In this document: piece after piece, positions 1 to 33,385 of the stretch
Layout of the letters: every line of letters begins with the position of its first letter
Position numbering within the stretch: position 1 is the first letter of the stretch
Source of the DNA: Oscillospiraceae bacterium
Lineage (GTDB): Bacteria > Bacillota > Clostridia > Oscillospirales > Acutalibacteraceae
NCBI GenBank assembly: GCA_031283835.1
Contig: JAITBA010000081.1
Coordinates: forward strand, 1-33,385
DNA: 33,385 nucleotides
Reading direction: 5' to 3'
Position numbers and translations under genes: made by a program
The notes under the pieces: generated by a model
What the model was told of the DNA's origin: nothing
The model's input: only the letters and a program-made list of their open reading frames with translations
The model's database searches: none

Positions 1-1
1 C

Positions 2-94
2 GCCATAGACCCCGCCCTTTGCACCGGTTGCGGCCAATGCGTGGCCAAATGCCCCACAAAGAGCCTTGTCATGTCCTATAGCACAAACAAATAA
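2..94 (+). CDS. 3' end of a 4Fe-4S ferredoxin-type domain protein (partial, start lies outside the window)
   Basis: Frame 2 reads AIDPALCTGCGQCVAKCPTKSLVMSYSTNK then TAA. The CxxCxxCxxxCP cluster is a classic 4Fe-4S binding motif. The ORF runs to the window edge. Confidence 0.45.
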   Translation, partial: AIDPALCTGCGQCVAKCPTKSLVMSYSTNK

Positions 95-139
95 ATCGCC
101 AAAACAACAGACTTTTTGCGGGCAGGTGCAACAAACCAA

Positions 140-1663
140 ATGAACTACAAAGCACAAAAAAAGAAAACCAAAAACCCCGCTATCCGTGCGTCGCTCTTGT
201 TCCGAAAGTACTTCACGACGTTCATGGTCATTCTGTTGGTGGGGTTCACCATTCTGGGTTCGGTGCTGATGATTTTTTCGATGCAGTTTTGGACCCGGGA
301 CAAGCTATCGCTGCTTTTGGCGAACGCGGCGCAGGCGGCACACCTGGTGAGCGGCATCTATGCCCAAAGCCCCGACGGCACGCTCGACATGACGCGGCAA
401 ATGATGGTTTCCGCCGTGCTGGTGTCCAATTCCAGCAACCTGGGGGCCGATTTTTTTCTGTGCGACACCAATGGCCGCGTGGTGGCCTGCCAGGAGGATG
501 TGCCCGACGCGCTGCGGCTGTCGCTCGTGCAATGCAATATTCACGGCGTCCTCCGTCTGCCAAAGGAAGAAGCGCAGGCCGCCATGCAGGGGGAATACAC
601 ACAAACCGGGAACCTCGACGACAGCTTCGAACACATGATGTTGCTGGCGGCGGAGCCTTACTTTGTGCAGGGGCAACCCGCGGGTTTTGTGATGGCGGCC
701 CAGGAACTAAGTCAGGGGCTGTTTAACTACATCTTTGGGATTTTGCGGCTGTTTTTGCTCTCGAGCCTGGTGGTGGCGGTGCTGATGTTCGTTGCCGTGT
801 ATTTTATCGCCACCAACCTGGTGCGCCCCCTGATTGGCATCATGCGTGCCACCGAAACCTACGCCAAAGGCGATTTTGGCTACCGAGTCGAAGCGCAGGA
901 GGACAGCGAACTCAACAAGCTGGCGCAAGCCTTCAACTCCATGGCCATCAGTCTGGCGGCGCTGGAGGAATCGCGCCGCAGCTTTGTGGCCAATGTGTCC
1001 CACGAGCTCAAAACCCCCATGACCACCATCGGCGGGTTCATCGACGGCATGATAGACGGCACGGTGCCGCCCGCGCAGCACCAAAAATACTTCGCGGTGG
1101 TCAGCGGCGAAATTCGGCGCCTTTCGCGCCTAGTAACAGGCATGCTCAACCTTTCAAAAATCGAGGCCGGCGAGCTGCAAATGAAGCACGAGCCCCTCGA
1201 TATCAGCGAACTGATCTTTACCACCGTGCTTTCGTTCGAGCAGATTATGCAGCGCAAAGCGCTCACGCTGGCAGGCCTTGAGGGCCTGGAGTCCATGGTG
1301 CTGTTTGGCGACAAAGATTTGCTCACGCAGGTGTTCTATAACTTAATTGACAACGCCGTGAAGTTTACGCCGCAGGGCGGCCGGCTCACCTTTTTTGCAC
1401 AGCAAGATAAAAAGGGATTCCACTTCCGTCTGCGCAACACCGGCACGGGCGTGGCCGCAGAAGAGCTCAGCCGCATCTTTGAGCGTTTTTATAAGACCGA
1501 CAAATCCCGCAGCTACGACACCAAGGGCGCGGGGCTGGGGCTATATCTTGTGAAGACCATTATCACCATGCACGGCGGCAGCGTGGCGGCCGAAAGCGAC
1601 GGCGCCACCTTCATGACCTTCTCGGTGACGCTGCCGACGCAGGAAGGAAAAGAAACCACATGA
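140..1663 (+). CDS. Two-component sensor histidine kinase (2 TM + HAMP + HisKA + HATPase_c)
   Basis: The N-terminal hydrophobic segment and a second TM segment flank a putative extracytoplasmic loop. There is a HAMP-like linker, the H-box SHELKTPMTTIGGF, and N/G-box motifs (NLIDNAVKF, GTGVAAEEL, GAGLGLYL). The track start at 116 is a TTG; the first ATG is at 140. The stop overlaps the next gene (ATGA). Confidence 0.85.
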   Translation: MNYKAQKKKTKNPAIRASLLFRKYFTTFMVILLVGFTILGSVLMIFSMQFWTRDKLSLLLANAAQAAHLVSGIYAQSPDGTLDMTRQMMVSAVLVSNSSNLGADFFLCDTNGRVVACQEDVPDALRLSLVQCNIHGVLRLPKEEAQAAMQGEYTQTGNLDDSFEHMMLLAAEPYFVQGQPAGFVMAAQELSQGLFNYIFGILRLFLLSSLVVAVLMFVAVYFIATNLVRPLIGIMRATETYAKGDFGYRVEAQEDSELNKLAQAFNSMAISLAALEESRRSFVANVSHELKTPMTTIGGFIDGMIDGTVPPAQHQKYFAVVSGEIRRLSRLVTGMLNLSKIEAGELQMKHEPLDISELIFTTVLSFEQIMQRKALTLAGLEGLESMVLFGDKDLLTQVFYNLIDNAVKFTPQGGRLTFFAQQDKKGFHFRLRNTGTGVAAEELSRIFERFYKTDKSRSYDTKGAGLGLYLVKTIITMHGGSVAAESDGATFMTFSVTLPTQEGKETT

Positions 1664-2580
1664 ACCGCTGCATTTCTTTTTTAAAACGCGCCGCATCCTT
1701 TTGCCTCAGGCGGCTGCGTGGGCTGCTTGTGCGCCGGGAGGTGCTTTTGGGCGCGTGGGCAAACGCGCTGCACCTAAACCCGCGGTGCTGCCCGCGGGAG
1801 GAAACCCTGGGTAAAATTGCGGCGGGGGCGTCAATCGCGCGGTTTGGCGACGGCGAGCAGCTGCTAATCAGCACCTCCCTAAGCCTGGGGTTTCAGCCGC
1901 ACGACCGGCTGCTGGCCAAGCGGTTGCGGCAAGTGCTGCGCAGCCGCGTGCCCGGCCTGCTGGTGGGCATCCCCACCTACTTTCAGCACGATATGCCAAC
2001 CTACGCGGCCTTTGCGCAAGACTGGATTGCACAGCATTTGCGGCGCTTTCGCTGGCAGTGGGTGCGGCAAACCCGGTGCCGCAGGCGCTACGACAACGCC
2101 CATGTCACCCGGCCCTACATCGACATCCAGGACAAAGCCGAGGCCGCCCGTCTGTTTGGCCTGTGGAAGGCCCTCTTTGCGGGGCGCGACCTGGTGCTCC
2201 TCGAAGGCGCGCAAACCCGCATGGGCGTGGGGAATGATTTATTCGACGCCGCAAAGTCGGTGCAACGAATTCTCTGCCCGGCCGAAAACGCATGGAGCCA
2301 TTACCAAAAAATTTTTGCCGAAGCAAAAAAAAGCGAGCCCGGCGCGCTTATTCTCATCGCCCTGGGGCCAACAGCCACGGTGCTGGCCTACGATTTGCAC
2401 CTGGCAGGGCATCAGGCCATCGACATTGGGCATATTGATATTGAGTACGAATGGTTTTTGCGCGGCGCTGTCAATCGGATAACGATCCCGGGGAAATACG
2501 TAAACGAGGCCCCGGGCGGCAGCGCTGTCAAAATTTGCGACGACCCGGTCTATTTATCTCAGGTGATTGCGAGGATCTAA
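1660..2580 (+). CDS. Putative GT-D type glycosyltransferase (DUF1792-like)
   Basis: 306-aa ORF translationally coupled to the kinase (ATGA overlap). The motif SIARFGDGE followed by LLI resembles the conserved RxGDGE signature of DUF1792/GT-D proteins. The family assignment is from memory and not verified. Confidence 0.5.
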   Translation: MNRCISFLKRAASFCLRRLRGLLVRREVLLGAWANALHLNPRCCPREETLGKIAAGASIARFGDGEQLLISTSLSLGFQPHDRLLAKRLRQVLRSRVPGLLVGIPTYFQHDMPTYAAFAQDWIAQHLRRFRWQWVRQTRCRRRYDNAHVTRPYIDIQDKAEAARLFGLWKALFAGRDLVLLEGAQTRMGVGNDLFDAAKSVQRILCPAENAWSHYQKIFAEAKKSEPGALILIALGPTATVLAYDLHLAGHQAIDIGHIDIEYEWFLRGAVNRITIPGKYVNEAPGGSAVKICDDPVYLSQVIARI

Positions 2581-2581
2581 C

Positions 2582-3976
2582 ATGCAACGAACCGAAATTG
2601 CGAGGATTTTTGAAAACCCGGTCGCCTGGGCGGAAGGCGAAATTGTGGTGTGCGGTTGGGTGCGCACCCTGCGAGATTCGAAGGCCCTGGCCTTCATGCA
2701 AATGAGCGACGGGAGCAGCTTTGCGCCGCTGCAGGTGGTGCTGGAGGACGGCAAAACCGACGATTTTAAGACGGCGCGCAAGTGGGGCGCGGGCACGGCG
2801 GTTTGCGTCACGGGCACCCTGGCACTCACCCCCGAGGCAAACCAGCCCTTTGAGCTGCACGCCGCCCGCATAGCGCTGGAGGGCGCGTGCGACAGCGGCT
2901 ACCCCCTGCAAAAAAAGCGGCACAGCGTCGAATTTTTGCGCACGATTGGCCATTTGCGCCCCCGCACCAACCTGGTTGGCGCGGCCCTGCGGGTGCGCAG
3001 CGCGGCAGCCTTTGCCCTCCACAGCTTTTTTGGGGAGCAGGGTTTTCTCTATGCCCACACGCCCATCATCACCACCGCCGACGCCGAGGGCGCGGGTGAA
3101 ATGTTTTTGGTGACCACCCTGCCCATGGACGAAACGCCGCGCACACAAGAAGGGGCGCCGGATTATGCGCAAGATTTTTTTGGCAAGCCCGCGCACCTAA
3201 CCGTTTCGGGCCAGCTGCAAGGCGAGGCAATGGCCATGGCCTTCGGCAAAATCTATACCTTCGGCCCCACCTTTCGCGCCGAGGACTCCCACACCCAGCG
3301 CCACGCGGCGGAATTTTGGATGGTGGAGCCGGAAATCGCTTTTGCCGACCTGGCCGACGACATGGCGCTGGCCGAGGCGATGCTCAAATCCGTCGTCGCA
3401 CAGGTGACGCAACAGTGCCCCGCCGAGCTGGCTTTCTGCGCGCAATATGTCGACCCCGGCCTGACCGAGCGCCTGCAAGGCGTGCTGCGCGCCGACTTTG
3501 CCCGGGTAAGCTACACCCGGGCCATCGAACTGCTGCAGCCCTTTTCAAATGATTTTGACTACAAGCCGGTTTGGGGCTGCGACCTGCAAACCGAACACGA
3601 ACGCTGCCTAACCGAAAAAATCTTTGCGCGGCCCGTGTTTGTCACCGATTATCCAAAGGACATCAAGGCGTTTTATATGCGGCAGAATGACGACGGCAAA
3701 ACCGTGGCAGCCATGGATTTGCTGGTGCCCGGGGTGGGCGAAATCATTGGCGGCAGCCAGCGCGAGGAGCGCGCCGACCGGCTAGAAACGCGCCTGGCCC
3801 AAATGGGCGGCGACCCCGCGGCCTACCAATGGTACCTGGACTTGCGGCGCTTTGGCGGCTGCAAGCACTGCGGCTTTGGCCTGGGCTTCGAGCGCCTGGT
3901 GATGTATCTGACCGGCATCCCCAACATTCGCGATGTCATTGCTTTTCCCCGCACCGCGGGCAACGCCGCGTTTTAA
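2582..3976 (+). CDS. asnS: Asparaginyl-tRNA synthetase (class IIb aaRS)
   Basis: Has an N-terminal OB-fold anticodon-binding region (VCGWVRTLRD), class II motifs (FRAEDSHTQRHAAEFWMVEPE, GSQREER, GFGLGFERLVMY), and a length typical for AsnRS. The ATG at 2582 lies 1 nt after the upstream stop. Confidence 0.92.
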   Translation: MQRTEIARIFENPVAWAEGEIVVCGWVRTLRDSKALAFMQMSDGSSFAPLQVVLEDGKTDDFKTARKWGAGTAVCVTGTLALTPEANQPFELHAARIALEGACDSGYPLQKKRHSVEFLRTIGHLRPRTNLVGAALRVRSAAAFALHSFFGEQGFLYAHTPIITTADAEGAGEMFLVTTLPMDETPRTQEGAPDYAQDFFGKPAHLTVSGQLQGEAMAMAFGKIYTFGPTFRAEDSHTQRHAAEFWMVEPEIAFADLADDMALAEAMLKSVVAQVTQQCPAELAFCAQYVDPGLTERLQGVLRADFARVSYTRAIELLQPFSNDFDYKPVWGCDLQTEHERCLTEKIFARPVFVTDYPKDIKAFYMRQNDDGKTVAAMDLLVPGVGEIIGGSQREERADRLETRLAQMGGDPAAYQWYLDLRRFGGCKHCGFGLGFERLVMYLTGIPNIRDVIAFPRTAGNAAF

Positions 3977-7336
<3,360 letters not shown>

Positions 7337-7435
7337 CCGTTCCACTTTTTGGCACAAGTTCTGCAAAAAAATGTACATTTTCTTTCGTTTTTTGGCGCGC
7401 AAAACCTTGCCGGCAAAAATCTTTTAGAAAAAAGC

Positions 7436-7464
7436 TTGCTTTTTTGCGCGTAATCGTGTAAAAT
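7436..7464 (+). promoter_or_regulatory. Sigma-A type promoter: TTGCTT, 17-nt spacer, TAAAAT
   Basis: TTGCTT at 7436-7441, 17-nt spacer, TAAAAT at 7459-7464, upstream of the small secreted-protein gene. Confidence 0.45.
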
Positions 7465-7512
7465 AAAAATCAACAGAATCATTGGCACCAAACCCAAAGG
7501 AGGTATTTGCAC

Positions 7513-7848
7513 ATGAACACCCGTAAACTTCTGGCAGTGCTGCTGTGTGTGGCAACCGTGTTTTCCGTCATGACTGCCGTGGCCTACGCCGCACAATCCG
7601 CCGAGACGGCGCCGGTAGTGTATGCGCCCCCCTCGCAAGAAGCCACCACCACGCCCCCCCCCGAAACCACAAAAAGCTTCATCGAAAACCTCGATACCTG
7701 GTGGAACGGCGGTTTCCCCGAAGTCGACACCGTCCTGTGGAACAGCGGTTTCCGCACGGTAGTGGATTTCCTGGTTGCCGGCTTCCAGTTTCTTCTAAAA
7801 ATCGTCGGCTTCGATGCCTGGGGCGGCGGCATCCTCAACGGCGGCTAA
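7513..7848 (+). CDS. Small secreted hypothetical protein with an N-terminal signal peptide
   Basis: RBS AAAGGAGG upstream. Starts MNTRKLLAVLLCVATVFSVMTAVAYAAQSA (a signal peptide with an AYA-A cleavage site). Contains a Pro/Thr-rich linker. Followed by two rho-independent terminators. Confidence 0.55.
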   Translation: MNTRKLLAVLLCVATVFSVMTAVAYAAQSAETAPVVYAPPSQEATTTPPPETTKSFIENLDTWWNGGFPEVDTVLWNSGFRTVVDFLVAGFQFLLKIVGFDAWGGGILNGG

Positions 7849-7887
7849 GTCGCTTTGCTGTGTTTTTGCGGCAAACAACCAAAAGCG

Positions 7888-7921
7888 CCCCTGCAAACAT
7901 TTTGCAGGGGTCAGTGGTTTT
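7888..7921 (+). terminator. Rho-independent terminator (10-bp perfect stem, 3-nt loop, T-run)
   Basis: CCCCTGCAAA-CAT-TTTGCAGGGG followed by TCAGTGGTTTTTGTG. Confidence 0.5.
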
Positions 7922-7965
7922 TGTGTTCTGTCGCGCGGTTCCGTCGCAACCCCCCGAAATTGCGA

Positions 7966-8004
7966 ACCGCAACTGCGCTGCTTCAGTTGCGGTCTGCTTT
8001 TTTT
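7966..8004 (+). terminator. Rho-independent terminator, likely bidirectional between convergent genes
   Basis: ACCGCAACTG-cgctgctt-CAGTTGCGGT followed by CTGCTTTTTTT. An A-run on the other side could serve the convergent abrB-like gene. Confidence 0.6.
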
Positions 8005-8016
8005 GGCTGCGATAGA

Positions 8017-8286
8017 TTATTCGCCCTCCACCTGCTGCCCAACAATCTGTTCAAGATTGTCAACACAGTTGCGACAAATTTTGTAACCTGAATACTCGAT
8101 CATGCCGTCCGCACTTCCGCAGAATGTACACGCAGGCATATGCTTGCGCAAAACAATGCGATCCCCCTCCATAGAAATCTCAAGGGAATCTTCTCTGTCG
8201 TTGACTTTTAACATGCGACGGTACTCCTTGGGGATTACAATTCTGCCGACTTCGTCAATACCGCGGATAATTCCGGTCGTTCTCAT
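8017..8286 (-). CDS. abrB: AbrB/SpoVT-family transition-state regulator (swapped-hairpin DNA-binding domain)
   Basis: Begins MRTTGIIRGIDEVGRIVIPKEYRRMLKVNDREDSLEI, which closely matches the AbrB N-domain (MKSTGIVRKVDELGRVVIPIELRR). About 89 aa. RBS AGGAAAGAAGAGGA precedes the ATG. The longer track ORF (to 8358) is an upstream in-frame extension. Confidence 0.85.
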   Translation of the reverse strand: MRTTGIIRGIDEVGRIVIPKEYRRMLKVNDREDSLEISMEGDRIVLRKHMPACTFCGSADGMIEYSGYKICRNCVDNLEQIVGQQVEGE

Positions 8287-8579
8287 GCCGATCCTCTTCT
8301 TTCCTCTTTTCTTAACGATGAAGCCAGATATAACGCAGCGCAATTTATTATAGCACATAATGTAGAAAAAAGGAAGAGTATTGCCATACGAAATTTATAG
8401 AGAAAAATTCCCGTTTTTTGTGCATGATGATCTCGCGCTGCTGTTTTAATGTGCAAATTGTTCAAATCTAGTAACGCTTTAGCACGTGAGCGCAGCAGGG
8501 TTGTCATTTTTGTTTCTATTTGTCAGGGTTTGTGGTCCATTTGACACAAGTAGTTCATTAATATTTAAATAAAAACATC

Positions 8580-8608
8580 TTGACAGAATCGAATTAAAAT
8601 AGTATAAT
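8580..8608 (+). promoter_or_regulatory. Consensus sigma-A promoter: TTGACA, 17-nt spacer, TATAAT, for phoH-ybeY
   Basis: TTGACA at 8580-8585, 17-nt spacer, TATAAT at 8603-8608, about 40 nt upstream of the phoH ATG. Confidence 0.55.
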
Positions 8609-8648
8609 TTCATATAATTGCTTTTTTATTGCAGCCATCGGAGGTATT

Positions 8649-9626
8649 ATGACGGAAGAGCGCGTCCTCCCCATCGACCATATAGAAAACATCGTGCAGC
8701 TGTTTGGCAGCTTTGACGAAAACGTGAAGACCATCGAAGCGGCTTGCGGCGCTAGCATCCTTTGCCGCGGCAGTGAGCTGAAAATCATCGGCGAACCCGA
8801 AGCCGCAGACAAAGCGGCCCGTGCCGTCCAGGGTCTGCTCACCCTGATTCAAAAGGGCGAACCCCTCACCGACCAAAGCGTGCGCTACGTGCTCACGCTG
8901 GTGGAGGAAGGCGGCGACACCGCCGAAAAACTGGCCGCGCTCACCCACGGCAGTGTGTGCGTCACCGCCCAAGGCAAGCCTGTCAAGCCCAAAACCCTGG
9001 GCCAAAAAAAATACATCGAGGCCATCAAAAAAAACACCATCACCCTGGGGGTGGGGCCCGCGGGCACGGGCAAAACCTACCTAGCCGTGGCCATGGCCGT
9101 CACCGCCTTTCGCGCCAAAGAGGTCAGCCGCATCATCCTCACCCGCCCGGCTGTCGAAGCGGGCGAAAAACTGGGCTTTTTGCCCGGCGATTTGCAGCAA
9201 AAAGTCGATCCCTACCTGCGCCCGCTTTATGACGCGCTGTTCGAGATGATGGGCGCGGAGCAATTTGCCCGGCAGCAGGAGCGCGGCGCGATTGAAGTGG
9301 CCCCCCTGGCCTACATGCGTGGCCGCACCCTCGACGACAGCTTCATCCTCCTCGACGAGGCGCAAAACACCAGCATTGAGCAGATGAAGATGTTCCTCAC
9401 CCGCCTGGGCAACAACAGCAAAATCATCGTCACCGGCGATATCACGCAGATTGACCTGCCGGCAGGCAAACCCTCGGGCCTTGTGAACGCGGTGAAGGTG
9501 CTGCGGGGCGTGGAGGATATCGCCATCATCCGGTTTAACGAAAAAGACGTCGTGCGCCACCGTTTGGTGCAGGCGATCATTAAAGCCTACGAGAAAGAAG
9601 AGGTTCGCAAAACACATGGCAAATAA
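8649..9626 (+). CDS. phoH: PhoH-family ATPase (KH-like N-terminal domain + PhoH P-loop NTPase)
   Basis: RBS GGAGGT upstream. Walker A GPAGTGKTYLAVAMAV, plus the DEAQN Walker B-like box and PhoH-family conserved regions. Confidence 0.9.
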   Translation: MTEERVLPIDHIENIVQLFGSFDENVKTIEAACGASILCRGSELKIIGEPEAADKAARAVQGLLTLIQKGEPLTDQSVRYVLTLVEEGGDTAEKLAALTHGSVCVTAQGKPVKPKTLGQKKYIEAIKKNTITLGVGPAGTGKTYLAVAMAVTAFRAKEVSRIILTRPAVEAGEKLGFLPGDLQQKVDPYLRPLYDALFEMMGAEQFARQQERGAIEVAPLAYMRGRTLDDSFILLDEAQNTSIEQMKMFLTRLGNNSKIIVTGDITQIDLPAGKPSGLVNAVKVLRGVEDIAIIRFNEKDVVRHRLVQAIIKAYEKEEVRKTHGK

Positions 9627-10119
9627 AATCAAGGTGATTATTTCTGACGACCAACAGGAGGTGCGCGTCCCCACGGGGATCCGTCTGCTGCTGCGCCGCG
9701 CGTGCACAGCTGTTTTGGCGCAAGAAAAATTCAAAGACCCGGCAGAAATCAGCGTGCGCTTTGTCGATCACGACGAAATCCGCTACCTAAACGCGCAGCA
9801 CCGCAACAAAGACGATGTGACCGACGTGCTCAGTTTTCCTCTGGGAGAAAACGGGCACTACGACACCAACCTCAGCACCGGCGCGAAGGTGCTGGGCGAT
9901 ATCGTGATTGACCTGCCCCGCGCGGCCGAGCAAGCCCGTCTCTACGGCCACACCCTTCAGCGGGAGCTGGCTTTTCTCACCGTGCACTCCATGCTGCACC
10001 TGCTGGGCTACAACCACGAGCAAAGCGGCATCGACAGCGTGCGCATGCGCGAGAAAGAGGAGGCTGTGCTTGCCCAACTGGGCCTGCCCCGCGGGCACAG
10101 CTACATCCTCGAGGAATAA
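9616..10119 (+). CDS. ybeY: Endoribonuclease YbeY (rRNA maturation factor)
   Basis: The zinc-binding H-x3-H-x5-H motif HSMLHLLGYNHE is present. About 167 aa. Overlaps the phoH stop, a conserved phoH-ybeY arrangement. Confidence 0.92.
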   Translation: MANKIKVIISDDQQEVRVPTGIRLLLRRACTAVLAQEKFKDPAEISVRFVDHDEIRYLNAQHRNKDDVTDVLSFPLGENGHYDTNLSTGAKVLGDIVIDLPRAAEQARLYGHTLQRELAFLTVHSMLHLLGYNHEQSGIDSVRMREKEEAVLAQLGLPRGHSYILEE

Positions 10120-10135
10120 TTTTGCACAAAAGCAG

Positions 10136-10176
10136 AACACACCCTGCCGGGTTCACCGGTGGGGTGTGTTTTTTGT
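10136..10176 (+). terminator. Rho-independent terminator after ybeY
   Basis: AACACACCC ... GGGGTGTGTT hairpin (with an inner CCGG-GTTC-ACCGG stem) followed by TTTTTTGTG. Confidence 0.65.
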
Positions 10177-10406
10177 GCGCGGCGCTTCGTGCAACCGCAA
10201 CAATTTGCCGGATAAAATATATTTTCACATTTCCACAACCCGACAAAATCCAGCCCTTTGTTTTTGTATAATACTACTATACCATACTAAATTTTTCGGT
10301 AAAATTTCCGTTTTGCTCCGTCAAACTATGCGCACGTGCGCAAGGTTTGGTTGGGGGCGCCATCAATTTTAAAAAAGCAGACTTGTGAATAGGGAAGGAT
10401 GAGAAA

Positions 10407-12857
10407 ATGGAACCGGTATCGACAAAGGCCGCAGGGCCGCGGTTGTTAGGGCGCATTCTGGAATGTATAAAAAACACACAAAAAGCAGAAAAGCAAACGC
10501 ACCGGCTGCGCAGTCTTGTGCTGCTTGCGGCGGCGGAGATGGGCGCGGCCGTTTTGGCGGGCTTGCTCACGCGGCCGGGGCTGGCGGGCGGGGCGTTTGC
10601 CCCGGCGGCACCCTTCGCTATGGCGCTGGCGGCGGCGGGCAGCGTGCGTTTTTTGGGCATGGAGGTTTTTGGCATAGCGGCGGGCAGCTTGCTGCTGCTG
10701 CCCTACCCGTCGTGCGTCACGGTGATGGCCGCAGGGGCGGCGGCGGGCCTGCTAAACCTTGCCTGCCGCAAATGCGGTGCCAAGCGCACGGTGGCCGCGC
10801 CCTTAAGCGCCTGCGTCTGCGCGGCGGCGGCGTCTGTGCTCTCGTTTGCCGCGGCCCCGCCGGCGCAAGAGATTGCCTGGGTGTTTGCGCTGTGCGGCGC
10901 GGCGCTGGCGGGCTGCATGGCCTATTTTATTGTCCAGGCCCAAGGCGTGCGCGGCGCGGGGCCGCGGGCTTTGCTCCCTCAAGATTGCGCGGCGCTGCTG
11001 CTGTGCTGCGGCATGTGCCTGAGCGCCTTCGGCGGTTATACCCTCGGTCTGTTTTGCCCGGCGCGTGTGGTGGGCGTGCTGCTGGTGCTGGCGGCGGCGT
11101 GCTGCTGGCGCGAAACCGGCGGCGCGGTGGCCGGGCTGTGCGTTGGCCTTTCGCTCACCCTTGCGGGGGGCGACCCTTCGTTTGCCGCCGTGTATGGCCT
11201 GGGCGGCCTGCTGGCCGGGTTCATGGGCTGTGCGGGCTTTCAACGTCGACGGCGGCGACCCAAAACCGACGCGATGGTGCGCACGACCCTCCCTGCGGCG
11301 GGCGGGTTTGCGCTGGCAAGCGTATTCTATGTTGCCTTGCGCGGTGCCGCCACGCCTGACCCTTCGGACGTTGTGATTTTTGCCCTCGAAACCCTGGGGG
11401 CCGTCGTCGTTTTTGCGGCTATCCCCGCGCGCGTGTGGAACACCTTGCGTGTTGCCGCCCAAAAAAACGCGCAAGTCGCCCTGCCGCCCGCCGAATCGCA
11501 GGCCAAGCTGCGGCTGGCGCAAACCGCCATGGCACTGCGGCGCGTGGGGGAATACATCAGCGAGGTTTCGGCAGGGCTCGAAAAATTAAGCGAGAACGAC
11601 AGCGCGCTCTTGTTTGCCGCGGCAAGGCAGCCCGTTTGCGACCGCTGCGAAGACCGTGACAAGTGCCAACAGCGCTTCACGGCCTTTGATGCCTGGGCGG
11701 CCAAAACCCTGCGCCGCAGCCGCGATGTCACCCAGGAAGAAATTGTGGACGCAAGGCACGCCTGCGGCATTCGCGCGCCCTGCAAGCAGCCCGAAGAGCT
11801 GCGGGCCGCGCTGGCGTGCGCCTGCAACGCAAACACCACCCCCGAAGCCCATAGCGTAGCGGAATCTCAGCTGCGCCAAATAGCGGCGGCGCAGTTCGAA
11901 ACCCTTGCGGCCTTGTTAGACGAGTTGGGCGCGCAACTGGAACAAAGTGCCGCCGCCGAAGACGAAATGGTGCAAACCGCCCTGCGCGTGCTGGAAGATC
12001 ACGGCTTTCGGGCGCAGGCCGTGGCCGCAACCCGTGGCACAACGCCACAAAACCCCGCCCACCTCGCAGCCGCCGTGCACCCGCGCGAACATCACAGCAC
12101 AAAAAAAACACTCGCAGCCGCCCTCACGCGCGCCACGGGCATTCCTTTTGCTCTTTCAAAAACCACGCCCCTGGCCGAAGGCATGCTGCTCACCTTCGCC
12201 CAAGCCCCGCGCTACCGGCTCGAAACCGGCGCGGTGCAAATGAGCTCCAGCGCTTCGGCCTACTGCGGCGATTATTTTGACTGCTTTGACGACGGCATGG
12301 GCCGCGAAGTGCTGGTTATCAGCGACGGCATGGGCACCGGCGGGCGCGCGGCAGTCGATTCTGCCCTGGCGGCGGAGGTGTTTGGTGCCTTGGCGCGCTG
12401 CGGCGTTGGTTTTAAAAACGCGGTGAACGTGGTCAACCAGGCCCTGCTGCTCAAAAGCTGTGACGAAACCCTCGCTACCCTCGATGTCGTCGGCGTTAAC
12501 CTCTACTCCGGCGAAGTCTCGTTCTGCAAAGCGGGCGGTTCCGTCTCGTTTTTGCGCCAGGGCGCCAAAGTCACGCGGCTCGAACTTAGCGCCCTCCCCG
12601 CGGGCATCCTGCGAACCATCTGCCCTGCCCAGGCCCAAACCACCCTTGCCCCCGGCGATATCCTTGTCATGGTTTCCGACGGCATGCTCTGTGGCGGCGA
12701 CGCATGGCTTTGCCAAGCGCTGGCCCGCTGGCCCGGCGGCACCATGCAAGCCCTAGCCGACCACCTTGCCGCCCTAGCCGTTGGTCAGCGTGAACAATCT
12801 GCCCGCGAAGACGACCTCACCGTTTTGTGCGCACTGCTGCTTCTTCAAAAAAACTAG
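10407..12857 (+). CDS. spoIIE: Stage II sporulation protein E (polytopic membrane domain + PP2C phosphatase)
   Basis: Has about 10 hydrophobic helices in the first ~330 aa, a central regulatory region, and a C-terminal PP2C domain (YCGDYFDCF, VISDGMGTGGRA, ATLDVVGVNLYSGEVSFCKAGG, GDILVMVSDGM) closely resembling B. subtilis SpoIIE. Its stop codon TAG is formed at the junction with the MITE-like element. Confidence 0.85.
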   Translation: MEPVSTKAAGPRLLGRILECIKNTQKAEKQTHRLRSLVLLAAAEMGAAVLAGLLTRPGLAGGAFAPAAPFAMALAAAGSVRFLGMEVFGIAAGSLLLLPYPSCVTVMAAGAAAGLLNLACRKCGAKRTVAAPLSACVCAAAASVLSFAAAPPAQEIAWVFALCGAALAGCMAYFIVQAQGVRGAGPRALLPQDCAALLLCCGMCLSAFGGYTLGLFCPARVVGVLLVLAAACCWRETGGAVAGLCVGLSLTLAGGDPSFAAVYGLGGLLAGFMGCAGFQRRRRRPKTDAMVRTTLPAAGGFALASVFYVALRGAATPDPSDVVIFALETLGAVVVFAAIPARVWNTLRVAAQKNAQVALPPAESQAKLRLAQTAMALRRVGEYISEVSAGLEKLSENDSALLFAAARQPVCDRCEDRDKCQQRFTAFDAWAAKTLRRSRDVTQEEIVDARHACGIRAPCKQPEELRAALACACNANTTPEAHSVAESQLRQIAAAQFETLAALLDELGAQLEQSAAAEDEMVQTALRVLEDHGFRAQAVAATRGTTPQNPAHLAAAVHPREHHSTKKTLAAALTRATGIPFALSKTTPLAEGMLLTFAQAPRYRLETGAVQMSSSASAYCGDYFDCFDDGMGREVLVISDGMGTGGRAAVDSALAAEVFGALARCGVGFKNAVNVVNQALLLKSCDETLATLDVVGVNLYSGEVSFCKAGGSVSFLRQGAKVTRLELSALPAGILRTICPAQAQTTLAPGDILVMVSDGMLCGGDAWLCQALARWPGGTMQALADHLAALAVGQREQSAREDDLTVLCALLLLQKN

Positions 12858-13018
12858 GGCGTGTTGACACTACCCGAAATGTCCAGATTTTGAGCGGATT
12901 TTTTGCCGGGCAAGGCAATTTTTTTACAGTCATACTTTCGTATTACAAAAAAAATAACGCAGAACGGCGGAAAATCCGCCAGAAGATGGGCGTTGAGCGT
13001 TAGTGTCAACACGCCCTA
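12855..13018. mobile_element. MITE-like miniature inverted-repeat element, copy A (164 bp including flanking TA dinucleotides)
   Basis: The 18-bp perfect terminal inverted repeats are TAGGGCGTGTTGACACTA and TAGTGTCAACACGCCCTA. The interior is non-coding and AT-rich. A near-identical copy lies at 28277-28440 (3 mismatches). The flanking TA on both sides is consistent with a TA target-site duplication (IS630/Tc1-mariner style). Confidence 0.6.
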
Positions 13019-13031
13019 GGTGCCGGCGGCG

Positions 13032-13424
13032 CTAGTCGCGCTTCGATTTTCCGTAGCCGTAGCCGCCGATGCCGCCCGCGAGCACACCGCCCGCGGCATA
13101 GAGGATTTTCTCAATCAAGTTGGGGTTATCGCGGAAGAGCACTAAGATGACCACGACAAGAATGGCCGCGACAACGCTGCCCGCAAACAGCAGCAGGTGG
13201 CGGGTCTGGGTTTCTTTGTGCTGGAACGCAATGCTTTTTTCTCTGATTTCCTGGTCCCGCGTAATATGTTCCCCGGTCACTTTGTCTGCCAGCGGAGAAC
13301 TGTTCATCCTGCCAAAGATCGCCATCATCGTCTGCGTTTTTTGAATCACTTCCGTTGGAATATCTTCTAGCACTTCGTTGGCTTCCCCCATCTCCTTGGA
13401 GATATCCGCTTCTGGTTCAGGCAT
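13032..13424 (-). CDS. Hypothetical membrane protein (acidic N-terminus, one TM helix, Gly-rich C-terminus)
   Basis: Strong RBS GAGGGAGGGG 6 nt upstream of the ATG at 13424. The start overlaps the upstream gene's stop (ATGCCTGA), indicating coupling. Contains the TM segment LLLFAGSVVAAILVVVILVLF and a Gly-zipper GGVLAGGIGGYGYG. The longer track ORF begins at a TTG. Confidence 0.5.
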   Translation of the reverse strand: MPEPEADISKEMGEANEVLEDIPTEVIQKTQTMMAIFGRMNSSPLADKVTGEHITRDQEIREKSIAFQHKETQTRHLLLFAGSVVAAILVVVILVLFRDNPNLIEKILYAAGGVLAGGIGGYGYGKSKRD

Positions 13425-13722
13425 TGCGCCCCTCCCTCTTGCCGCCGTGTTTTTTTTCAATCTCCTCAAGATACGCCGCCATCAGGCAGCCCATAAGCAA
13501 GTTCTGCTGTTCTTGTTCGGCCAGCTTGCTTTTTGCCAGCGCAAGCTCCATGTTGTTGTTTGTTTGTTTGCCCTCCAGCCGCAGTTGCAGGTCAAACAAG
13601 CGCAATTCCAAGGGCTGCACAATGGTGTCCATTGCCTCGGAGGCAAGGATTTCTTTTTGCTTTTTTGCGCCGGGCCGCACCGCCATTGTTGTTGCGCGCA
13701 TGATTTTCCCTTCTCTTTTCAT
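13417..13722 (-). CDS. Hypothetical small coiled-coil protein (about 101 aa)
   Basis: ATG at 13722 has a GGAGGTG RBS, with a TATAAT box about 25 nt upstream. Predicted helical: LELRLFDLQLRLEGKQ...LAKSKLAEQEQQNLL. Translationally coupled to the downstream membrane protein. Confidence 0.45.
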   Translation of the reverse strand: MKREGKIMRATTMAVRPGAKKQKEILASEAMDTIVQPLELRLFDLQLRLEGKQTNNNMELALAKSKLAEQEQQNLLMGCLMAAYLEEIEKKHGGKREGRNA

Positions 13723-13853
13723 CGGCACACACCTCCAAATTATACTATGCGCCAAACGCGGCAAAAGCCCCCCATTGGCACAAAGGTCTCGTGTGGCAGT
13801 TCCACATCATTTGCATTGTGTTTGCGGCCTTTGCCTGTGCCGCGTCAAAACCG

Positions 13854-16232
13854 CTATATTCCCGCAACAACCACACTGCCGTTCTCTTGGCTAAGCTGCA
13901 CGCTGTGCAGGTGCGCGTCGAGGTTTTCCACCAGCAGGGCGGTGATGGGGTCCTCCACCTGGCGGCGCAGCACGTTGCGCAGGTCGCGGGCCCCGCGGGT
14001 GCCGCCAAGCGCTTTGGCGGCCAGGGTCTGCACCGCTTCGGGGTCCCAGCCAAACACAATCCCTTTTTCGGCAAGAGAATCTTTCAGTTCCTGCAATTGC
14101 AGTGTGGCAATTTGCGCAAAGTCCTCTTGCGCAAGGTCGTGGAACACCACAATTTCGTCTACGCGGCCCAAAAATTCGGGTCGCAAAAATTCTTTCAGTG
14201 CCTTCATAGCGCGCTCTTGGGTGGCAGTCTCGCGGGTTTTGCCAAAGCCAAGGGCGTTTTCTTTGCGGTCGCTGCCCGCGTTGGAGGTCATAATGATCAC
14301 GGTGTTCTCGAACCCCACCTCGCGGCCCTGCGCGTCGTGAATACGGCCTTCGTCAAGAATTTGCAGCAGTATGTTCATAACATCGGGGTGGGCTTTTTCG
14401 ATTTCGTCAAACAGCACCACGCTGTAGGGCTTGCGGCGCACTTTCTCGGTGAGCTGCCCCGCCTCGTCGTAGCCCACATAGCCCGGCGGGGAGCCGATGA
14501 TGCGGCTGACCGCGTGCTTTTCCATAAATTCCGACATATCCAGGCGGATGAGGGTTTCGGGTTTGTCAAACAGCTCCGCGGCCAGGCGCTTGACCAGCTC
14601 CGTTTTGCCCACGCCCGTGGGGCCAACAAAGATGAACGACGCCGGGCGGCGCTGTGGGCTGAGCTGCACGCGGCTGCGTCGAATGGCCGCCGCCACCTTG
14701 GCCACGGCCTCGTTTTGCCCAATAATATGCGTGCGCAGCACGGTTTCGAGGTTTTGCAGGCGGCGGATATCGCTTTCGATCACTTTTTGCGCGGGAATGC
14801 CCGTCCACAGTTGAATCACACGGGCCAGGTCGTCTTCTGTGACAAGGTTGTTTGCCGCCAGAACCTTCAGGGTCGCCGCGTGGGTTTCTTCGCGAATCAT
14901 CTCGGAGCGGATGACCGAAATTTTTTCATAATCCACATCCCGCGCGTCCATTTGTTGCTGCTGTTCTTGCGCCAGCCTCGAAAGTTTGCGGCGCACTTTT
15001 TCCAGCTCGTCGATGGCGCTGTTGCGCAGGTTGGCGCAGGTGCAGGCCTCGTCCAGCAAGTCGATGGCTTTGTCGGGCAAAAACCGGTCGCTGATATACC
15101 GCTCGCTGAGCACCACAGCCTTGCGCACAAGGCCGTTGGTCACCTTCACTTTATGAAAGCTCTCGTAGTATTCTTTAATGCCCTCCAAAATTTTGCAGGT
15201 GTCGTCGACCGAAGGCTCTTCCACTTTTACGGGCTGCAATCGCCGCTCCAGCGCGGCGTCTTTTTCAATGTATTTCCGATATTCGGTGAAGGTTGTGGCC
15301 CCCACAATCTGCACTTCGCCCCGGCTCAGCGCGGGCTTGAGGATGTTTGCGGCGTTCATGCTGCCGTCGGCATCGCCCGCGCCCACAAGGGTGTGCACCT
15401 CGTCCACAAACAGGATGATATTCCCCAACGCCTTCACTTCTTCAATTAGGCCTTTGATTCGCGCCTCAAACTGCCCGCGAAACTGCGTGCCCGCCACCAG
15501 CGCGGTCATGTCGAGCAGGTGCACTTCTTTTTCGCTCAGGCGCGAGGGCACCGTGCCTTCGGCAATGCGCAGGGCAAGGCCTTCGGCAATGGCGGTTTTG
15601 CCCACGCCCGGCTCGCCAATGAGGCAGGGGTTGTTTTTGGTGCGGCGGCAAAGAATCTGCACCGTGCGATAAATCTCGTCTTCCCGGCCAATGACGGCGT
15701 CCAGTTGCCCGGTTCGCGCCTTTTCGGTCAGGTCCGCGCAAAACTGCGAAAGATATTTGCGGGCTTTCTCTTTTTTGCCTTTGCCCTTGCGCTCCCCGCG
15801 CCGTGGAGCCGAAACCGGCACAGCGTCGGGCGGCGGTTCTTCTTCGTCAATGTCAAAGTCGGCCGCGTCGTCTTTGCCTTCGCTTTCGGCGATAAAGCGC
15901 ATGGCCGCGCTGTCGTCAAAATCAGCGGCATCCATGGGTTCCCCCAGCTGGAACGCGCCCTCCACGGGGGTAAGCCCCGGCAGGTTCCGCATCATCTGCC
16001 GAAAGATCTCTTCGCCGCCGTTTTCAAATAGCGCCCCCATCTGCTCCCCGGCGTTTTCAAGCTCTTCCTCGGGCATGCCCATGTTGCGCAGCATGGCCTG
16101 CACCTGGCCAATATTCATCTCCATGGCGCACTGCAGACAATAGGCGGTCTGCGCCGCGCTTTGGTTCACCATGCGGTTGACAAAAAACATTGCGGGGCGC
16201 TTGTGGCAGCGCGAACATAGTAACTGGGACAT
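13854..16232 (-). CDS. clpE: Clp ATPase of ClpE type (N-terminal Zn-ribbon + two AAA+ modules)
   Basis: N-terminal Zn-ribbon CSRCHKRPA...CLQCA. D1 Walker A is [21 protein letters not shown] and D2 Walker A is [17 protein letters not shown]. There is an IGF-like ClpP-docking loop region. 792 aa. Confidence 0.85.
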
Positions 16233-16270
16233 GAGTTTGCCTTTCGTTTGTCACTTGGGTAGTGGAAAAA

Positions 16271-16376
16271 TTTTAAACTTTAAACTTTTAAATTTTATAG
16301 CTGATGCAGTTGAAGAGTGCCTTTAAATTTTATAGCCGATGCAGTGGAAGCGCACCTTTCAGTTGAAGCGCGTGCG
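16271..16376. repeat. AT-rich tandem direct repeats in the clpE upstream region
   Basis: The heptad AAACTTT occurs twice in tandem. Two units of about 36 bp follow (TTTTAAATTTTATAGCtGATGCAGTtGAAGaGtGCC and TTTAAATTTTATAGCcGATGCAGTgGAAGcGcaCC), then a third partial unit CAGTTGAAGCGCG. On the clpE-coding (minus) strand each unit carries TATAAAAT. Confidence 0.5.
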
Positions 16377-16415
16377 AGGCTTTTTGCGGAGGATTTTCGC
16401 CTTTCCGCGTCGTGC

Positions 16416-17054
16416 CTACGCTTGCGCGTCCTTCTCTTTTCCAAATAGCTTCCGGTACGTATCCGGGAAGTAGCTGAAAAAGGCCACAAAGGTGAGCACC
16501 AGGTTGAGGACGACCAAAATTTGCACGGCGAGGGCGGGCAAAGACCACCACTTTGCCAGCACGCCCACTTCGGGCCCGGCAAGAAACAGCAGAACCATCA
16601 CGCTATAGAACACGGCCGTGGCGGCTTTGCCCCAAAATTCGGCGGCGGCGGGCCGTTTTTTTAGCAGCAGCATAAGCCCCGCAAAGGCCAACATAATCAC
16701 CTCTTTGGCAATAAACAGCAAAAACACCCAGGCAAAGGCGTGCATCCAGGGGTTTGACGCCGCGTCGGCGCCGCGAAACTTTAGGAACATCAGAACGGCC
16801 AAGGTGACCTGTGTGAGCTTGTCGGCTGTTGGATCGAGGATTTTGCCCAGGTCGCTCACCTGGTGGGTGCGGCGGGCGATTGTGCCGTCCAATTTATCCG
16901 AAAGCCCCGAAAGCGCCACCAGCACCAGCGCCAGCACCATGTGCCCCGGCGTCATATAGGCCCAGACAAACAACGGGATGATGAGAATACGCACGACAGA
17001 AATCACATTGGGGATGGTGAACACCCGGTTCCCGTTTTTGCTTTGCTCTGCCAT
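16416..17054 (-). CDS. pgsA: CDP-diacylglycerol--glycerol-3-phosphate 3-phosphatidyltransferase (CDP-alcohol phosphatidyltransferase family)
   Basis: The CDP-OH phosphatidyltransferase motif DKLDGTIARRTHQVSDLGKILDPTADKL (D-G-x2-A-R...G-x3-D-x3-D) is present, with multiple TM helices. RBS AAGGAG upstream. 212 aa. Confidence 0.85.
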   Translation of the reverse strand: MAEQSKNGNRVFTIPNVISVVRILIIPLFVWAYMTPGHMVLALVLVALSGLSDKLDGTIARRTHQVSDLGKILDPTADKLTQVTLAVLMFLKFRGADAASNPWMHAFAWVFLLFIAKEVIMLAFAGLMLLLKKRPAAAEFWGKAATAVFYSVMVLLFLAGPEVGVLAKWWSLPALAVQILVVLNLVLTFVAFFSYFPDTYRKLFGKEKDAQA

Positions 17055-17099
17055 AGAAACATCTCCTTTGCAACTTTTATACTGTGTTTATAAGTCAAA

Positions 17100-17789
17100 T
17101 CAAATTTCGAACGCCAAATGGGTTGCAACGCGGGAGCCTTCGACGGCCAACCGCATGGTGTCGCCGCCCAAACGCAGTGCCGCCGCCGCGCGCAGCAGCA
17201 GGGCCAGCACCACCAGCATTAGCAGCCCTTTCACAATCCCCAGCCCCGCGCCCAATAATTTATCGGCCTGTTTGAGCACCGGCAAGCGCTTGATTTTCTC
17301 GATTTTGCGGCAAATTGCACGGGTGACAAACAGCAAAGCCGCAAACAGCACAAACCGCAGTGCCAGGCGGAACACCGTCACCGCAATGGGTGCTACAATC
17401 GTCTGCTCCAGCAGCGCGGCCGCGTTTTGCGCGGTGAACTGCTGCGCCGTCAACTGCTCTGTTAGCCCGGCGACCGAAAACCGTGCCACCGCCGCCAGGT
17501 TCACCAGCGCTTCGGGCAGCGCCGCGAACATTTTTTGCGCGGCCTGTGCCGCGTCGCCAACGGGCAGCGTGCCAATGTTCCGCGCAATCATGTCGCGCGC
17601 CGCGTTTTGCGCAAAGATTTCGTAGAGCGGCCGGGCCAGCAGGTCGCCCAGCGTGCTTGCCAGCGCAATGCTCACAATCCACGCGCCCAACTGCAGCGCA
17701 CAGGCAAAAAAGCCCCGTTTTGCCGCGGCAATCACCACCGCCGCAAACGCCGCCAGCAATATCCCGTCCAAAACCCAGCCTGCCATCAT
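17100..17789 (-). CDS. cvpA: CvpA-family membrane protein (colicin V production protein-like)
   Basis: Begins MMAGWVLDGILLAAFAAVVIAAAKRGFFACALQLGAWIVSIALA, matching the CvpA N-terminal pattern, with four predicted TM helices. RBS GACGGAGGG lies 6 nt before the ATG at 17789. The track ORF extends further to 17822. Confidence 0.65.
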   Translation of the reverse strand: MMAGWVLDGILLAAFAAVVIAAAKRGFFACALQLGAWIVSIALASTLGDLLARPLYEIFAQNAARDMIARNIGTLPVGDAAQAAQKMFAALPEALVNLAAVARFSVAGLTEQLTAQQFTAQNAAALLEQTIVAPIAVTVFRLALRFVLFAALLFVTRAICRKIEKIKRLPVLKQADKLLGAGLGIVKGLLMLVVLALLLRAAAALRLGGDTMRLAVEGSRVATHLAFEI

Positions 17790-18121
17790 GGCGCGCCCTC
17801 CGTCTTTTGTGTACGAAAACATCTCCTATAATATAGTATACCACGTTTTTTCTCGAAAAGCAAGCCCTTGCTGTCGAATTCCCGCGCTGCCCTTTTTGTC
17901 CAGCCCCGCCATCGCGTCCTTGCCGTGCTTGTCGGCTTTGTCTATCTCAATTTTAGCGGAAAATCCGTTGACGTTGGGCACGGAGAGCAGCCCGATGGCG
18001 GTGCTGTCGTCTGCCCTGCTTTTTTATACTGTTTTGCGAATAGAAACAACACTCCCCCCATCCCTGAACGCCTATACAAAAATTGCATGGGCGTATTTTT
18101 TTGAGAAAGGAATTGAAAACA

Positions 18122-18706
18122 ATGACAAAATTTGCCTATGTACGCATCTCAACGGCAGAACAGAACGAACTGAGACAGGTTATCGCCATGGAGGACCTCA
18201 AAATCCCAAAAGAAAACATCTACATGGATAAGTTGTCGGGCAAAAACACCGCGCGTCCGGGTTTGCAAAAACTTTTAGCCACCGTAAAGCAGGGCGACGT
18301 CATCTATGTTGAATCCTTCAGCCGCTTTGCCCGCAATACAAGGGATTTATTAGATCTTGTGGAACAACTCTCCGAAATGGGCGTGGGATTTGTGAGCCTG
18401 AAAGAAAAAATCGACACAGGCACACCCACGGGCAAGTTTATGCTGACCGTGTTTGCGGGCATCGCCGAACTCGAGCGGGCTTTCATTTTGCAGCGTTCAA
18501 GGGAGGGCATTGAAGCGGCAAGACGCGCGGGCAAACACCTCGGCAGACCAGTAAAAAACGCCCCCGATGACTTTGACACGCTGGTCAAAGACTGGGAGCG
18601 CAAGGTGATTCCACTGTCAAAAGTCCTCGAACAGTGCGGCAGCATCAGCGAGAGCACCTTCTACCGAAGACGCCGGGAACACCGCATTATCAAAGGAAAA
18701 AAATAA
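18122..18706 (+). CDS. Small serine recombinase (resolvase/invertase family: catalytic domain + C-terminal HTH)
   Basis: Begins MTKFAYVRISTAEQNELRQ with the catalytic Ser in the YVRIST motif. Has the resolvase-type core (GDVIYVESFSRFARNTRDLLDLVEQL, GVGFVSL) and a C-terminal HTH. About 195 aa, a size typical of Hin/Gin/Fim-type invertases. Its stop lies 8 bp from the left inverted repeat. Confidence 0.88.
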   Translation: MTKFAYVRISTAEQNELRQVIAMEDLKIPKENIYMDKLSGKNTARPGLQKLLATVKQGDVIYVESFSRFARNTRDLLDLVEQLSEMGVGFVSLKEKIDTGTPTGKFMLTVFAGIAELERAFILQRSREGIEAARRAGKHLGRPVKNAPDDFDTLVKDWERKVIPLSKVLEQCGSISESTFYRRRREHRIIKGKK

Positions 18707-18713
18707 AGAAAAC

Positions 18714-18740
18714 TGTCAAAAGGCATACCTTTTGAGAGCG
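18714..18740. repeat. Left inverted repeat of the putative invertible segment (27 bp)
   Basis: Exact reverse complement of 18869-18895. Confidence 0.8.
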
Positions 18741-18794
18741 GTCGGGGTTGAAGAAAATTATTGAAAAATTCATAGATTGTCTTCAATTTTGCTG

Positions 18795-18823
18795 TTGCAT
18801 TTTTCGATAAAATGTGTTAAAAT
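18795..18823 (+). promoter_or_regulatory. Sigma-A type promoter inside the invertible segment, currently oriented toward the downstream island operon
   Basis: TTGCAT at 18795-18800, 17-nt spacer, TAAAAT at 18818-18823. The first downstream gene starts at 18949. Confidence 0.55.
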
Positions 18824-18868
18824 AGACAAGTTATTAGGGTTTTGGTTCGAAAACGCCCGAAATTTGCT

Positions 18869-18895
18869 CGCTCTCAAAAGGTATGCCTTTTGACA
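18869..18895. repeat. Right inverted repeat of the putative invertible segment (27 bp)
   Basis: Exact reverse complement of 18714-18740. Confidence 0.8.
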
Positions 18896-18948
18896 ATTTG
18901 CAGTAGACAGGTACAATCCAAATAAATGGGCTAACGGGGTGAATTTGT

Positions 18949-20121
18949 ATGGCGATAATCAACAGGATCAAATATGATGGAAATGCCGATGGTTCTTCGT
19001 GGCTGGTGCATAAGTATCCCTCAGAGAGCTTTGTTCTTGGTTCTCAATTGATTGTCAACCAAGGGCAAGAGGCGTTGTTTCTCAAAGGCGGCGCGGCTCT
19101 CGACCTGTTTTCTGCGGGTACGCACACGCTAGCAACAGGCAATCTTCCCCTGCTAAACAAATTGGTCAACCTTCCCTTTGGCGGCAAAACCCCTTTTGCC
19201 GCCGAGGTTTACTATGTCAACAAAACAGCACGTTTGGATTTGGGCTGGGGAACAAGCAATCCCATAGACTTTGAAGACCCGAAATATCATATTTTCTTAA
19301 ATGTAAGGATCAACGGTCAGTTTGGTATCACCATCAACGATACACGGCTCTTTATCTCGCGTATCATCGGCGCGGTTCCAAACGGCTCTGTTTCGAACTA
19401 CCTTGTTATCTTAAAATATTTTAACGGCGTTATTAACACGAAAGTCAAGTCAATCGTAGCAAAATTCATGCTGGAAAAGAATATCTCGTTTCTTGAAATA
19501 TCAGCGCATCTTGATGATTTATCAGGCGTGTGCCAGTCGGCTATTAGTGAAGAATTTGAGCGGTTTGGCGTTGAGATAGTAAACTTCTTTGTGGAAACCA
19601 TTAAACCGCGCGAGGAAGATCTCGAGGCGATGAAAAAGAAACGCGAGGAAGTTTCCGCAATGAAGCTCGAATTGGGTGAGCTTGGGCGTGACTTCTACGC
19701 ACAAAGACGCTCGTTTGATGTAATGGAAGAAATGGCGGGCACCCCTGGATCCGGCGAATTGGCGAATGCGGGAATCGGTCTTGGAATAGGGCTTGGCGCG
19801 GCGGGTCAAATGGGCGGTGCGTTTGCCGGAATAGCGCAAAACATCAATCTCAACCCGCAACCTCCAGCTTCGGGTGGGGCGCTTAAATGCACAAAATGCG
19901 GCGCAGGTAATCCTCCGGGTCAAAAATTCTGTGGTACATGCGGTGAAAAGATTGAGCTTGGAATTAAATGCGCAGACTGCGGTGCTGTCGTTCCGCCGGG
20001 GCAAAAATTTTGCGGAGAGTGCGGAAAACCGATAGCTAATATTAAATGTCCGGCTTGCGGCGTCGAAAATGCGCCCACTCAAAAATTCTGCGGCGGATGC
20101 GGCAATAAATTGGGAGGTTAA
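18949..20121 (+). CDS. SPFH/band-7 (stomatin/prohibitin-like) domain protein with three C-terminal zinc-ribbon modules and a Gly-rich linker
   Basis: The N-terminal ~260 aa look SPFH-like (COG4260-type architecture). A Gly-rich low-complexity linker (GIGLGIGLGAAGQMGGAFAG) follows. Three CxxCG...QKFCGxCG zinc-ribbon repeats are at the C-terminus. The gene is AT-rich relative to the backbone. Confidence 0.75.
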   Translation: MAIINRIKYDGNADGSSWLVHKYPSESFVLGSQLIVNQGQEALFLKGGAALDLFSAGTHTLATGNLPLLNKLVNLPFGGKTPFAAEVYYVNKTARLDLGWGTSNPIDFEDPKYHIFLNVRINGQFGITINDTRLFISRIIGAVPNGSVSNYLVILKYFNGVINTKVKSIVAKFMLEKNISFLEISAHLDDLSGVCQSAISEEFERFGVEIVNFFVETIKPREEDLEAMKKKREEVSAMKLELGELGRDFYAQRRSFDVMEEMAGTPGSGELANAGIGLGIGLGAAGQMGGAFAGIAQNINLNPQPPASGGALKCTKCGAGNPPGQKFCGTCGEKIELGIKCADCGAVVPPGQKFCGECGKPIANIKCPACGVENAPTQKFCGGCGNKLGG

Positions 20122-20124
20122 GAA

Positions 20125-20730
20125 GTGGCAACATTAAAGGTTTCTGTTTTAGAATGTCCGCAATGCGGCGCTCCCGTCAAACCGGGAAGCAAAACCTGTG
20201 ATAGATGTTACTCTGAGTACATCGTCACGTCCGTCAGTAGCTTGAAAAAGTTTGACAGCTCCGGCATCAAGAAATATCTTGACGGCTACAAAAAGAATGT
20301 GGGGCTTGGCTGCGAAAGCGCCGAACTCTACACAGCAATGGGCATATGCCATCTAACGCGAAAGGTTTACCCTCACGCAATTAATTATTTTGAAAAGGCA
20401 ATTGCCTTGCTGCCAGAGGACGGCGACACGTATTATTATGCGGCGGTCGCTTTGCTGGAGGGGAAAAAGGCGTTTCTGACGAACAGGCCGGTTATTGATA
20501 AAATCGAAACATATCTGGCGAACGCACTGGGATTGGATGATAAGCCTGAATACTATGCTCTCTATGCGTACATAAAGTACGATTACTTTTTCAGAAAATC
20601 ATTCAACACATCGCCAACATACCGTGAGCTTCTTGTCGAGGCAATCAACCACGGGTTCAACCGCTTTGAATCCGATGCCTTATACGAAACGCTTTCGGTT
20701 GCTTGTCCAGGCCCGCTTGTGGTCCGCTAA
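20125..20730 (+). CDS. Hypothetical protein with an N-terminal Zn-ribbon (CPQCG...CDRC) and a helical, TPR-like C-terminal region
   Basis: GTG start 4 nt after the upstream stop, with RBS GGGAGG 7 nt upstream. Has a CxxC-x13-CxxC ribbon and a helical repeat region rich in Tyr/Ala/Leu. Confidence 0.55.
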   Translation: MATLKVSVLECPQCGAPVKPGSKTCDRCYSEYIVTSVSSLKKFDSSGIKKYLDGYKKNVGLGCESAELYTAMGICHLTRKVYPHAINYFEKAIALLPEDGDTYYYAAVALLEGKKAFLTNRPVIDKIETYLANALGLDDKPEYYALYAYIKYDYFFRKSFNTSPTYRELLVEAINHGFNRFESDALYETLSVACPGPLVVR

Positions 20731-21000
20731 CATTATGTTTTCCCCATCAAAAAACCCGTGCATGTTTCGTGTTCCAATGTTGGGTTTTGGGGTTACACAT
20801 CGGAGCACAACGATGTTTTGAGGGAGGAGCGTTGAATGTCTATGGAAAATATTTGGCGTGGCAGCGGATAAATTTTTCCATGAATGGGTTTCGGCATCCT
20901 ATTGTTAAAATGCCGCAAAAGGTTCGTACAAATGCCGCTCGGTAATGAACCTTAAAATCTCTTGAGCGGCAAATCAAAAATTTTTGGGAGGAATTTTTTT

Positions 21001-21579
21001 ATGGCACAGACATCAACCACGGAACAACAACAGCGGTTATCGCAAATAAACTCACTTAAAACGGTAGCGAATGCAGAGCAGAAAATTGTAATTAATTATT
21101 TCACACAGTCTTGCTTCGGACCGAAGGATGAGAAATTCGACCAGGTTGTGAGCTCCTTGCGTTCGCGCCTGAATACTCGCCAAATGGCACTTAACAAAAT
21201 TGGCTTGGATGAAGATCAGTTAAAAGAAATTCCAGATATCTGCTTTGAAGGTTTCCAAACTGACACATGGAATAACGGAAAAATTGAAGGTTTTAGTAAA
21301 GCGGGCGCAGATACGCGTTGGCGTTCAGGCAAGTACGCTATAACGCACTTGTTTTTCTCACCTACGCAAGTTTATATGTATAAATACGAATTTTCTCTTT
21401 ATAGCAACGACAGGAAAGAGCGTACAGAAGAGTATTTTTATAGAGACATCACAAACTTCTCTACCTCCGACGAAACCGTTAATGCATATAACCCAAACTG
21501 CATAGGCGGTGTTAAGGTGGTTCCAGTTAGTACGCAGAGGTTTGAGTTGATTGTTCCGGGCGACCGTAATGAATATTGA
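21001..21579 (+). CDS. Hypothetical protein; paralog of the gene at 22192 (unknown family)
   Basis: RBS GGGAGG 9 nt upstream of the ATG at 21001. It shares the N-proximal segment QKIVINYFTQSCFG (QKKVIKYFNSTGLLG in the paralog) and a C-proximal block THLFFSPTQVYMYKYEF...EYFYRDITN with the 22192 gene. Confidence 0.55.
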   Translation: MAQTSTTEQQQRLSQINSLKTVANAEQKIVINYFTQSCFGPKDEKFDQVVSSLRSRLNTRQMALNKIGLDEDQLKEIPDICFEGFQTDTWNNGKIEGFSKAGADTRWRSGKYAITHLFFSPTQVYMYKYEFSLYSNDRKERTEEYFYRDITNFSTSDETVNAYNPNCIGGVKVVPVSTQRFELIVPGDRNEY

Positions 21580-21623
21580 ACAGAGCGTACGGGCGATGAA
21601 GGCAAAACTCCGCGAGAAGAAGA

Positions 21624-22115
21624 ATGCCTAAACGGAACAGGCAGGACAGCACGACCATATGGGATATTCTTGACAATCCTGCTGTTTGTGACGAAGAAAG
21701 CAGGGAACTTATCAGACCCGTGATTAAAATTAAAACGGTTATTATTTCTGTATTCGTTTGTTTGGTGATTACGGGTCTGATTTCTTTCGCACTCTCCTGC
21801 ATTGTTTGCGCTGTTTTAAAAAGCAAACAAGTAACGACGGTGGATGTGCATAGTGTTCTATTCATTTGCTTGTTGACCTGTTACATTCTTCTGTTCTTGC
21901 TGAGCCTAAGAAGAATCATGATTTTTTTCGTTATGCTTTATCAAGCTAAGGCAAGTGACCAAACCCGTTTAAGATGTGTTTTTGTCCCCAGTTGCTCTGA
22001 GTATATGATTTTGTCTCTAAAAAAATATGGGGCTATTGTTGGTCTCATCAAGGGGATTGGAAGATTACATCGTTGCAGAAATTCATACGGCATTGGCGGC
22101 GAGGACTATCCATAA
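21624..22115 (+). CDS. Membrane protein with a C-terminal YidD-like domain (membrane protein insertion efficiency factor family) and a two-TM N-terminal extension
   Basis: The C-terminal ~65 aa (MIFFVMLYQAKASDQTRLRCVFVPSCSEYMILSLKKYGAIVGLIKGIGRLHRCRNSYGIGGEDYP) match the YidD signature (FYQ...C-x-F-x-P-[ST]-C-S-x-Y ... RL-x-RC-x-P-x-GG-x-D-P). The N-terminal ~95 aa form two hydrophobic helices. An internal ATG at 21918 would yield a YidD-only 65-aa product, so the start is ambiguous. Confidence 0.55.
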   Translation: MPKRNRQDSTTIWDILDNPAVCDEESRELIRPVIKIKTVIISVFVCLVITGLISFALSCIVCAVLKSKQVTTVDVHSVLFICLLTCYILLFLLSLRRIMIFFVMLYQAKASDQTRLRCVFVPSCSEYMILSLKKYGAIVGLIKGIGRLHRCRNSYGIGGEDYP

Positions 22116-22191
22116 AACGAGGTTTTTCAATGGGTTTAGGCGTTGTCCCAAAATCAATGTCAAAAAGCAATAATTTAATGGAGGTAATATT

Positions 22192-22974
22192 ATGTTTCGT
22201 GCACTAAAAAGCAACGGCAATAAAGACTTTGCAAATAGCATAAGAGTTGGTACCGGCTTCATAGGGATGCGCGGCAGAACAAGCGAGCAAAAGAAAGTCA
22301 TCAAATACTTTAACAGCACAGGGCTTTTGGGCGCGATTTTCGGAATATCCAATGCCACGTTTGATGCGATTTTAGGTAACAAAATAAACGCTTGCAGGCA
22401 ATGGATTAACGCGCGGGCATTAAATGTGCATGGTATGGATGCTGACGAAGTCAAGGAAACTACCCCTATTCTTGTTGAAAACTATGCCTCTGAAAGCCGT
22501 TTTTTCAAAATATTCAATGACCGTACATTCCGCACCTCTGAATATCAGGTGACTTATTTGTTGTTTGGCGAAAAACAGATGTATGTGTATAGTCATACTT
22601 TCGACCTGACCAGCGAAAACACTACCGAACATACGAGAGAATATTTCTATGAGGATATAACCAACGTGGATGTCACTCAAAAGAAAATTGAATTTCCAAA
22701 TCCGCGTCCATTGCGGTATCTTTTGGGCGGAATTGGTTGTATTGTGCTCGGTGCATTGTTGGCACTTATCCCATTTATCGGCGTTCTCTTTGCCGTGTGC
22801 GGTCTTGTCGCAGGAATTATCGTAATGTTTTTCTTAGGTTATTCCCGGAGTGTAGTAGATAATTTGGTTTTGAGGCTGACCGTATCCGGCGATGAGTTTA
22901 TCTGTGCTATGAAGCCCGAAAACATGGCTGCGATACAGGGAATGAAAGCGAAAATCAGGGAAAAGAAAAAATAA
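22192..22974 (+). CDS. Hypothetical membrane-anchored protein; paralog of the 21001 gene with an added C-terminal TM helix
   Basis: RBS GGAGGT 8 nt upstream. It shares the EYFYEDITN block with the 21001 gene and has a hydrophobic segment LRYLLGGIGCIVLGALLALIPFIGVLFAVCGLVAGIIVMFFLGY. Confidence 0.6.
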   Translation: MFRALKSNGNKDFANSIRVGTGFIGMRGRTSEQKKVIKYFNSTGLLGAIFGISNATFDAILGNKINACRQWINARALNVHGMDADEVKETTPILVENYASESRFFKIFNDRTFRTSEYQVTYLLFGEKQMYVYSHTFDLTSENTTEHTREYFYEDITNVDVTQKKIEFPNPRPLRYLLGGIGCIVLGALLALIPFIGVLFAVCGLVAGIIVMFFLGYSRSVVDNLVLRLTVSGDEFICAMKPENMAAIQGMKAKIREKKK

Positions 22975-23027
22975 CAATTCTCGTTGTCGCGTGAGGCTAA
23001 AATGCAGTTAGGGGGGAGCGTTTCATC

Positions 23028-26000
23028 ATGCCAGACATCAAAAATGGTGCGGCAACAGATTTCTTGGCCACGTTTTTCATCGAAAATCGTGCCATTACAA
23101 AAAAGTTGAGCGACGTAATAAAAAACAGAGAAAACAGCTTGTTCCGCTCCGCATTAGGTTTGTCGAACGATTTTGTGTTGCCGTTTCTCAGCGAAGAAAG
23201 TGCTAACGACACTCCCTCCATCACCTATTCCCTCCGCAGCACGTTAAATTCCGATTTTACCGCTTACATAAATGACGAGGCTCAAAACCACCATGTCATC
23301 GCAAGCGGCGACTATGTTGTTTTCAAAAACCAAAACGGCGATACTTATATTCGCGTTCTATTCCTTGGCACAAACGAGATAAAACTTGGATACAAAAAAT
23401 ATGCGCTGAATAAAGGCAAAAACCTTTTTATCGGTCGGCAACAAGACAATGACATTTCTTTCGATTTTAGCGACCGTATTTCCCGCGAAAAGCATATTGC
23501 TATCAGAATGGATGAAAACGGCGATGTTTTCGCAGAAGATTTGAAGCGCAGTATTGGCGTTTATGTGAACGGAAAACAGACCCATTCGCAAAAGCTTTCT
23601 TTATTTGATGAAGTCACCGTAATGGGACTTTCGCTTGTGTACCTCGGAGGTTGTGTTGCCGTTAGAGATTTCAAAATTTTAAGTAACTGTGTTCCTGTAA
23701 CTGAATTTTCAGCAAAAGCTCCCATTGAAAAAACAGAGGTCAAATACTTTGTCCGCAACCCGCGAATCCTCAAATCGCTTGATACCGACCCGGTAGAAAT
23801 AGACGCGCCGCCAAATCCTCCTTCTCAGGATAAAACCCCTGCCATTTTGGTTTTAGGGCCGAGCGTAACCATGTCTTTGGTTATGATGGCGAGCTTGGGC
23901 GTATCGCTTACAAACGCATTAAGCGGCGGTGATATGAGTACAATCATTACCAGCGGCGTGATGGCTGTCGGTATGCTGATTGGTTCTTTGCTGTGGCCTG
24001 CGCTGCTGCGCAGCTATCAAAAACGCGCTGTTATCGCCGAAGAAAAACACAGACGGAGCAGCTACACCGGGTACATTTCTGAAATTGACAAAAAGTTATA
24101 CGCTAAATCGGATAGAACCATTCGCGTGTTAAACGAAACCTTTTCCCCCACACCGGAACAGGAATTGAAATTGCTTGATAGCGAAAGCGGACGACTGCGC
24201 TTGTGGGAACGTTCATTTAGCGATGAAGATTTTCTAAGAGTCCGCTTGGGCTTGGGTCAAGGTGCTTTTGGCGTAAATATCGCGACTCCCAAAGTGGGGT
24301 TTCAATTGCATGAGGACGAATTACGCAAGTTACCTGTTCGGATTTCCGAAAAATATTCTGTATTATCAAATGTGCCCGTTACGCTTGATTTGAAAAGCAA
24401 TCGGGCAGTCGGTCTTATTGGCTCTGCCGCAAATATTCACAACATCATCAACGAAATCATATTGAACTTGATTTCCCTCCATTCATATGATGAAGTCAAG
24501 TTAGCGATTGTTTGTTCCGAAAAGGAATCATCCCAATTTATCCATCTGCGAAACATCCCGCATATTTGGAGCGATGATAAAAAAATCAGATACTTCGCCA
24601 CAAACAATGATGAAGTCCACTATGTTTTCAACGCGATTGACGACATAGTAAAAGAACGCGAAAAAACACAAGAAAGAAAAACAACAACTCCCGGCAAGCC
24701 TCATTTTGTTTTGGTCATAACCGATGGTGCTTTGATTGAAGGCGAACCGTTGTTACGATATATTGAAAACCCTGATAACGCCGTAGGCATTACCTCTCTA
24801 TTTTCGTACGGAGATATTTCCAAGCTGCCGAAAGCCTGTAAGGCAATTATACAAAGCGACAATAGCAGAAGCGGTTATTATGCTAAAAATGAGAATAATA
24901 ATCGGTTTATCGAATTTGTGCCGGACACCTTGCAAGGTTCGGACATTAGCCGATTTGCAAGACGATTAGCGGCTCTTCCCGTTAAAGTCGATGCCCATGC
25001 TTTAGGTGTACCCGAAAGAATTACTTTCCTTCAAACTTTCAAAGCGGGCAACGTGGATGAGCTTGCAATAGAGAAGCATTGGAATAACAACAATTCAGCC
25101 AAATCGCTTTCTGCTCAAATTGGCGTTATGGCAGGCGGCAACCCTTTTTCGCTCGACATTCACGAAGCGTATCACGGATGTCATGGTCTGGTCGCAGGGA
25201 CGACTGGTTCCGGCAAGAGTGAATTTTTGCAAGCATTTGTTCTATCTTTGGCAATCAACTACAGCCCAAAAGAAATCGCCTTTGTGTTGGTGGATTTTAA
25301 GGGTGGCGATATGGCTCGTCCTTTTATGGAAAAGAAAAATGAAAACGGAGATGTTGTCAAACACGCTTTGCCGCATTTGGCGGCTATCATATCCAATCTT
25401 TCAGGGAATTTGCTATATAGGGCGTTGGTTTCTTTTAACGCTGAAATTAAATATAGACAAACGCTGTTCAATAAAGCCGCCGCCGCACTTGGCGTAGATA
25501 AATTGGACATCAATTCCTATCACAAATATTACAAAGCTGGCAAGCTGTCCGTGCCTTTGCCCCATTTGGTTATTATCATAGACGAGTTTGCCCAGCTCAA
25601 AACACAACAGCCCGATTTTTTGGCAGAGCTTATCAATGTTGCGCAAGTCGGTCGTAGCCTTGGTATTCACCTCATATTGGCTACCCAAAAGCCAAGCGGC
25701 GTTGTCGATCCACAGATTTGGAGCAACTCCCGTTTCAAAGTTTGCCTAAAAGTTGCGGACAAACAGGACAGCATTGACATGATAAACAAACCCGATTCCG
25801 CGCTTATTAAGAATCCGGGCAGATGCTATGTGCAAGTAGGCTATGATGAAGTATACGAATGTGTTCAATCGGGATATAGCGGAGCGGATTATGTGCCGAC
25901 AAAAACTTATTTGCCCGATGACGAGATAACGGTTCAAATGACCGACAGCACTGCAACACCCATTCATAGCGCAAAAATAGATTTTTCCGCAAACAAAACC

Positions 26001-27698
26001 GACAAGACCCAGCTTGAAGCGGTCGTTGCAAGCCTCATCACTCTCGGTACGGACAAAAACCTGTTTGTTAAGCCGTTGTGGAAAGATATGCTGCCGGAAC
26101 GCATTGCCCTTGACAGCTTGCAAACCGAAGCGAAAACCATACTCAAAGCAACCGTCGCGCTGACTGATTTCGTGCGCGTTCAAGAACAAAGACCGTTAGC
26201 GATTGATTTTGCCCAAACAGGACATTTGGGCATTTATGGGGCAAGCGGGACCGGAAAAACGACTTTCTTACAAACGCTGATCTATTCGCTCGTATGCGAC
26301 TATTCCTATACACCTGATGAGCTTACCATTTACGCTATGGATTTTGGCGGTCGCAGTCTTGGATATTTGAACGCCTTGCCTCACGTTGGTGATGTTGTGT
26401 TTGAGGACAACGAAGGCAAAATCGCCGCCCTTGCTGATACGCTGCAATCGATAATTGACGAAAGAAAACGCATTTTTGCGGCGAGCAATTGCGGAACATT
26501 TGTAGATTACCACGCAACAGGGAAACAGCGCATCCCGGCGGTTTTGGTGTTGATTGACAATTTCGCGCCTTTCCATGAAAAACACATGGATTTATCAGAG
26601 CGGTTTTTTGGGATCATCAGTGCAGGTAAAACGTACGGTGTTTATTTTGTGATTACCGGGAATACTCGCAATGCGATTTATTATAAGGTCGCCGAACACA
26701 TCTCCACATATTTCATGCTAAAAATGAACGACCCCGGCAACTATTTTGATGTTCTCAACCTTCGTCCTCCCATTACGCCGGAAGATATAAAGGGGCGCGG
26801 GATAACCGTTATTGACAAGGAGGTCGTTGAGTTTCAAGTTGCGTTGGCGCTTGACGGCGAATCAGAATCAGAGCGCGTCACTTTGATGTATGATACATAT
26901 GTCCAAATTGCTGAGGGCTGGACCGGAACAGTACCTCTCGCTCTTGCCGATGATTTTGTCGGCAGCGATGAGGATTATTCGGAAACATCAACGATTAGCT
27001 ATACATATACGATAAAAACTACGCCACCCGATATTGTCAGCGATGACGGCAACACTCTTGTACTTGGCAAATCCCCTACCGGGGCATCGCTTTACGGCAT
27101 AAACTTGGAAGACCATTTTAAATGCGTTGTTTGCGCTAACGAAAATGAATCGTTGAACAATTATTACAAAAAGCTAACTGCGTGGATATTGAAACACGAA
27201 AATCGAAAGGTGTTCTTCGTTGACGATGCAAGCGGGGTATTTTCTGACATAACTTCCGTCGGTGGTGTCCGTTATATTCGAGGTTCCGATGAGCTGGATG
27301 CATTGCTTGCATTATTAAAGCCGGAGTTAAATTCCCGGTTAGATGATGATTCCGCTGGCTTCGGTGAGATATTTATAATCCTTTCAGATTTTGGCGCATT
27401 CTTTGATATGTTATCCGATGAGCAAGCCGATGTGATGCGGAAAATCACTCGTTACATAGACTTGCCAAAATATAAAATGTGTTTTATCTGTGGCTTCAAC
27501 GTGCAGAATGATTTAGGCGAAAAGAGCAATGACCGATTGTTCACAGACTTAATTGTAAATGCAGTTAATTATGTCGTGTTCCCAAAGAGTTACGATGAAT
27601 CCCGCAGTAAAATTGAGAATTTCCCGCTCATTCACGATGTAAAAAACGCAGAAATATATTTTTGCCAAGAAGATAAAAACACAAAGATAAGGTGGTGA
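23028..27698 (+). CDS. essC: EssC/YukB-like type VII secretion FtsK/SpoIIIE-family ATPase (N-terminal FHA region, TM helices, three P-loop ATPase modules)
   Basis: 1556 aa. FHA-like region (LFIGRQQDNDISFDFSDRISREKHIAIRMDENGDVFAEDLKRSIGVYVNG). Two TM helices (ILVLGPSVTMSLVMMASLGV, IITSGVMAVGMLIGSLLWPALL). Walker A motifs GLVAGTTGSGKSEFLQ and GIYGASGTGKTTFLQ, plus a degenerate third module. Walker B-like IIIDEFAQL. Confidence 0.85.
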   Translation: MPDIKNGAATDFLATFFIENRAITKKLSDVIKNRENSLFRSALGLSNDFVLPFLSEESANDTPSITYSLRSTLNSDFTAYINDEAQNHHVIASGDYVVFKNQNGDTYIRVLFLGTNEIKLGYKKYALNKGKNLFIGRQQDNDISFDFSDRISREKHIAIRMDENGDVFAEDLKRSIGVYVNGKQTHSQKLSLFDEVTVMGLSLVYLGGCVAVRDFKILSNCVPVTEFSAKAPIEKTEVKYFVRNPRILKSLDTDPVEIDAPPNPPSQDKTPAILVLGPSVTMSLVMMASLGVSLTNALSGGDMSTIITSGVMAVGMLIGSLLWPALLRSYQKRAVIAEEKHRRSSYTGYISEIDKKLYAKSDRTIRVLNETFSPTPEQELKLLDSESGRLRLWERSFSDEDFLRVRLGLGQGAFGVNIATPKVGFQLHEDELRKLPVRISEKYSVLSNVPVTLDLKSNRAVGLIGSAANIHNIINEIILNLISLHSYDEVKLAIVCSEKESSQFIHLRNIPHIWSDDKKIRYFATNNDEVHYVFNAIDDIVKEREKTQERKTTTPGKPHFVLVITDGALIEGEPLLRYIENPDNAVGITSLFSYGDISKLPKACKAIIQSDNSRSGYYAKNENNNRFIEFVPDTLQGSDISRFARRLAALPVKVDAHALGVPERITFLQTFKAGNVDELAIEKHWNNNNSAKSLSAQIGVMAGGNPFSLDIHEAYHGCHGLVAGTTGSGKSEFLQAFVLSLAINYSPKEIAFVLVDFKGGDMARPFMEKKNENGDVVKHALPHLAAIISNLSGNLLYRALVSFNAEIKYRQTLFNKAAAALGVDKLDINSYHKYYKAGKLSVPLPHLVIIIDEFAQLKTQQPDFLAELINVAQVGRSLGIHLILATQKPSGVVDPQIWSNSRFKVCLKVADKQDSIDMINKPDSALIKNPGRCYVQVGYDEVYECVQSGYSGADYVPTKTYLPDDEITVQMTDSTATPIHSAKIDFSANKTDKTQLEAVVASLITLGTDKNLFVKPLWKDMLPERIALDSLQTEAKTILKATVALTDFVRVQEQRPLAIDFAQTGHLGIYGASGTGKTTFLQTLIYSLVCDYSYTPDELTIYAMDFGGRSLGYLNALPHVGDVVFEDNEGKIAALADTLQSIIDERKRIFAASNCGTFVDYHATGKQRIPAVLVLIDNFAPFHEKHMDLSERFFGIISAGKTYGVYFVITGNTRNAIYYKVAEHISTYFMLKMNDPGNYFDVLNLRPPITPEDIKGRGITVIDKEVVEFQVALALDGESESERVTLMYDTYVQIAEGWTGTVPLALADDFVGSDEDYSETSTISYTYTIKTTPPDIVSDDGNTLVLGKSPTGASLYGINLEDHFKCVVCANENESLNNYYKKLTAWILKHENRKVFFVDDASGVFSDITSVGGVRYIRGSDELDALLALLKPELNSRLDDDSAGFGEIFIILSDFGAFFDMLSDEQADVMRKITRYIDLPKYKMCFICGFNVQNDLGEKSNDRLFTDLIVNAVNYVVFPKSYDESRSKIENFPLIHDVKNAEIYFCQEDKNTKIRW

Positions 27699-27703
27699 AA
27701 CCA

Positions 27704-27952
27704 ATGGGGAAAATACCTGTTACAGTAAACATTCCGGCAATCAGCCAAAACCATGATTTTCTAATCCCTGCGACTATGGCGGTTCGCGATGTTGTCCAAC
27801 TGATGGTAAATATCTTGGTTTCAGAGTATGGTGTTTCCAACGTCCTTTCCAATATATCCTTGCTTGATGAAAGCGATGGAAAGGCGTTGAGAACAGATTG
27901 TAGTTTCCAGCAACTTGGCGTTACAGCCGGTGCGAAGCTAATACTAATCTAA
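27704..27952 (+). CDS. esaB: YukD/EsaB-like ubiquitin-fold T7SS accessory protein
   Basis: 82 aa, with its ATG 6 nt after the EssC stop. The N-terminal beta-strand pattern IPVTVNIP...FLIPATMAV and the C-terminal GVTAGAKLILI resemble B. subtilis YukD (…CGITNGDRLEIM). Confidence 0.65.
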   Translation: MGKIPVTVNIPAISQNHDFLIPATMAVRDVVQLMVNILVSEYGVSNVLSNISLLDESDGKALRTDCSFQQLGVTAGAKLILI

Positions 27953-27973
27953 GGAGGAAGGAGGCATGTTGAA

Positions 27974-28279
27974 ATGGGATTCAGGATAAATCACTCAAAG
28001 GTCATTTCACAGGCAAATTCCATTGCCGATGATGCTGACAGACTTGGTTCGCAGGTCAATCAGCTAACGGCAATGGAGCAGGATGTTCGCATGGCTTGGA
28101 AAGGGCAAGCCGCGGACACGTTTCTTAAAAGGCTTGCCACGCTGAAAGGTGAGATAAGCCGAACAAAGCAACAAATGGCTAATCTGGCTTCAACCATAAG
28201 GTATTGTGCCGATAGGATTCAGCGCGAAGACGAAGAAGCTGAAAGACGCGCCGCCGCCCTGAAAACCTCTGGCAATTAG
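27974..28279 (+). CDS. esxA: WXG100-family (EsxA/ESAT-6-like) small secreted protein
   Basis: 101 aa and predicted helical hairpin. The central W-x-G motif is MAWKGQAADTF. RBS AAGGAGGAAGGAGG upstream. Its stop TAG overlaps the first bases of MITE copy B. Confidence 0.75.
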   Translation: MGFRINHSKVISQANSIADDADRLGSQVNQLTAMEQDVRMAWKGQAADTFLKRLATLKGEISRTKQQMANLASTIRYCADRIQREDEEAERRAAALKTSGN

Positions 28280-28440
28280 GGCGTGTTGACACTATCCGAA
28301 ATGTCCAGATTTTGAGCGGATTTTTTGTCGGGCAAGGCAATTTTTTTGCAGTCATACTTTCGTATTACAAAAAAAATAACGCAGAACGGCGGAAAATCCG
28401 CCAGAAGATGGGCGTTGAGCGTTAGTGTCAACACGCCCTA
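28277..28440. mobile_element. MITE-like miniature inverted-repeat element, copy B (same orientation as copy A)
   Basis: About 98% identical to 12855-13018 (3 substitutions). Has the same 18-bp terminal inverted repeats and is flanked by TA on both sides. Confidence 0.6.
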
Positions 28441-28461
28441 ATAGCCCTCCTCAAAAACGCC

Positions 28462-28497
28462 GCCCCCTGCTAATTGATAGCAGGGGCTTTCATTTTC
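28462..28497 (+). terminator. Rho-independent terminator closing the island operon
   Basis: GCCCCCTGC-taattgata-GCAGGGGGC followed by TTTCATTTT. Confidence 0.65.
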
Positions 28498-28556
28498 CCA
28501 AAAAAAACGTGTGATTGATGGCAGGTTTTTTTCATTCGTGCCCCGCTAATTTGTGA

Positions 28557-28585
28557 TTGACATTTCCATTCAAAATCGGTATAAT
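28557..28585 (+). promoter_or_regulatory. Perfect-consensus sigma-A promoter: TTGACA, 17-nt spacer, TATAAT, for folB-folK
   Basis: TTGACA at 28557-28562, 17-nt spacer, TATAAT at 28580-28585, about 47 nt upstream of the folB ATG. Confidence 0.6.
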
Positions 28586-28632
28586 AATAAGATAGAACCC
28601 ATTGCCGTGCGCAAGGAGAAAAGAGAACACAA

Positions 28633-29004
28633 ATGGACAAAATTCGCATCGAAGGGCTGGAAGTGTTCGCCCGCCATGGGGTCAACCCCGAGGAGCAGCG
28701 CGACGGGCAGGTGTTTTTGCTCGATCTCGTGCTGCAATTTGACGCGGCAAATGCCCGGCAAAGCGACGAGCTGCACAGCACGGTGAACTACGCCCAGGTG
28801 ATCAAAACGGCGGCGGCGGCGTTTGACGCACAAACCTGCCGGCTCATCGAACGGGCGGCGCAAGTGACGGCGCAAGCGGTGATGGAGGCTTTTCCGGCGG
28901 TGATGCGGCTAACGCTGCGGGTGCACAAGCCCGACGCGCCCATTGCGCGCCCGGTGGCAGATATTGTGTTTGAGACAACTTGTGAAAGGGATGGCGCGCA
29001 ATGA
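28633..29004 (+). CDS. folB: Dihydroneopterin aldolase
   Basis: 123 aa. Has the FolB-fold motifs (IEGLEVFARHGVNPEEQRDGQVF and the catalytic K in VHKPDAP) and sits directly upstream of folK, overlapping it by ATGA. Confidence 0.85.
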   Translation: MDKIRIEGLEVFARHGVNPEEQRDGQVFLLDLVLQFDAANARQSDELHSTVNYAQVIKTAAAAFDAQTCRLIERAAQVTAQAVMEAFPAVMRLTLRVHKPDAPIARPVADIVFETTCERDGAQ

Positions 29005-29504
29005 GTGAAGCGGTGGTTGGCCTGGGCAGCAACCTGGGCAAAAAAAACGAAAATTTGCTGCAGGCAGTGCAAGCGCTCAGCCGCTTGCCGGGCAGCACTA
29101 TCAAAAGAATTTCCTCCATTTTTGTCTCTCCGCCCGAGGGCGCGCCCACAGAGGACGCGCAAGAAGAATACCACAACATGGCGGTACTACTCGAAACTAC
29201 GATGTCGCCCATGGCGTTGCTGGGGGCGTGTCTTGGCGTCGAAGCCGCCATGGGCCGCGTGCGCACGCACAAAAACGCCGCCCGGCCCATCGACTTAGAT
29301 CTGCTGCTCTACGAAGGGATAAAAAGCGAGAGCTTCGAGCTTTCGCTCCCGCACCCGCGCCTGCTGCAGCGCGCCTTCACGCTGCTCCCGCTCAAGGAGC
29401 TATACCCTTCTGGCCGCGCGCCGGGCATCTTCTTCGAACCCCACCTGCGGGAACTGGATCTTACCGGCATCCGCCGGCTAGAACGGCGCATCGAGATGAA
29501 TTGA
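29001..29504 (+). CDS. folK: 2-amino-4-hydroxy-6-hydroxymethyldihydropteridine pyrophosphokinase (HPPK)
   Basis: HPPK motifs VGLGSNLG, ARPIDLDLLLY, LPHPRL. 167 aa. Confidence 0.9.
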   Translation: MSEAVVGLGSNLGKKNENLLQAVQALSRLPGSTIKRISSIFVSPPEGAPTEDAQEEYHNMAVLLETTMSPMALLGACLGVEAAMGRVRTHKNAARPIDLDLLLYEGIKSESFELSLPHPRLLQRAFTLLPLKELYPSGRAPGIFFEPHLRELDLTGIRRLERRIEMN

Positions 29505-29556
29505 CGCGCGCGGTTCTTCAAAAAAAACATATTTGACCAACGAAAGGGCGGCGCGC

Positions 29557-29976
29557 ATGGCCGATTTATTCATCGAAATCAACCGCTTTGCGCTGCCTGC
29601 GCTGGGTGTGCTGGTGGTTGTGCTGTGCACGGTGTGCCTGCTGCGCCGCGGCAAAACCAAACCACCCGAAGTTTATTTGCTCAATGCGGTGAACCACGAC
29701 AAACACCCGCTGCCTCGGTTCGAAAACTCCATCGGCCGCCGCCACAACTGCGATGTGGTGCTCAACTACCCCTCCGTTTCACGCCTGCACGCGGTCATTG
29801 CGCGCCGCCGCGAAGGCTGGGTGCTCATGGATACCGGTTCCCAGTATGGCACAAAGCTCGACGGCCTGCCCGTGAAGGATCGTGCGCCGCTTTCTCACGG
29901 CCAATGCATCACCTTTGGCGGCAGCGAGTTCATTTTTTGCGACCCCGAAGAAGAACGCCTAACCCTAAAATATTAG
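29557..29976 (+). CDS. FHA-domain protein with an N-terminal membrane anchor
   Basis: TM segment FALPALGVLVVVLCTVCLL followed by an FHA domain (IGRRHNCDVVLNYPSVSRLHAVIARRREGWVLMDTGSQYGTKLDG). The first ATG is at 29557; the track start is a TTG. Confidence 0.7.
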   Translation: MADLFIEINRFALPALGVLVVVLCTVCLLRRGKTKPPEVYLLNAVNHDKHPLPRFENSIGRRHNCDVVLNYPSVSRLHAVIARRREGWVLMDTGSQYGTKLDGLPVKDRAPLSHGQCITFGGSEFIFCDPEEERLTLKY

Positions 29977-30034
29977 CACGCTGCCGGCTTTGCGCCCCGC
30001 AGCGGCGGCAAGAATCCCGCTAGGAGAAAAATAT

Positions 30035-30826
30035 ATGAGCATTAAAGAAGCCAAGCGCATTGTGGTGAAGGTGGGCACTTCCACCCTAACACACCAAACC
30101 GGCAAAACCAATCTGCGCATTATCGGCCGTTTGGCCGCCGTGCTCAGCGATCTGCGCAACGCCGGGCGCGAGGTTGTGCTGGTTAGCTCCGGCGCAGTGG
30201 CCGTGGGGCAAAACAACCTGCGCCTGCCCGCCCGCCCAAAAGATATGCCCGGCAGGCAGGCCGCCGCCGCCGTGGGGCAGTGCGAGCTGATGTTCCTATA
30301 CGACAAAGTCTTCGGCGAATATGGCAACACGGTGGGGCAGCTGCTGCTCACCCGGGGCGACCTCGAAAACGAGCCGCGCCGCACCAACCTGCTCAACACC
30401 TTCAGCAAGCTGCTGGAACTGGGCGCAATCCCCATTGTCAACGAAAACGACAGTGTTTCGACCGAAGAATTGGAAGGCATGAACTTTGGCGACAACGATA
30501 ACCTTTCGGCCATGGTGGCGCGGCTCATCGGCGCCGATTTGCTCGTGTTTCTCACCGATACAGACGGCCTTTATACGGCCAACCCCGCCGAGGATCCCTC
30601 CGCCGCGCGCATCTCTGTGGTGCCCCGCGTCACGCCCGAAGTCCTCGCCCTGGGCGGTGGCAGCGGCAGCAGCCGCGGCACCGGCGGCATGCACACCAAG
30701 CTGGTGGCCGCGCAGCTTGCCACTGCCGCCGGCATCAATGCGGTCATTCTCCCCGGCGACCGCCCCGAAGATTTATATTTGCTCATGGATGGCCGTCAGG
30801 CGGGCACATGGTTCAAAAAACAATAG
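30035..30826 (+). CDS. proB: Glutamate 5-kinase (short form without PUA domain)
   Basis: RBS AGGAG upstream. Amino-acid kinase family motifs VVKVGTS, VLVSSGAV, TDTDGLYTANP. Confidence 0.9.
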   Translation: MSIKEAKRIVVKVGTSTLTHQTGKTNLRIIGRLAAVLSDLRNAGREVVLVSSGAVAVGQNNLRLPARPKDMPGRQAAAAVGQCELMFLYDKVFGEYGNTVGQLLLTRGDLENEPRRTNLLNTFSKLLELGAIPIVNENDSVSTEELEGMNFGDNDNLSAMVARLIGADLLVFLTDTDGLYTANPAEDPSAARISVVPRVTPEVLALGGGSGSSRGTGGMHTKLVAAQLATAAGINAVILPGDRPEDLYLLMDGRQAGTWFKKQ

Positions 30827-30871
30827 CCTGCGTTTTTTTGACGAACACGTTTGCACAAAAAGGGAGATTTT

Positions 30872-32110
30872 ATGACCATTGAATCCATGGGTCTGCGCGC
30901 AAAAAAAGCCGCACAGGTGCTGAGTCTCAGCGACGGCGGGCAGCGCAACGCGGCGCTTTTTGCTATGGCGCAGGCGCTCGAGGCCGGGCAGGCCAACATC
31001 CTCGCGGCAAACGAAGAAGACCTGGCGTGCGCACGCAAAAATAACATGACACAATCGCTGCAAGACCGGCTGCGGCTGACGCCGGAACGGGTGACGGACA
31101 TGCGGCAGGGCATATCCAACATTGGCGCGGAGGAAGATCCTCTGGGCAAAGTGCTGGGCGGCGGCACGCGCCCCAACGGGCTGCAAATGCAGCAGGTGAG
31201 TGTGCCGTTGGGCGTTGTCGGTGTCATCTTCGAATCCCGGCCCAATGTGACCGCCGACGCGGCGGCTCTGTGCCTCAAGAGCGGCAACGCGGTGATTCTG
31301 CGCGGCGGCAAAGAAGCAATTCGCACCAACACGGCCATTGCCAACGCCTTGCGCGGTGCCATCGCCGCCGTGGGCTTGCCAAAAGACTGTGTGCAGCTGG
31401 TGGAGGACACTTCGCGCGAAAGCGCGCTGGCGCTCATGCAGGCCCGCGGCCTTTTGGATGTGCTGATTCCCCGGGGCGGGGCGGGTCTAATCCGGGCGGT
31501 GGTGTCGCAGGCCAGCGTCCCCGTAATCGAAACCGGCGCGGGCGTGTGCCACGCCTACATCGACAGCGCGGCCGATCTTCTCATGGCCCTCAACATTGTC
31601 GAAAACGCCAAGTGCAGCCGCCCTTCGGTGTGCAACGCCCTCGAAACCGTGCTGGTGAACGCGGCCGTTGCCCCCGCGTTTTTGCCGCGGTTGGCGGCGC
31701 GGCTGGCAAGCTACCCGGTGGAGCTGCGGTGCGACGCGCAAGCCCTTGCGCTGTGCGGCGGCGTGCCGGCCACCAAAGAAGACTGGTCTACCGAATACGG
31801 CGAACTGATTCTCAGCATAAAAATCGTGCAAAACCTCAGCGAAGCCCTGGCGCACATTGCACGCTACAGCACCAAGCACAGCGAGTGCATTGTCACAAAC
31901 GATTACGCGGCGGCCATGCGTTTTAGCAAAGAAGTGGACGCGGCGGCGGTCTATGTCAATGCCAGCACCCGCTTCACCGACGGCGGCGAATTTGGCTTTG
32001 GAGCCGAAATCGGCATTGCCACACAAAAACTCCATGCCCGCGGCCCCCTGGGCTTGCGGCATCTCACCAGCTACAAATATTTCATCTTTGGCAGCGGGCA
32101 AATACGATAA
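30872..32110 (+). CDS. proA: Gamma-glutamyl phosphate reductase
   Basis: RBS AAAGGGAG upstream. Aldehyde dehydrogenase superfamily with ProA-specific regions (VIFESRPNVT; catalytic Cys in GAGVCHAYID..CSRPSVCNALET). Lies downstream of proB. Confidence 0.92.
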   Translation: MTIESMGLRAKKAAQVLSLSDGGQRNAALFAMAQALEAGQANILAANEEDLACARKNNMTQSLQDRLRLTPERVTDMRQGISNIGAEEDPLGKVLGGGTRPNGLQMQQVSVPLGVVGVIFESRPNVTADAAALCLKSGNAVILRGGKEAIRTNTAIANALRGAIAAVGLPKDCVQLVEDTSRESALALMQARGLLDVLIPRGGAGLIRAVVSQASVPVIETGAGVCHAYIDSAADLLMALNIVENAKCSRPSVCNALETVLVNAAVAPAFLPRLAARLASYPVELRCDAQALALCGGVPATKEDWSTEYGELILSIKIVQNLSEALAHIARYSTKHSECIVTNDYAAAMRFSKEVDAAAVYVNASTRFTDGGEFGFGAEIGIATQKLHARGPLGLRHLTSYKYFIFGSGQIR

Positions 32111-32147
32111 AAATTTGCAACACGCGCAAAAATCAGGAGGTAACGAC

Positions 32148-32855
32148 ATGGAATTGCACAGAAGAGCCCATAAATGGGCATTCCCGCTGGGGATGCTGCT
32201 GGTGGTGCTGGCGGTGGTGGGGGCGGTCTCGCTCGTGCGCACCGCGGCCAACGGCGTGCGGCAGCAACTAAACAACCCAGAGGAGCGGGTATTCTTTGAA
32301 ACCTTTTTGGCAAAAATCATCGTGCACGACCCCGACCCCTTCGACAGCCCCGACAGCGCGGATGACTTTTCGCAGCTGTTCGACATTTGCCTGTGGTCCC
32401 TGACCCAGGACGGCAACAACACCCCGCAAAAGTTTCGGCAAGACAAAAACGACAACCTAAACCTGCAAATCGACAAAAAAACCGTGGACGCGGAATATAT
32501 GAAGCTGTTCAACGTTTCGCCGCCAGATTATTTCACCGTGGAAGGCAACGAATTCGACTTTGTGTGGGACGCGGAACACGAGTACTACCTGGTGCCCGTC
32601 ACCGGCACGCTGCCCATCTATACCCCGCGTGTGACCGACATTAAAAAAACCGCCAGCCAAGTGCGGCTGACGGTGGATTATATTGCCACCAACGATTTTG
32701 AAGTGGACGCGGAATGGAACATTACACCTGCCAAGCCCGCAAAAACCATGATCATCACGCTCTACCAGCGGCAGGACGAAACCTACTATGTCGGCGCCAT
32801 CCAGCAGCAGGCCGGCATCGACACGGTCAACAACGCCCCAAAAATAAGCAAATAA
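32148..32855 (+). CDS. Hypothetical membrane-anchored protein (N-terminal signal-anchor, extracytoplasmic domain)
   Basis: RBS AGGAGG 8 nt upstream. TM segment WAFPLGMLLVVLAVVGAVSLV. No recognisable domain. The track ORF (31857-32855) overlaps proA in another frame; the ATG at 32148 with its RBS is the plausible start. Confidence 0.5.
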   Translation: MELHRRAHKWAFPLGMLLVVLAVVGAVSLVRTAANGVRQQLNNPEERVFFETFLAKIIVHDPDPFDSPDSADDFSQLFDICLWSLTQDGNNTPQKFRQDKNDNLNLQIDKKTVDAEYMKLFNVSPPDYFTVEGNEFDFVWDAEHEYYLVPVTGTLPIYTPRVTDIKKTASQVRLTVDYIATNDFEVDAEWNITPAKPAKTMIITLYQRQDETYYVGAIQQQAGIDTVNNAPKISK

Positions 32856-32877
32856 TTCCACAAAAAGGAGAGCCAGC

Positions 32878-33385
32878 GTGATCATCGACGCCCATGTACA
32901 TCTTTATCCGGATAAAATCGCGGCAAAGGCGGCGCAAAACATTGGGGCGTTTTATGATTTGCCCATGGCCTACGACGGGAGTCTGGCGCAGCTCAAGGCC
33001 GCCTGCCAACGCGCGGGCGTTGCCGCGTGCGTGCTATGCTCGGTGGCCACCGCACCCGCACAGGCCCACAGTATCAATGTGTTTTTGGCCGATGCAAAAA
33101 CACGCCTGGGCTGGGCCGCCCTTTGCGCGTTGCACCCGGCCATGGCGCCGCAAGAAGTGACCGCGGCGCTTGATTTTGCGCAGGCACAAGGCATGGTTGG
33201 GGCAAAACTGCACCCCGATTTTCAGCGCTTTTGTGCCGACGACCCGGCTGTGTTCCCGCTCTACGGCGCCCTTGCCGCGCGCGGCATGCCCTTGTTGCTG
33301 CATGCGGGCGACGCCCGGTTTCGGTTTTCGAACCCCCAAAAAATTGCGCGCCTGCTGCAGGCGTTTCCAACACTCACCGTGGTTG
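32878..33385 (+). CDS. Amidohydrolase-2 / TIM-barrel metal-dependent hydrolase (partial, 3' end outside the window)
   Basis: GTG start with RBS AAAGGAG 8 nt upstream. The N-terminal metal-binding signature is IIDAHVHLYP. The frame is open to the window end (169 codons). Not present in the supplied ORF track because it is unterminated. Confidence 0.55.
   Translation, partial: MIIDAHVHLYPDKIAAKAAQNIGAFYDLPMAYDGSLAQLKAACQRAGVAACVLCSVATAPAQAHSINVFLADAKTRLGWAALCALHPAMAPQEVTAALDFAQAQGMVGAKLHPDFQRFCADDPAVFPLYGALAARGMPLLLHAGDARFRFSNPQKIARLLQAFPTLTVV

What the first reader, a model, noticed from the sequence alone, without database searches (positions are those of the whole stretch)
12855..13018. 164-bp MITE-like element in two near-identical direct copies, each inserted exactly at a gene end so that its flanking TA plus first base forms the stop codon
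12855-13018 and 28277-28440 differ at only 3 positions. Each has perfect 18-bp terminal inverted repeats (TAGGGCGTGTTGACACTA … TAGTGTCAACACGCCCTA), a non-coding AT-tract-rich interior with short hairpins (GGCGGAAAATCCGCC), and TA on both flanks. That is the signature of a TA-duplicating IS630/Tc1-mariner-type non-autonomous element. In both copies the element's first three bases, TAG, serve as the stop codon of the upstream gene (spoIIE at 12855-12857; the WXG100 gene at 28277-28279). This implies insertion into the TA of a pre-existing stop codon. Copy A lies between convergent spoIIE and a small minus-strand operon. Copy B lies between the WXG100 gene and the island's terminator.
Basis: seen in the sequence. 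Interest (0 to 1): 0.7.

Follow-up and report, generated by a model that had tools for sequence, protein, structure and literature searches.

The report
Small hairpin transposon sitting on stop codons
Two near-identical 164-bp copies of a small non-autonomous transposon sit on the stop codons of two genes; the element belongs to the IS5 family rather than IS630, and its landing-site preference largely explains the stop-codon position, so it is an ordinary but undescribed mobile element.

Summary
Window 12855-13018 and 28277-28440 are 164 bp long and differ at 3 positions. Each copy has perfect terminal inverted repeats, is flanked by TA, and supplies the TAG stop of the upstream gene (SpoIIE-like; WXG100).

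It is a MITE, but not of the IS630/Tc1-mariner type. The exact 16-nt terminus GGGCGTGTTGACACTA also bounds 830-890-bp insertion sequences. Their two-ORF transposase is IS5 family (NCBIfam NF033580; Pfam DUF4096 plus DDE_Tnp_1). Their size and 2-bp duplication match the IS427 group.

Thirty-three independent insertions show the target 5'-YTAR-3' with TA duplicated. A TAA or TAG stop preceded by a pyrimidine is therefore a perfect target. Because the element starts with G, insertion there regenerates an in-frame TAG and leaves the protein unchanged.

Across other genomes, 8-15 of 39 copies abut a stop codon. About 9-15% is expected from the available YTAR sites. This is a modest excess (p about 0.01), based on a crude gene model.

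The whole element is a long hairpin kept by compensatory changes between subfamilies. Resident copies show no orientation bias relative to neighbouring genes and no sparing of paired bases, so a host RNA function is not supported.

Verdict: a new member of a known kind, of low to moderate interest.

The parts
12855..13018 (+). MITE copy A: TA + 160-bp element + TA. The + strand is the orientation in which the family aligns and in which the RNA hairpin is more stable.
12857..12872 (+). Left terminal inverted repeat of copy A (GGGCGTGTTGACACTA). It contains TTGACA, which is the -35 box of the transposase promoter in parent-type ISs.
13001..13016 (-). Right terminal inverted repeat of copy A
12855..12857 (+). 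TAG stop codon of the SpoIIE-like gene, made of the duplicated target TA plus the first G of the element. The second TA of the duplication is at 13017-13018, followed by G, so the reconstructed original site is C-TA-G.
10407..12857 (+). SpoIIE-family phosphatase gene (816 aa) whose stop is rebuilt by copy A. Its C-terminus lines up with orthologs, so it is not truncated.
13032..13469 (-). Convergent 145-aa ORF (no Pfam hit). Its stop lies 13 bp beyond copy A. Before the insertion the two convergent stops were 12 bp apart.
28277..28440 (+). MITE copy B: TA + 160-bp element + TA, in the same orientation as copy A
28279..28294 (+). Left terminal inverted repeat of copy B
28423..28438 (-). Right terminal inverted repeat of copy B
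28277..28279 (+). TAG stop codon of the WXG100 gene, made of target TA plus element G. The second TA is at 28439-28440, followed by A, so the reconstructed original site is T-TA-A (original stop TAA).
27974..28279 (+). WXG100 gene (101 aa) whose stop is rebuilt by copy B
28464..28486 (+). Terminator-like hairpin plus T-run, not part of the element. Copy B is wedged between the stop codon and this terminator.

Best explanation
The element is a 160-bp non-autonomous transposon (MITE). It carries the 16-bp termini of a widespread clade of short IS5-family insertion sequences that resemble the IS427 group. It encodes no transposase.

Inferred mechanism: a transposase supplied in trans by such an IS binds the two termini and inserts the element into 5'-YTAR-3' sites, duplicating the central TA.

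The element begins with G and ends with C. Insertion into the TA of a TAA or TAG stop codon that follows a pyrimidine therefore rebuilds an in-frame TAG. The upstream protein is unchanged, and the old third base is left downstream of the element.

Such sites are perfect targets that do little harm to the gene. Insertions inside genes are lost. This is why both copies here, and roughly a quarter to a third of copies in other genomes, sit exactly on a stop codon.

The two window copies are 98% identical, while the nearest relatives elsewhere are 75-80% identical. They are therefore recent products of one subfamily that is or was active in this Oscillospiraceae lineage.

The one sure consequence for the host is a 162-nt insertion, a stable hairpin if transcribed, between stop codon and terminator (copy B) or between two convergent genes (copy A).
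For: Shown by tools:
- Two copies, 3 mismatches in 164 bp, perfect termini.
These include about 40 paired 145-265-bp elements and 760-890-bp elements.
- The long elements encode DUF4096 plus DDE_Tnp_1. The second ORF scores 133.5 bits against NF033580 (cut-off 110), and the ORFs overlap as for a frameshift.
- Size, two ORFs and 2-bp repeat match IS427-group elements in PMC3281130.
- One such IS end with the exact terminus lies in a Eubacteriales MAG (L059). Related ISs with variant termini occur on Clostridia-type contigs.
- Thirty-three insertions flanked by TA on both sides show Y at -1 (32/33) and R at +1 (33/33). Their flanks share no homology, so they are independent events.
- Full-length ISs have the same YTAR/TA flanks.
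- Among 39 copies, 16 ends abut an open frame of at least 80 codons in the TAG frame, against 6 and 4 in the two control frames.
- With one consistent gene model, 8-9 insertions lie at stops against 12-15% expected (p = 0.012-0.017).
- SpoIIE orthologs end at the same aligned position as the window protein.
- No Rfam family matches the element.
Against: - No transposase gene of this type lies in the 33-kb window. The rest of the source genome was not available, so a partner in the same cell is not shown.
- No empty site could be found. The closest SpoIIE orthologs are only 53% identical.
- The copy number in the source genome is unknown. A metagenome scan with a subfamily-specific 20-mer found only three relatives of 75-78% identity.
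- The interior of the element shows no similarity to the interior or ends of the ISs sampled, so derivation from such an IS rests on the termini and target alone.
- Transposition has not been observed.
Confidence: 0.85

Rival explanations
1. One reading: an IS630/Tc1-mariner-derived MITE, mobilised by an IS630-family transposase that duplicates TA.
For: TA duplication and a small hairpin element with terminal inverted repeats fit IS630-derived MITEs such as RUP (PMC2229807). From my own knowledge, IS630 prefers CTAG, which is compatible with YTAR.
Against: Every full-length element bounded by the exact terminus encodes an IS5-family transposase. No IS630-type ORF was seen between such termini; the two other 970-1010-bp terminus pairs enclose ordinary host genes. 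A related annotated Pseudomonas IS with the terminus GGGCCTGTTAACGC is labelled IS5 family.
Confidence: 0.03
2. The hairpin has been taken over by the host as an RNA element in 3' untranslated regions (an mRNA stabiliser, RNase III site or terminator). On this reading its position just after stop codons reflects that function.
For: The hairpin is very stable. In the family alignment 29 of 46 consensus pairs show compensatory changes and 94% of cells are paired, against 81% in shuffles and about 45% in slid controls. In every copy one strand is more stable as RNA, in most by 10-25 kcal/mol, because of G-U pairs. For the copies aligned with the window element (A2, A3) the more stable strand is the strand that aligns, in all subfamilies. 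The stop-codon excess is about 2-3 times expectation.
Against: The orientation of the stable strand relative to the abutting gene is mixed, about 7 sense and 7 antisense. Within the commonest subfamily, substitutions are as dense at paired positions (45 over 132) as at unpaired ones (11 over 32). Changes to G-U (15) do not clearly outnumber changes to A-C (10). No T-run follows the hairpin, and the only terminator-like motif inside copy A is lost in copy B and absent from other subfamilies. No Rfam match was found.
Confidence: 0.08
3. The two direct copies act together, as the ends of a 15.6-kb composite transposon (12855-28440) or as substrates for recombination that gains or loses the segment between them, which includes the type VII secretion genes.
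For: The copies are in direct orientation and 98% identical. The outer termini are intact. Copy B coincides with the right edge of a low-GC island.
Against: The low-GC island spans only about 18.5-28.4 kb, so its left edge is about 5.7 kb from copy A. Each copy has its own TA/TA flanks, consistent with two separate insertions. No second instance of the segment was found.
Confidence: 0.03

Closest known systems
IS427-group insertion sequences of the IS5 family (e.g. IS1248, ISPpa2, ISPaes1 of Paracoccus; PMC3281130)
   Same: The autonomous elements that share the MITE's exact termini are 830-890 bp. They have two overlapping ORFs (DUF4096, then the DDE domain), inverted repeats of 16 bp or more, and a 2-bp duplication.
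   Different: The window element is 160 bp and has no transposase. Its interior is unrelated to these ISs. The GGGCGTGTTGACAC terminus was not found in any paper searched.
RUP of Streptococcus pneumoniae (107-bp MITE thought to be mobilised by IS630-Spn1; PMC2229807)
   Same: A small, non-coding, TA-targeting MITE in Firmicutes whose termini match those of a resident IS. Copies are highly similar to one another.
   Different: RUP's partner is an IS630-family element. Here the partner type is IS5 family.
Correia/NEMIS elements of Neisseria and ERIC/RU-1 of enterobacteria (PMC2229807, PMC2759123)
   Same: Palindromic MITEs of 100-170 bp found next to genes. They fold end-to-end into one long RNA hairpin.
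   Different: Correia/NEMIS hairpins have been proposed to act on neighbouring mRNAs through RNase III cleavage. No such effect, and no orientation bias, is shown here. The termini and the partner transposase differ.
QMITE2 of Coxiella burnetii (PMC5896051)
   Same: A MITE that lands at the 3' ends of genes and interacts with the stop codon.
   Different: QMITE2 extends the ORF in frame (33 added residues in EnhC). The element here rebuilds the stop and leaves the protein unchanged.
MiniMdi3 of Methylobacterium (about 400-bp MITE related to ISMdi3; PMC2680597)
   Same: A bacterial MITE recognised through its relation to an IS found in the same genomes.
   Different: Larger, and not reported as a hairpin. 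I did not check the family of ISMdi3.

Membership tests
Bacterial MITE (non-autonomous element with terminal inverted repeats) | Small size (under about 500 bp) with terminal inverted repeats | tested here: met
   160 bp with a perfect 16-bp repeat at each end, or 18 bp counting the TA.
Bacterial MITE (non-autonomous element with terminal inverted repeats) | Target-site duplication flanking each copy | tested here: met
   TA on both sides of both window copies and of 33 complete copies elsewhere.
Bacterial MITE (non-autonomous element with terminal inverted repeats) | No transposase; only short ORFs | tested here: met
   The longest internal ORFs are 52-58 aa. No gene with the 52-aa product of copy A is on record in the collection. 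tblastn with the IS5 ORFs finds nothing in the window.
Bacterial MITE (non-autonomous element with terminal inverted repeats) | Multiple copies in unrelated genomic contexts | tested here: met
   Two copies in the window. About 30 aligned relatives come from 17 species-level Clostridia assemblies, and their flanks share no homology.
Bacterial MITE (non-autonomous element with terminal inverted repeats) | Presence/absence polymorphism (an empty site) at an orthologous locus | not testable with these tools
   The nearest SpoIIE orthologs are 53% identical. The only other contig with the same WXG100 gene is 100% identical and also carries the element.
MITE derived from IS5 family, IS427-like group | Termini identical to those of an IS that encodes an IS5-family DDE transposase | tested here: met
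   The exact 16-mer bounds elements of 760-890 bp in L022, L077, L023, L099, L089 and L079. Their ORFs hit NF033580, DUF4096 and DDE_Tnp_1.
MITE derived from IS5 family, IS427-like group | 2-bp duplication; IS about 800-1000 bp with two ORFs joined by frameshift | tested here: met
   TA duplication. IS sizes and overlapping ORFs. A related Pseudomonas IS has an A8 run at the ORF overlap. Group features are taken from PMC3281130. No ISfinder comparison was possible.
MITE derived from IS5 family, IS427-like group | A partner IS present in the same genome | not testable with these tools
   Only the 33-kb contig is available and it holds no such gene. The exact terminus next to orfA is seen in a Eubacteriales MAG (L059).
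MITE derived from IS630/Tc1-mariner | Termini shared with an IS630-family element (DDE_3-type transposase) | tested here: not met
   All full-length elements with the terminus encode IS5-family proteins. Other long terminus pairs enclose host genes.
MITE derived from IS630/Tc1-mariner | TA target duplication | tested here: met
   This feature is shared with the IS427 group, so it does not discriminate between the two.
Described structured RNA family (Rfam) | A match to a curated covariance model | tested here: not met
   No hit at gathering thresholds over the whole window, and none at E <= 1 over 12800-13080.

The most novel reading that the evidence does not exclude
This IS427-like clade and its MITEs may be built to use stop codons as safe landing sites. 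Three features fit together: a YTAR target, termini that rebuild TAG on either strand, and a transposase ORF in the parent IS that itself ends on the duplicated TA plus the target purine.

Separately, the 120-bp hairpin core may be a selected module rather than filler. It is kept by compensatory change across subfamilies. It also occurs with a second, different class of termini flanked by TAA, in Subdoligranulum variabile and in a Ruminococcus MAG.

If both points hold, the core is needed for mobilisation or acts as RNA, and it can swap termini to recruit different transposases.
Probability: 0.15. Interest if true: 0.55.

Novelty: new member of a known kind. Interest (0 to 1): 0.3.

Why it matters
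This documents a MITE family that I could not find described, and its partner IS type. It is spread through at least 17 species-level Clostridia genomes, mostly labelled Ruminococcus or Oscillospiraceae.

It corrects the family assignment from IS630 to IS5 (IS427-like).

It also gives a simple rule that annotators can use. YTAR-targeting elements whose first base is G will often be found fused to stop codons without altering the protein. Such a TAG is therefore not evidence of gene truncation.

The repeats also break assemblies: many contigs end inside a copy.

If the stop-codon excess and the conserved hairpin core prove to be selected, the family would be a tractable case of a transposon adapted to harmless sites in compact genomes.

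Tried and rejected
- **Rfam.** Nothing at gathering thresholds or at E <= 1.
- **Near-identical copies elsewhere.**
  - The metagenome scan with AATCCGCCAGAAGATGGGCG gave only three relatives of 75-78% identity.
  - An exact-protein look-up of the 52-aa internal ORF found nothing.
- **Empty site.** SpoIIE homologs are at most 53% identical, so no DNA-level comparison was possible. The 145-aa neighbour is not on record.
- **Phage carriage.** Five solo 16-mer matches in viral contigs, with no element and no transposase. No match in the phage records.
- **Literature.** The terminus string appears in no searchable paper.
- **Derivation of the arms from IS ends.** No similarity beyond the terminus.
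- **RNA-level selection.** No orientation bias and no sparing of paired positions within a subfamily. I therefore do not claim a host RNA role.
- **Promoter or terminator activity.**
  - No promoter-like site within either copy of the element.
  - Only one weak terminator-like motif, which is not conserved.
- **First stop-codon statistic.** The first estimate (15 of 39, p about 1e-5) mixed two gene definitions. With one consistent model it falls to 8-9 insertions and p about 0.01-0.02. That count includes the two window copies that prompted the question.
- **Composite-transposon idea.** The GC island does not match the interval between the copies.
Full report
**1.

Window 12855-13018 and 28277-28440 are each 164 bp. 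They differ at three positions: 19 (C/T), 52 (C/T) and 72 (A/G). Similarity ends exactly at the element borders.

The first 18 bases, TAGGGCGTGTTGACACTA, are the perfect reverse complement of the last 18. The 16-mer GGGCGTGTTGACACTA occurs four times in the window, against 0.2 expected from shuffles.

ORF 10407-12857 has the Pfam SpoIIE domain. ORF 27974-28279 is a WXG100 protein. Each ends on the TAG made by the flanking TA and the first G of the element.

The window is a 33,385-bp contig of an Oscillospiraceae MAG; its SpoIIE protein is on record under that name. A Logan contig from run SRR14710909 is 100% identical to window 26951-28303 and breaks off 27 bases into copy B. That is what a repeat does to an assembler.

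**2. What the element looks like**

The whole 164 bp folds end to end into one imperfect hairpin. As RNA the + strand gives -84.4 kcal/mol (z = -11.4) and the - strand -64.2 (z = -8.0).

It has no long ORF (52-58 aa at most). It matches no Rfam family. No promoter-like site lies within either copy. One weak terminator-like motif in copy A is lost in copy B.

**3. Relatives and the partner element**

Pairing forward and reverse matches gave two classes.
- About 40 elements of 145-265 bp.
- Elements of 760-890 bp in Dehalococcoidia, Thalassobaculaceae and Azotimanducaceae genomes.

The long elements carry two overlapping ORFs.
- The first ORF is DUF4096.
- The second is a DDE_Tnp_1 domain. It scores 133.5 bits on NCBIfam NF033580 "IS5 family transposase", above the cut-off of 110.

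tblastn found the same gene next to the terminus in Thermoguttaceae, Planctomycetaceae, Deferribacteraceae and Trueperaceae, and in one Eubacteriales MAG.

In that Eubacteriales locus (L059) the TTGACA inside the terminus is the -35 box of a perfect promoter (TTGACA, 17 bp, TATAAT) just upstream of orfA.

Related ISs on Clostridia-type contigs have variant termini such as GAAACTGTTCACACTA and GGGCGTGTTCACTCTA. An annotated Pseudomonas plasmid IS with the terminus GGGCCTGTTAACGC is labelled IS5 family and has an A8 run at the ORF overlap.

Size (832-865 bp), two ORFs with a frameshift motif and a 2-bp direct repeat are the features given for the IS427 group of the IS5 family in PMC3281130. I therefore file the partner as IS5 family, IS427-like. 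I could not compare it with ISfinder.

No element with these termini encodes an IS630-type protein. Two longer terminus pairs enclose ordinary host genes.

**4. Target site**

Thirty-three insertions with TA on both sides have no flank similarity to each other, so they are independent events. The base before the left TA is C or T in 32 of 33. The base after the right TA is A or G in 33 of 33. Full-length ISs show the same flanks.

The target is therefore 5'-YTAR-3' with the central TA duplicated. A 4-bp duplication is excluded: the left pyrimidine is often T, while the base before the right-hand TA, the last base of the element, is always C.

The reconstructed empty sites in the window are C-TA-G (AAC TAG, copy A) and T-TA-A (AAT TAA, copy B). 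Both fit the target.

In the ISs the transposase ORF runs to the very end of the element (...SVNTP). It stops on the duplicated TA plus the target purine.

**5. Why the copies sit on stop codons**

A TAA or TAG stop after a codon ending in a pyrimidine is a perfect YTAR site. Because the element starts with G, insertion there gives TA+G, an in-frame TAG. The protein is unchanged.

SpoIIE orthologs end 5-12 residues after the conserved REDDLTVxC motif, as the window protein does. Nothing was truncated.

I tested how often this placement occurs in other genomes.
- Among 39 small copies (78 ends), 16 ends abut an open frame of at least 80 codons in the TAG frame, against 6 and 4 in the two control frames. 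Fifteen copies have at least one such end.
- With one consistent crude gene model (open frames of 80-150 codons), 7-9 insertions fall on stops. The expectation from YTAR sites outside gene bodies is 8.5-15% (p = 0.012-0.017).
- An earlier, more favourable figure mixed two gene definitions, and I do not rely on it.
- The count includes the two window copies that prompted the question. Without them the excess is weaker.

My reading is that target preference plus loss of gene-disrupting insertions explains most of the pattern. A further two- to three-fold excess is possible but not established.

**6. The hairpin**

Thirty-one copies from the window, 17 species-level Clostridia assemblies and two other phyla align over their full length.

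The consensus fold has 46 pairs. Twenty-nine show changes on both sides that keep the pair. Overall 94% of cells are paired, against 81% in column shuffles and 36-52% when partners are slid. There are 147 doubly changed cells, against 38 in shuffles.

In every copy one strand is more stable as RNA, in most by 10-25 kcal/mol, because it has more G-U pairs. For the copies aligned with the window element (A2, A3) it is the strand that aligns, in all subfamilies.

This could suggest an RNA role, but three tests speak against a host function.
- The stable strand is sense to the abutting gene in about 7 cases and antisense in about 7.
- Within the commonest subfamily, substitutions are as frequent at paired positions (45 over 132) as at unpaired ones (11 over 32).
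- Changes to G-U (15) do not clearly exceed changes to A-C (10).

Resident copies thus decay freely. The pairing seen between subfamilies more likely reflects which copies go on to found new subfamilies, or how such palindromic elements arise. This is inference.

Hairpin MITEs with the same termini but unrelated interiors exist in Thermoguttaceae, Planctomycetaceae, Alphaproteobacteria and Hydrogenophilales.

**7. Limits**

- No partner IS lies in the window.
- The copy number in the source genome is unknown.
- No empty site could be recovered.
- Mobility is inferred, not observed.

**8. Comparison with known elements and novelty**

The element works like known bacterial MITEs such as RUP, Correia/NEMIS and ERIC (PMC2229807). 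It passes the MITE tests that could be run.

It fails the one discriminating test for IS630 derivation and passes those for an IS5/IS427-like partner.

MITEs that meet gene 3' ends are known. QMITE2 extends EnhC in frame (PMC5896051). The element here instead rebuilds the stop.

I found no paper containing the terminus sequence. It is a new member of a known kind, of low to moderate interest.

Noticed in passing
window 18710-18899: A second, unrelated inverted-repeat element of about 190 bp (31-nt arms, 97% complementary, 128 nt apart; arm core TGTCAAAAGGCATACCTTTTGAGAGCG). It sits in the intergenic region at the left edge of the low-GC island. The arm sequence occurs nowhere else in the window.
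   Followed up: partly
window about 18500-28440: A low-GC island (42-48% GC against 55-63% in the flanks) holds an SPFH/zinc-ribbon gene, an EssC-like FtsK/SpoIIIE ATPase with an FHA domain (23028-27698), a YukD-like gene and the WXG100 gene. MITE copy B marks its right edge. There is no tRNA gene in the window.
   Followed up: partly
L117 2476-2642 (Subdoligranulum variabile OY725836.1) and L046 about 3398-3562 (Ruminococcus MAG): The same hairpin core of about 120 bp (72-76% identical to the window element) occurs with a different class of termini (GAATCTGTATTC... / GAACTTGTTCTCATAGGA) flanked by TAA. In S. variabile it lies directly on a TAA after an open frame (no gene is annotated in the record). 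This suggests the core is shared between MITE families served by different IS5-type transposases.
   Followed up: partly
L022 3074-3959, L077 5924-6809, L023 and L089 (full-length ISs): The transposase ORF runs through the right terminal repeat (...SVNTP). Its stop codon is made of the duplicated target TA plus the target purine. The coding sequence, the transposase binding site and the target preference therefore overlap, which may explain why the 16-mer is identical across many phyla.
   Followed up: partly
L059 150-225 (Eubacteriales MAG): The TTGACA inside the terminal repeat is the -35 box of a perfect promoter (17-bp spacer, then TATAAT) for orfA. This orfA copy carries an in-frame TAA where relatives have Gln, so it is probably inactive.
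   Followed up: no
L122 about 135-185: A right IS end and a left IS end abut through a single shared TA (...TAGTGTGAACACTTCC-TA-GGGCGTGTTCACTCTA...). This looks like a tandem IS junction or a circle-junction remnant.
   Followed up: no
L017, L024, L064, L069, L098, L103, L109 (alignment A3): One MITE subfamily is nearly identical (0-5 differences in 164 bp) across MAGs that represent different species. This hints at recent horizontal spread of the element or its partner among Ruminococcus/Oscillospiraceae MAGs.
   Followed up: no
L055 2446-2461 (Planctomycetota MAG): The exact 16-mer also lies inside a long membrane-protein ORF (...PASSVNTPNPSK...) with no partner repeat. It is either a chance match or an old insertion remnant absorbed into coding sequence.
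   Followed up: no
L016 3120-4131 (Ruminiclostridium MAG): An AraC-type regulator gene (3293-4111) is bracketed by a complete MITE on one side and a solo terminus-like sequence (2 mismatches, followed by TA) on the other.
   Followed up: no

Follow-up and report, generated by a model that had tools for sequence, protein, structure and literature searches.

Does the operon that runs from an SPFH-domain gene through essC to a WXG100 gene in this contig stand behind an invertible promoter, as a reading of the sequence alone had proposed, and if so, what kind of switch is it? For the whole 33,385-nt stretch of DNA that was analyzed (here called the window), which is a contig from a metagenome-assembled genome of an Oscillospiraceae bacterium and thus of an uncultured, gut-type member of the Clostridia, and for the related loci with which it was compared, we give the following answer. 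The locus is likely to be a serine-invertase-driven invertible promoter switch (inverton) placed before the SPFH-EssC-WXG100 operon, and it is very probably a reversible one, because the module is found in either orientation among related genomes. We infer that the copy in the window still flips and that expression of the operon depends on the invertible segment. The earlier proposal of an inverton gating a secretion-like locus thus keeps its core (i.e., a recurring module, both orientations, helical phasing of the sites, and the promoter profile) and needs corrections regarding leakiness, antisense transcription, and the class of the enzyme.

Two inverted sites bracket a 128-bp segment

A repeat search of the window identified a pair of 31-nt arms that are 97% complementary and enclose 128 nt (Table 1). 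Nested in these arms is the perfect 27-nt inverted repeat (18714-18740 and 18869-18895) that had been read from the sequence, and the repeat is real rather than accidental, because only ~9e-10 perfect 27-nt inverted repeats (spacing of up to 400 nt) are expected by chance in the window. The repeat search and the list of open reading frames (ORFs) also agree with the earlier statement that the enclosed 128 bp hold no ORF. Each arm contains a palindrome with a central AT, as had been noted, and its length is 20 bp here rather than 18 bp: TCAAAAGG-CATA-CCTTTTGA at 18716-18735 and 18874-18893. The 33 kb contain no further site of this kind, and of the five exact TCAAAAGG half-sites that the window has, four are located in the two arms.

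Crossover presumably takes place at the dyad center. The AT dinucleotide found there is palindromic, with polarity only at the neighboring bases (C-AT-A), and by itself it would not enforce inversion over deletion. Among relatives of the module (see below), the central dinucleotides are mostly asymmetric (GT/AC or AG/CT), the commonest site center being GG-TGTA-CC, and a few centers are fully symmetric (TATA). Inner half-site variants traveling with the segment, a signature of central crossover, were looked for by eye in three relatives (L002, L003, and L176); the pattern was mixed, and this line was dropped.

Table 1. Features of the putative switch and of the operon downstream (positions in the window)
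Feature	Position	Strand	Basis or remark
Small serine recombinase (DNA invertase-like), 194 aa	18122..18706	+	Pfam Resolvase, E = 1.6e-40
Terminator-like element	18695..18735	-	Left-repeat hairpin, then CAG-UUUUCUUUAUUUUUUU
Left inverted repeat	18710..18740	.	Site core TCAAAAGGCATACCTTTTGA at 18716-18735; dyad center A18725/T18726
Putative invertible segment	18741..18868	.	128 bp, no ORF
Putative invertible promoter, TTGCAT-17-TGT-TAAAAT	18795..18823	+	Faces cargo in the assembly
Right inverted repeat	18869..18899	.	Site core TCAAAAGGTATGCCTTTTGA at 18874-18893; 158 bp center to center from left site (15 helical turns)
Fixed junction promoter candidate, TTGACA-16-TACAAT	18890..18917	+	11/12 consensus
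SPFH/Band-7 protein with C-terminal zinc ribbons, first cargo gene	18949..20121	+	Band_7_1, E = 4e-38; DZR, E = 5.6e-21
Zinc-ribbon/TPR protein	20125-20730	+	Domain search
Unknown protein, 205 aa	20962-21579	+	
YidD-domain protein	21624-22115	+	Domain search
Unknown protein, 260 aa	22192-22974	+	
EssC-type type VII secretion ATPase with FHA domain	23028..27698	+	TIGR03928 (T7_EssCb_Firm), 976 bits vs cutoff of 778
YukD-like small protein	27692-27952	+	YukD, 20.4 bits, below cutoff of 27
WXG100 substrate	27974-28279	+	Pfam WXG100, 44.5 bits vs cutoff of 27.3
Terminator-like hairpin, probable operon end	28464..28486	+	Nine pairs (6 G-C), then CTTTCATTTT

The linked gene encodes a Hin/Gin-like recombinase with intact motifs

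A serine recombinase gene had been placed just upstream of the repeat, which the Resolvase match (residues 4 to 138) bears out; the gap from its stop codon (18704-18706) to the 27-nt repeat is 7 nt rather than 8 bp. The best solved relatives of the protein are the Gin invertase (4m6f/3uj3; E = 6e-27), followed by gamma-delta resolvase, to which residues 1 to 182 of the 194 align. No Pfam helix-turn-helix family was detected in the protein at E <= 0.01, and Hin DNA-binding-domain entries were absent among its PDB matches. The nucleophile motif Y-x-R-x-S is intact (YVRISTAEQ aligns to YVRVSTNDQ of Gin) and is kept in 116 of 120 close homologs. S-R-F-x-R takes the place of D-R-L-x-R, and this replacement is not a sign of decay, because it is conserved in the clade (117 of the 120 closest homologs), including homologs whose switches are seen in both states. 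A look-up of the exact product of the window's recombinase gene found no record.

The module recurs beside related recombinases

Every relative of the recombinase that was fetched (33 to 87% identity) has the same module beside it, and the module adjoins homologous recombinases in dozens of genomes. In the five relatives fetched first, whose recombinases are 79 to 87% identical to that of the window, and in further short contigs, two inverted TGTCAAAAGG-NNNN-CCTTTTGACA sites follow the stop codon; the sites of the 79-to-87% relatives bracket 154 to 164 bp, and the co-oriented gene set beyond them differs between contigs. The same site type lies 3 to 30 bp past the recombinase stop codon in all relatives. 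A degenerate two-site scan of species-representative genomes yielded 50 paired sites, mostly in Clostridia, and ~19 of these abut a serine recombinase gene (33 to 68% identity) whose end is 10 to 30 bp from one site. Among the carriers of family members are two that have been cultured, Coprococcus sp. OM04-5BH (L053) and Lachnospiraceae bacterium X68 (L044). In some metagenome-assembled genomes (MAGs; RGIG4372, Th196P3bin47, and CAKUAS), there are several switches but only one linked invertase gene, which suggests action in trans.

The genes beyond the sites in this family encode flagellar rod/hook protein, BspA leucine-rich repeat (LRR) protein, NPCBM and ricin-lectin proteins, C39 ABC exporters, a sigma factor, many signal-peptide proteins, an E1/E2/JAB set, and VWA and SLH proteins. 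Of these, the flagellar, BspA LRR, lectin, C39 exporter, and sigma-factor genes are cargo typical of phase variation. In most relatives, the start codon of the cargo lies 20 to 60 nt beyond the right site, which leaves no room for another promoter; judging from this layout, the family members apart from the window locus would rely on the invertible promoter alone.

The spacing between the two sites is quantized. Although any value within the search range of 158 to 188 bp could have been found, the center-to-center distances fall into four classes, 158 to 160 bp (12 loci), 166 to 168 bp (17 loci), 177 to 179 bp (13 loci), and 186 to 188 bp (4 loci), which correspond to 15, 16, 17, and 18 turns of B-DNA; the 158 bp of the window belong to the 15-turn class. 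With one spacing taken from each of 27 independent segment clusters, the phasing has an R of 0.80 at a period of 9.5 to 10 bp (Rayleigh p = 4e-8), a value reached by 0 of 20,000 uniform draws. Because the spacing is quantized in helical turns, the two sites appear to act together through a phased loop. Helical phasing would be a requirement of a small protein-bridged loop and is hard to explain unless the sites cooperate.

Related segments occur in both orientations

The evidence for both orientations comes from comparison between related contigs and not from within a population. The segments of L002 and L003 are identical at 129 of 157 positions only when one of them is reverse complemented, with an alignment score of 208 when flipped, 28 when co-oriented, and 22 +/- 9 for the shuffle background. 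L001 also aligns flipped with L003 and with L005, and the pairs L001 and L002, and L003 and L005, are co-oriented. The promoter block of these segments, TTGATT-17-TGnTAnAAT, faces the cargo in L003/L004 and L005, and it faces the recombinase gene in L001, L002, L176/L177, L178, L179/L180, and L181. The contigs L179 and L180 share a stretch of 1,110 nt without a difference, which reaches as far as the right site does; L180 then continues with the reverse complement of the 3' end of a window-like recombinase gene. Such a junction is as expected of the flipped state, and it may instead join two paralogous or strain-variant loci. The shortness of homolog contigs, considered as a sign of assembly breaks at the switch, was uninformative, since most contigs in the collection are short anyway.

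For the locus of the window itself, the exact 27-mer had 0 matches in species-representative genomes, and a metagenome scan with the 20-nt core returned mostly single-site hairpins, with no near-identical locus among the matches listed. Neither a second copy nor the opposite orientation of this exact locus was found in the collections searched. The window segment shares only the promoter block with the segments of relatives; global alignment gives background scores in both orientations and is uninformative, and the orientation was therefore called with a profile built from the promoter blocks of eight relatives. This profile scores 7.2 on the forward strand (18794-18825), a score reached by 1.35% of shuffles, versus -2.4 on the reverse strand, and the assembled orientation is therefore taken to be the ON state.

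These scores support the earlier statement that the segment promoter points at the downstream operon. The promoter comprises TTGCAT (18795-18800), a 17-nt spacer, and TAAAAT (18818-18823) preceded by TGT, an extended -10. It scores 8 of 12 plus the TG extension, and its -35 is weak (three of six consensus positions); a promoter is present as had been described, and to call it near-consensus was generous. A reverse-facing promoter candidate (9 of 12) is also found in the segment (18786-18757).

Predicted transcription in the two states

A second promoter candidate spans the right junction of the segment. Its -35, TTGACA (18890-18895), lies inside the right repeat and its -10, TACAAT (18912-18917), outside the segment, with a 25-nt leader, of normal length, to the SPFH start; the ribosome-binding site (RBS), GGGGTGA (18936-18942), is 6 nt before the ATG (18949). 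Because this candidate is unmoved by inversion, the OFF state may be leaky if it is active, which qualifies the earlier claim that inversion would turn the operon off.

The candidate raises the question of whether the switch flips but modulates the operon rather than gating it, which we regard as rather unlikely, although less so than the other alternatives considered below. The fixed promoter, read-through, or both would then transcribe the operon in both states, the invertible promoter would add a boost, and recombinase bound at the right site might repress the fixed promoter. What gives this view its weight is the match of the junction promoter to consensus and its correct placement before the RBS and the ATG, together with a terminator scan that found no terminator-like site on the + strand between 18706 and 18949, so that read-through from the recombinase gene into the cargo is possible. 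Only two of 25 family loci, however, have a comparable arrangement with such a -10, a frequency close to that expected by chance; selection on the junction promoter is hence not evident, the candidate in the window may be fortuitous, and the remaining family appears to manage with the invertible promoter alone. Gating by inversion remains the reading that we prefer for this locus.

The opposite direction of transcription is affected by the left repeat, which on the minus strand of the window reads UCAAAAGGUAUGCCUUUUGA-CAG-UUUUCUUUAUUUUUUU. This terminator-like element, which the terminator scan flagged, folds at -12 kcal/mol (z = -3.1). Across the family, 15 of 26 linked loci have a hairpin followed by a T-run on the recombinase side, and none of 25 has one on the side of the cargo (Wilcoxon p = 2.6e-5). 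A flipped promoter would thus fire into a terminator, and the antisense transcription into the recombinase gene that the sequence-only reading had expected is probably not long. A search of Rfam gave no RNA family, and its only matches, all sub-threshold, were to plant miRNA precursors and are due to the long hairpin.

From these elements, we propose the following mechanism. Dimers of the 194-aa recombinase would bind the two hix-like sites of ~26 bp, whose centers are 158 bp (15 helical turns) apart, synapse via a small loop of DNA, cleave it at the central dinucleotide of each site, and rotate, upon which the 128-bp segment would invert. In the ON state, the promoter would read through the right site, a hairpin without a T-run, into the 9.3-kb operon. 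In the OFF state, it would face the recombinase gene and meet the left-site hairpin and its U-run, with probable early termination. The outcome would be a mixed population in which the secretion-like locus is expressed in some cells only.

The window copy might nevertheless be a frozen switch, inherited from an active ancestor and now an ordinary fixed promoter, possibly because the recombinase is inactive or not expressed or because a host factor is missing. Such a history would fit with the single orientation seen for the window locus, with the divergence of its segment from those of relatives, and with the promoter scan of the window, which flagged nothing promoter-like ahead of the recombinase gene. 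A decaying switch should lose its repeats, motifs, and spacing, yet the 27-nt repeats have no mismatch, the recombinase ORF is whole and keeps its catalytic motifs, and the 158-bp spacing falls exactly in a permitted helical class; decay is unlikely for these reasons, and we consider a frozen switch improbable in comparison with one that still operates.

The probable switch precedes a T7SSb-like operon in a low-GC island

The cargo genes extend on the + strand from 18949 to 28279 and form a 9.3-kb operon (Table 1), after whose terminal hairpin lies a 12-of-12 consensus promoter for folB (28557-28585). The cargo appears, from its domain content, to be a type VII secretion system b (T7SSb)-like operon: it has an EssC above the equivalog cutoff (with FtsK_SpoIIIE at E = 3.6e-49 and FHA at E = 3.1e-9) and a WXG100 substrate, the combination by which T7SSb was recognized. 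No matches to EssA, EssB, or EsaA were found in the cargo, which has SPFH/zinc-ribbon, TPR, and YidD-domain proteins and two unknown proteins instead. The first cargo protein, SPFH, had no homolog with >77% identity, and PADLOC linked the cargo to no defense system, giving only a generic similarity to FtsK/HerA ATPases.

The recombinase gene, the switch, and nine co-oriented genes share a low-GC block (~17.9 to 28.6 kb; GC of 0.39 to 0.50 in the cargo block vs 0.55 to 0.66 in the flanks) situated between cvpA/CDP-alcohol phosphatidyltransferase/clpB-like genes and folB/folK. A 12-nt direct repeat is present at both edges of this island, and no tRNA was found there. That the recombinase is no switch enzyme at all but a resolvase or mobilization enzyme of this 10.6-kb island, with the repeats as res/att sites or terminator hairpins, is hardly credible: its gene does sit at the edge of an island inserted between cvpA and folB, with the direct repeats at both ends and a left repeat that is terminator-like on the minus strand, but there are exactly two sites, which are inverted and follow the gene, with none at the far edge of the island; res sites or terminators would not be expected to show helical phasing or to have flipped homologous segments; and the module stands before unrelated cargo elsewhere.

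The operon itself occurs elsewhere behind other regulatory units. Its gene order (SPFH, TPR, a protein of ~236 aa, YidD-domain, EssC, YukD-like, and WXG100) recurs in L184/L185, from another organism (SPFH 60% identical), in which the operon comes after genes for a LytTR response regulator and a histidine kinase. L182 also keeps the cargo gene order of the window. In L183 (SPFH 74% identical), the operon is preceded by a tyrosine recombinase gene that has perfect 28-nt inverted repeats on its two sides, and the L182 contig breaks inside what is apparently the same repeat. Since different regulatory units occupy the same place in other genomes, the position before the SPFH-EssC-WXG100 operon is a variable regulatory slot, which lends support to the view that the serine-invertase switch of the window is regulatory.

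A possible family of portable promoter cassettes

The kind of switch is known; the serine-invertase family described here is widespread but apparently uncharacterized, and in the window it is found before a T7SSb-like operon. New at the family level are the quantized site spacing (~158, 168, 178, and 187 bp), the one-sided terminator, and the presence of several switches per linked invertase. A broader reading, which we put forward tentatively and with somewhat less than even confidence, is that these modules are enhancer-free portable promoter cassettes of an undescribed family that is widespread in Clostridia. The cassettes would have sites a whole number of turns apart (15 to 18) and a one-way terminator at the recombinase-side site, one invertase would serve several cassettes, and the cassettes would be exchanged between surface, flagellar, exporter, defense-like, and T7SS operons. 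If this is true, the window would hold the first T7SS gated by DNA inversion, and operons of this type would have gained a switch based on a tyrosine recombinase independently in other genomes.

For invertible promoters as a means of phase variation, the record is good in Bacteroides and enterobacteria and much thinner in the uncultured Clostridia that are dominant in many gut communities. Type VII secretion-like systems, in turn, are usually associated with antagonism between bacteria and with functions of the envelope. Should the switch work as proposed, only some cells of a population would express a type VII secretion-like apparatus, which bears on how the metagenomic presence or absence of such loci, and strain-level behavior, are read. 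The whole-turn spacing, the one-way terminator, and the interchangeable regulatory unit would then be testable design constraints for small serine-invertase switches, and the rules of the family could improve the computational detection of invertons.

Comparison with known inversion systems

The recombinase of the window, a small serine recombinase of ~190 aa with Gin as its best solved match, resembles Hin, Gin, Cin, and Pin, the enzymes of systems such as the Salmonella H-segment and the phage Mu G-segment. As in the Hin and Gin systems, the sites form an inverted pair of imperfect palindromes of ~26 bp, which here are conserved across relatives. Their half-sites, (C)T(G/A)TCAAAAGG, resemble what we take to be the half-site of Hin, TTATCAAAAACC. 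In the Hin system, a promoter on the invertible segment gives on/off expression, the hix layout consists of two sites of ~26 bp, and the reaction needs a Fis-bound enhancer plus HU (PMC3798978). Unlike the segments of Hin and Gin (~1 to 3 kb), the segment here is 128 bp long, roughly ten times shorter, and the recombinase gene lies outside it, and unlike Hin, there appears to be neither room nor evidence for a Fis-bound enhancer within these 128 bp; the short segment and the helical phasing suggest direct synapsis through a small loop rather than by means of an enhancer. The whole-turn spacing lock, the palindromic central dinucleotide, and S-R-F-x-R for D-R-L-x-R are further differences from Hin and Gin.

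In its architecture, the locus is nearer to short promoter invertons such as those controlled by Mpi than to the roughly 1-kb segment of Hin. Mpi is a serine master invertase that acts on short promoter segments before surface-structure operons in Bacteroides fragilis. Common to both are a serine-type invertase and a short, promoter-only segment, and several switches per linked invertase are found in the MAGs of relatives. The repeat sequence and the host phylum differ, and there is one switch in this 33-kb window. The recombinase scores 50.7 bits against the Mpi-family model NCBIfam NF009949, far below its cutoff of 272, and is not a member.

The element also has the features by which PhaseFinder-type surveys define invertons, i.e., a promoter segment flanked by inverted repeats next to a recombinase gene. 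In the hCom2 inverton survey, Clostridia-like genomes had a median of 3 invertons, and the largest Clostridia group (group 139) was linked to tyrosine recombinases (PMC11892184). The TCAAAAGG site was not found in two supplementary text files of that survey (PMC11892184). No description of the TCAAAAGG site family or of an inversion-gated T7SS was found in the literature covered.

The label hin/fim-type, which had been given to this architecture, mixes two enzyme classes: the Hin/Gin-like serine enzyme stands, and the tyrosine-type Fim does not apply. The fimS switch of Escherichia coli, with FimB and FimE, and the RecV switches of Clostridioides difficile are operated by tyrosine recombinases, and among switches in Clostridia those of C. 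difficile are the best known. The window locus is like these systems in having a short invertible promoter or regulatory segment before a surface or secretion locus and unlike them in having a serine recombinase. The nearer analog of the fimS and RecV systems is the tyrosine-type element that lies before the homologous operon in L183.

Regulatory units preceding the T7SS-variant locus

Two contigs carrying homologues of the window's cargo operon, L184 and L185, retain its SPFH-TPR-YidD-EssC-YukD-like-WXG100 gene order and include three WXG100 genes, and in both contigs the genes in front encode a response regulator of the LytTR type and a histidine kinase. On contigs L183 and L182, which carry the operon's closest homologues, a tyrosine recombinase gene precedes it instead. 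In L183, this gene lies between perfect 28-nt inverted repeats, 1,231 nt apart, each arm of which is itself palindromic (TTTCGTAAATGA-nnn-TCATTTACGAAA); L182 begins within what is apparently the same repeat. Here, the same type of operon is possibly gated by an independent invertible element, one of the tyrosine type. The gene set is a conserved T7SS-variant locus with differing regulatory units in front.

In the window, each edge of the low-GC island carries a copy of the 12-nt direct repeat GCGGAAAATCCG (chance expectation for the two boundary regions, ~0.008). The pair could mark the insertion boundaries of this 10.4-kb island; the right copy belongs to a local hairpin. Directly past the island, ahead of folB/folK, is a sigma-70 consensus promoter (TTGACA-17-TATAAT) with a perfect 12/12 match.

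Features of the window and of related contigs
Sequence	Positions	Feature
Window	17956-17967	Left edge repeat
Window	18122-18706	Serine recombinase gene
Window	28389-28400	Right edge repeat
Window	28557-28585	Sigma-70 promoter
L183 (JGI 3300042599 Ga0466706_058770)	794-2080	Tyrosine recombinase gene and inverted repeats
L182	1-50	Apparent repeat arm
L184	7858-21155	LytTR-preceded operon
L185	765-14062	LytTR-preceded operon
L180	1089-1150	Junction at right repeat
L179	1219-1276	Junction at right repeat
L001	3943-5379	Defense-like genes
L002	1631-3007	Defense-like genes
L002	7120-9835	Defense-like genes

Distribution and neighbors of the switches

Three MAGs contain multiple switch copies at separate loci, i.e., RGIG4372 (L006/L036/L037), Th196P3bin47 (L014/L018/L043), and CAKUAS (L007/L010). 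Within a MAG, the sites and segment are 84 to 96% identical. Because a recombinase gene adjoins only one of the several copies in each MAG, this arrangement suggests that a single invertase would control a set of promoters.

Contigs L179 and L180, which encode close relatives of the window recombinase and come from different samples, share identity over 1,110 nt, and the point at which they part coincides exactly with the right repeat's outer edge. Past this point, one runs on into the cargo, and the other continues as the reverse complement of a recombinase 3' end, which matches the contig's own left flank at ~87% identity. The divergence reflects either DNA in the flipped state or an assembler join of paralogous switches.

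Upstream of the switches of two other close relatives (L001 and L002) are TIR/SEFIR and SLFN/AlbA_2 proteins, and an E2-CBASS/JAB/ThiF (E1) set lies downstream, behind the switch. As these neighbors are defense-like genes, some members of the switch family may phase-vary antiphage systems.

In the clade of the window recombinase, Ser replaces Asp in the catalytic-region motif D-R-L-x-R: 117 of its 120 closest homologues carry S-R-F-x-R, and Asp is kept in 12 of 16 more distant switch-linked recombinases.

The two-site pattern also matched identical palindrome pairs in direct rather than inverted orientation (L009, L016, L017, L021, L031, L033, and L042), spaced 173 to 188 bp apart in unrelated phyla. 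These seem to be palindromic repeats of another kind, dispersed or in tandem; L033 has three palindromes in succession.

Follow-up and report, generated by a model that had tools for sequence, protein, structure and literature searches.

An acquired and partly eroded gene island of an Oscillospiraceae bacterium that probably encodes a type VII secretion variant with an EssC core and a co-opted SPFH cassette

The subtypes of type VII secretion systems (T7SSs) share only their A, B and C components, which are complemented by variable accessory proteins (Garrett, Higginson & Palmer, 2024, PMC11217815). In the T7SSb of Bacillus subtilis, YukD bridges YukB to YukC (PMC12637312), and in Staphylococcus aureus the assembly of the T7SS is supported by FloA, which interacts with EssB (Mielich-Suess et al., 2017, PMC5718613). 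FloA, a general flotillin with a membrane anchor, acts via EssB, and its gene lies elsewhere in the genome. A soluble protein of B. subtilis, YdjI, carries a C-terminal zinc finger and needs the membrane proteins YdjG and YdjH (Scholz et al., 2021, PMC8581546). Here, we describe a gene island within 33,385 nucleotides of DNA from an Oscillospiraceae bacterium (the whole stretch analysed, referred to as the window). This type of locus is probably a new T7SS variant, outside T7SSa to T7SSj as described and set apart by its gene content; no description of this SPFH-linked variant was found in the open-access literature.

The GC content of the island (18083-28279) is 0.443, versus 0.584 in bases 1-17850 and 0.594 in bases 28500-33385, and its genes have a GC3 of 0.42-0.54 versus 0.73-0.76 in four flanking genes. 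By both measures the island is of foreign origin and horizontally acquired, as a first-pass annotation, made from the sequence, had supposed from the AT-richness of the operon. All eight open reading frames on which that annotation was built (g1-g8) were found on the plus strand with the same coordinates, and its string of products was recovered in full, from an SPFH protein with three Zn-ribbons through a Zn-ribbon/TPR protein, two paralogs and a YidD-like protein to EssC, a YukD-like protein and a WXG100 protein (Table 1).

Table 1. Features of the island and its edges, with window coordinates, strand and supporting evidence.
Feature	Coordinates	Strand	Evidence
Serine recombinase, invertase-type, low-GC	18083-18706	+	Pfam Resolvase, 138.7 bits; GC 0.494
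Candidate invertible segment	18710-18899		31-nt inverted repeats 18710-18740 and 18869-18899, 128 nt between
Promoter-like site TTGACA-16-TACAAT	18890-18917	+	11/12 match, by consensus alone
g1, soluble SPFH (Band_7_1) protein, three C-terminal Zn-ribbons	18949-20121	+	PF13421, 131.6 bits (GA 24)
g2, soluble, N-terminal 4-Cys Zn-ribbon and TPR domain	20125-20730	+	
g3, soluble PAR paralog (most likely start)	21001-21579	+	31% identity to g5; RBS; L050 ortholog
g4, YidD-domain protein, 2-TM N-terminal extension	21624-22115	+	PF01809, 58.2 bits (GA 27); TIGR00278, 52.7 bits (cut-off 40)
g5, membrane-anchored PAR paralog	22192-22974	+	PH-like domain split by TM hairpin
g6, EssC: FHA, 2 TM segments, FtsK/SpoIIIE ATPase domains	23028-27698	+	TIGR03928 (EssC), 975.9 bits (cut-off 778.4), alignment spanning residues 239-1555; Pfam FtsK_SpoIIIE, E 3.6e-49
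g7, YukD/EsaB-like ubiquitin-like protein, 82 aa	27704-27952	+	ATG 27704; YukD model 20.4-20.6 bits, below GA 27
g8, WXG100 protein, full length, W-K-G motif	27974-28279	+	PF06013, 44.5 bits (GA 27.3)
Host repeat, ~166 bp, terminal inverted repeats	28276-28441		Abuts g8 stop
Terminator-like hairpin and T-run	28464-28486	+	

The left end of the island is formed by the serine recombinase gene, which is context and lies outside the secretion module proper. In the adjoining candidate invertible segment, both repeat arms hold the palindrome TCAAAAGG-N4-CCTTTTGA. The promoter-like site has its -35 element inside the right arm and its -10 element outside, and the operon may be under phase-variable control. 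Invertase-adjacent repeats of a similar kind lie upstream of the SPFH cassette described below at two other loci, L023 (125-nt spacer, related core), where the cassette stands alone and the invertase is 40% identical to the window recombinase, and L004 (113-nt spacer). The right edge of the island is marked by the host repeat, which has a second, ~98% identical copy in the high-GC backbone (12854-13019) and no copy in any of the 128 loci examined. The hairpin beyond it is the probable end of the operon, and is followed by a folB promoter-like site with a 12/12 match (28557-28585).

The T7SS core is encoded by the last three genes. EssC (g6) has 1556 aa, a single FHA domain and two TM segments at about residues 272-327. 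The Walker A and B motifs of its first two ATPase domains, D1 and D2, are invariant across 21 homologs (in a full-length alignment with 20 homologs), and direct reading of the third, D3, reveals a degenerate P-loop. The first-pass annotation had likewise counted two readable Walker A motifs. The YukD model is matched by 14 of the 19 orthologs of g7 (best E 5e-8), and the profile of the g7 family gave weak matches to ubiquitin-like domains in the PDB (E 0.011). Furthermore, g8 is 55-68% identical to its orthologs and collinear with them to the C-terminus, with a score of 40.1 against TIGR03930 that is slightly below the cut-off of 44.85. The window holds an EssC/EccC-type ATPase and a co-encoded WXG100 protein of the generic TsxA/TsxB/TsxC core, and the proposed trio stands by profiles for EssC and WXG100, with g7 as a probable YukD-like member by its orthologs.

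With an FHA-containing EssC above the NCBIfam cut-off, then a small, probably YukD/EsaB-like protein and a single WXG100 protein, the locus resembles the T7SSb (Ess/Yuk) of S. aureus and B. subtilis; it differs in that neither the pseudokinase EssB/YukC nor EssA/YueC or EsaA/YueB was found, so that the B. subtilis partner of YukD, YukC, is missing here. None of the g1-g8 products matched a Pfam or NCBIfam model of EssB/YukC, EssA or EsaA/YueB at E<=0.1, and the genes flanking the island on the 33-kb contig gave no EssB/YukC match at E<=0.001; EssA/YueC and EsaA/YueB are absent from all window proteins and from the scanned accessory proteins of related loci. The components that define a canonical T7SSb (EssB/YukC; EssA/YueC with EsaA/YueB) are thus not present in the window, in agreement with the first-pass annotation. 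That annotation had also considered that its unknown proteins could be divergent EssB, EssA or EsaA, and this was ruled out, because g2 is a TPR, g4 a YidD and g5 a PH-like protein.

The mismatch with described T7SSb loci that had been noted extends to the component sets of T7SSc to T7SSj (PMC11217815), which the locus resembles in joining a conserved TsxA/TsxB/TsxC core to lineage-specific accessories. The parts specific to these subtypes (vWA TscE, EspG-like G, Ig-rich I, DUF6382-FHA J, TadZ-AAA+ V and DUF5050 L) were found neither in the window nor in the scanned accessory proteins. Among the matches listed, the only accessory types that relatives of the window share with these subtypes are a membrane Ser/Thr kinase and a phosphatase of the PPM/PP2C type, which resemble components D and F of T7SSc/e/j (PMC11217815). 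No SPFH, Zn-ribbon/TPR, PH-like or YidD-like component was found in that paper or its accessible supplements.

The first of these components, g1, matches PF13421, contains no TM or other hydrophobic segment and ends in three CxxC-Nx-CxxC ribbons, the combination of a Band_7_1 (YdjI-like) protein. FloA is likewise an SPFH-family protein functionally tied to T7SS assembly in S. aureus (PMC5718613). Unlike FloA, the window SPFH is a soluble Band_7_1 protein with Zn-ribbons, encoded inside a T7SS operon from which EssB is absent. The likeness to the B. subtilis pspA-ydjGHI (samGHI) module lies in a soluble SPFH protein with a C-terminal zinc finger and in adjacent genes for small membrane proteins, and one of the membrane partners of YdjI (YdjG/YdjH) also contains a Zn-ribbon. 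In the window, by contrast, the partners are TPR, PH-like and YidD-domain proteins, and no PspA/IM30 family member was found among the Pfam-scanned window proteins, nor in related loci among the Pfam matches listed.

As the first-pass annotation had suggested, the products of g3 and g5 are paralogs (31% identity, E 4e-23), of which one, g5, is anchored in the membrane, in this case by a TM hairpin, and g3 is soluble. Neither matches Pfam; a PH-like fold of g3 is suggested by its homology to g5. The open reading frame of g3 begins at a TTG, but an ATG at 21001 is the more likely start, judging by the RBS and by comparison with the ortholog in L050. By both of its profile matches, g4 possesses a YidD domain. 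The canonical context of YidD is the rnpA-yidD-yidC neighbourhood. A typical YidD is small (~80 aa), whereas g4 is 163 aa long, carries two additional TM helices, seen as hydrophobic stretches at residues 39-57 and 77-95, and has PAR and EssC genes as neighbours.

The linkage of EssC to the SPFH gene recurs well beyond the window. A Band_7_1 gene is present in 30 of 38 non-redundant loci with a related EssC and immediately precedes EssC in 22 of these; the other eight loci have no SPFH gene within reach. A Zn-ribbon/TPR gene or its homolog Y283 occurs in 21 of the 38, PAR in eight and YidD in five. In L043-L047 the gene directly upstream of EssC encodes an SPFH protein with three Zn-ribbons, to which g1 is 57-61% identical in L044 and L046. 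Locus L050 repeats the gene order of the window exactly, with 63-82% protein identity (79% for g1). The triple ribbon is found in 24 of 27 EssC-linked SPFH proteins versus 0 of 28 SPFH proteins encoded apart from EssC; the tail is specific to the EssC-linked copies, and g1 belongs to this subfamily. Relatives of the window additionally carry two WXG100 genes, a putative effector of 370-400 aa (X385) with DUF4176, a PP2C phosphatase and a Ser/Thr kinase. Conserved neighbourhood, adjacency and the specific tail together bear out the proposed wiring of the T7SS to SPFH.

The other half of that proposal, in which the YidD-like protein and its companions belonged to the secretion module, needs amendment: these genes are linked to EssC, but SPFH, Zn-ribbon/TPR, PAR and YidD are not specific to T7SSs, since they also form a cassette that stands alone in Bacteroidota and other groups. 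This cassette has five genes (Zn-ribbon/TPR, PAR, YidD-like, Band_7_1 and a 4-TM/coiled-coil protein of family C4 or C6), and its YidD-like copy in Bacteroides bears the RefSeq name yidD. At 10 of the 38 stand-alone loci a HerA-like ATPase takes the place of EssC, followed in most cases by HExxH proteins. The window holds four of the five families, with the SPFH from the EssC-linked Zn-ribbon subfamily, and no C4/C6 homolog was detected in it by tblastn. As the cassette exists without a T7SS at 38 loci, including those of diderm Bacteroidota, its primary function is not EssC secretion.

The reading that we favour, and hold to be rather likely, is that the island is an acquired, partly eroded T7SS variant common in gut Clostridia, with its EssC core coupled to a co-opted SPFH cassette. 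The erosion of the window copy is evident from its relatives. The two extra WXG100 genes, the effector with DUF4176, the phosphatase and the kinase are all absent; a 17-nt deletion shifts the frame of g3 away from the conserved ...MKAKLREKKNA tail, with loss of the C-terminal helix and of the overlap with g4; and g5 lacks a TM helix that its homologs carry at the N-terminus. Because of these losses the window copy may be non-functional. The first-pass annotation had called the module minimal; this state is secondary, as the relatives carry more genes and the window copy shows deletions. The same losses, together with a host repeat directly at the g8 stop, could also mean that the locus is a decaying remnant, stripped of effectors and regulators, that has ceased to secrete. 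We consider this possible, if on balance unlikely, as the EssC, SPFH, Zn-ribbon/TPR, YidD-like, YukD-like and WXG100 proteins have all kept their full length and their conserved motifs, the change in g5 is in-frame, the promoter-like site and the RBSs are intact, and effector genes could lie in other parts of the genome.

It is less probable, and in our view doubtful, that one mobile island harbours two systems independent of each other, the cassette being a membrane-stress, membrane-organisation or other module of its own and the T7SS unrelated adjacent cargo. Complete and self-sufficient copies of the cassette do occur in Bacteroidales, Lachnospiraceae, Oscillospiraceae and a spirochaete MAG, none of the 38 loci has EssC in the 10 kb on either side, and YdjI, the best-studied Band_7_1 protein, serves the PspA membrane-stress response (PMC8581546). 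Furthermore, a tyrosine integrase and an HTH gene precede T7SS-linked as well as stand-alone forms (with a relaxase in L045), so that a common site for cargo could account for their co-location. Nevertheless, T7SS loci have a single SPFH gene, mostly directly upstream of EssC, and its triple-ribbon tail never occurs in stand-alone cassettes. The Zn-ribbon/TPR-PAR-YidD trio takes three alternative positions: it lies upstream of SPFH in L062 and L070, separates SPFH from EssC in the window, L049 and L050, and follows the kinase in L099 (in L108 and L128 only Zn-ribbon/TPR and PAR are seen at that place). Its orientation with the operon is nevertheless constant. In the window, intergenic gaps are short (3-76 nt, except for 231 nt between g2 and the TTG start of g3, or 270 nt to its ATG), and no convincing terminator was seen inside the operon.

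A canonical T7SSb with EssB, EssA and EsaA encoded elsewhere would be compatible with the 33 kb of a single MAG that are visible and with a g6 above the cut-off for the Firmicutes-type EssC, but it is very unlikely, given that canonical T7SSb genes normally cluster with essC (PMC11217815) and that related loci, with flanks of up to 10 kb on each side, contain no YukC, EssA or EsaA family member among the Pfam matches listed and in our own scans. A phase-variable anti-phage or conflict system built from the cassette and EssC or a HerA-like ATPase might be suggested by invertases or inverted repeats beside the cassette at three loci, the mobile-element location, the variants with HerA/DUF87 ATPase and HExxH proteins and, in L043, TIR and AAA genes that precede SPFH. 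It is highly unlikely, as g1-g5 have no PADLOC match at E<=0.01, the PADLOC similarity of EssC and the HerA-like ATPase is that of generic ATPases, and EssC-linked loci hold typical T7 cargo genes (WXG100 paralogs, DUF4176).

For the favoured reading, a co-opted cassette coupled to EssC, a mechanism can be proposed from the comparison with known systems. The membrane proteins g4 and g5, aided by g2 as a TPR adaptor, would recruit an SPFH oligomer to the membrane, in parallel to the recruitment of soluble YdjI by YdjG and YdjH. The SPFH assembly would then interact physically with EssC and scaffold or stabilise its multimers, as FloA does for the S. aureus T7SS, and EssC would export the WXG100 protein and any effectors. 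The first-pass annotation had gone further in suggesting that SPFH and YidD components might replace the usual membrane scaffold; the genetic linkage holds, but without a TM segment the SPFH protein cannot itself replace such a scaffold, and any replacement would be a step beyond the linkage. Since the effector and kinase/phosphatase half is lost from the window, export would be limited to g8 or to cargo whose genes lie elsewhere, and this system may be heading for inactivation. The SPFH cassette itself is modular, and was apparently co-opted by the T7SS.

The island encodes a bona fide type VII core whose T7SSb membrane partners are absent within the window, and its cassette genes are used modularly. 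All eight open reading frames reported by the first-pass annotation are present on the plus strand, and their domain assignments stand in Pfam and NCBIfam searches. The largest product, g6, is named 'type VII secretion protein EssC' in the source annotation of this 33,385-bp Oscillospiraceae MAG contig; against the NCBIfam EssC equivalog model, with its cut-off of 778.4, it reaches 975.9 bits. It comprises one recognisable FHA domain, two transmembrane segments and three ATPase domains; D1 and D2 each have canonical Walker motifs, in keeping with the two Walker A motifs read earlier, and the P-loop of the third is degenerate. The proposed WXG100 protein, g8, proved to be full length and to contain the W-K-G motif. 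For the YukD-like protein, g7, the score falls short of the YukD gathering threshold, but 14 of 19 orthologs do match YukD.

Upstream of this core, g1 joins a Band_7_1 SPFH domain to a C-terminal tail of three Zn-ribbons and lacks any hydrophobic segment. The paralogs g3 and g5 (31% identity, E 4e-23), which define the PH-like family termed PAR here, match no Pfam family, and g4 exceeds both curated YidD cut-offs and has two additional N-terminal transmembrane helices. In the JGI annotation, g2 is a protein of 162 aa that begins at an internal Met, and its N-terminal Zn-ribbon is thus left out.

The absence of EssB, EssA and EsaA, already suspected from the sequence, is borne out by profile searches. 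Neither Pfam nor NCBIfam models identified EssB/YukC, EssA or EsaA/YueB among the window proteins, and no match to EssB, EssA or EsaA was found among the accessory proteins scanned in related EssC loci. Divergent versions of these proteins hidden among the island unknowns are ruled out by the same negative searches together with the predicted folds: g5 is modelled as a PH-like domain split by a transmembrane hairpin and g2 as a TPR protein, and neither would therefore represent a divergent EssB, EssA or EsaA. In Bacillus subtilis, YukD bridges YukB and YukC (PMC12637312).

Positions of features in the window and in related loci fetched for comparison (L numbers)
Feature	Sequence	Coordinates
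SpoIIE-domain gene	window	10407-12857
Repeat, backbone copy	window	12854-13019
Island	window	18083-28279
Inverted repeat arms	window	within 18710-18917
g1 (SPFH, Zn-ribbons)	window	18949-20121
g2 (Zn-ribbon/TPR)	window	20125-20730
g3 3' end with deletion	window	21560-21630
g5 start	window	22192
g6 (EssC)	window	23028-27698
g8 (WXG100)	window	27974-28279
Repeat, g8 copy	window	28276-28441
Invertase gene and repeats	L023	8306-9158
Invertase gene and repeats	L004	8290-9116
DUF87/HerA-like ATPase locus	L023	11200-16253
DUF87/HerA-like ATPase locus	L001	12073-15718
DUF87/HerA-like ATPase locus	L005	
Genes in place of usual upstream set	L051	1719-2705
Genes in place of usual upstream set	L092	14907-15851
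Genes in place of usual upstream set	L110	18714-21097
Ser/Thr kinase	L043	15887-17833
370-400-aa protein	L044	15968-17356
370-400-aa protein	L046	15943-17349
Intact B. finegoldii cassette	L130, NZ_OY725907.1	60235-63994

The proposed link between the EssC module and an SPFH protein is conserved well beyond this contig. The nearest EssC relatives, proteins of about 1,540 aa with 40-69% identity, occur in large numbers in gut metagenomes; one member of the cluster is labelled Clostridium saudiense. In the contexts examined first, the gene directly 5' of EssC encodes a Band_7_1 protein that is 57-61% identical to g1 and in most cases bears a Zn-ribbon tail (not detected in L043). EssC is followed there by genes for a YukD-like protein, three WXG100 proteins, a protein of 370-470 aa (in most related T7SS loci a member of the putative-effector family X385), DUF4176, PP2C and a membrane Ser/Thr kinase. 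A metagenome scan with the EssC alignment yielded 78 further loci, in which ORFs were called and clustered; the counts given here are for 38 loci, each with a distinct EssC N-terminus and no less than 3.5 kb of upstream sequence. An SPFH gene is found in 30 of these 38, directly 5' of EssC in 22, and three Zn-ribbons occur in 24 of 27 distinct EssC-linked SPFH sequences versus 0 of 28 stand-alone ones, which end in SHOCT or GYF_2 domains instead. Conservation of SPFH beside EssC is both strong and specific.

The Zn-ribbon/TPR protein or its 283-aa homolog (hhalign 92%, E 6e-7) is present in 21/38 EssC loci, PAR in 8/38 and a YidD-like gene in 5/38. The trio of Zn-ribbon/TPR, PAR and YidD-like genes, co-oriented with the operon every time, occupies three positions: before the SPFH gene (L062, L070), between SPFH and EssC (the window, L049, L050), and after the kinase (L099; L108 and L128 show only Zn-ribbon/TPR and PAR there). 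The exact gene order of the window recurs in L050, with proteins 63-82% identical.

Accessory sets of this EssC clade are highly variable. Some sister loci (L051, L092, L110) are missing the usual upstream genes and encode in their place a protein resembling CsgG, one resembling LPP20, or a Zn-ribbon/TPR/NPCBM protein with a short SPFH protein after it. TIR_2 and AAA genes lie 5' of the SPFH gene in L043. The Ser/Thr kinase of that locus ends in about 230 aa homologous to the 4-TM/coiled-coil cassette protein C4 (blastp E 8e-19); other clade kinases have a similar TM-plus-helical tail without significant similarity to C4, and a family profile comparison was not significant, so that C4 is not a general feature of T7SS-locus kinases. 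A 370-400-aa protein in L044, L046 and equivalent loci has a helical N-terminus, a Gly/Ala-rich hydrophobic C-terminus and no Pfam match, and is followed by a DUF4176 gene. The two likely form an effector/chaperone pair; DUF4176 is reported to stabilise an LXG toxin in Streptococcus suis (title of PMC12482557).

A search with the g5 family, limited to one genome per species, recovered 38 loci from Oscillospiraceae, Lachnospiraceae, Bacteroidales (Bacteroides, Prevotella and others) and one spirochaete MAG. In most of them, genes for Zn-ribbon/TPR, PAR, YidD-like, Band_7_1 and C4 or C6 (4-TM/coiled-coil) proteins lie side by side, a few sets being partial, and EssC, YukD and WXG100 are absent from the fetched DNA of all 38. 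Among 1.84 billion representatives, 695 clusters at 50% identity belong to the PAR family. In Bacteroides finegoldii the cassette is placed between housekeeping genes, and RefSeq names its members hypothetical, yidD, SPFH domain-containing, hypothetical and zinc ribbon domain-containing. It looks fragmented in strain JCM 13345 (L040), with SPFH and YidD split over several ORFs, and is intact in TSDC17.2-1.1 (L130), on a sequence labelled 'plasmid 5' in RefSeq, yet with the housekeeping neighbours obgE, adk and hpt.

Ten stand-alone loci encode an approximately 894-aa DUF87/HerA-like ATPase after the YidD-like gene, or downstream of PAR where the former is absent, and HExxH proteins usually come next where downstream sequence exists. 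In L023, L001 and L005 this ATPase, located after the YidD-like gene, is followed either by a protein of about 780 aa, which contains very acidic repeats and has an HExxH motif at its C-terminal end, or by a SprT-like HExxH protein of 211 aa together with a conserved 98-aa protein. The ATPase is not a shortened EssC, as the two are similar at the P-loop level only. Membership of a known anti-phage system finds no backing either, PADLOC returning no match for g1-g5.

We propose that g4 and g5, as membrane proteins, would act together with g2, as a TPR adaptor, to recruit the soluble SPFH oligomer to the membrane, a step for which the recruitment of YdjI to the membrane by YdjG/YdjH (PMC8581546) may serve as a model. 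The SPFH assembly would in turn scaffold EssC, in the manner of FloA, which supports T7SS assembly in Staphylococcus aureus (PMC5718613). A wider and rather unlikely reading takes the five-gene cassette for a hitherto unrecognised cross-phylum membrane platform that docks FtsK/HerA-superfamily translocases. Gut Clostridia would dock EssC, which would amount to a new T7SS subtype independent of EssA, EssB and EsaA, whereas other Clostridia (Lachnospiraceae, Oscillospiraceae) and a MAG labelled Fibrobacteria would dock the ~894-aa DUF87 ATPase with HExxH cargo. The two kinds would make up a new family of machines for protein export or membrane remodelling, often phase-varied by recombinases.

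The window copy of this T7SS variant is eroded and reduced. By tblastn, the extra WXG100 proteins, putative effector, DUF4176, PP2C, kinase and C4 have no homolog anywhere in the window. Relative to L050, g3 has a 17-nt deletion at its 3' end. The resulting frameshift costs the protein its conserved C-terminal helix (...MKAKLREKKNA), and the g3 stop codon no longer overlaps the g4 start, as it did ancestrally. Furthermore, g5 is without about 35 residues forming the N-terminal transmembrane helix of nearly all 40 aligned homologs; its ATG start codon and RBS are the same as in the L050 ortholog. EssC, SPFH, Zn-ribbon/TPR, YidD-like, YukD-like and WXG100 genes are intact.

A repeat of about 166 bp with terminal inverted repeats of 19-24 nt starts within the last g8 codons and is followed by a terminator-like hairpin and a folB promoter-like site. 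Its second copy, about 98% identical, lies in the high-GC backbone and rules out a second inverton after g8. Both copies lie at gene 3' ends (those of the SpoIIE-like gene and g8, respectively), and the repeat is absent from all 128 loci compared; it resembles host repeats of the MITE or REP type. The 816-aa SpoIIE-domain gene is located where GC is unusually high (up to 0.70) and the AT-skew makes a strong excursion (-0.40).

Horizontal acquisition of the low-GC island, as first suggested, agrees with its base composition: GC is 0.443 versus 0.584 and 0.594 in the flanks, and third-codon-position GC is 0.42-0.54 versus 0.73-0.76 in flanking genes. These have housekeeping functions, with histidine kinase, GT-D glycosyltransferase, aminoacyl-tRNA synthetase, beta-galactosidase, PhoH, YbeY, SpoIIE-like, Clp-type ATPase, CDP-alcohol phosphatidyltransferase and CvpA genes upstream, and FolB, FolK, FHA protein, ProB and ProA genes downstream. 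We conclude that the island is of foreign origin and that cvpA and folB flank its insertion site. Scans for tRNA genes and Rfam families were negative across the window, and as att sites the only word common to both edges, of 12 nt, is unconvincing. A tyrosine integrase and an HTH gene often lie just 5' of both stand-alone and EssC-linked forms, which thus travel on integrative elements; no inverted repeats suited to this integrase acting as an invertase were found at related loci.

A serine invertase gene lies 5' of g1, as do two inverted repeats of 31 nt that enclose 128 nt, each arm being itself palindromic (TCAAAAGG-N4-CCTTTTGA). In the best promoter-like site by consensus match (TTGACA-16-TACAAT), the -35 falls within the right arm and the -10 beyond it, so that the site would persist in both orientations. 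A related invertase with similar repeats precedes the stand-alone cassette of a Roseburia MAG (L023), and L004 has another invertase with repeats; recombinase control may thus be a recurrent cassette feature. In these two loci without EssC the inverted repeats measure 21-22 nt and the spacers 113-125 nt, and the L023 repeat core ATCAAAAGGTACAC resembles that of the window.

T7SS subtypes have A, B and C components in common and differ in their accessories, as Garrett, Higginson and Palmer showed (PMC11217815); SPFH, band 7, YidD and zinc ribbons are not mentioned in that paper or in the supplements searched, and no other paper tying SPFH genes to a T7SS operon was found in the open-access literature. 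We therefore class the SPFH-linked locus as a new T7SS variant, with a reduced copy in the window, adding a subtype to the T7SSa-j scheme. These loci bear on how T7SSb-type systems build their channel and on which parts are dispensable: a large, abundant gut-commensal clade without EssB, EssA and EsaA keeps a dedicated SPFH/Zn-ribbon protein beside EssC, which turns the S. aureus flotillin observation into a genome-encoded, testable hypothesis. The stand-alone cassette is a conserved multi-phylum set known to RefSeq only as 'hypothetical', 'SPFH domain' and 'yidD', and its presence in the culturable B. finegoldii offers a tractable entry to bacterial SPFH proteins of a class that is still poorly understood. 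Being carried on integrase-bearing elements in human-gut metagenomes, these loci may influence strain competition in the microbiome.

Follow-up and report, generated by a model that had tools for sequence, protein, structure and literature searches.

A membrane-anchored YidD-family protein and its conserved gene module in a low-GC island of an Oscillospiraceae genome

YidD is nearly universal in bacteria and, in E. coli and many other bacteria although not in all, its gene lies in the rpmH-rnpA-yidD-yidC cluster. To our knowledge, the role assigned to the canonical protein rests on one E. coli study. The entry for this role in a review table (PMC8082313) cites Yu et al. 2011, and a search for a solved structure of any member of the family found none. 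The gene considered here, yidDx, occurs in a metagenome-assembled genome of Oscillospiraceae, between the gene for a PH-like protein and that for the type VIIb secretion ATPase EssC, and encodes a product of 163 aa. Its position and length raise the questions of whether the long protein is really made, and whether it serves EssC, the cell at large or a different set of partners. A sequence-only reading of this DNA had hinted at a membrane-insertion helper brought along by a secretion island. The window, meaning the whole stretch that was analysed, is a complete contig of 33,385 bp.

The gene lies within an island of about 10 kb (approximately 18,000-28,400) that has 41-48% GC against 55-66% on either side, with housekeeping genes as its flanks, namely cvpA on the left and folB, folK, proB and proA on the right. 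The island genes are all on the + strand and tightly spaced, and the junctions in the window operon are of 4 nt, overlapping, of 77 nt and of 54 nt. The setting in a secretion island was recognised correctly from the sequence, with yidDx standing in a tight same-strand string with essC, a YukD-like gene and a WXG100 gene. The features are as follows.

18083..18706, + strand: small serine recombinase of the resolvase/invertase type, at the left end of the island (Pfam Resolvase, 138.7 bits).
18710..18899, no strand: pair of 31-nt inverted repeats (18710-18740 and 18869-18899), located between recombinase and operon and enclosing 128 nt.
18949..20121, + strand: SPFH protein of the SamI/YdjI type, with a Band_7_1 domain (Pfam, 131.6 bits) and C-terminal double zinc ribbons (Pfam DZR, 74.9 bits).
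20125..20730, + strand: TPRz, a TPR protein with an N-terminal zinc ribbon (C..CG...C), from sub-threshold Pfam matches to DZR, Zn_ribbon and TPR and an alignment with invariant Cys.
20962..21579, + strand: X1, a PH-like partner truncated by a 17-nt deletion, from comparison with relatives.
21624..22115, + strand: YidDx, a membrane-anchored YidD-family protein of 163 aa, from an intact ORF, matches to PF01809 and TIGR00278, and an AF2 model.
21624..21728, + strand: cytoplasmic N-terminal tail of YidDx (residues 1-35), predicted to be disordered, with the motif WDILDxPxV...RxLIRPVI (AF2 pLDDT; alignment).
21729..21914, + strand: TM hairpin of YidDx, with helix 36-67 (TM1), loop 68-74 and helix 75-109, of which 75-97 is TM2 (AF2 secondary structure; hydrophobicity).
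21912..22100, + strand: YidD domain of YidDx (residues 97-159), from Pfam and NCBIfam matches and from C118, C124 and C151, which are invariant across the subfamily.
22192..22974, + strand: X2, a second and intact paralogue of X with 260 aa, comprising an N-terminal helical part, a beta-sandwich of PH-like type and, inserted at residues 175-213, a TM hairpin.
23028..27698, + strand: EssC, the FtsK/SpoIIIE-family ATPase of type VIIb secretion, with an FHA domain and two TM segments (TIGR03928, 975.9 bits against a cut-off of 778.4; Pfam FtsK_SpoIIIE and FHA).
27692..27952, + strand: YukD/EsaB-like small ubiquitin-fold protein, a weak but full-length match (Pfam YukD, 20.4 bits, below the 27-bit cut-off).
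27974..28279, + strand: WXG100 protein (Pfam WXG100, 44.5 bits against a cut-off of 27.3).

The 128-nt segment enclosed by the 31-nt inverted repeats is a candidate invertible element, and a homologue of the serine recombinase also lies upstream of the cassette in a related locus, L003. With regard to recombinase and repeats acting together as a promoter switch, a strong fixed promoter survives the inversion, and L003 is without the repeat. Two segments of 128 nt bounded by inverted repeats, one at each end of the operon (within 18700-18900 and 28270-28450), were considered as copies of a single element and rejected on their lack of sequence similarity.

The identity of the protein is clear from two profile families. 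The ORF opens with ATG and contains no internal stop or frameshift, so that the hydrophobic part and the YidD segment belong to one uninterrupted frame. Residues 97-159 match PF01809 (Pfam; E 6.9e-16, 58.2 bits, cut-off 27) and residues 96-155 match TIGR00278 (NCBIfam; 52.7 bits, cut-off 40). By both profile cut-offs and by its cysteine motifs, YidDx is therefore a member of these families, as had been suspected from the sequence, and YidD is the sole family that it matched, with no type VII secretion family found for it in Pfam or NCBIfam. The motif Cys-x-Phe-x-Pro-Ser-Cys-Ser-x-Tyr that had been quoted for it is present, beginning at C118 (C118-V-F-V-P-S-C-S-E-Y). The second quoted motif, RC-x-x-x-GG-x-D-P, has the wrong spacing: the protein carries RC-x6-GG-E-D-Y-P, and the subfamily consensus is RC-x4-GG-x-DYP, the clade of the window having a 2-residue insertion. 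Across an alignment of 63 sequences C118, C124, C151, P122, S125, Y127 and D161 are invariant, and G158 and G159 are nearly so (at least 90%). Canonical YidD (85 aa in E. coli; YtjA in B. subtilis) has the same domain and the same Cys-x-Phe-x-Pro-Ser-Cys-Ser-x-Tyr and RC...GG.D.P motifs, and in both forms the domain is predicted to lie at the cytoplasmic face of the membrane. Nevertheless, YidDx is of double length, outside the typical 65-90 aa or so, a size that is a habit of the family and not a formal criterion, and an RPxI tail and a TM hairpin replace mere peripheral association with the membrane.

Several lines of evidence bear on whether the additional N-terminal sequence is translated. 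Ten full-length relatives with 37-68% identity keep the length and architecture of YidDx, and in a profile search that gave 1,941 clusters at E<=1e-10 the best 120 of the 1,941 are all of 136-187 aa. Relatives of this size are numerous, and the extension, which had been regarded as novel, is not unique to the window. In comparisons with three relatives at unsaturated synonymous sites, dN/dS is 0.22-0.44 in codons 1-96 and 0.04-0.07 in the YidD domain, from which the extension is judged to be constrained protein-coding sequence, more relaxed than the domain. R31-P32 (21714-21719) is invariant in the 63-sequence alignment, and 61 of 62 family members have two hydrophobic segments of TM grade. 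In addition, the stop codon of the upstream X1 gene overlaps the YidDx ATG by 8-11 nt in the loci L001, L085 and L086; the junction is preserved in the window, where it reads ATGCCTAA.

An internal ATG at 21918 had been named as an alternative start, from which a product of canonical size (65 aa) would be made alone, the upstream hydrophobic frame not being translated with it. The purine-rich stretch before this codon is much like that before 21624, and short YidD forms in other genomes start at the same point. These short forms (67-72 aa) belong to the same sequence subfamily, align only to residues of about 93-163 and begin exactly after TM2, and thereby mark the boundary of the extension. 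However, the residue concerned, Met99, is replaced by L, F and L in the closest relatives, and both the purifying selection on the extension and the family-wide conservation of R31/P32 and of the two TM segments argue against the short product, as does the position of the 21624 ATG at a conserved overlap with the upstream gene. An exclusive start at 21918 is thus scarcely credible. The comparisons of sequences indicate that the full-length protein of 163 aa is translated from ATG 21624, and four independent grounds indicate that the extension of about 96 aa is genuine coding sequence.

The upstream neighbour has itself been altered in the window. Relative to L086, X1 has a deletion of 17 nt, with TTCGGCTGCGAAACTCA missing after GACCGT, and the resulting frameshift ends the protein at 21579. 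The ancestral tail (NIEQSVRAMKAKLREKKNA, then the stop) persists in the +1 frame at 21569-21631, where its old TAA stop overlaps the YidDx ATG. The deletion may be an assembly error or may represent real decay.

The extension opens with approximately 38 hydrophilic residues, after which come two segments of strong hydrophobicity, 39-57 (value 2.81) and 77-95 (value 2.66). Two TM segments had accordingly been seen rightly as part of the real product, although a hydrophobic stretch of about 95 aa had been described and the first 38 residues are hydrophilic. In the AF2 model of YidDx (pLDDT 81.8) the TM2 helix (75-109) runs directly into the YidD core, while residues 4-22 of the tail have a pLDDT below 50. 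Among family members lysine and arginine are densest before TM1, at 3.3 per 12 aa compared with 1.7 in the loop of approximately 18 aa, a distribution that fits the predicted N-in/C-in topology with a cytoplasmic YidD domain. Such a topology would hold the YidD domain at the inner face of the membrane.

The context differs from that of canonical yidD as much as the architecture does. No gene for the RNase P protein RnpA or for YidC/Oxa1 was found among the main ORFs scanned on the 33-kb contig, in keeping with the earlier view that the setting is unusual, and gene clustering found no rnpA/yidC context among 82 related loci, so that it is seen for no extended YidD form. Instead the gene is carried on a mobile island, as part of a conserved operon that also encodes PH-like, TPR and SPFH proteins. 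Annotation does not reflect this; the NCBI/PGAP label for YidDx and its extended relatives is plain "YidD" ("membrane protein insertion efficiency factor YidD"). The label would suit the idea that YidDx is simply the housekeeping YidD of its lineage with an acquired membrane anchor and an incidental neighbourhood. Against this stand the location in a low-GC, horizontally acquired island, the gene order with its stop/start overlap with X, which is kept across families and phyla, and the size of the extended group. Among 1.84 billion representatives, 7,994 belong to the YidD family at E<=1e-3, and only 123 of these match the full extended profile at E<=1e-30. The housekeeping explanation is consequently very unlikely. 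On these counts the anchored form is a genuine though small branch of the YidD family. Its extension defines a large subfamily, mostly of Clostridia, whose members the databases name plain "YidD".

The partners of the anchored form were defined from a scan of one genome per GTDB species, which gave 282 relatives with the subfamily motif PSCSEYMI and from which 80 loci were fetched; with HMMs built from seed sequences, 82 non-redundant loci were tabulated. A homologue of X lies directly upstream of the extended yidD in 54 of the 82. TPRz is present in 48 of these 54 X-bearing loci, and the SPFH gene in 28, or in 20 of the 24 that have at least 5 kb of flank upstream and 8 kb downstream. A four-TM protein of about 225 aa, p225, follows the SPFH gene in 19 of the 54. 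ATPases of the FtsK/HerA type occur in 22 of the 54 (11 of the 24 with long flanks), and about half of the well-flanked module loci are without an export ATPase within 8-10 kb. Moreover, a cultured strain of Bacteroides finegoldii has X, yidD (141 aa), an SPFH gene (Band_7_1 and GYF_2), a gene for a 251-aa protein and a Zn-ribbon/TPR gene in one row, in permuted order and with no ATPase found near it. The cassette, as marked by X, was found in no phage record and in one plasmid record, which is apparently chromosomal. By comparison of these loci, the conserved unit is a horizontally mobile module of five genes, encoding TPRz, X, YidDx, an anchorless SPFH protein of the SamI type and the four-TM protein. 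The partner counts and the Bacteroides finegoldii row identify this module as the unit, with EssC as an occasional addition. In the window the p225 gene is absent from the island, while X2, the second X copy, is present with its own TM hairpin; with X1 frameshifted and p225 absent, the module may here be decayed or made up of other parts.

There is also a second group of extended YidD proteins, in about 25 loci, whose partner is DUF4177 and which is without the module genes; among the 28 loci that have no X, EssC is absent and almost none of the other partners occur. In 17 of these 28 loci a DUF4177 gene lies beside yidDx, and in three there is a Zn-ribbon/TPR gene as well. Extended forms of both groups share the RPxI motif with the TM hairpin after it, and the anchor is therefore not specific to the module, since the second group has a DUF4177 partner instead. 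The small upstream ORF of this second group was considered as RnpA, which would have made these housekeeping loci, but its profile match is to DUF4177, at 25.8 bits (cut-off 25). A relationship between X and DUF4177 was likewise rejected, with an hhalign probability of 0.65%.

These counts bear directly on the proposal that YidDx is the island's own insertion helper for the polytopic EssC and the other membrane proteins of the island. The two genes share an operon in the window and in L038, the island does encode other membrane proteins (X2 as well as EssC), and an insertion role is implied by the family name and by E. coli cross-linking data, as these are entered in the review table (PMC8082313). 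The proposed test of co-occurrence nevertheless turned out against it. EssC was found within the fetched flanks of 5 of the 54 cassette loci and of none of the 28 other extended-YidD loci; the constant partners are X, TPRz and SPFH, and these invariant neighbours are soluble. In addition, the commonest ATPase partner, HerA900 (a DUF87/HerA-type ATPase of about 900 aa, in 17 of the 54 X-bearing loci), has no TM segment. Because EssC is seldom a neighbour and the ATPase that most often accompanies the cassette is soluble, a helper private to EssC is considered improbable, and it would not be the most economical reading of the comparative data.

Comparison with type VIIb loci, which comprise EssC, EsaB/YukD, EsxA, EssA, EssB and EsaA, leads in the same direction. 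The window shares a bona fide EssC, a YukD-like gene (which clusters with the genes that occupy this position in L038 and L042) and WXG100, but members of the EssA, EssB and EsaA families were not detected among the island genes, and the cassette is far more often without EssC than with it. X1, X2 and TPRz gave no match to a type VII secretion family in Pfam or NCBIfam. YidD, X and TPRz are not known components of type VII systems, although PH-like accessory proteins are known in their neighbourhoods. For a type VIIb core component, consistent co-occurrence with EssC and WXG100 and membership of a T7SSb family would be expected, and YidDx has neither. A 'mobile T7SS' consisting of a solo WXG gene and a YueA-like ATPase has been described (Zhang et al. 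2012, PMC3482391).

In the loci with HerA900, the genes for the ATPase and the toxins have been inserted after yidDx and ahead of the SPFH gene, and their junctions overlap or are very short. HerA900 was considered as a shortened EssC and rejected; BLASTP similarity is only at the level of the P-loop, and its closest solved relative is HerA. The toxin domains encoded between HerA900 and the SPFH gene are C-terminal and of WHH/colicin-DNase, glutamine deamidase, ADP-ribosyltransferase or metallopeptidase-like types, and small genes of immunity size, in L001 encoding a SUKH protein, come after them. The toxins all start with an MGDEF-type motif, after which D/E-rich repeats extend over hundreds of residues. 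A content of at least 40% D/E over the first 120 residues is found in seven proteins of the X-bearing loci, all with HerA900, and in no protein of the 28 control loci; the window itself has no MGDEF/acidic toxin. Modular toxins followed by immunity-type genes are shared with the polymorphic toxin systems that use LXG/WXG trafficking domains, but here the N-terminus is a short MGDEF-type motif with D/E-rich repeats, and the ATPase is a soluble HerA-like protein and not EssC. A survey of polymorphic toxins from 2012 (Zhang et al., PMC3482391) contains no MGDEF/acidic HerA route and does not mention YidD.

The combination of ATPases and toxins could alternatively belong to an anti-phage defence or abortive-infection system, with HerA-type ATPases and toxin effectors. 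HerA900 and EssC match the HerA/mad8 models of PADLOC-DB 2.0 at the level of generic ATPases, and the mobile island includes a recombinase gene. Defence systems often contain ATPases of the HerA family, as well as effectors that are nucleases or ADP-ribosyltransferases. However, the neighbours of SUKH type or immunity size, together with polymorphic C-termini, form the pattern of interbacterial toxins, X occurs in no phage record, and PADLOC-DB 2.0 was negative for SPFH, TPRz, X1, YidDx, X2, p225 and DUF4177. A defence role is accordingly extremely unlikely.

SPFH proteins are linked to membrane-protein quality control, and the SPFH gene of the module, which in the window stops 4 nt before the start of TPRz, offers a parallel to a characterised system. 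The window protein is called anchorless from its homologues in related loci, which are without a hydrophobic segment. In B. subtilis, SamI/YdjI is an anchorless SPFH protein with a C-terminal zinc finger, whose recruitment to the membrane needs the co-encoded SamG and SamH (PMC8581546; bioRxiv 10.64898/2026.02.06.704340). In the PspA-SamGHI (YdjGHI) system, too, a Band_7_1 SPFH protein that lacks an anchor and has a zinc finger at its C-terminus is combined with membrane partners and zinc-ribbon partners. This system differs in having a PspA gene, and no YidD domain has been reported in it. The likeness is one of SPFH architecture.

This parallel supports the main rival to an export-linked function, in which the module is a membrane-homeostasis unit without a role in secretion, that is, a SamGHI-like unit for stress response or quality control with which ATPases and toxins merely co-travel in islands. 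The SPFH gene is the most constant distal partner (20 of 24 well-flanked loci, as against 11 of 24 for ATPases), many loci, and Bacteroides finegoldii, carry the five genes alone, and the SamI-type architecture is tied to the sensing of membrane stress in B. subtilis. On the other hand, the ATPase and toxin genes form part of the operon, lying with tight junctions in the interval from yidDx to the SPFH gene, two unrelated types of ATPase (EssC and HerA900) associate with the module, and no PspA-like gene was found among the island proteins scanned. A homeostasis module is on balance rather unlikely.

The reading preferred here, with a probability of approximately 0.45, is that YidDx serves as membrane tether or as assembly subunit in a mobile platform scaffolded by SPFH, to which export ATPases of the FtsK/HerA type are coupled; the structural and genomic parts of this reading are very likely. 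YidDx would be the integral-membrane tether and assembly factor of the module. Its tail and YidD domain would dock the soluble X and TPRz at the membrane and, with these two as intermediaries, also the anchorless SPFH protein, as gene order and architecture suggest, in a proposed parallel to the recruitment of SamI by SamG and SamH. The conserved motif in the disordered tail may, by conjecture, be a docking peptide for the TPR protein, and the YidD domain might either work on membrane proteins as they are being made, the role proposed for E. coli YidD, or serve simply for docking. The SPFH-scaffolded platform could then assist in building or ordering the membrane portion of the export machinery attached to it, or support the operation of an FtsK/HerA-type export ATPase. 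The module recurs in operons with ATPases of the FtsK/HerA superfamily, with EssC, YukD and WXG100 in the window and, more often, with HerA900 and toxins. There is a precedent in Staphylococcus aureus, where the SPFH scaffold protein (flotillin) FloA promotes type VII secretion system assembly (PMC5718613). Nevertheless, as about half of the well-flanked loci are without an ATPase, the coupling to export may be facultative, or coincidental to the mosaicism of islands. It is unlikely, but conceivable, that the module forms the membrane platform of an undescribed export route in gut Firmicutes, in which a soluble HerA-type ATPase exports MGDEF/hyper-acidic toxins, and which alternatively docks a minimal EssC-WXG100 set, as in the window.

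The gene was already annotated as YidD, and nothing relevant was found in the literature searched for a link of YidD to type VII secretion, SPFH proteins or polymorphic toxins. The five-gene module is widespread and, within the literature searched, undescribed, and YidDx is best read as a dedicated subunit of it and not as a private helper of EssC. The current annotation as YidD hides the distinct architecture and context of the anchored form. An anchored YidD locked in an operon with SPFH, PH-like and TPR proteins provides the first concrete and testable partners for the YidD domain, and culturable carriers include Bacteroides finegoldii TSDC17.2-1.1, Blautia hansenii MSK.15.26, Faecalicatena contorta ET55 and Ruminococcus flavefaciens. 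The repeated pairing with EssC- or HerA-type ATPases and toxins points to an unexplored machinery of export or competition in abundant gut Clostridia and, if the export-platform reading is true, YidD-family proteins would have their first defined machine-specific role.

The island is about 10.3 kb long (window ~18000-28400) and spans the whole string of genes from the recombinase to WXG100, with a GC content of 41-48%, against 55-66% outside it in the window. The insertion point lies between cvpA and folB, and a 12-nt direct repeat, GCGGAAAATCCG, is found at window 17956 and 28389 (chance expectation about 0.01). Just beyond the island, in the high-GC flank between folK and proB, a gene at 29533-29976 encodes a small protein that has an FHA domain and a single hydrophobic segment at its N-terminus; an FHA domain is also present in EssC, the T7SSb ATPase. 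Two inverted repeats, unrelated in sequence, have identical arm spacing.

Inverted repeats in the window
18710-18740 / 18869-18899: left repeat, 31 nt, arms 97% complementary, 128 nt apart
28271-28294 / 28423-28446: right repeat, 24 nt, arms 96% complementary, exactly 128 nt apart

The right repeat overlaps the WXG100 stop. The left repeat falls precisely in the interval from the stop codon of the serine recombinase to the first gene of the operon, and each arm contains the dyad TCAAAAGG-N4-CCTTTTGA. Together with the recombinase, this arrangement looks like an invertase-controlled switch. However, a strong fixed promoter at 18890-18917 (TTGACA-16-TACAAT) would survive inversion, and an equivalent of the 31-nt repeat is absent from the related locus L003.

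The anchored YidD-family protein, YidDx, is flanked by two paralogues of its PH-like partner, X, and the order X1-YidDx-X2 is also present in the close relatives L085 and L086, where X2 has 295 residues. In the window, X2 (22192-22974) carries a TM hairpin (residues ~175-213) between strands of the PH-like domain. X1, immediately upstream (20962-21579), has lost 17 nt that are present in close relatives, which shifts its reading frame (21540-21631); the +1 frame retains the last ~17 codons, whose terminal TAA overlaps the YidDx ATG. Either the assembly is wrong at this point or the partner gene has suffered a pseudogenising lesion.

Within the module, the SPFH protein has a constant Band_7_1 core, and its C-terminal module is exchanged between loci.

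C-terminal modules of the SPFH protein
Window 18949-20121: double zinc ribbons
L001 10232-11383: SHOCT
L087 (Bacteroides) 10080-11300: GYF_2

The five-gene module is complete in L087, with permuted order. This record (NZ_OY725907.1, Bacteroides finegoldii 'plasmid 5') is labelled as a 108-kb non-mobilizable plasmid and carries the housekeeping genes rny, obgE, adk, hpt and dinB. The sequence probably represents a piece of a chromosome.

Other anchored YidD genes form a second group, in which DUF4177 takes the place of X as partner and is encoded immediately upstream of yidDx (L026, L031, L060, L064, L066, L068, L071, L081, L084 and others). A Zn-ribbon/TPR gene also occurs in three loci of this group (L040, L072 and L076). 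A short YidD of 67 residues likewise lies behind a DUF4177-cluster gene in L083 (Chitinophagaceae MAG), and these gene neighbourhoods suggest a general link between YidD and DUF4177.

Operons encoding HerA900, a soluble HerA-type ATPase, also encode large proteins with an MGDEF-type N-terminus followed by hundreds of D/E-rich repeat residues.

C-terminal domains of the MGDEF/D/E-rich proteins
L001 8658-9794: nuclease toxin
L011 13178-16105: nuclease toxin
L020 13244-16252: no Pfam match
L021 12488-14029: ADP-ribosyltransferase
L037 5329-8109: no Pfam match
L045 13326-14666: deamidase
L046 14246-17680: no Pfam match
L056 16279-17853: metallopeptidase-like

A recognised C-terminal toxin domain is thus present in five of the eight, and immunity-sized genes lie downstream in most of these loci. 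The MGDEF/D/E-rich proteins may constitute a new trafficking class linked to the soluble ~900-residue HerA-like ATPase.
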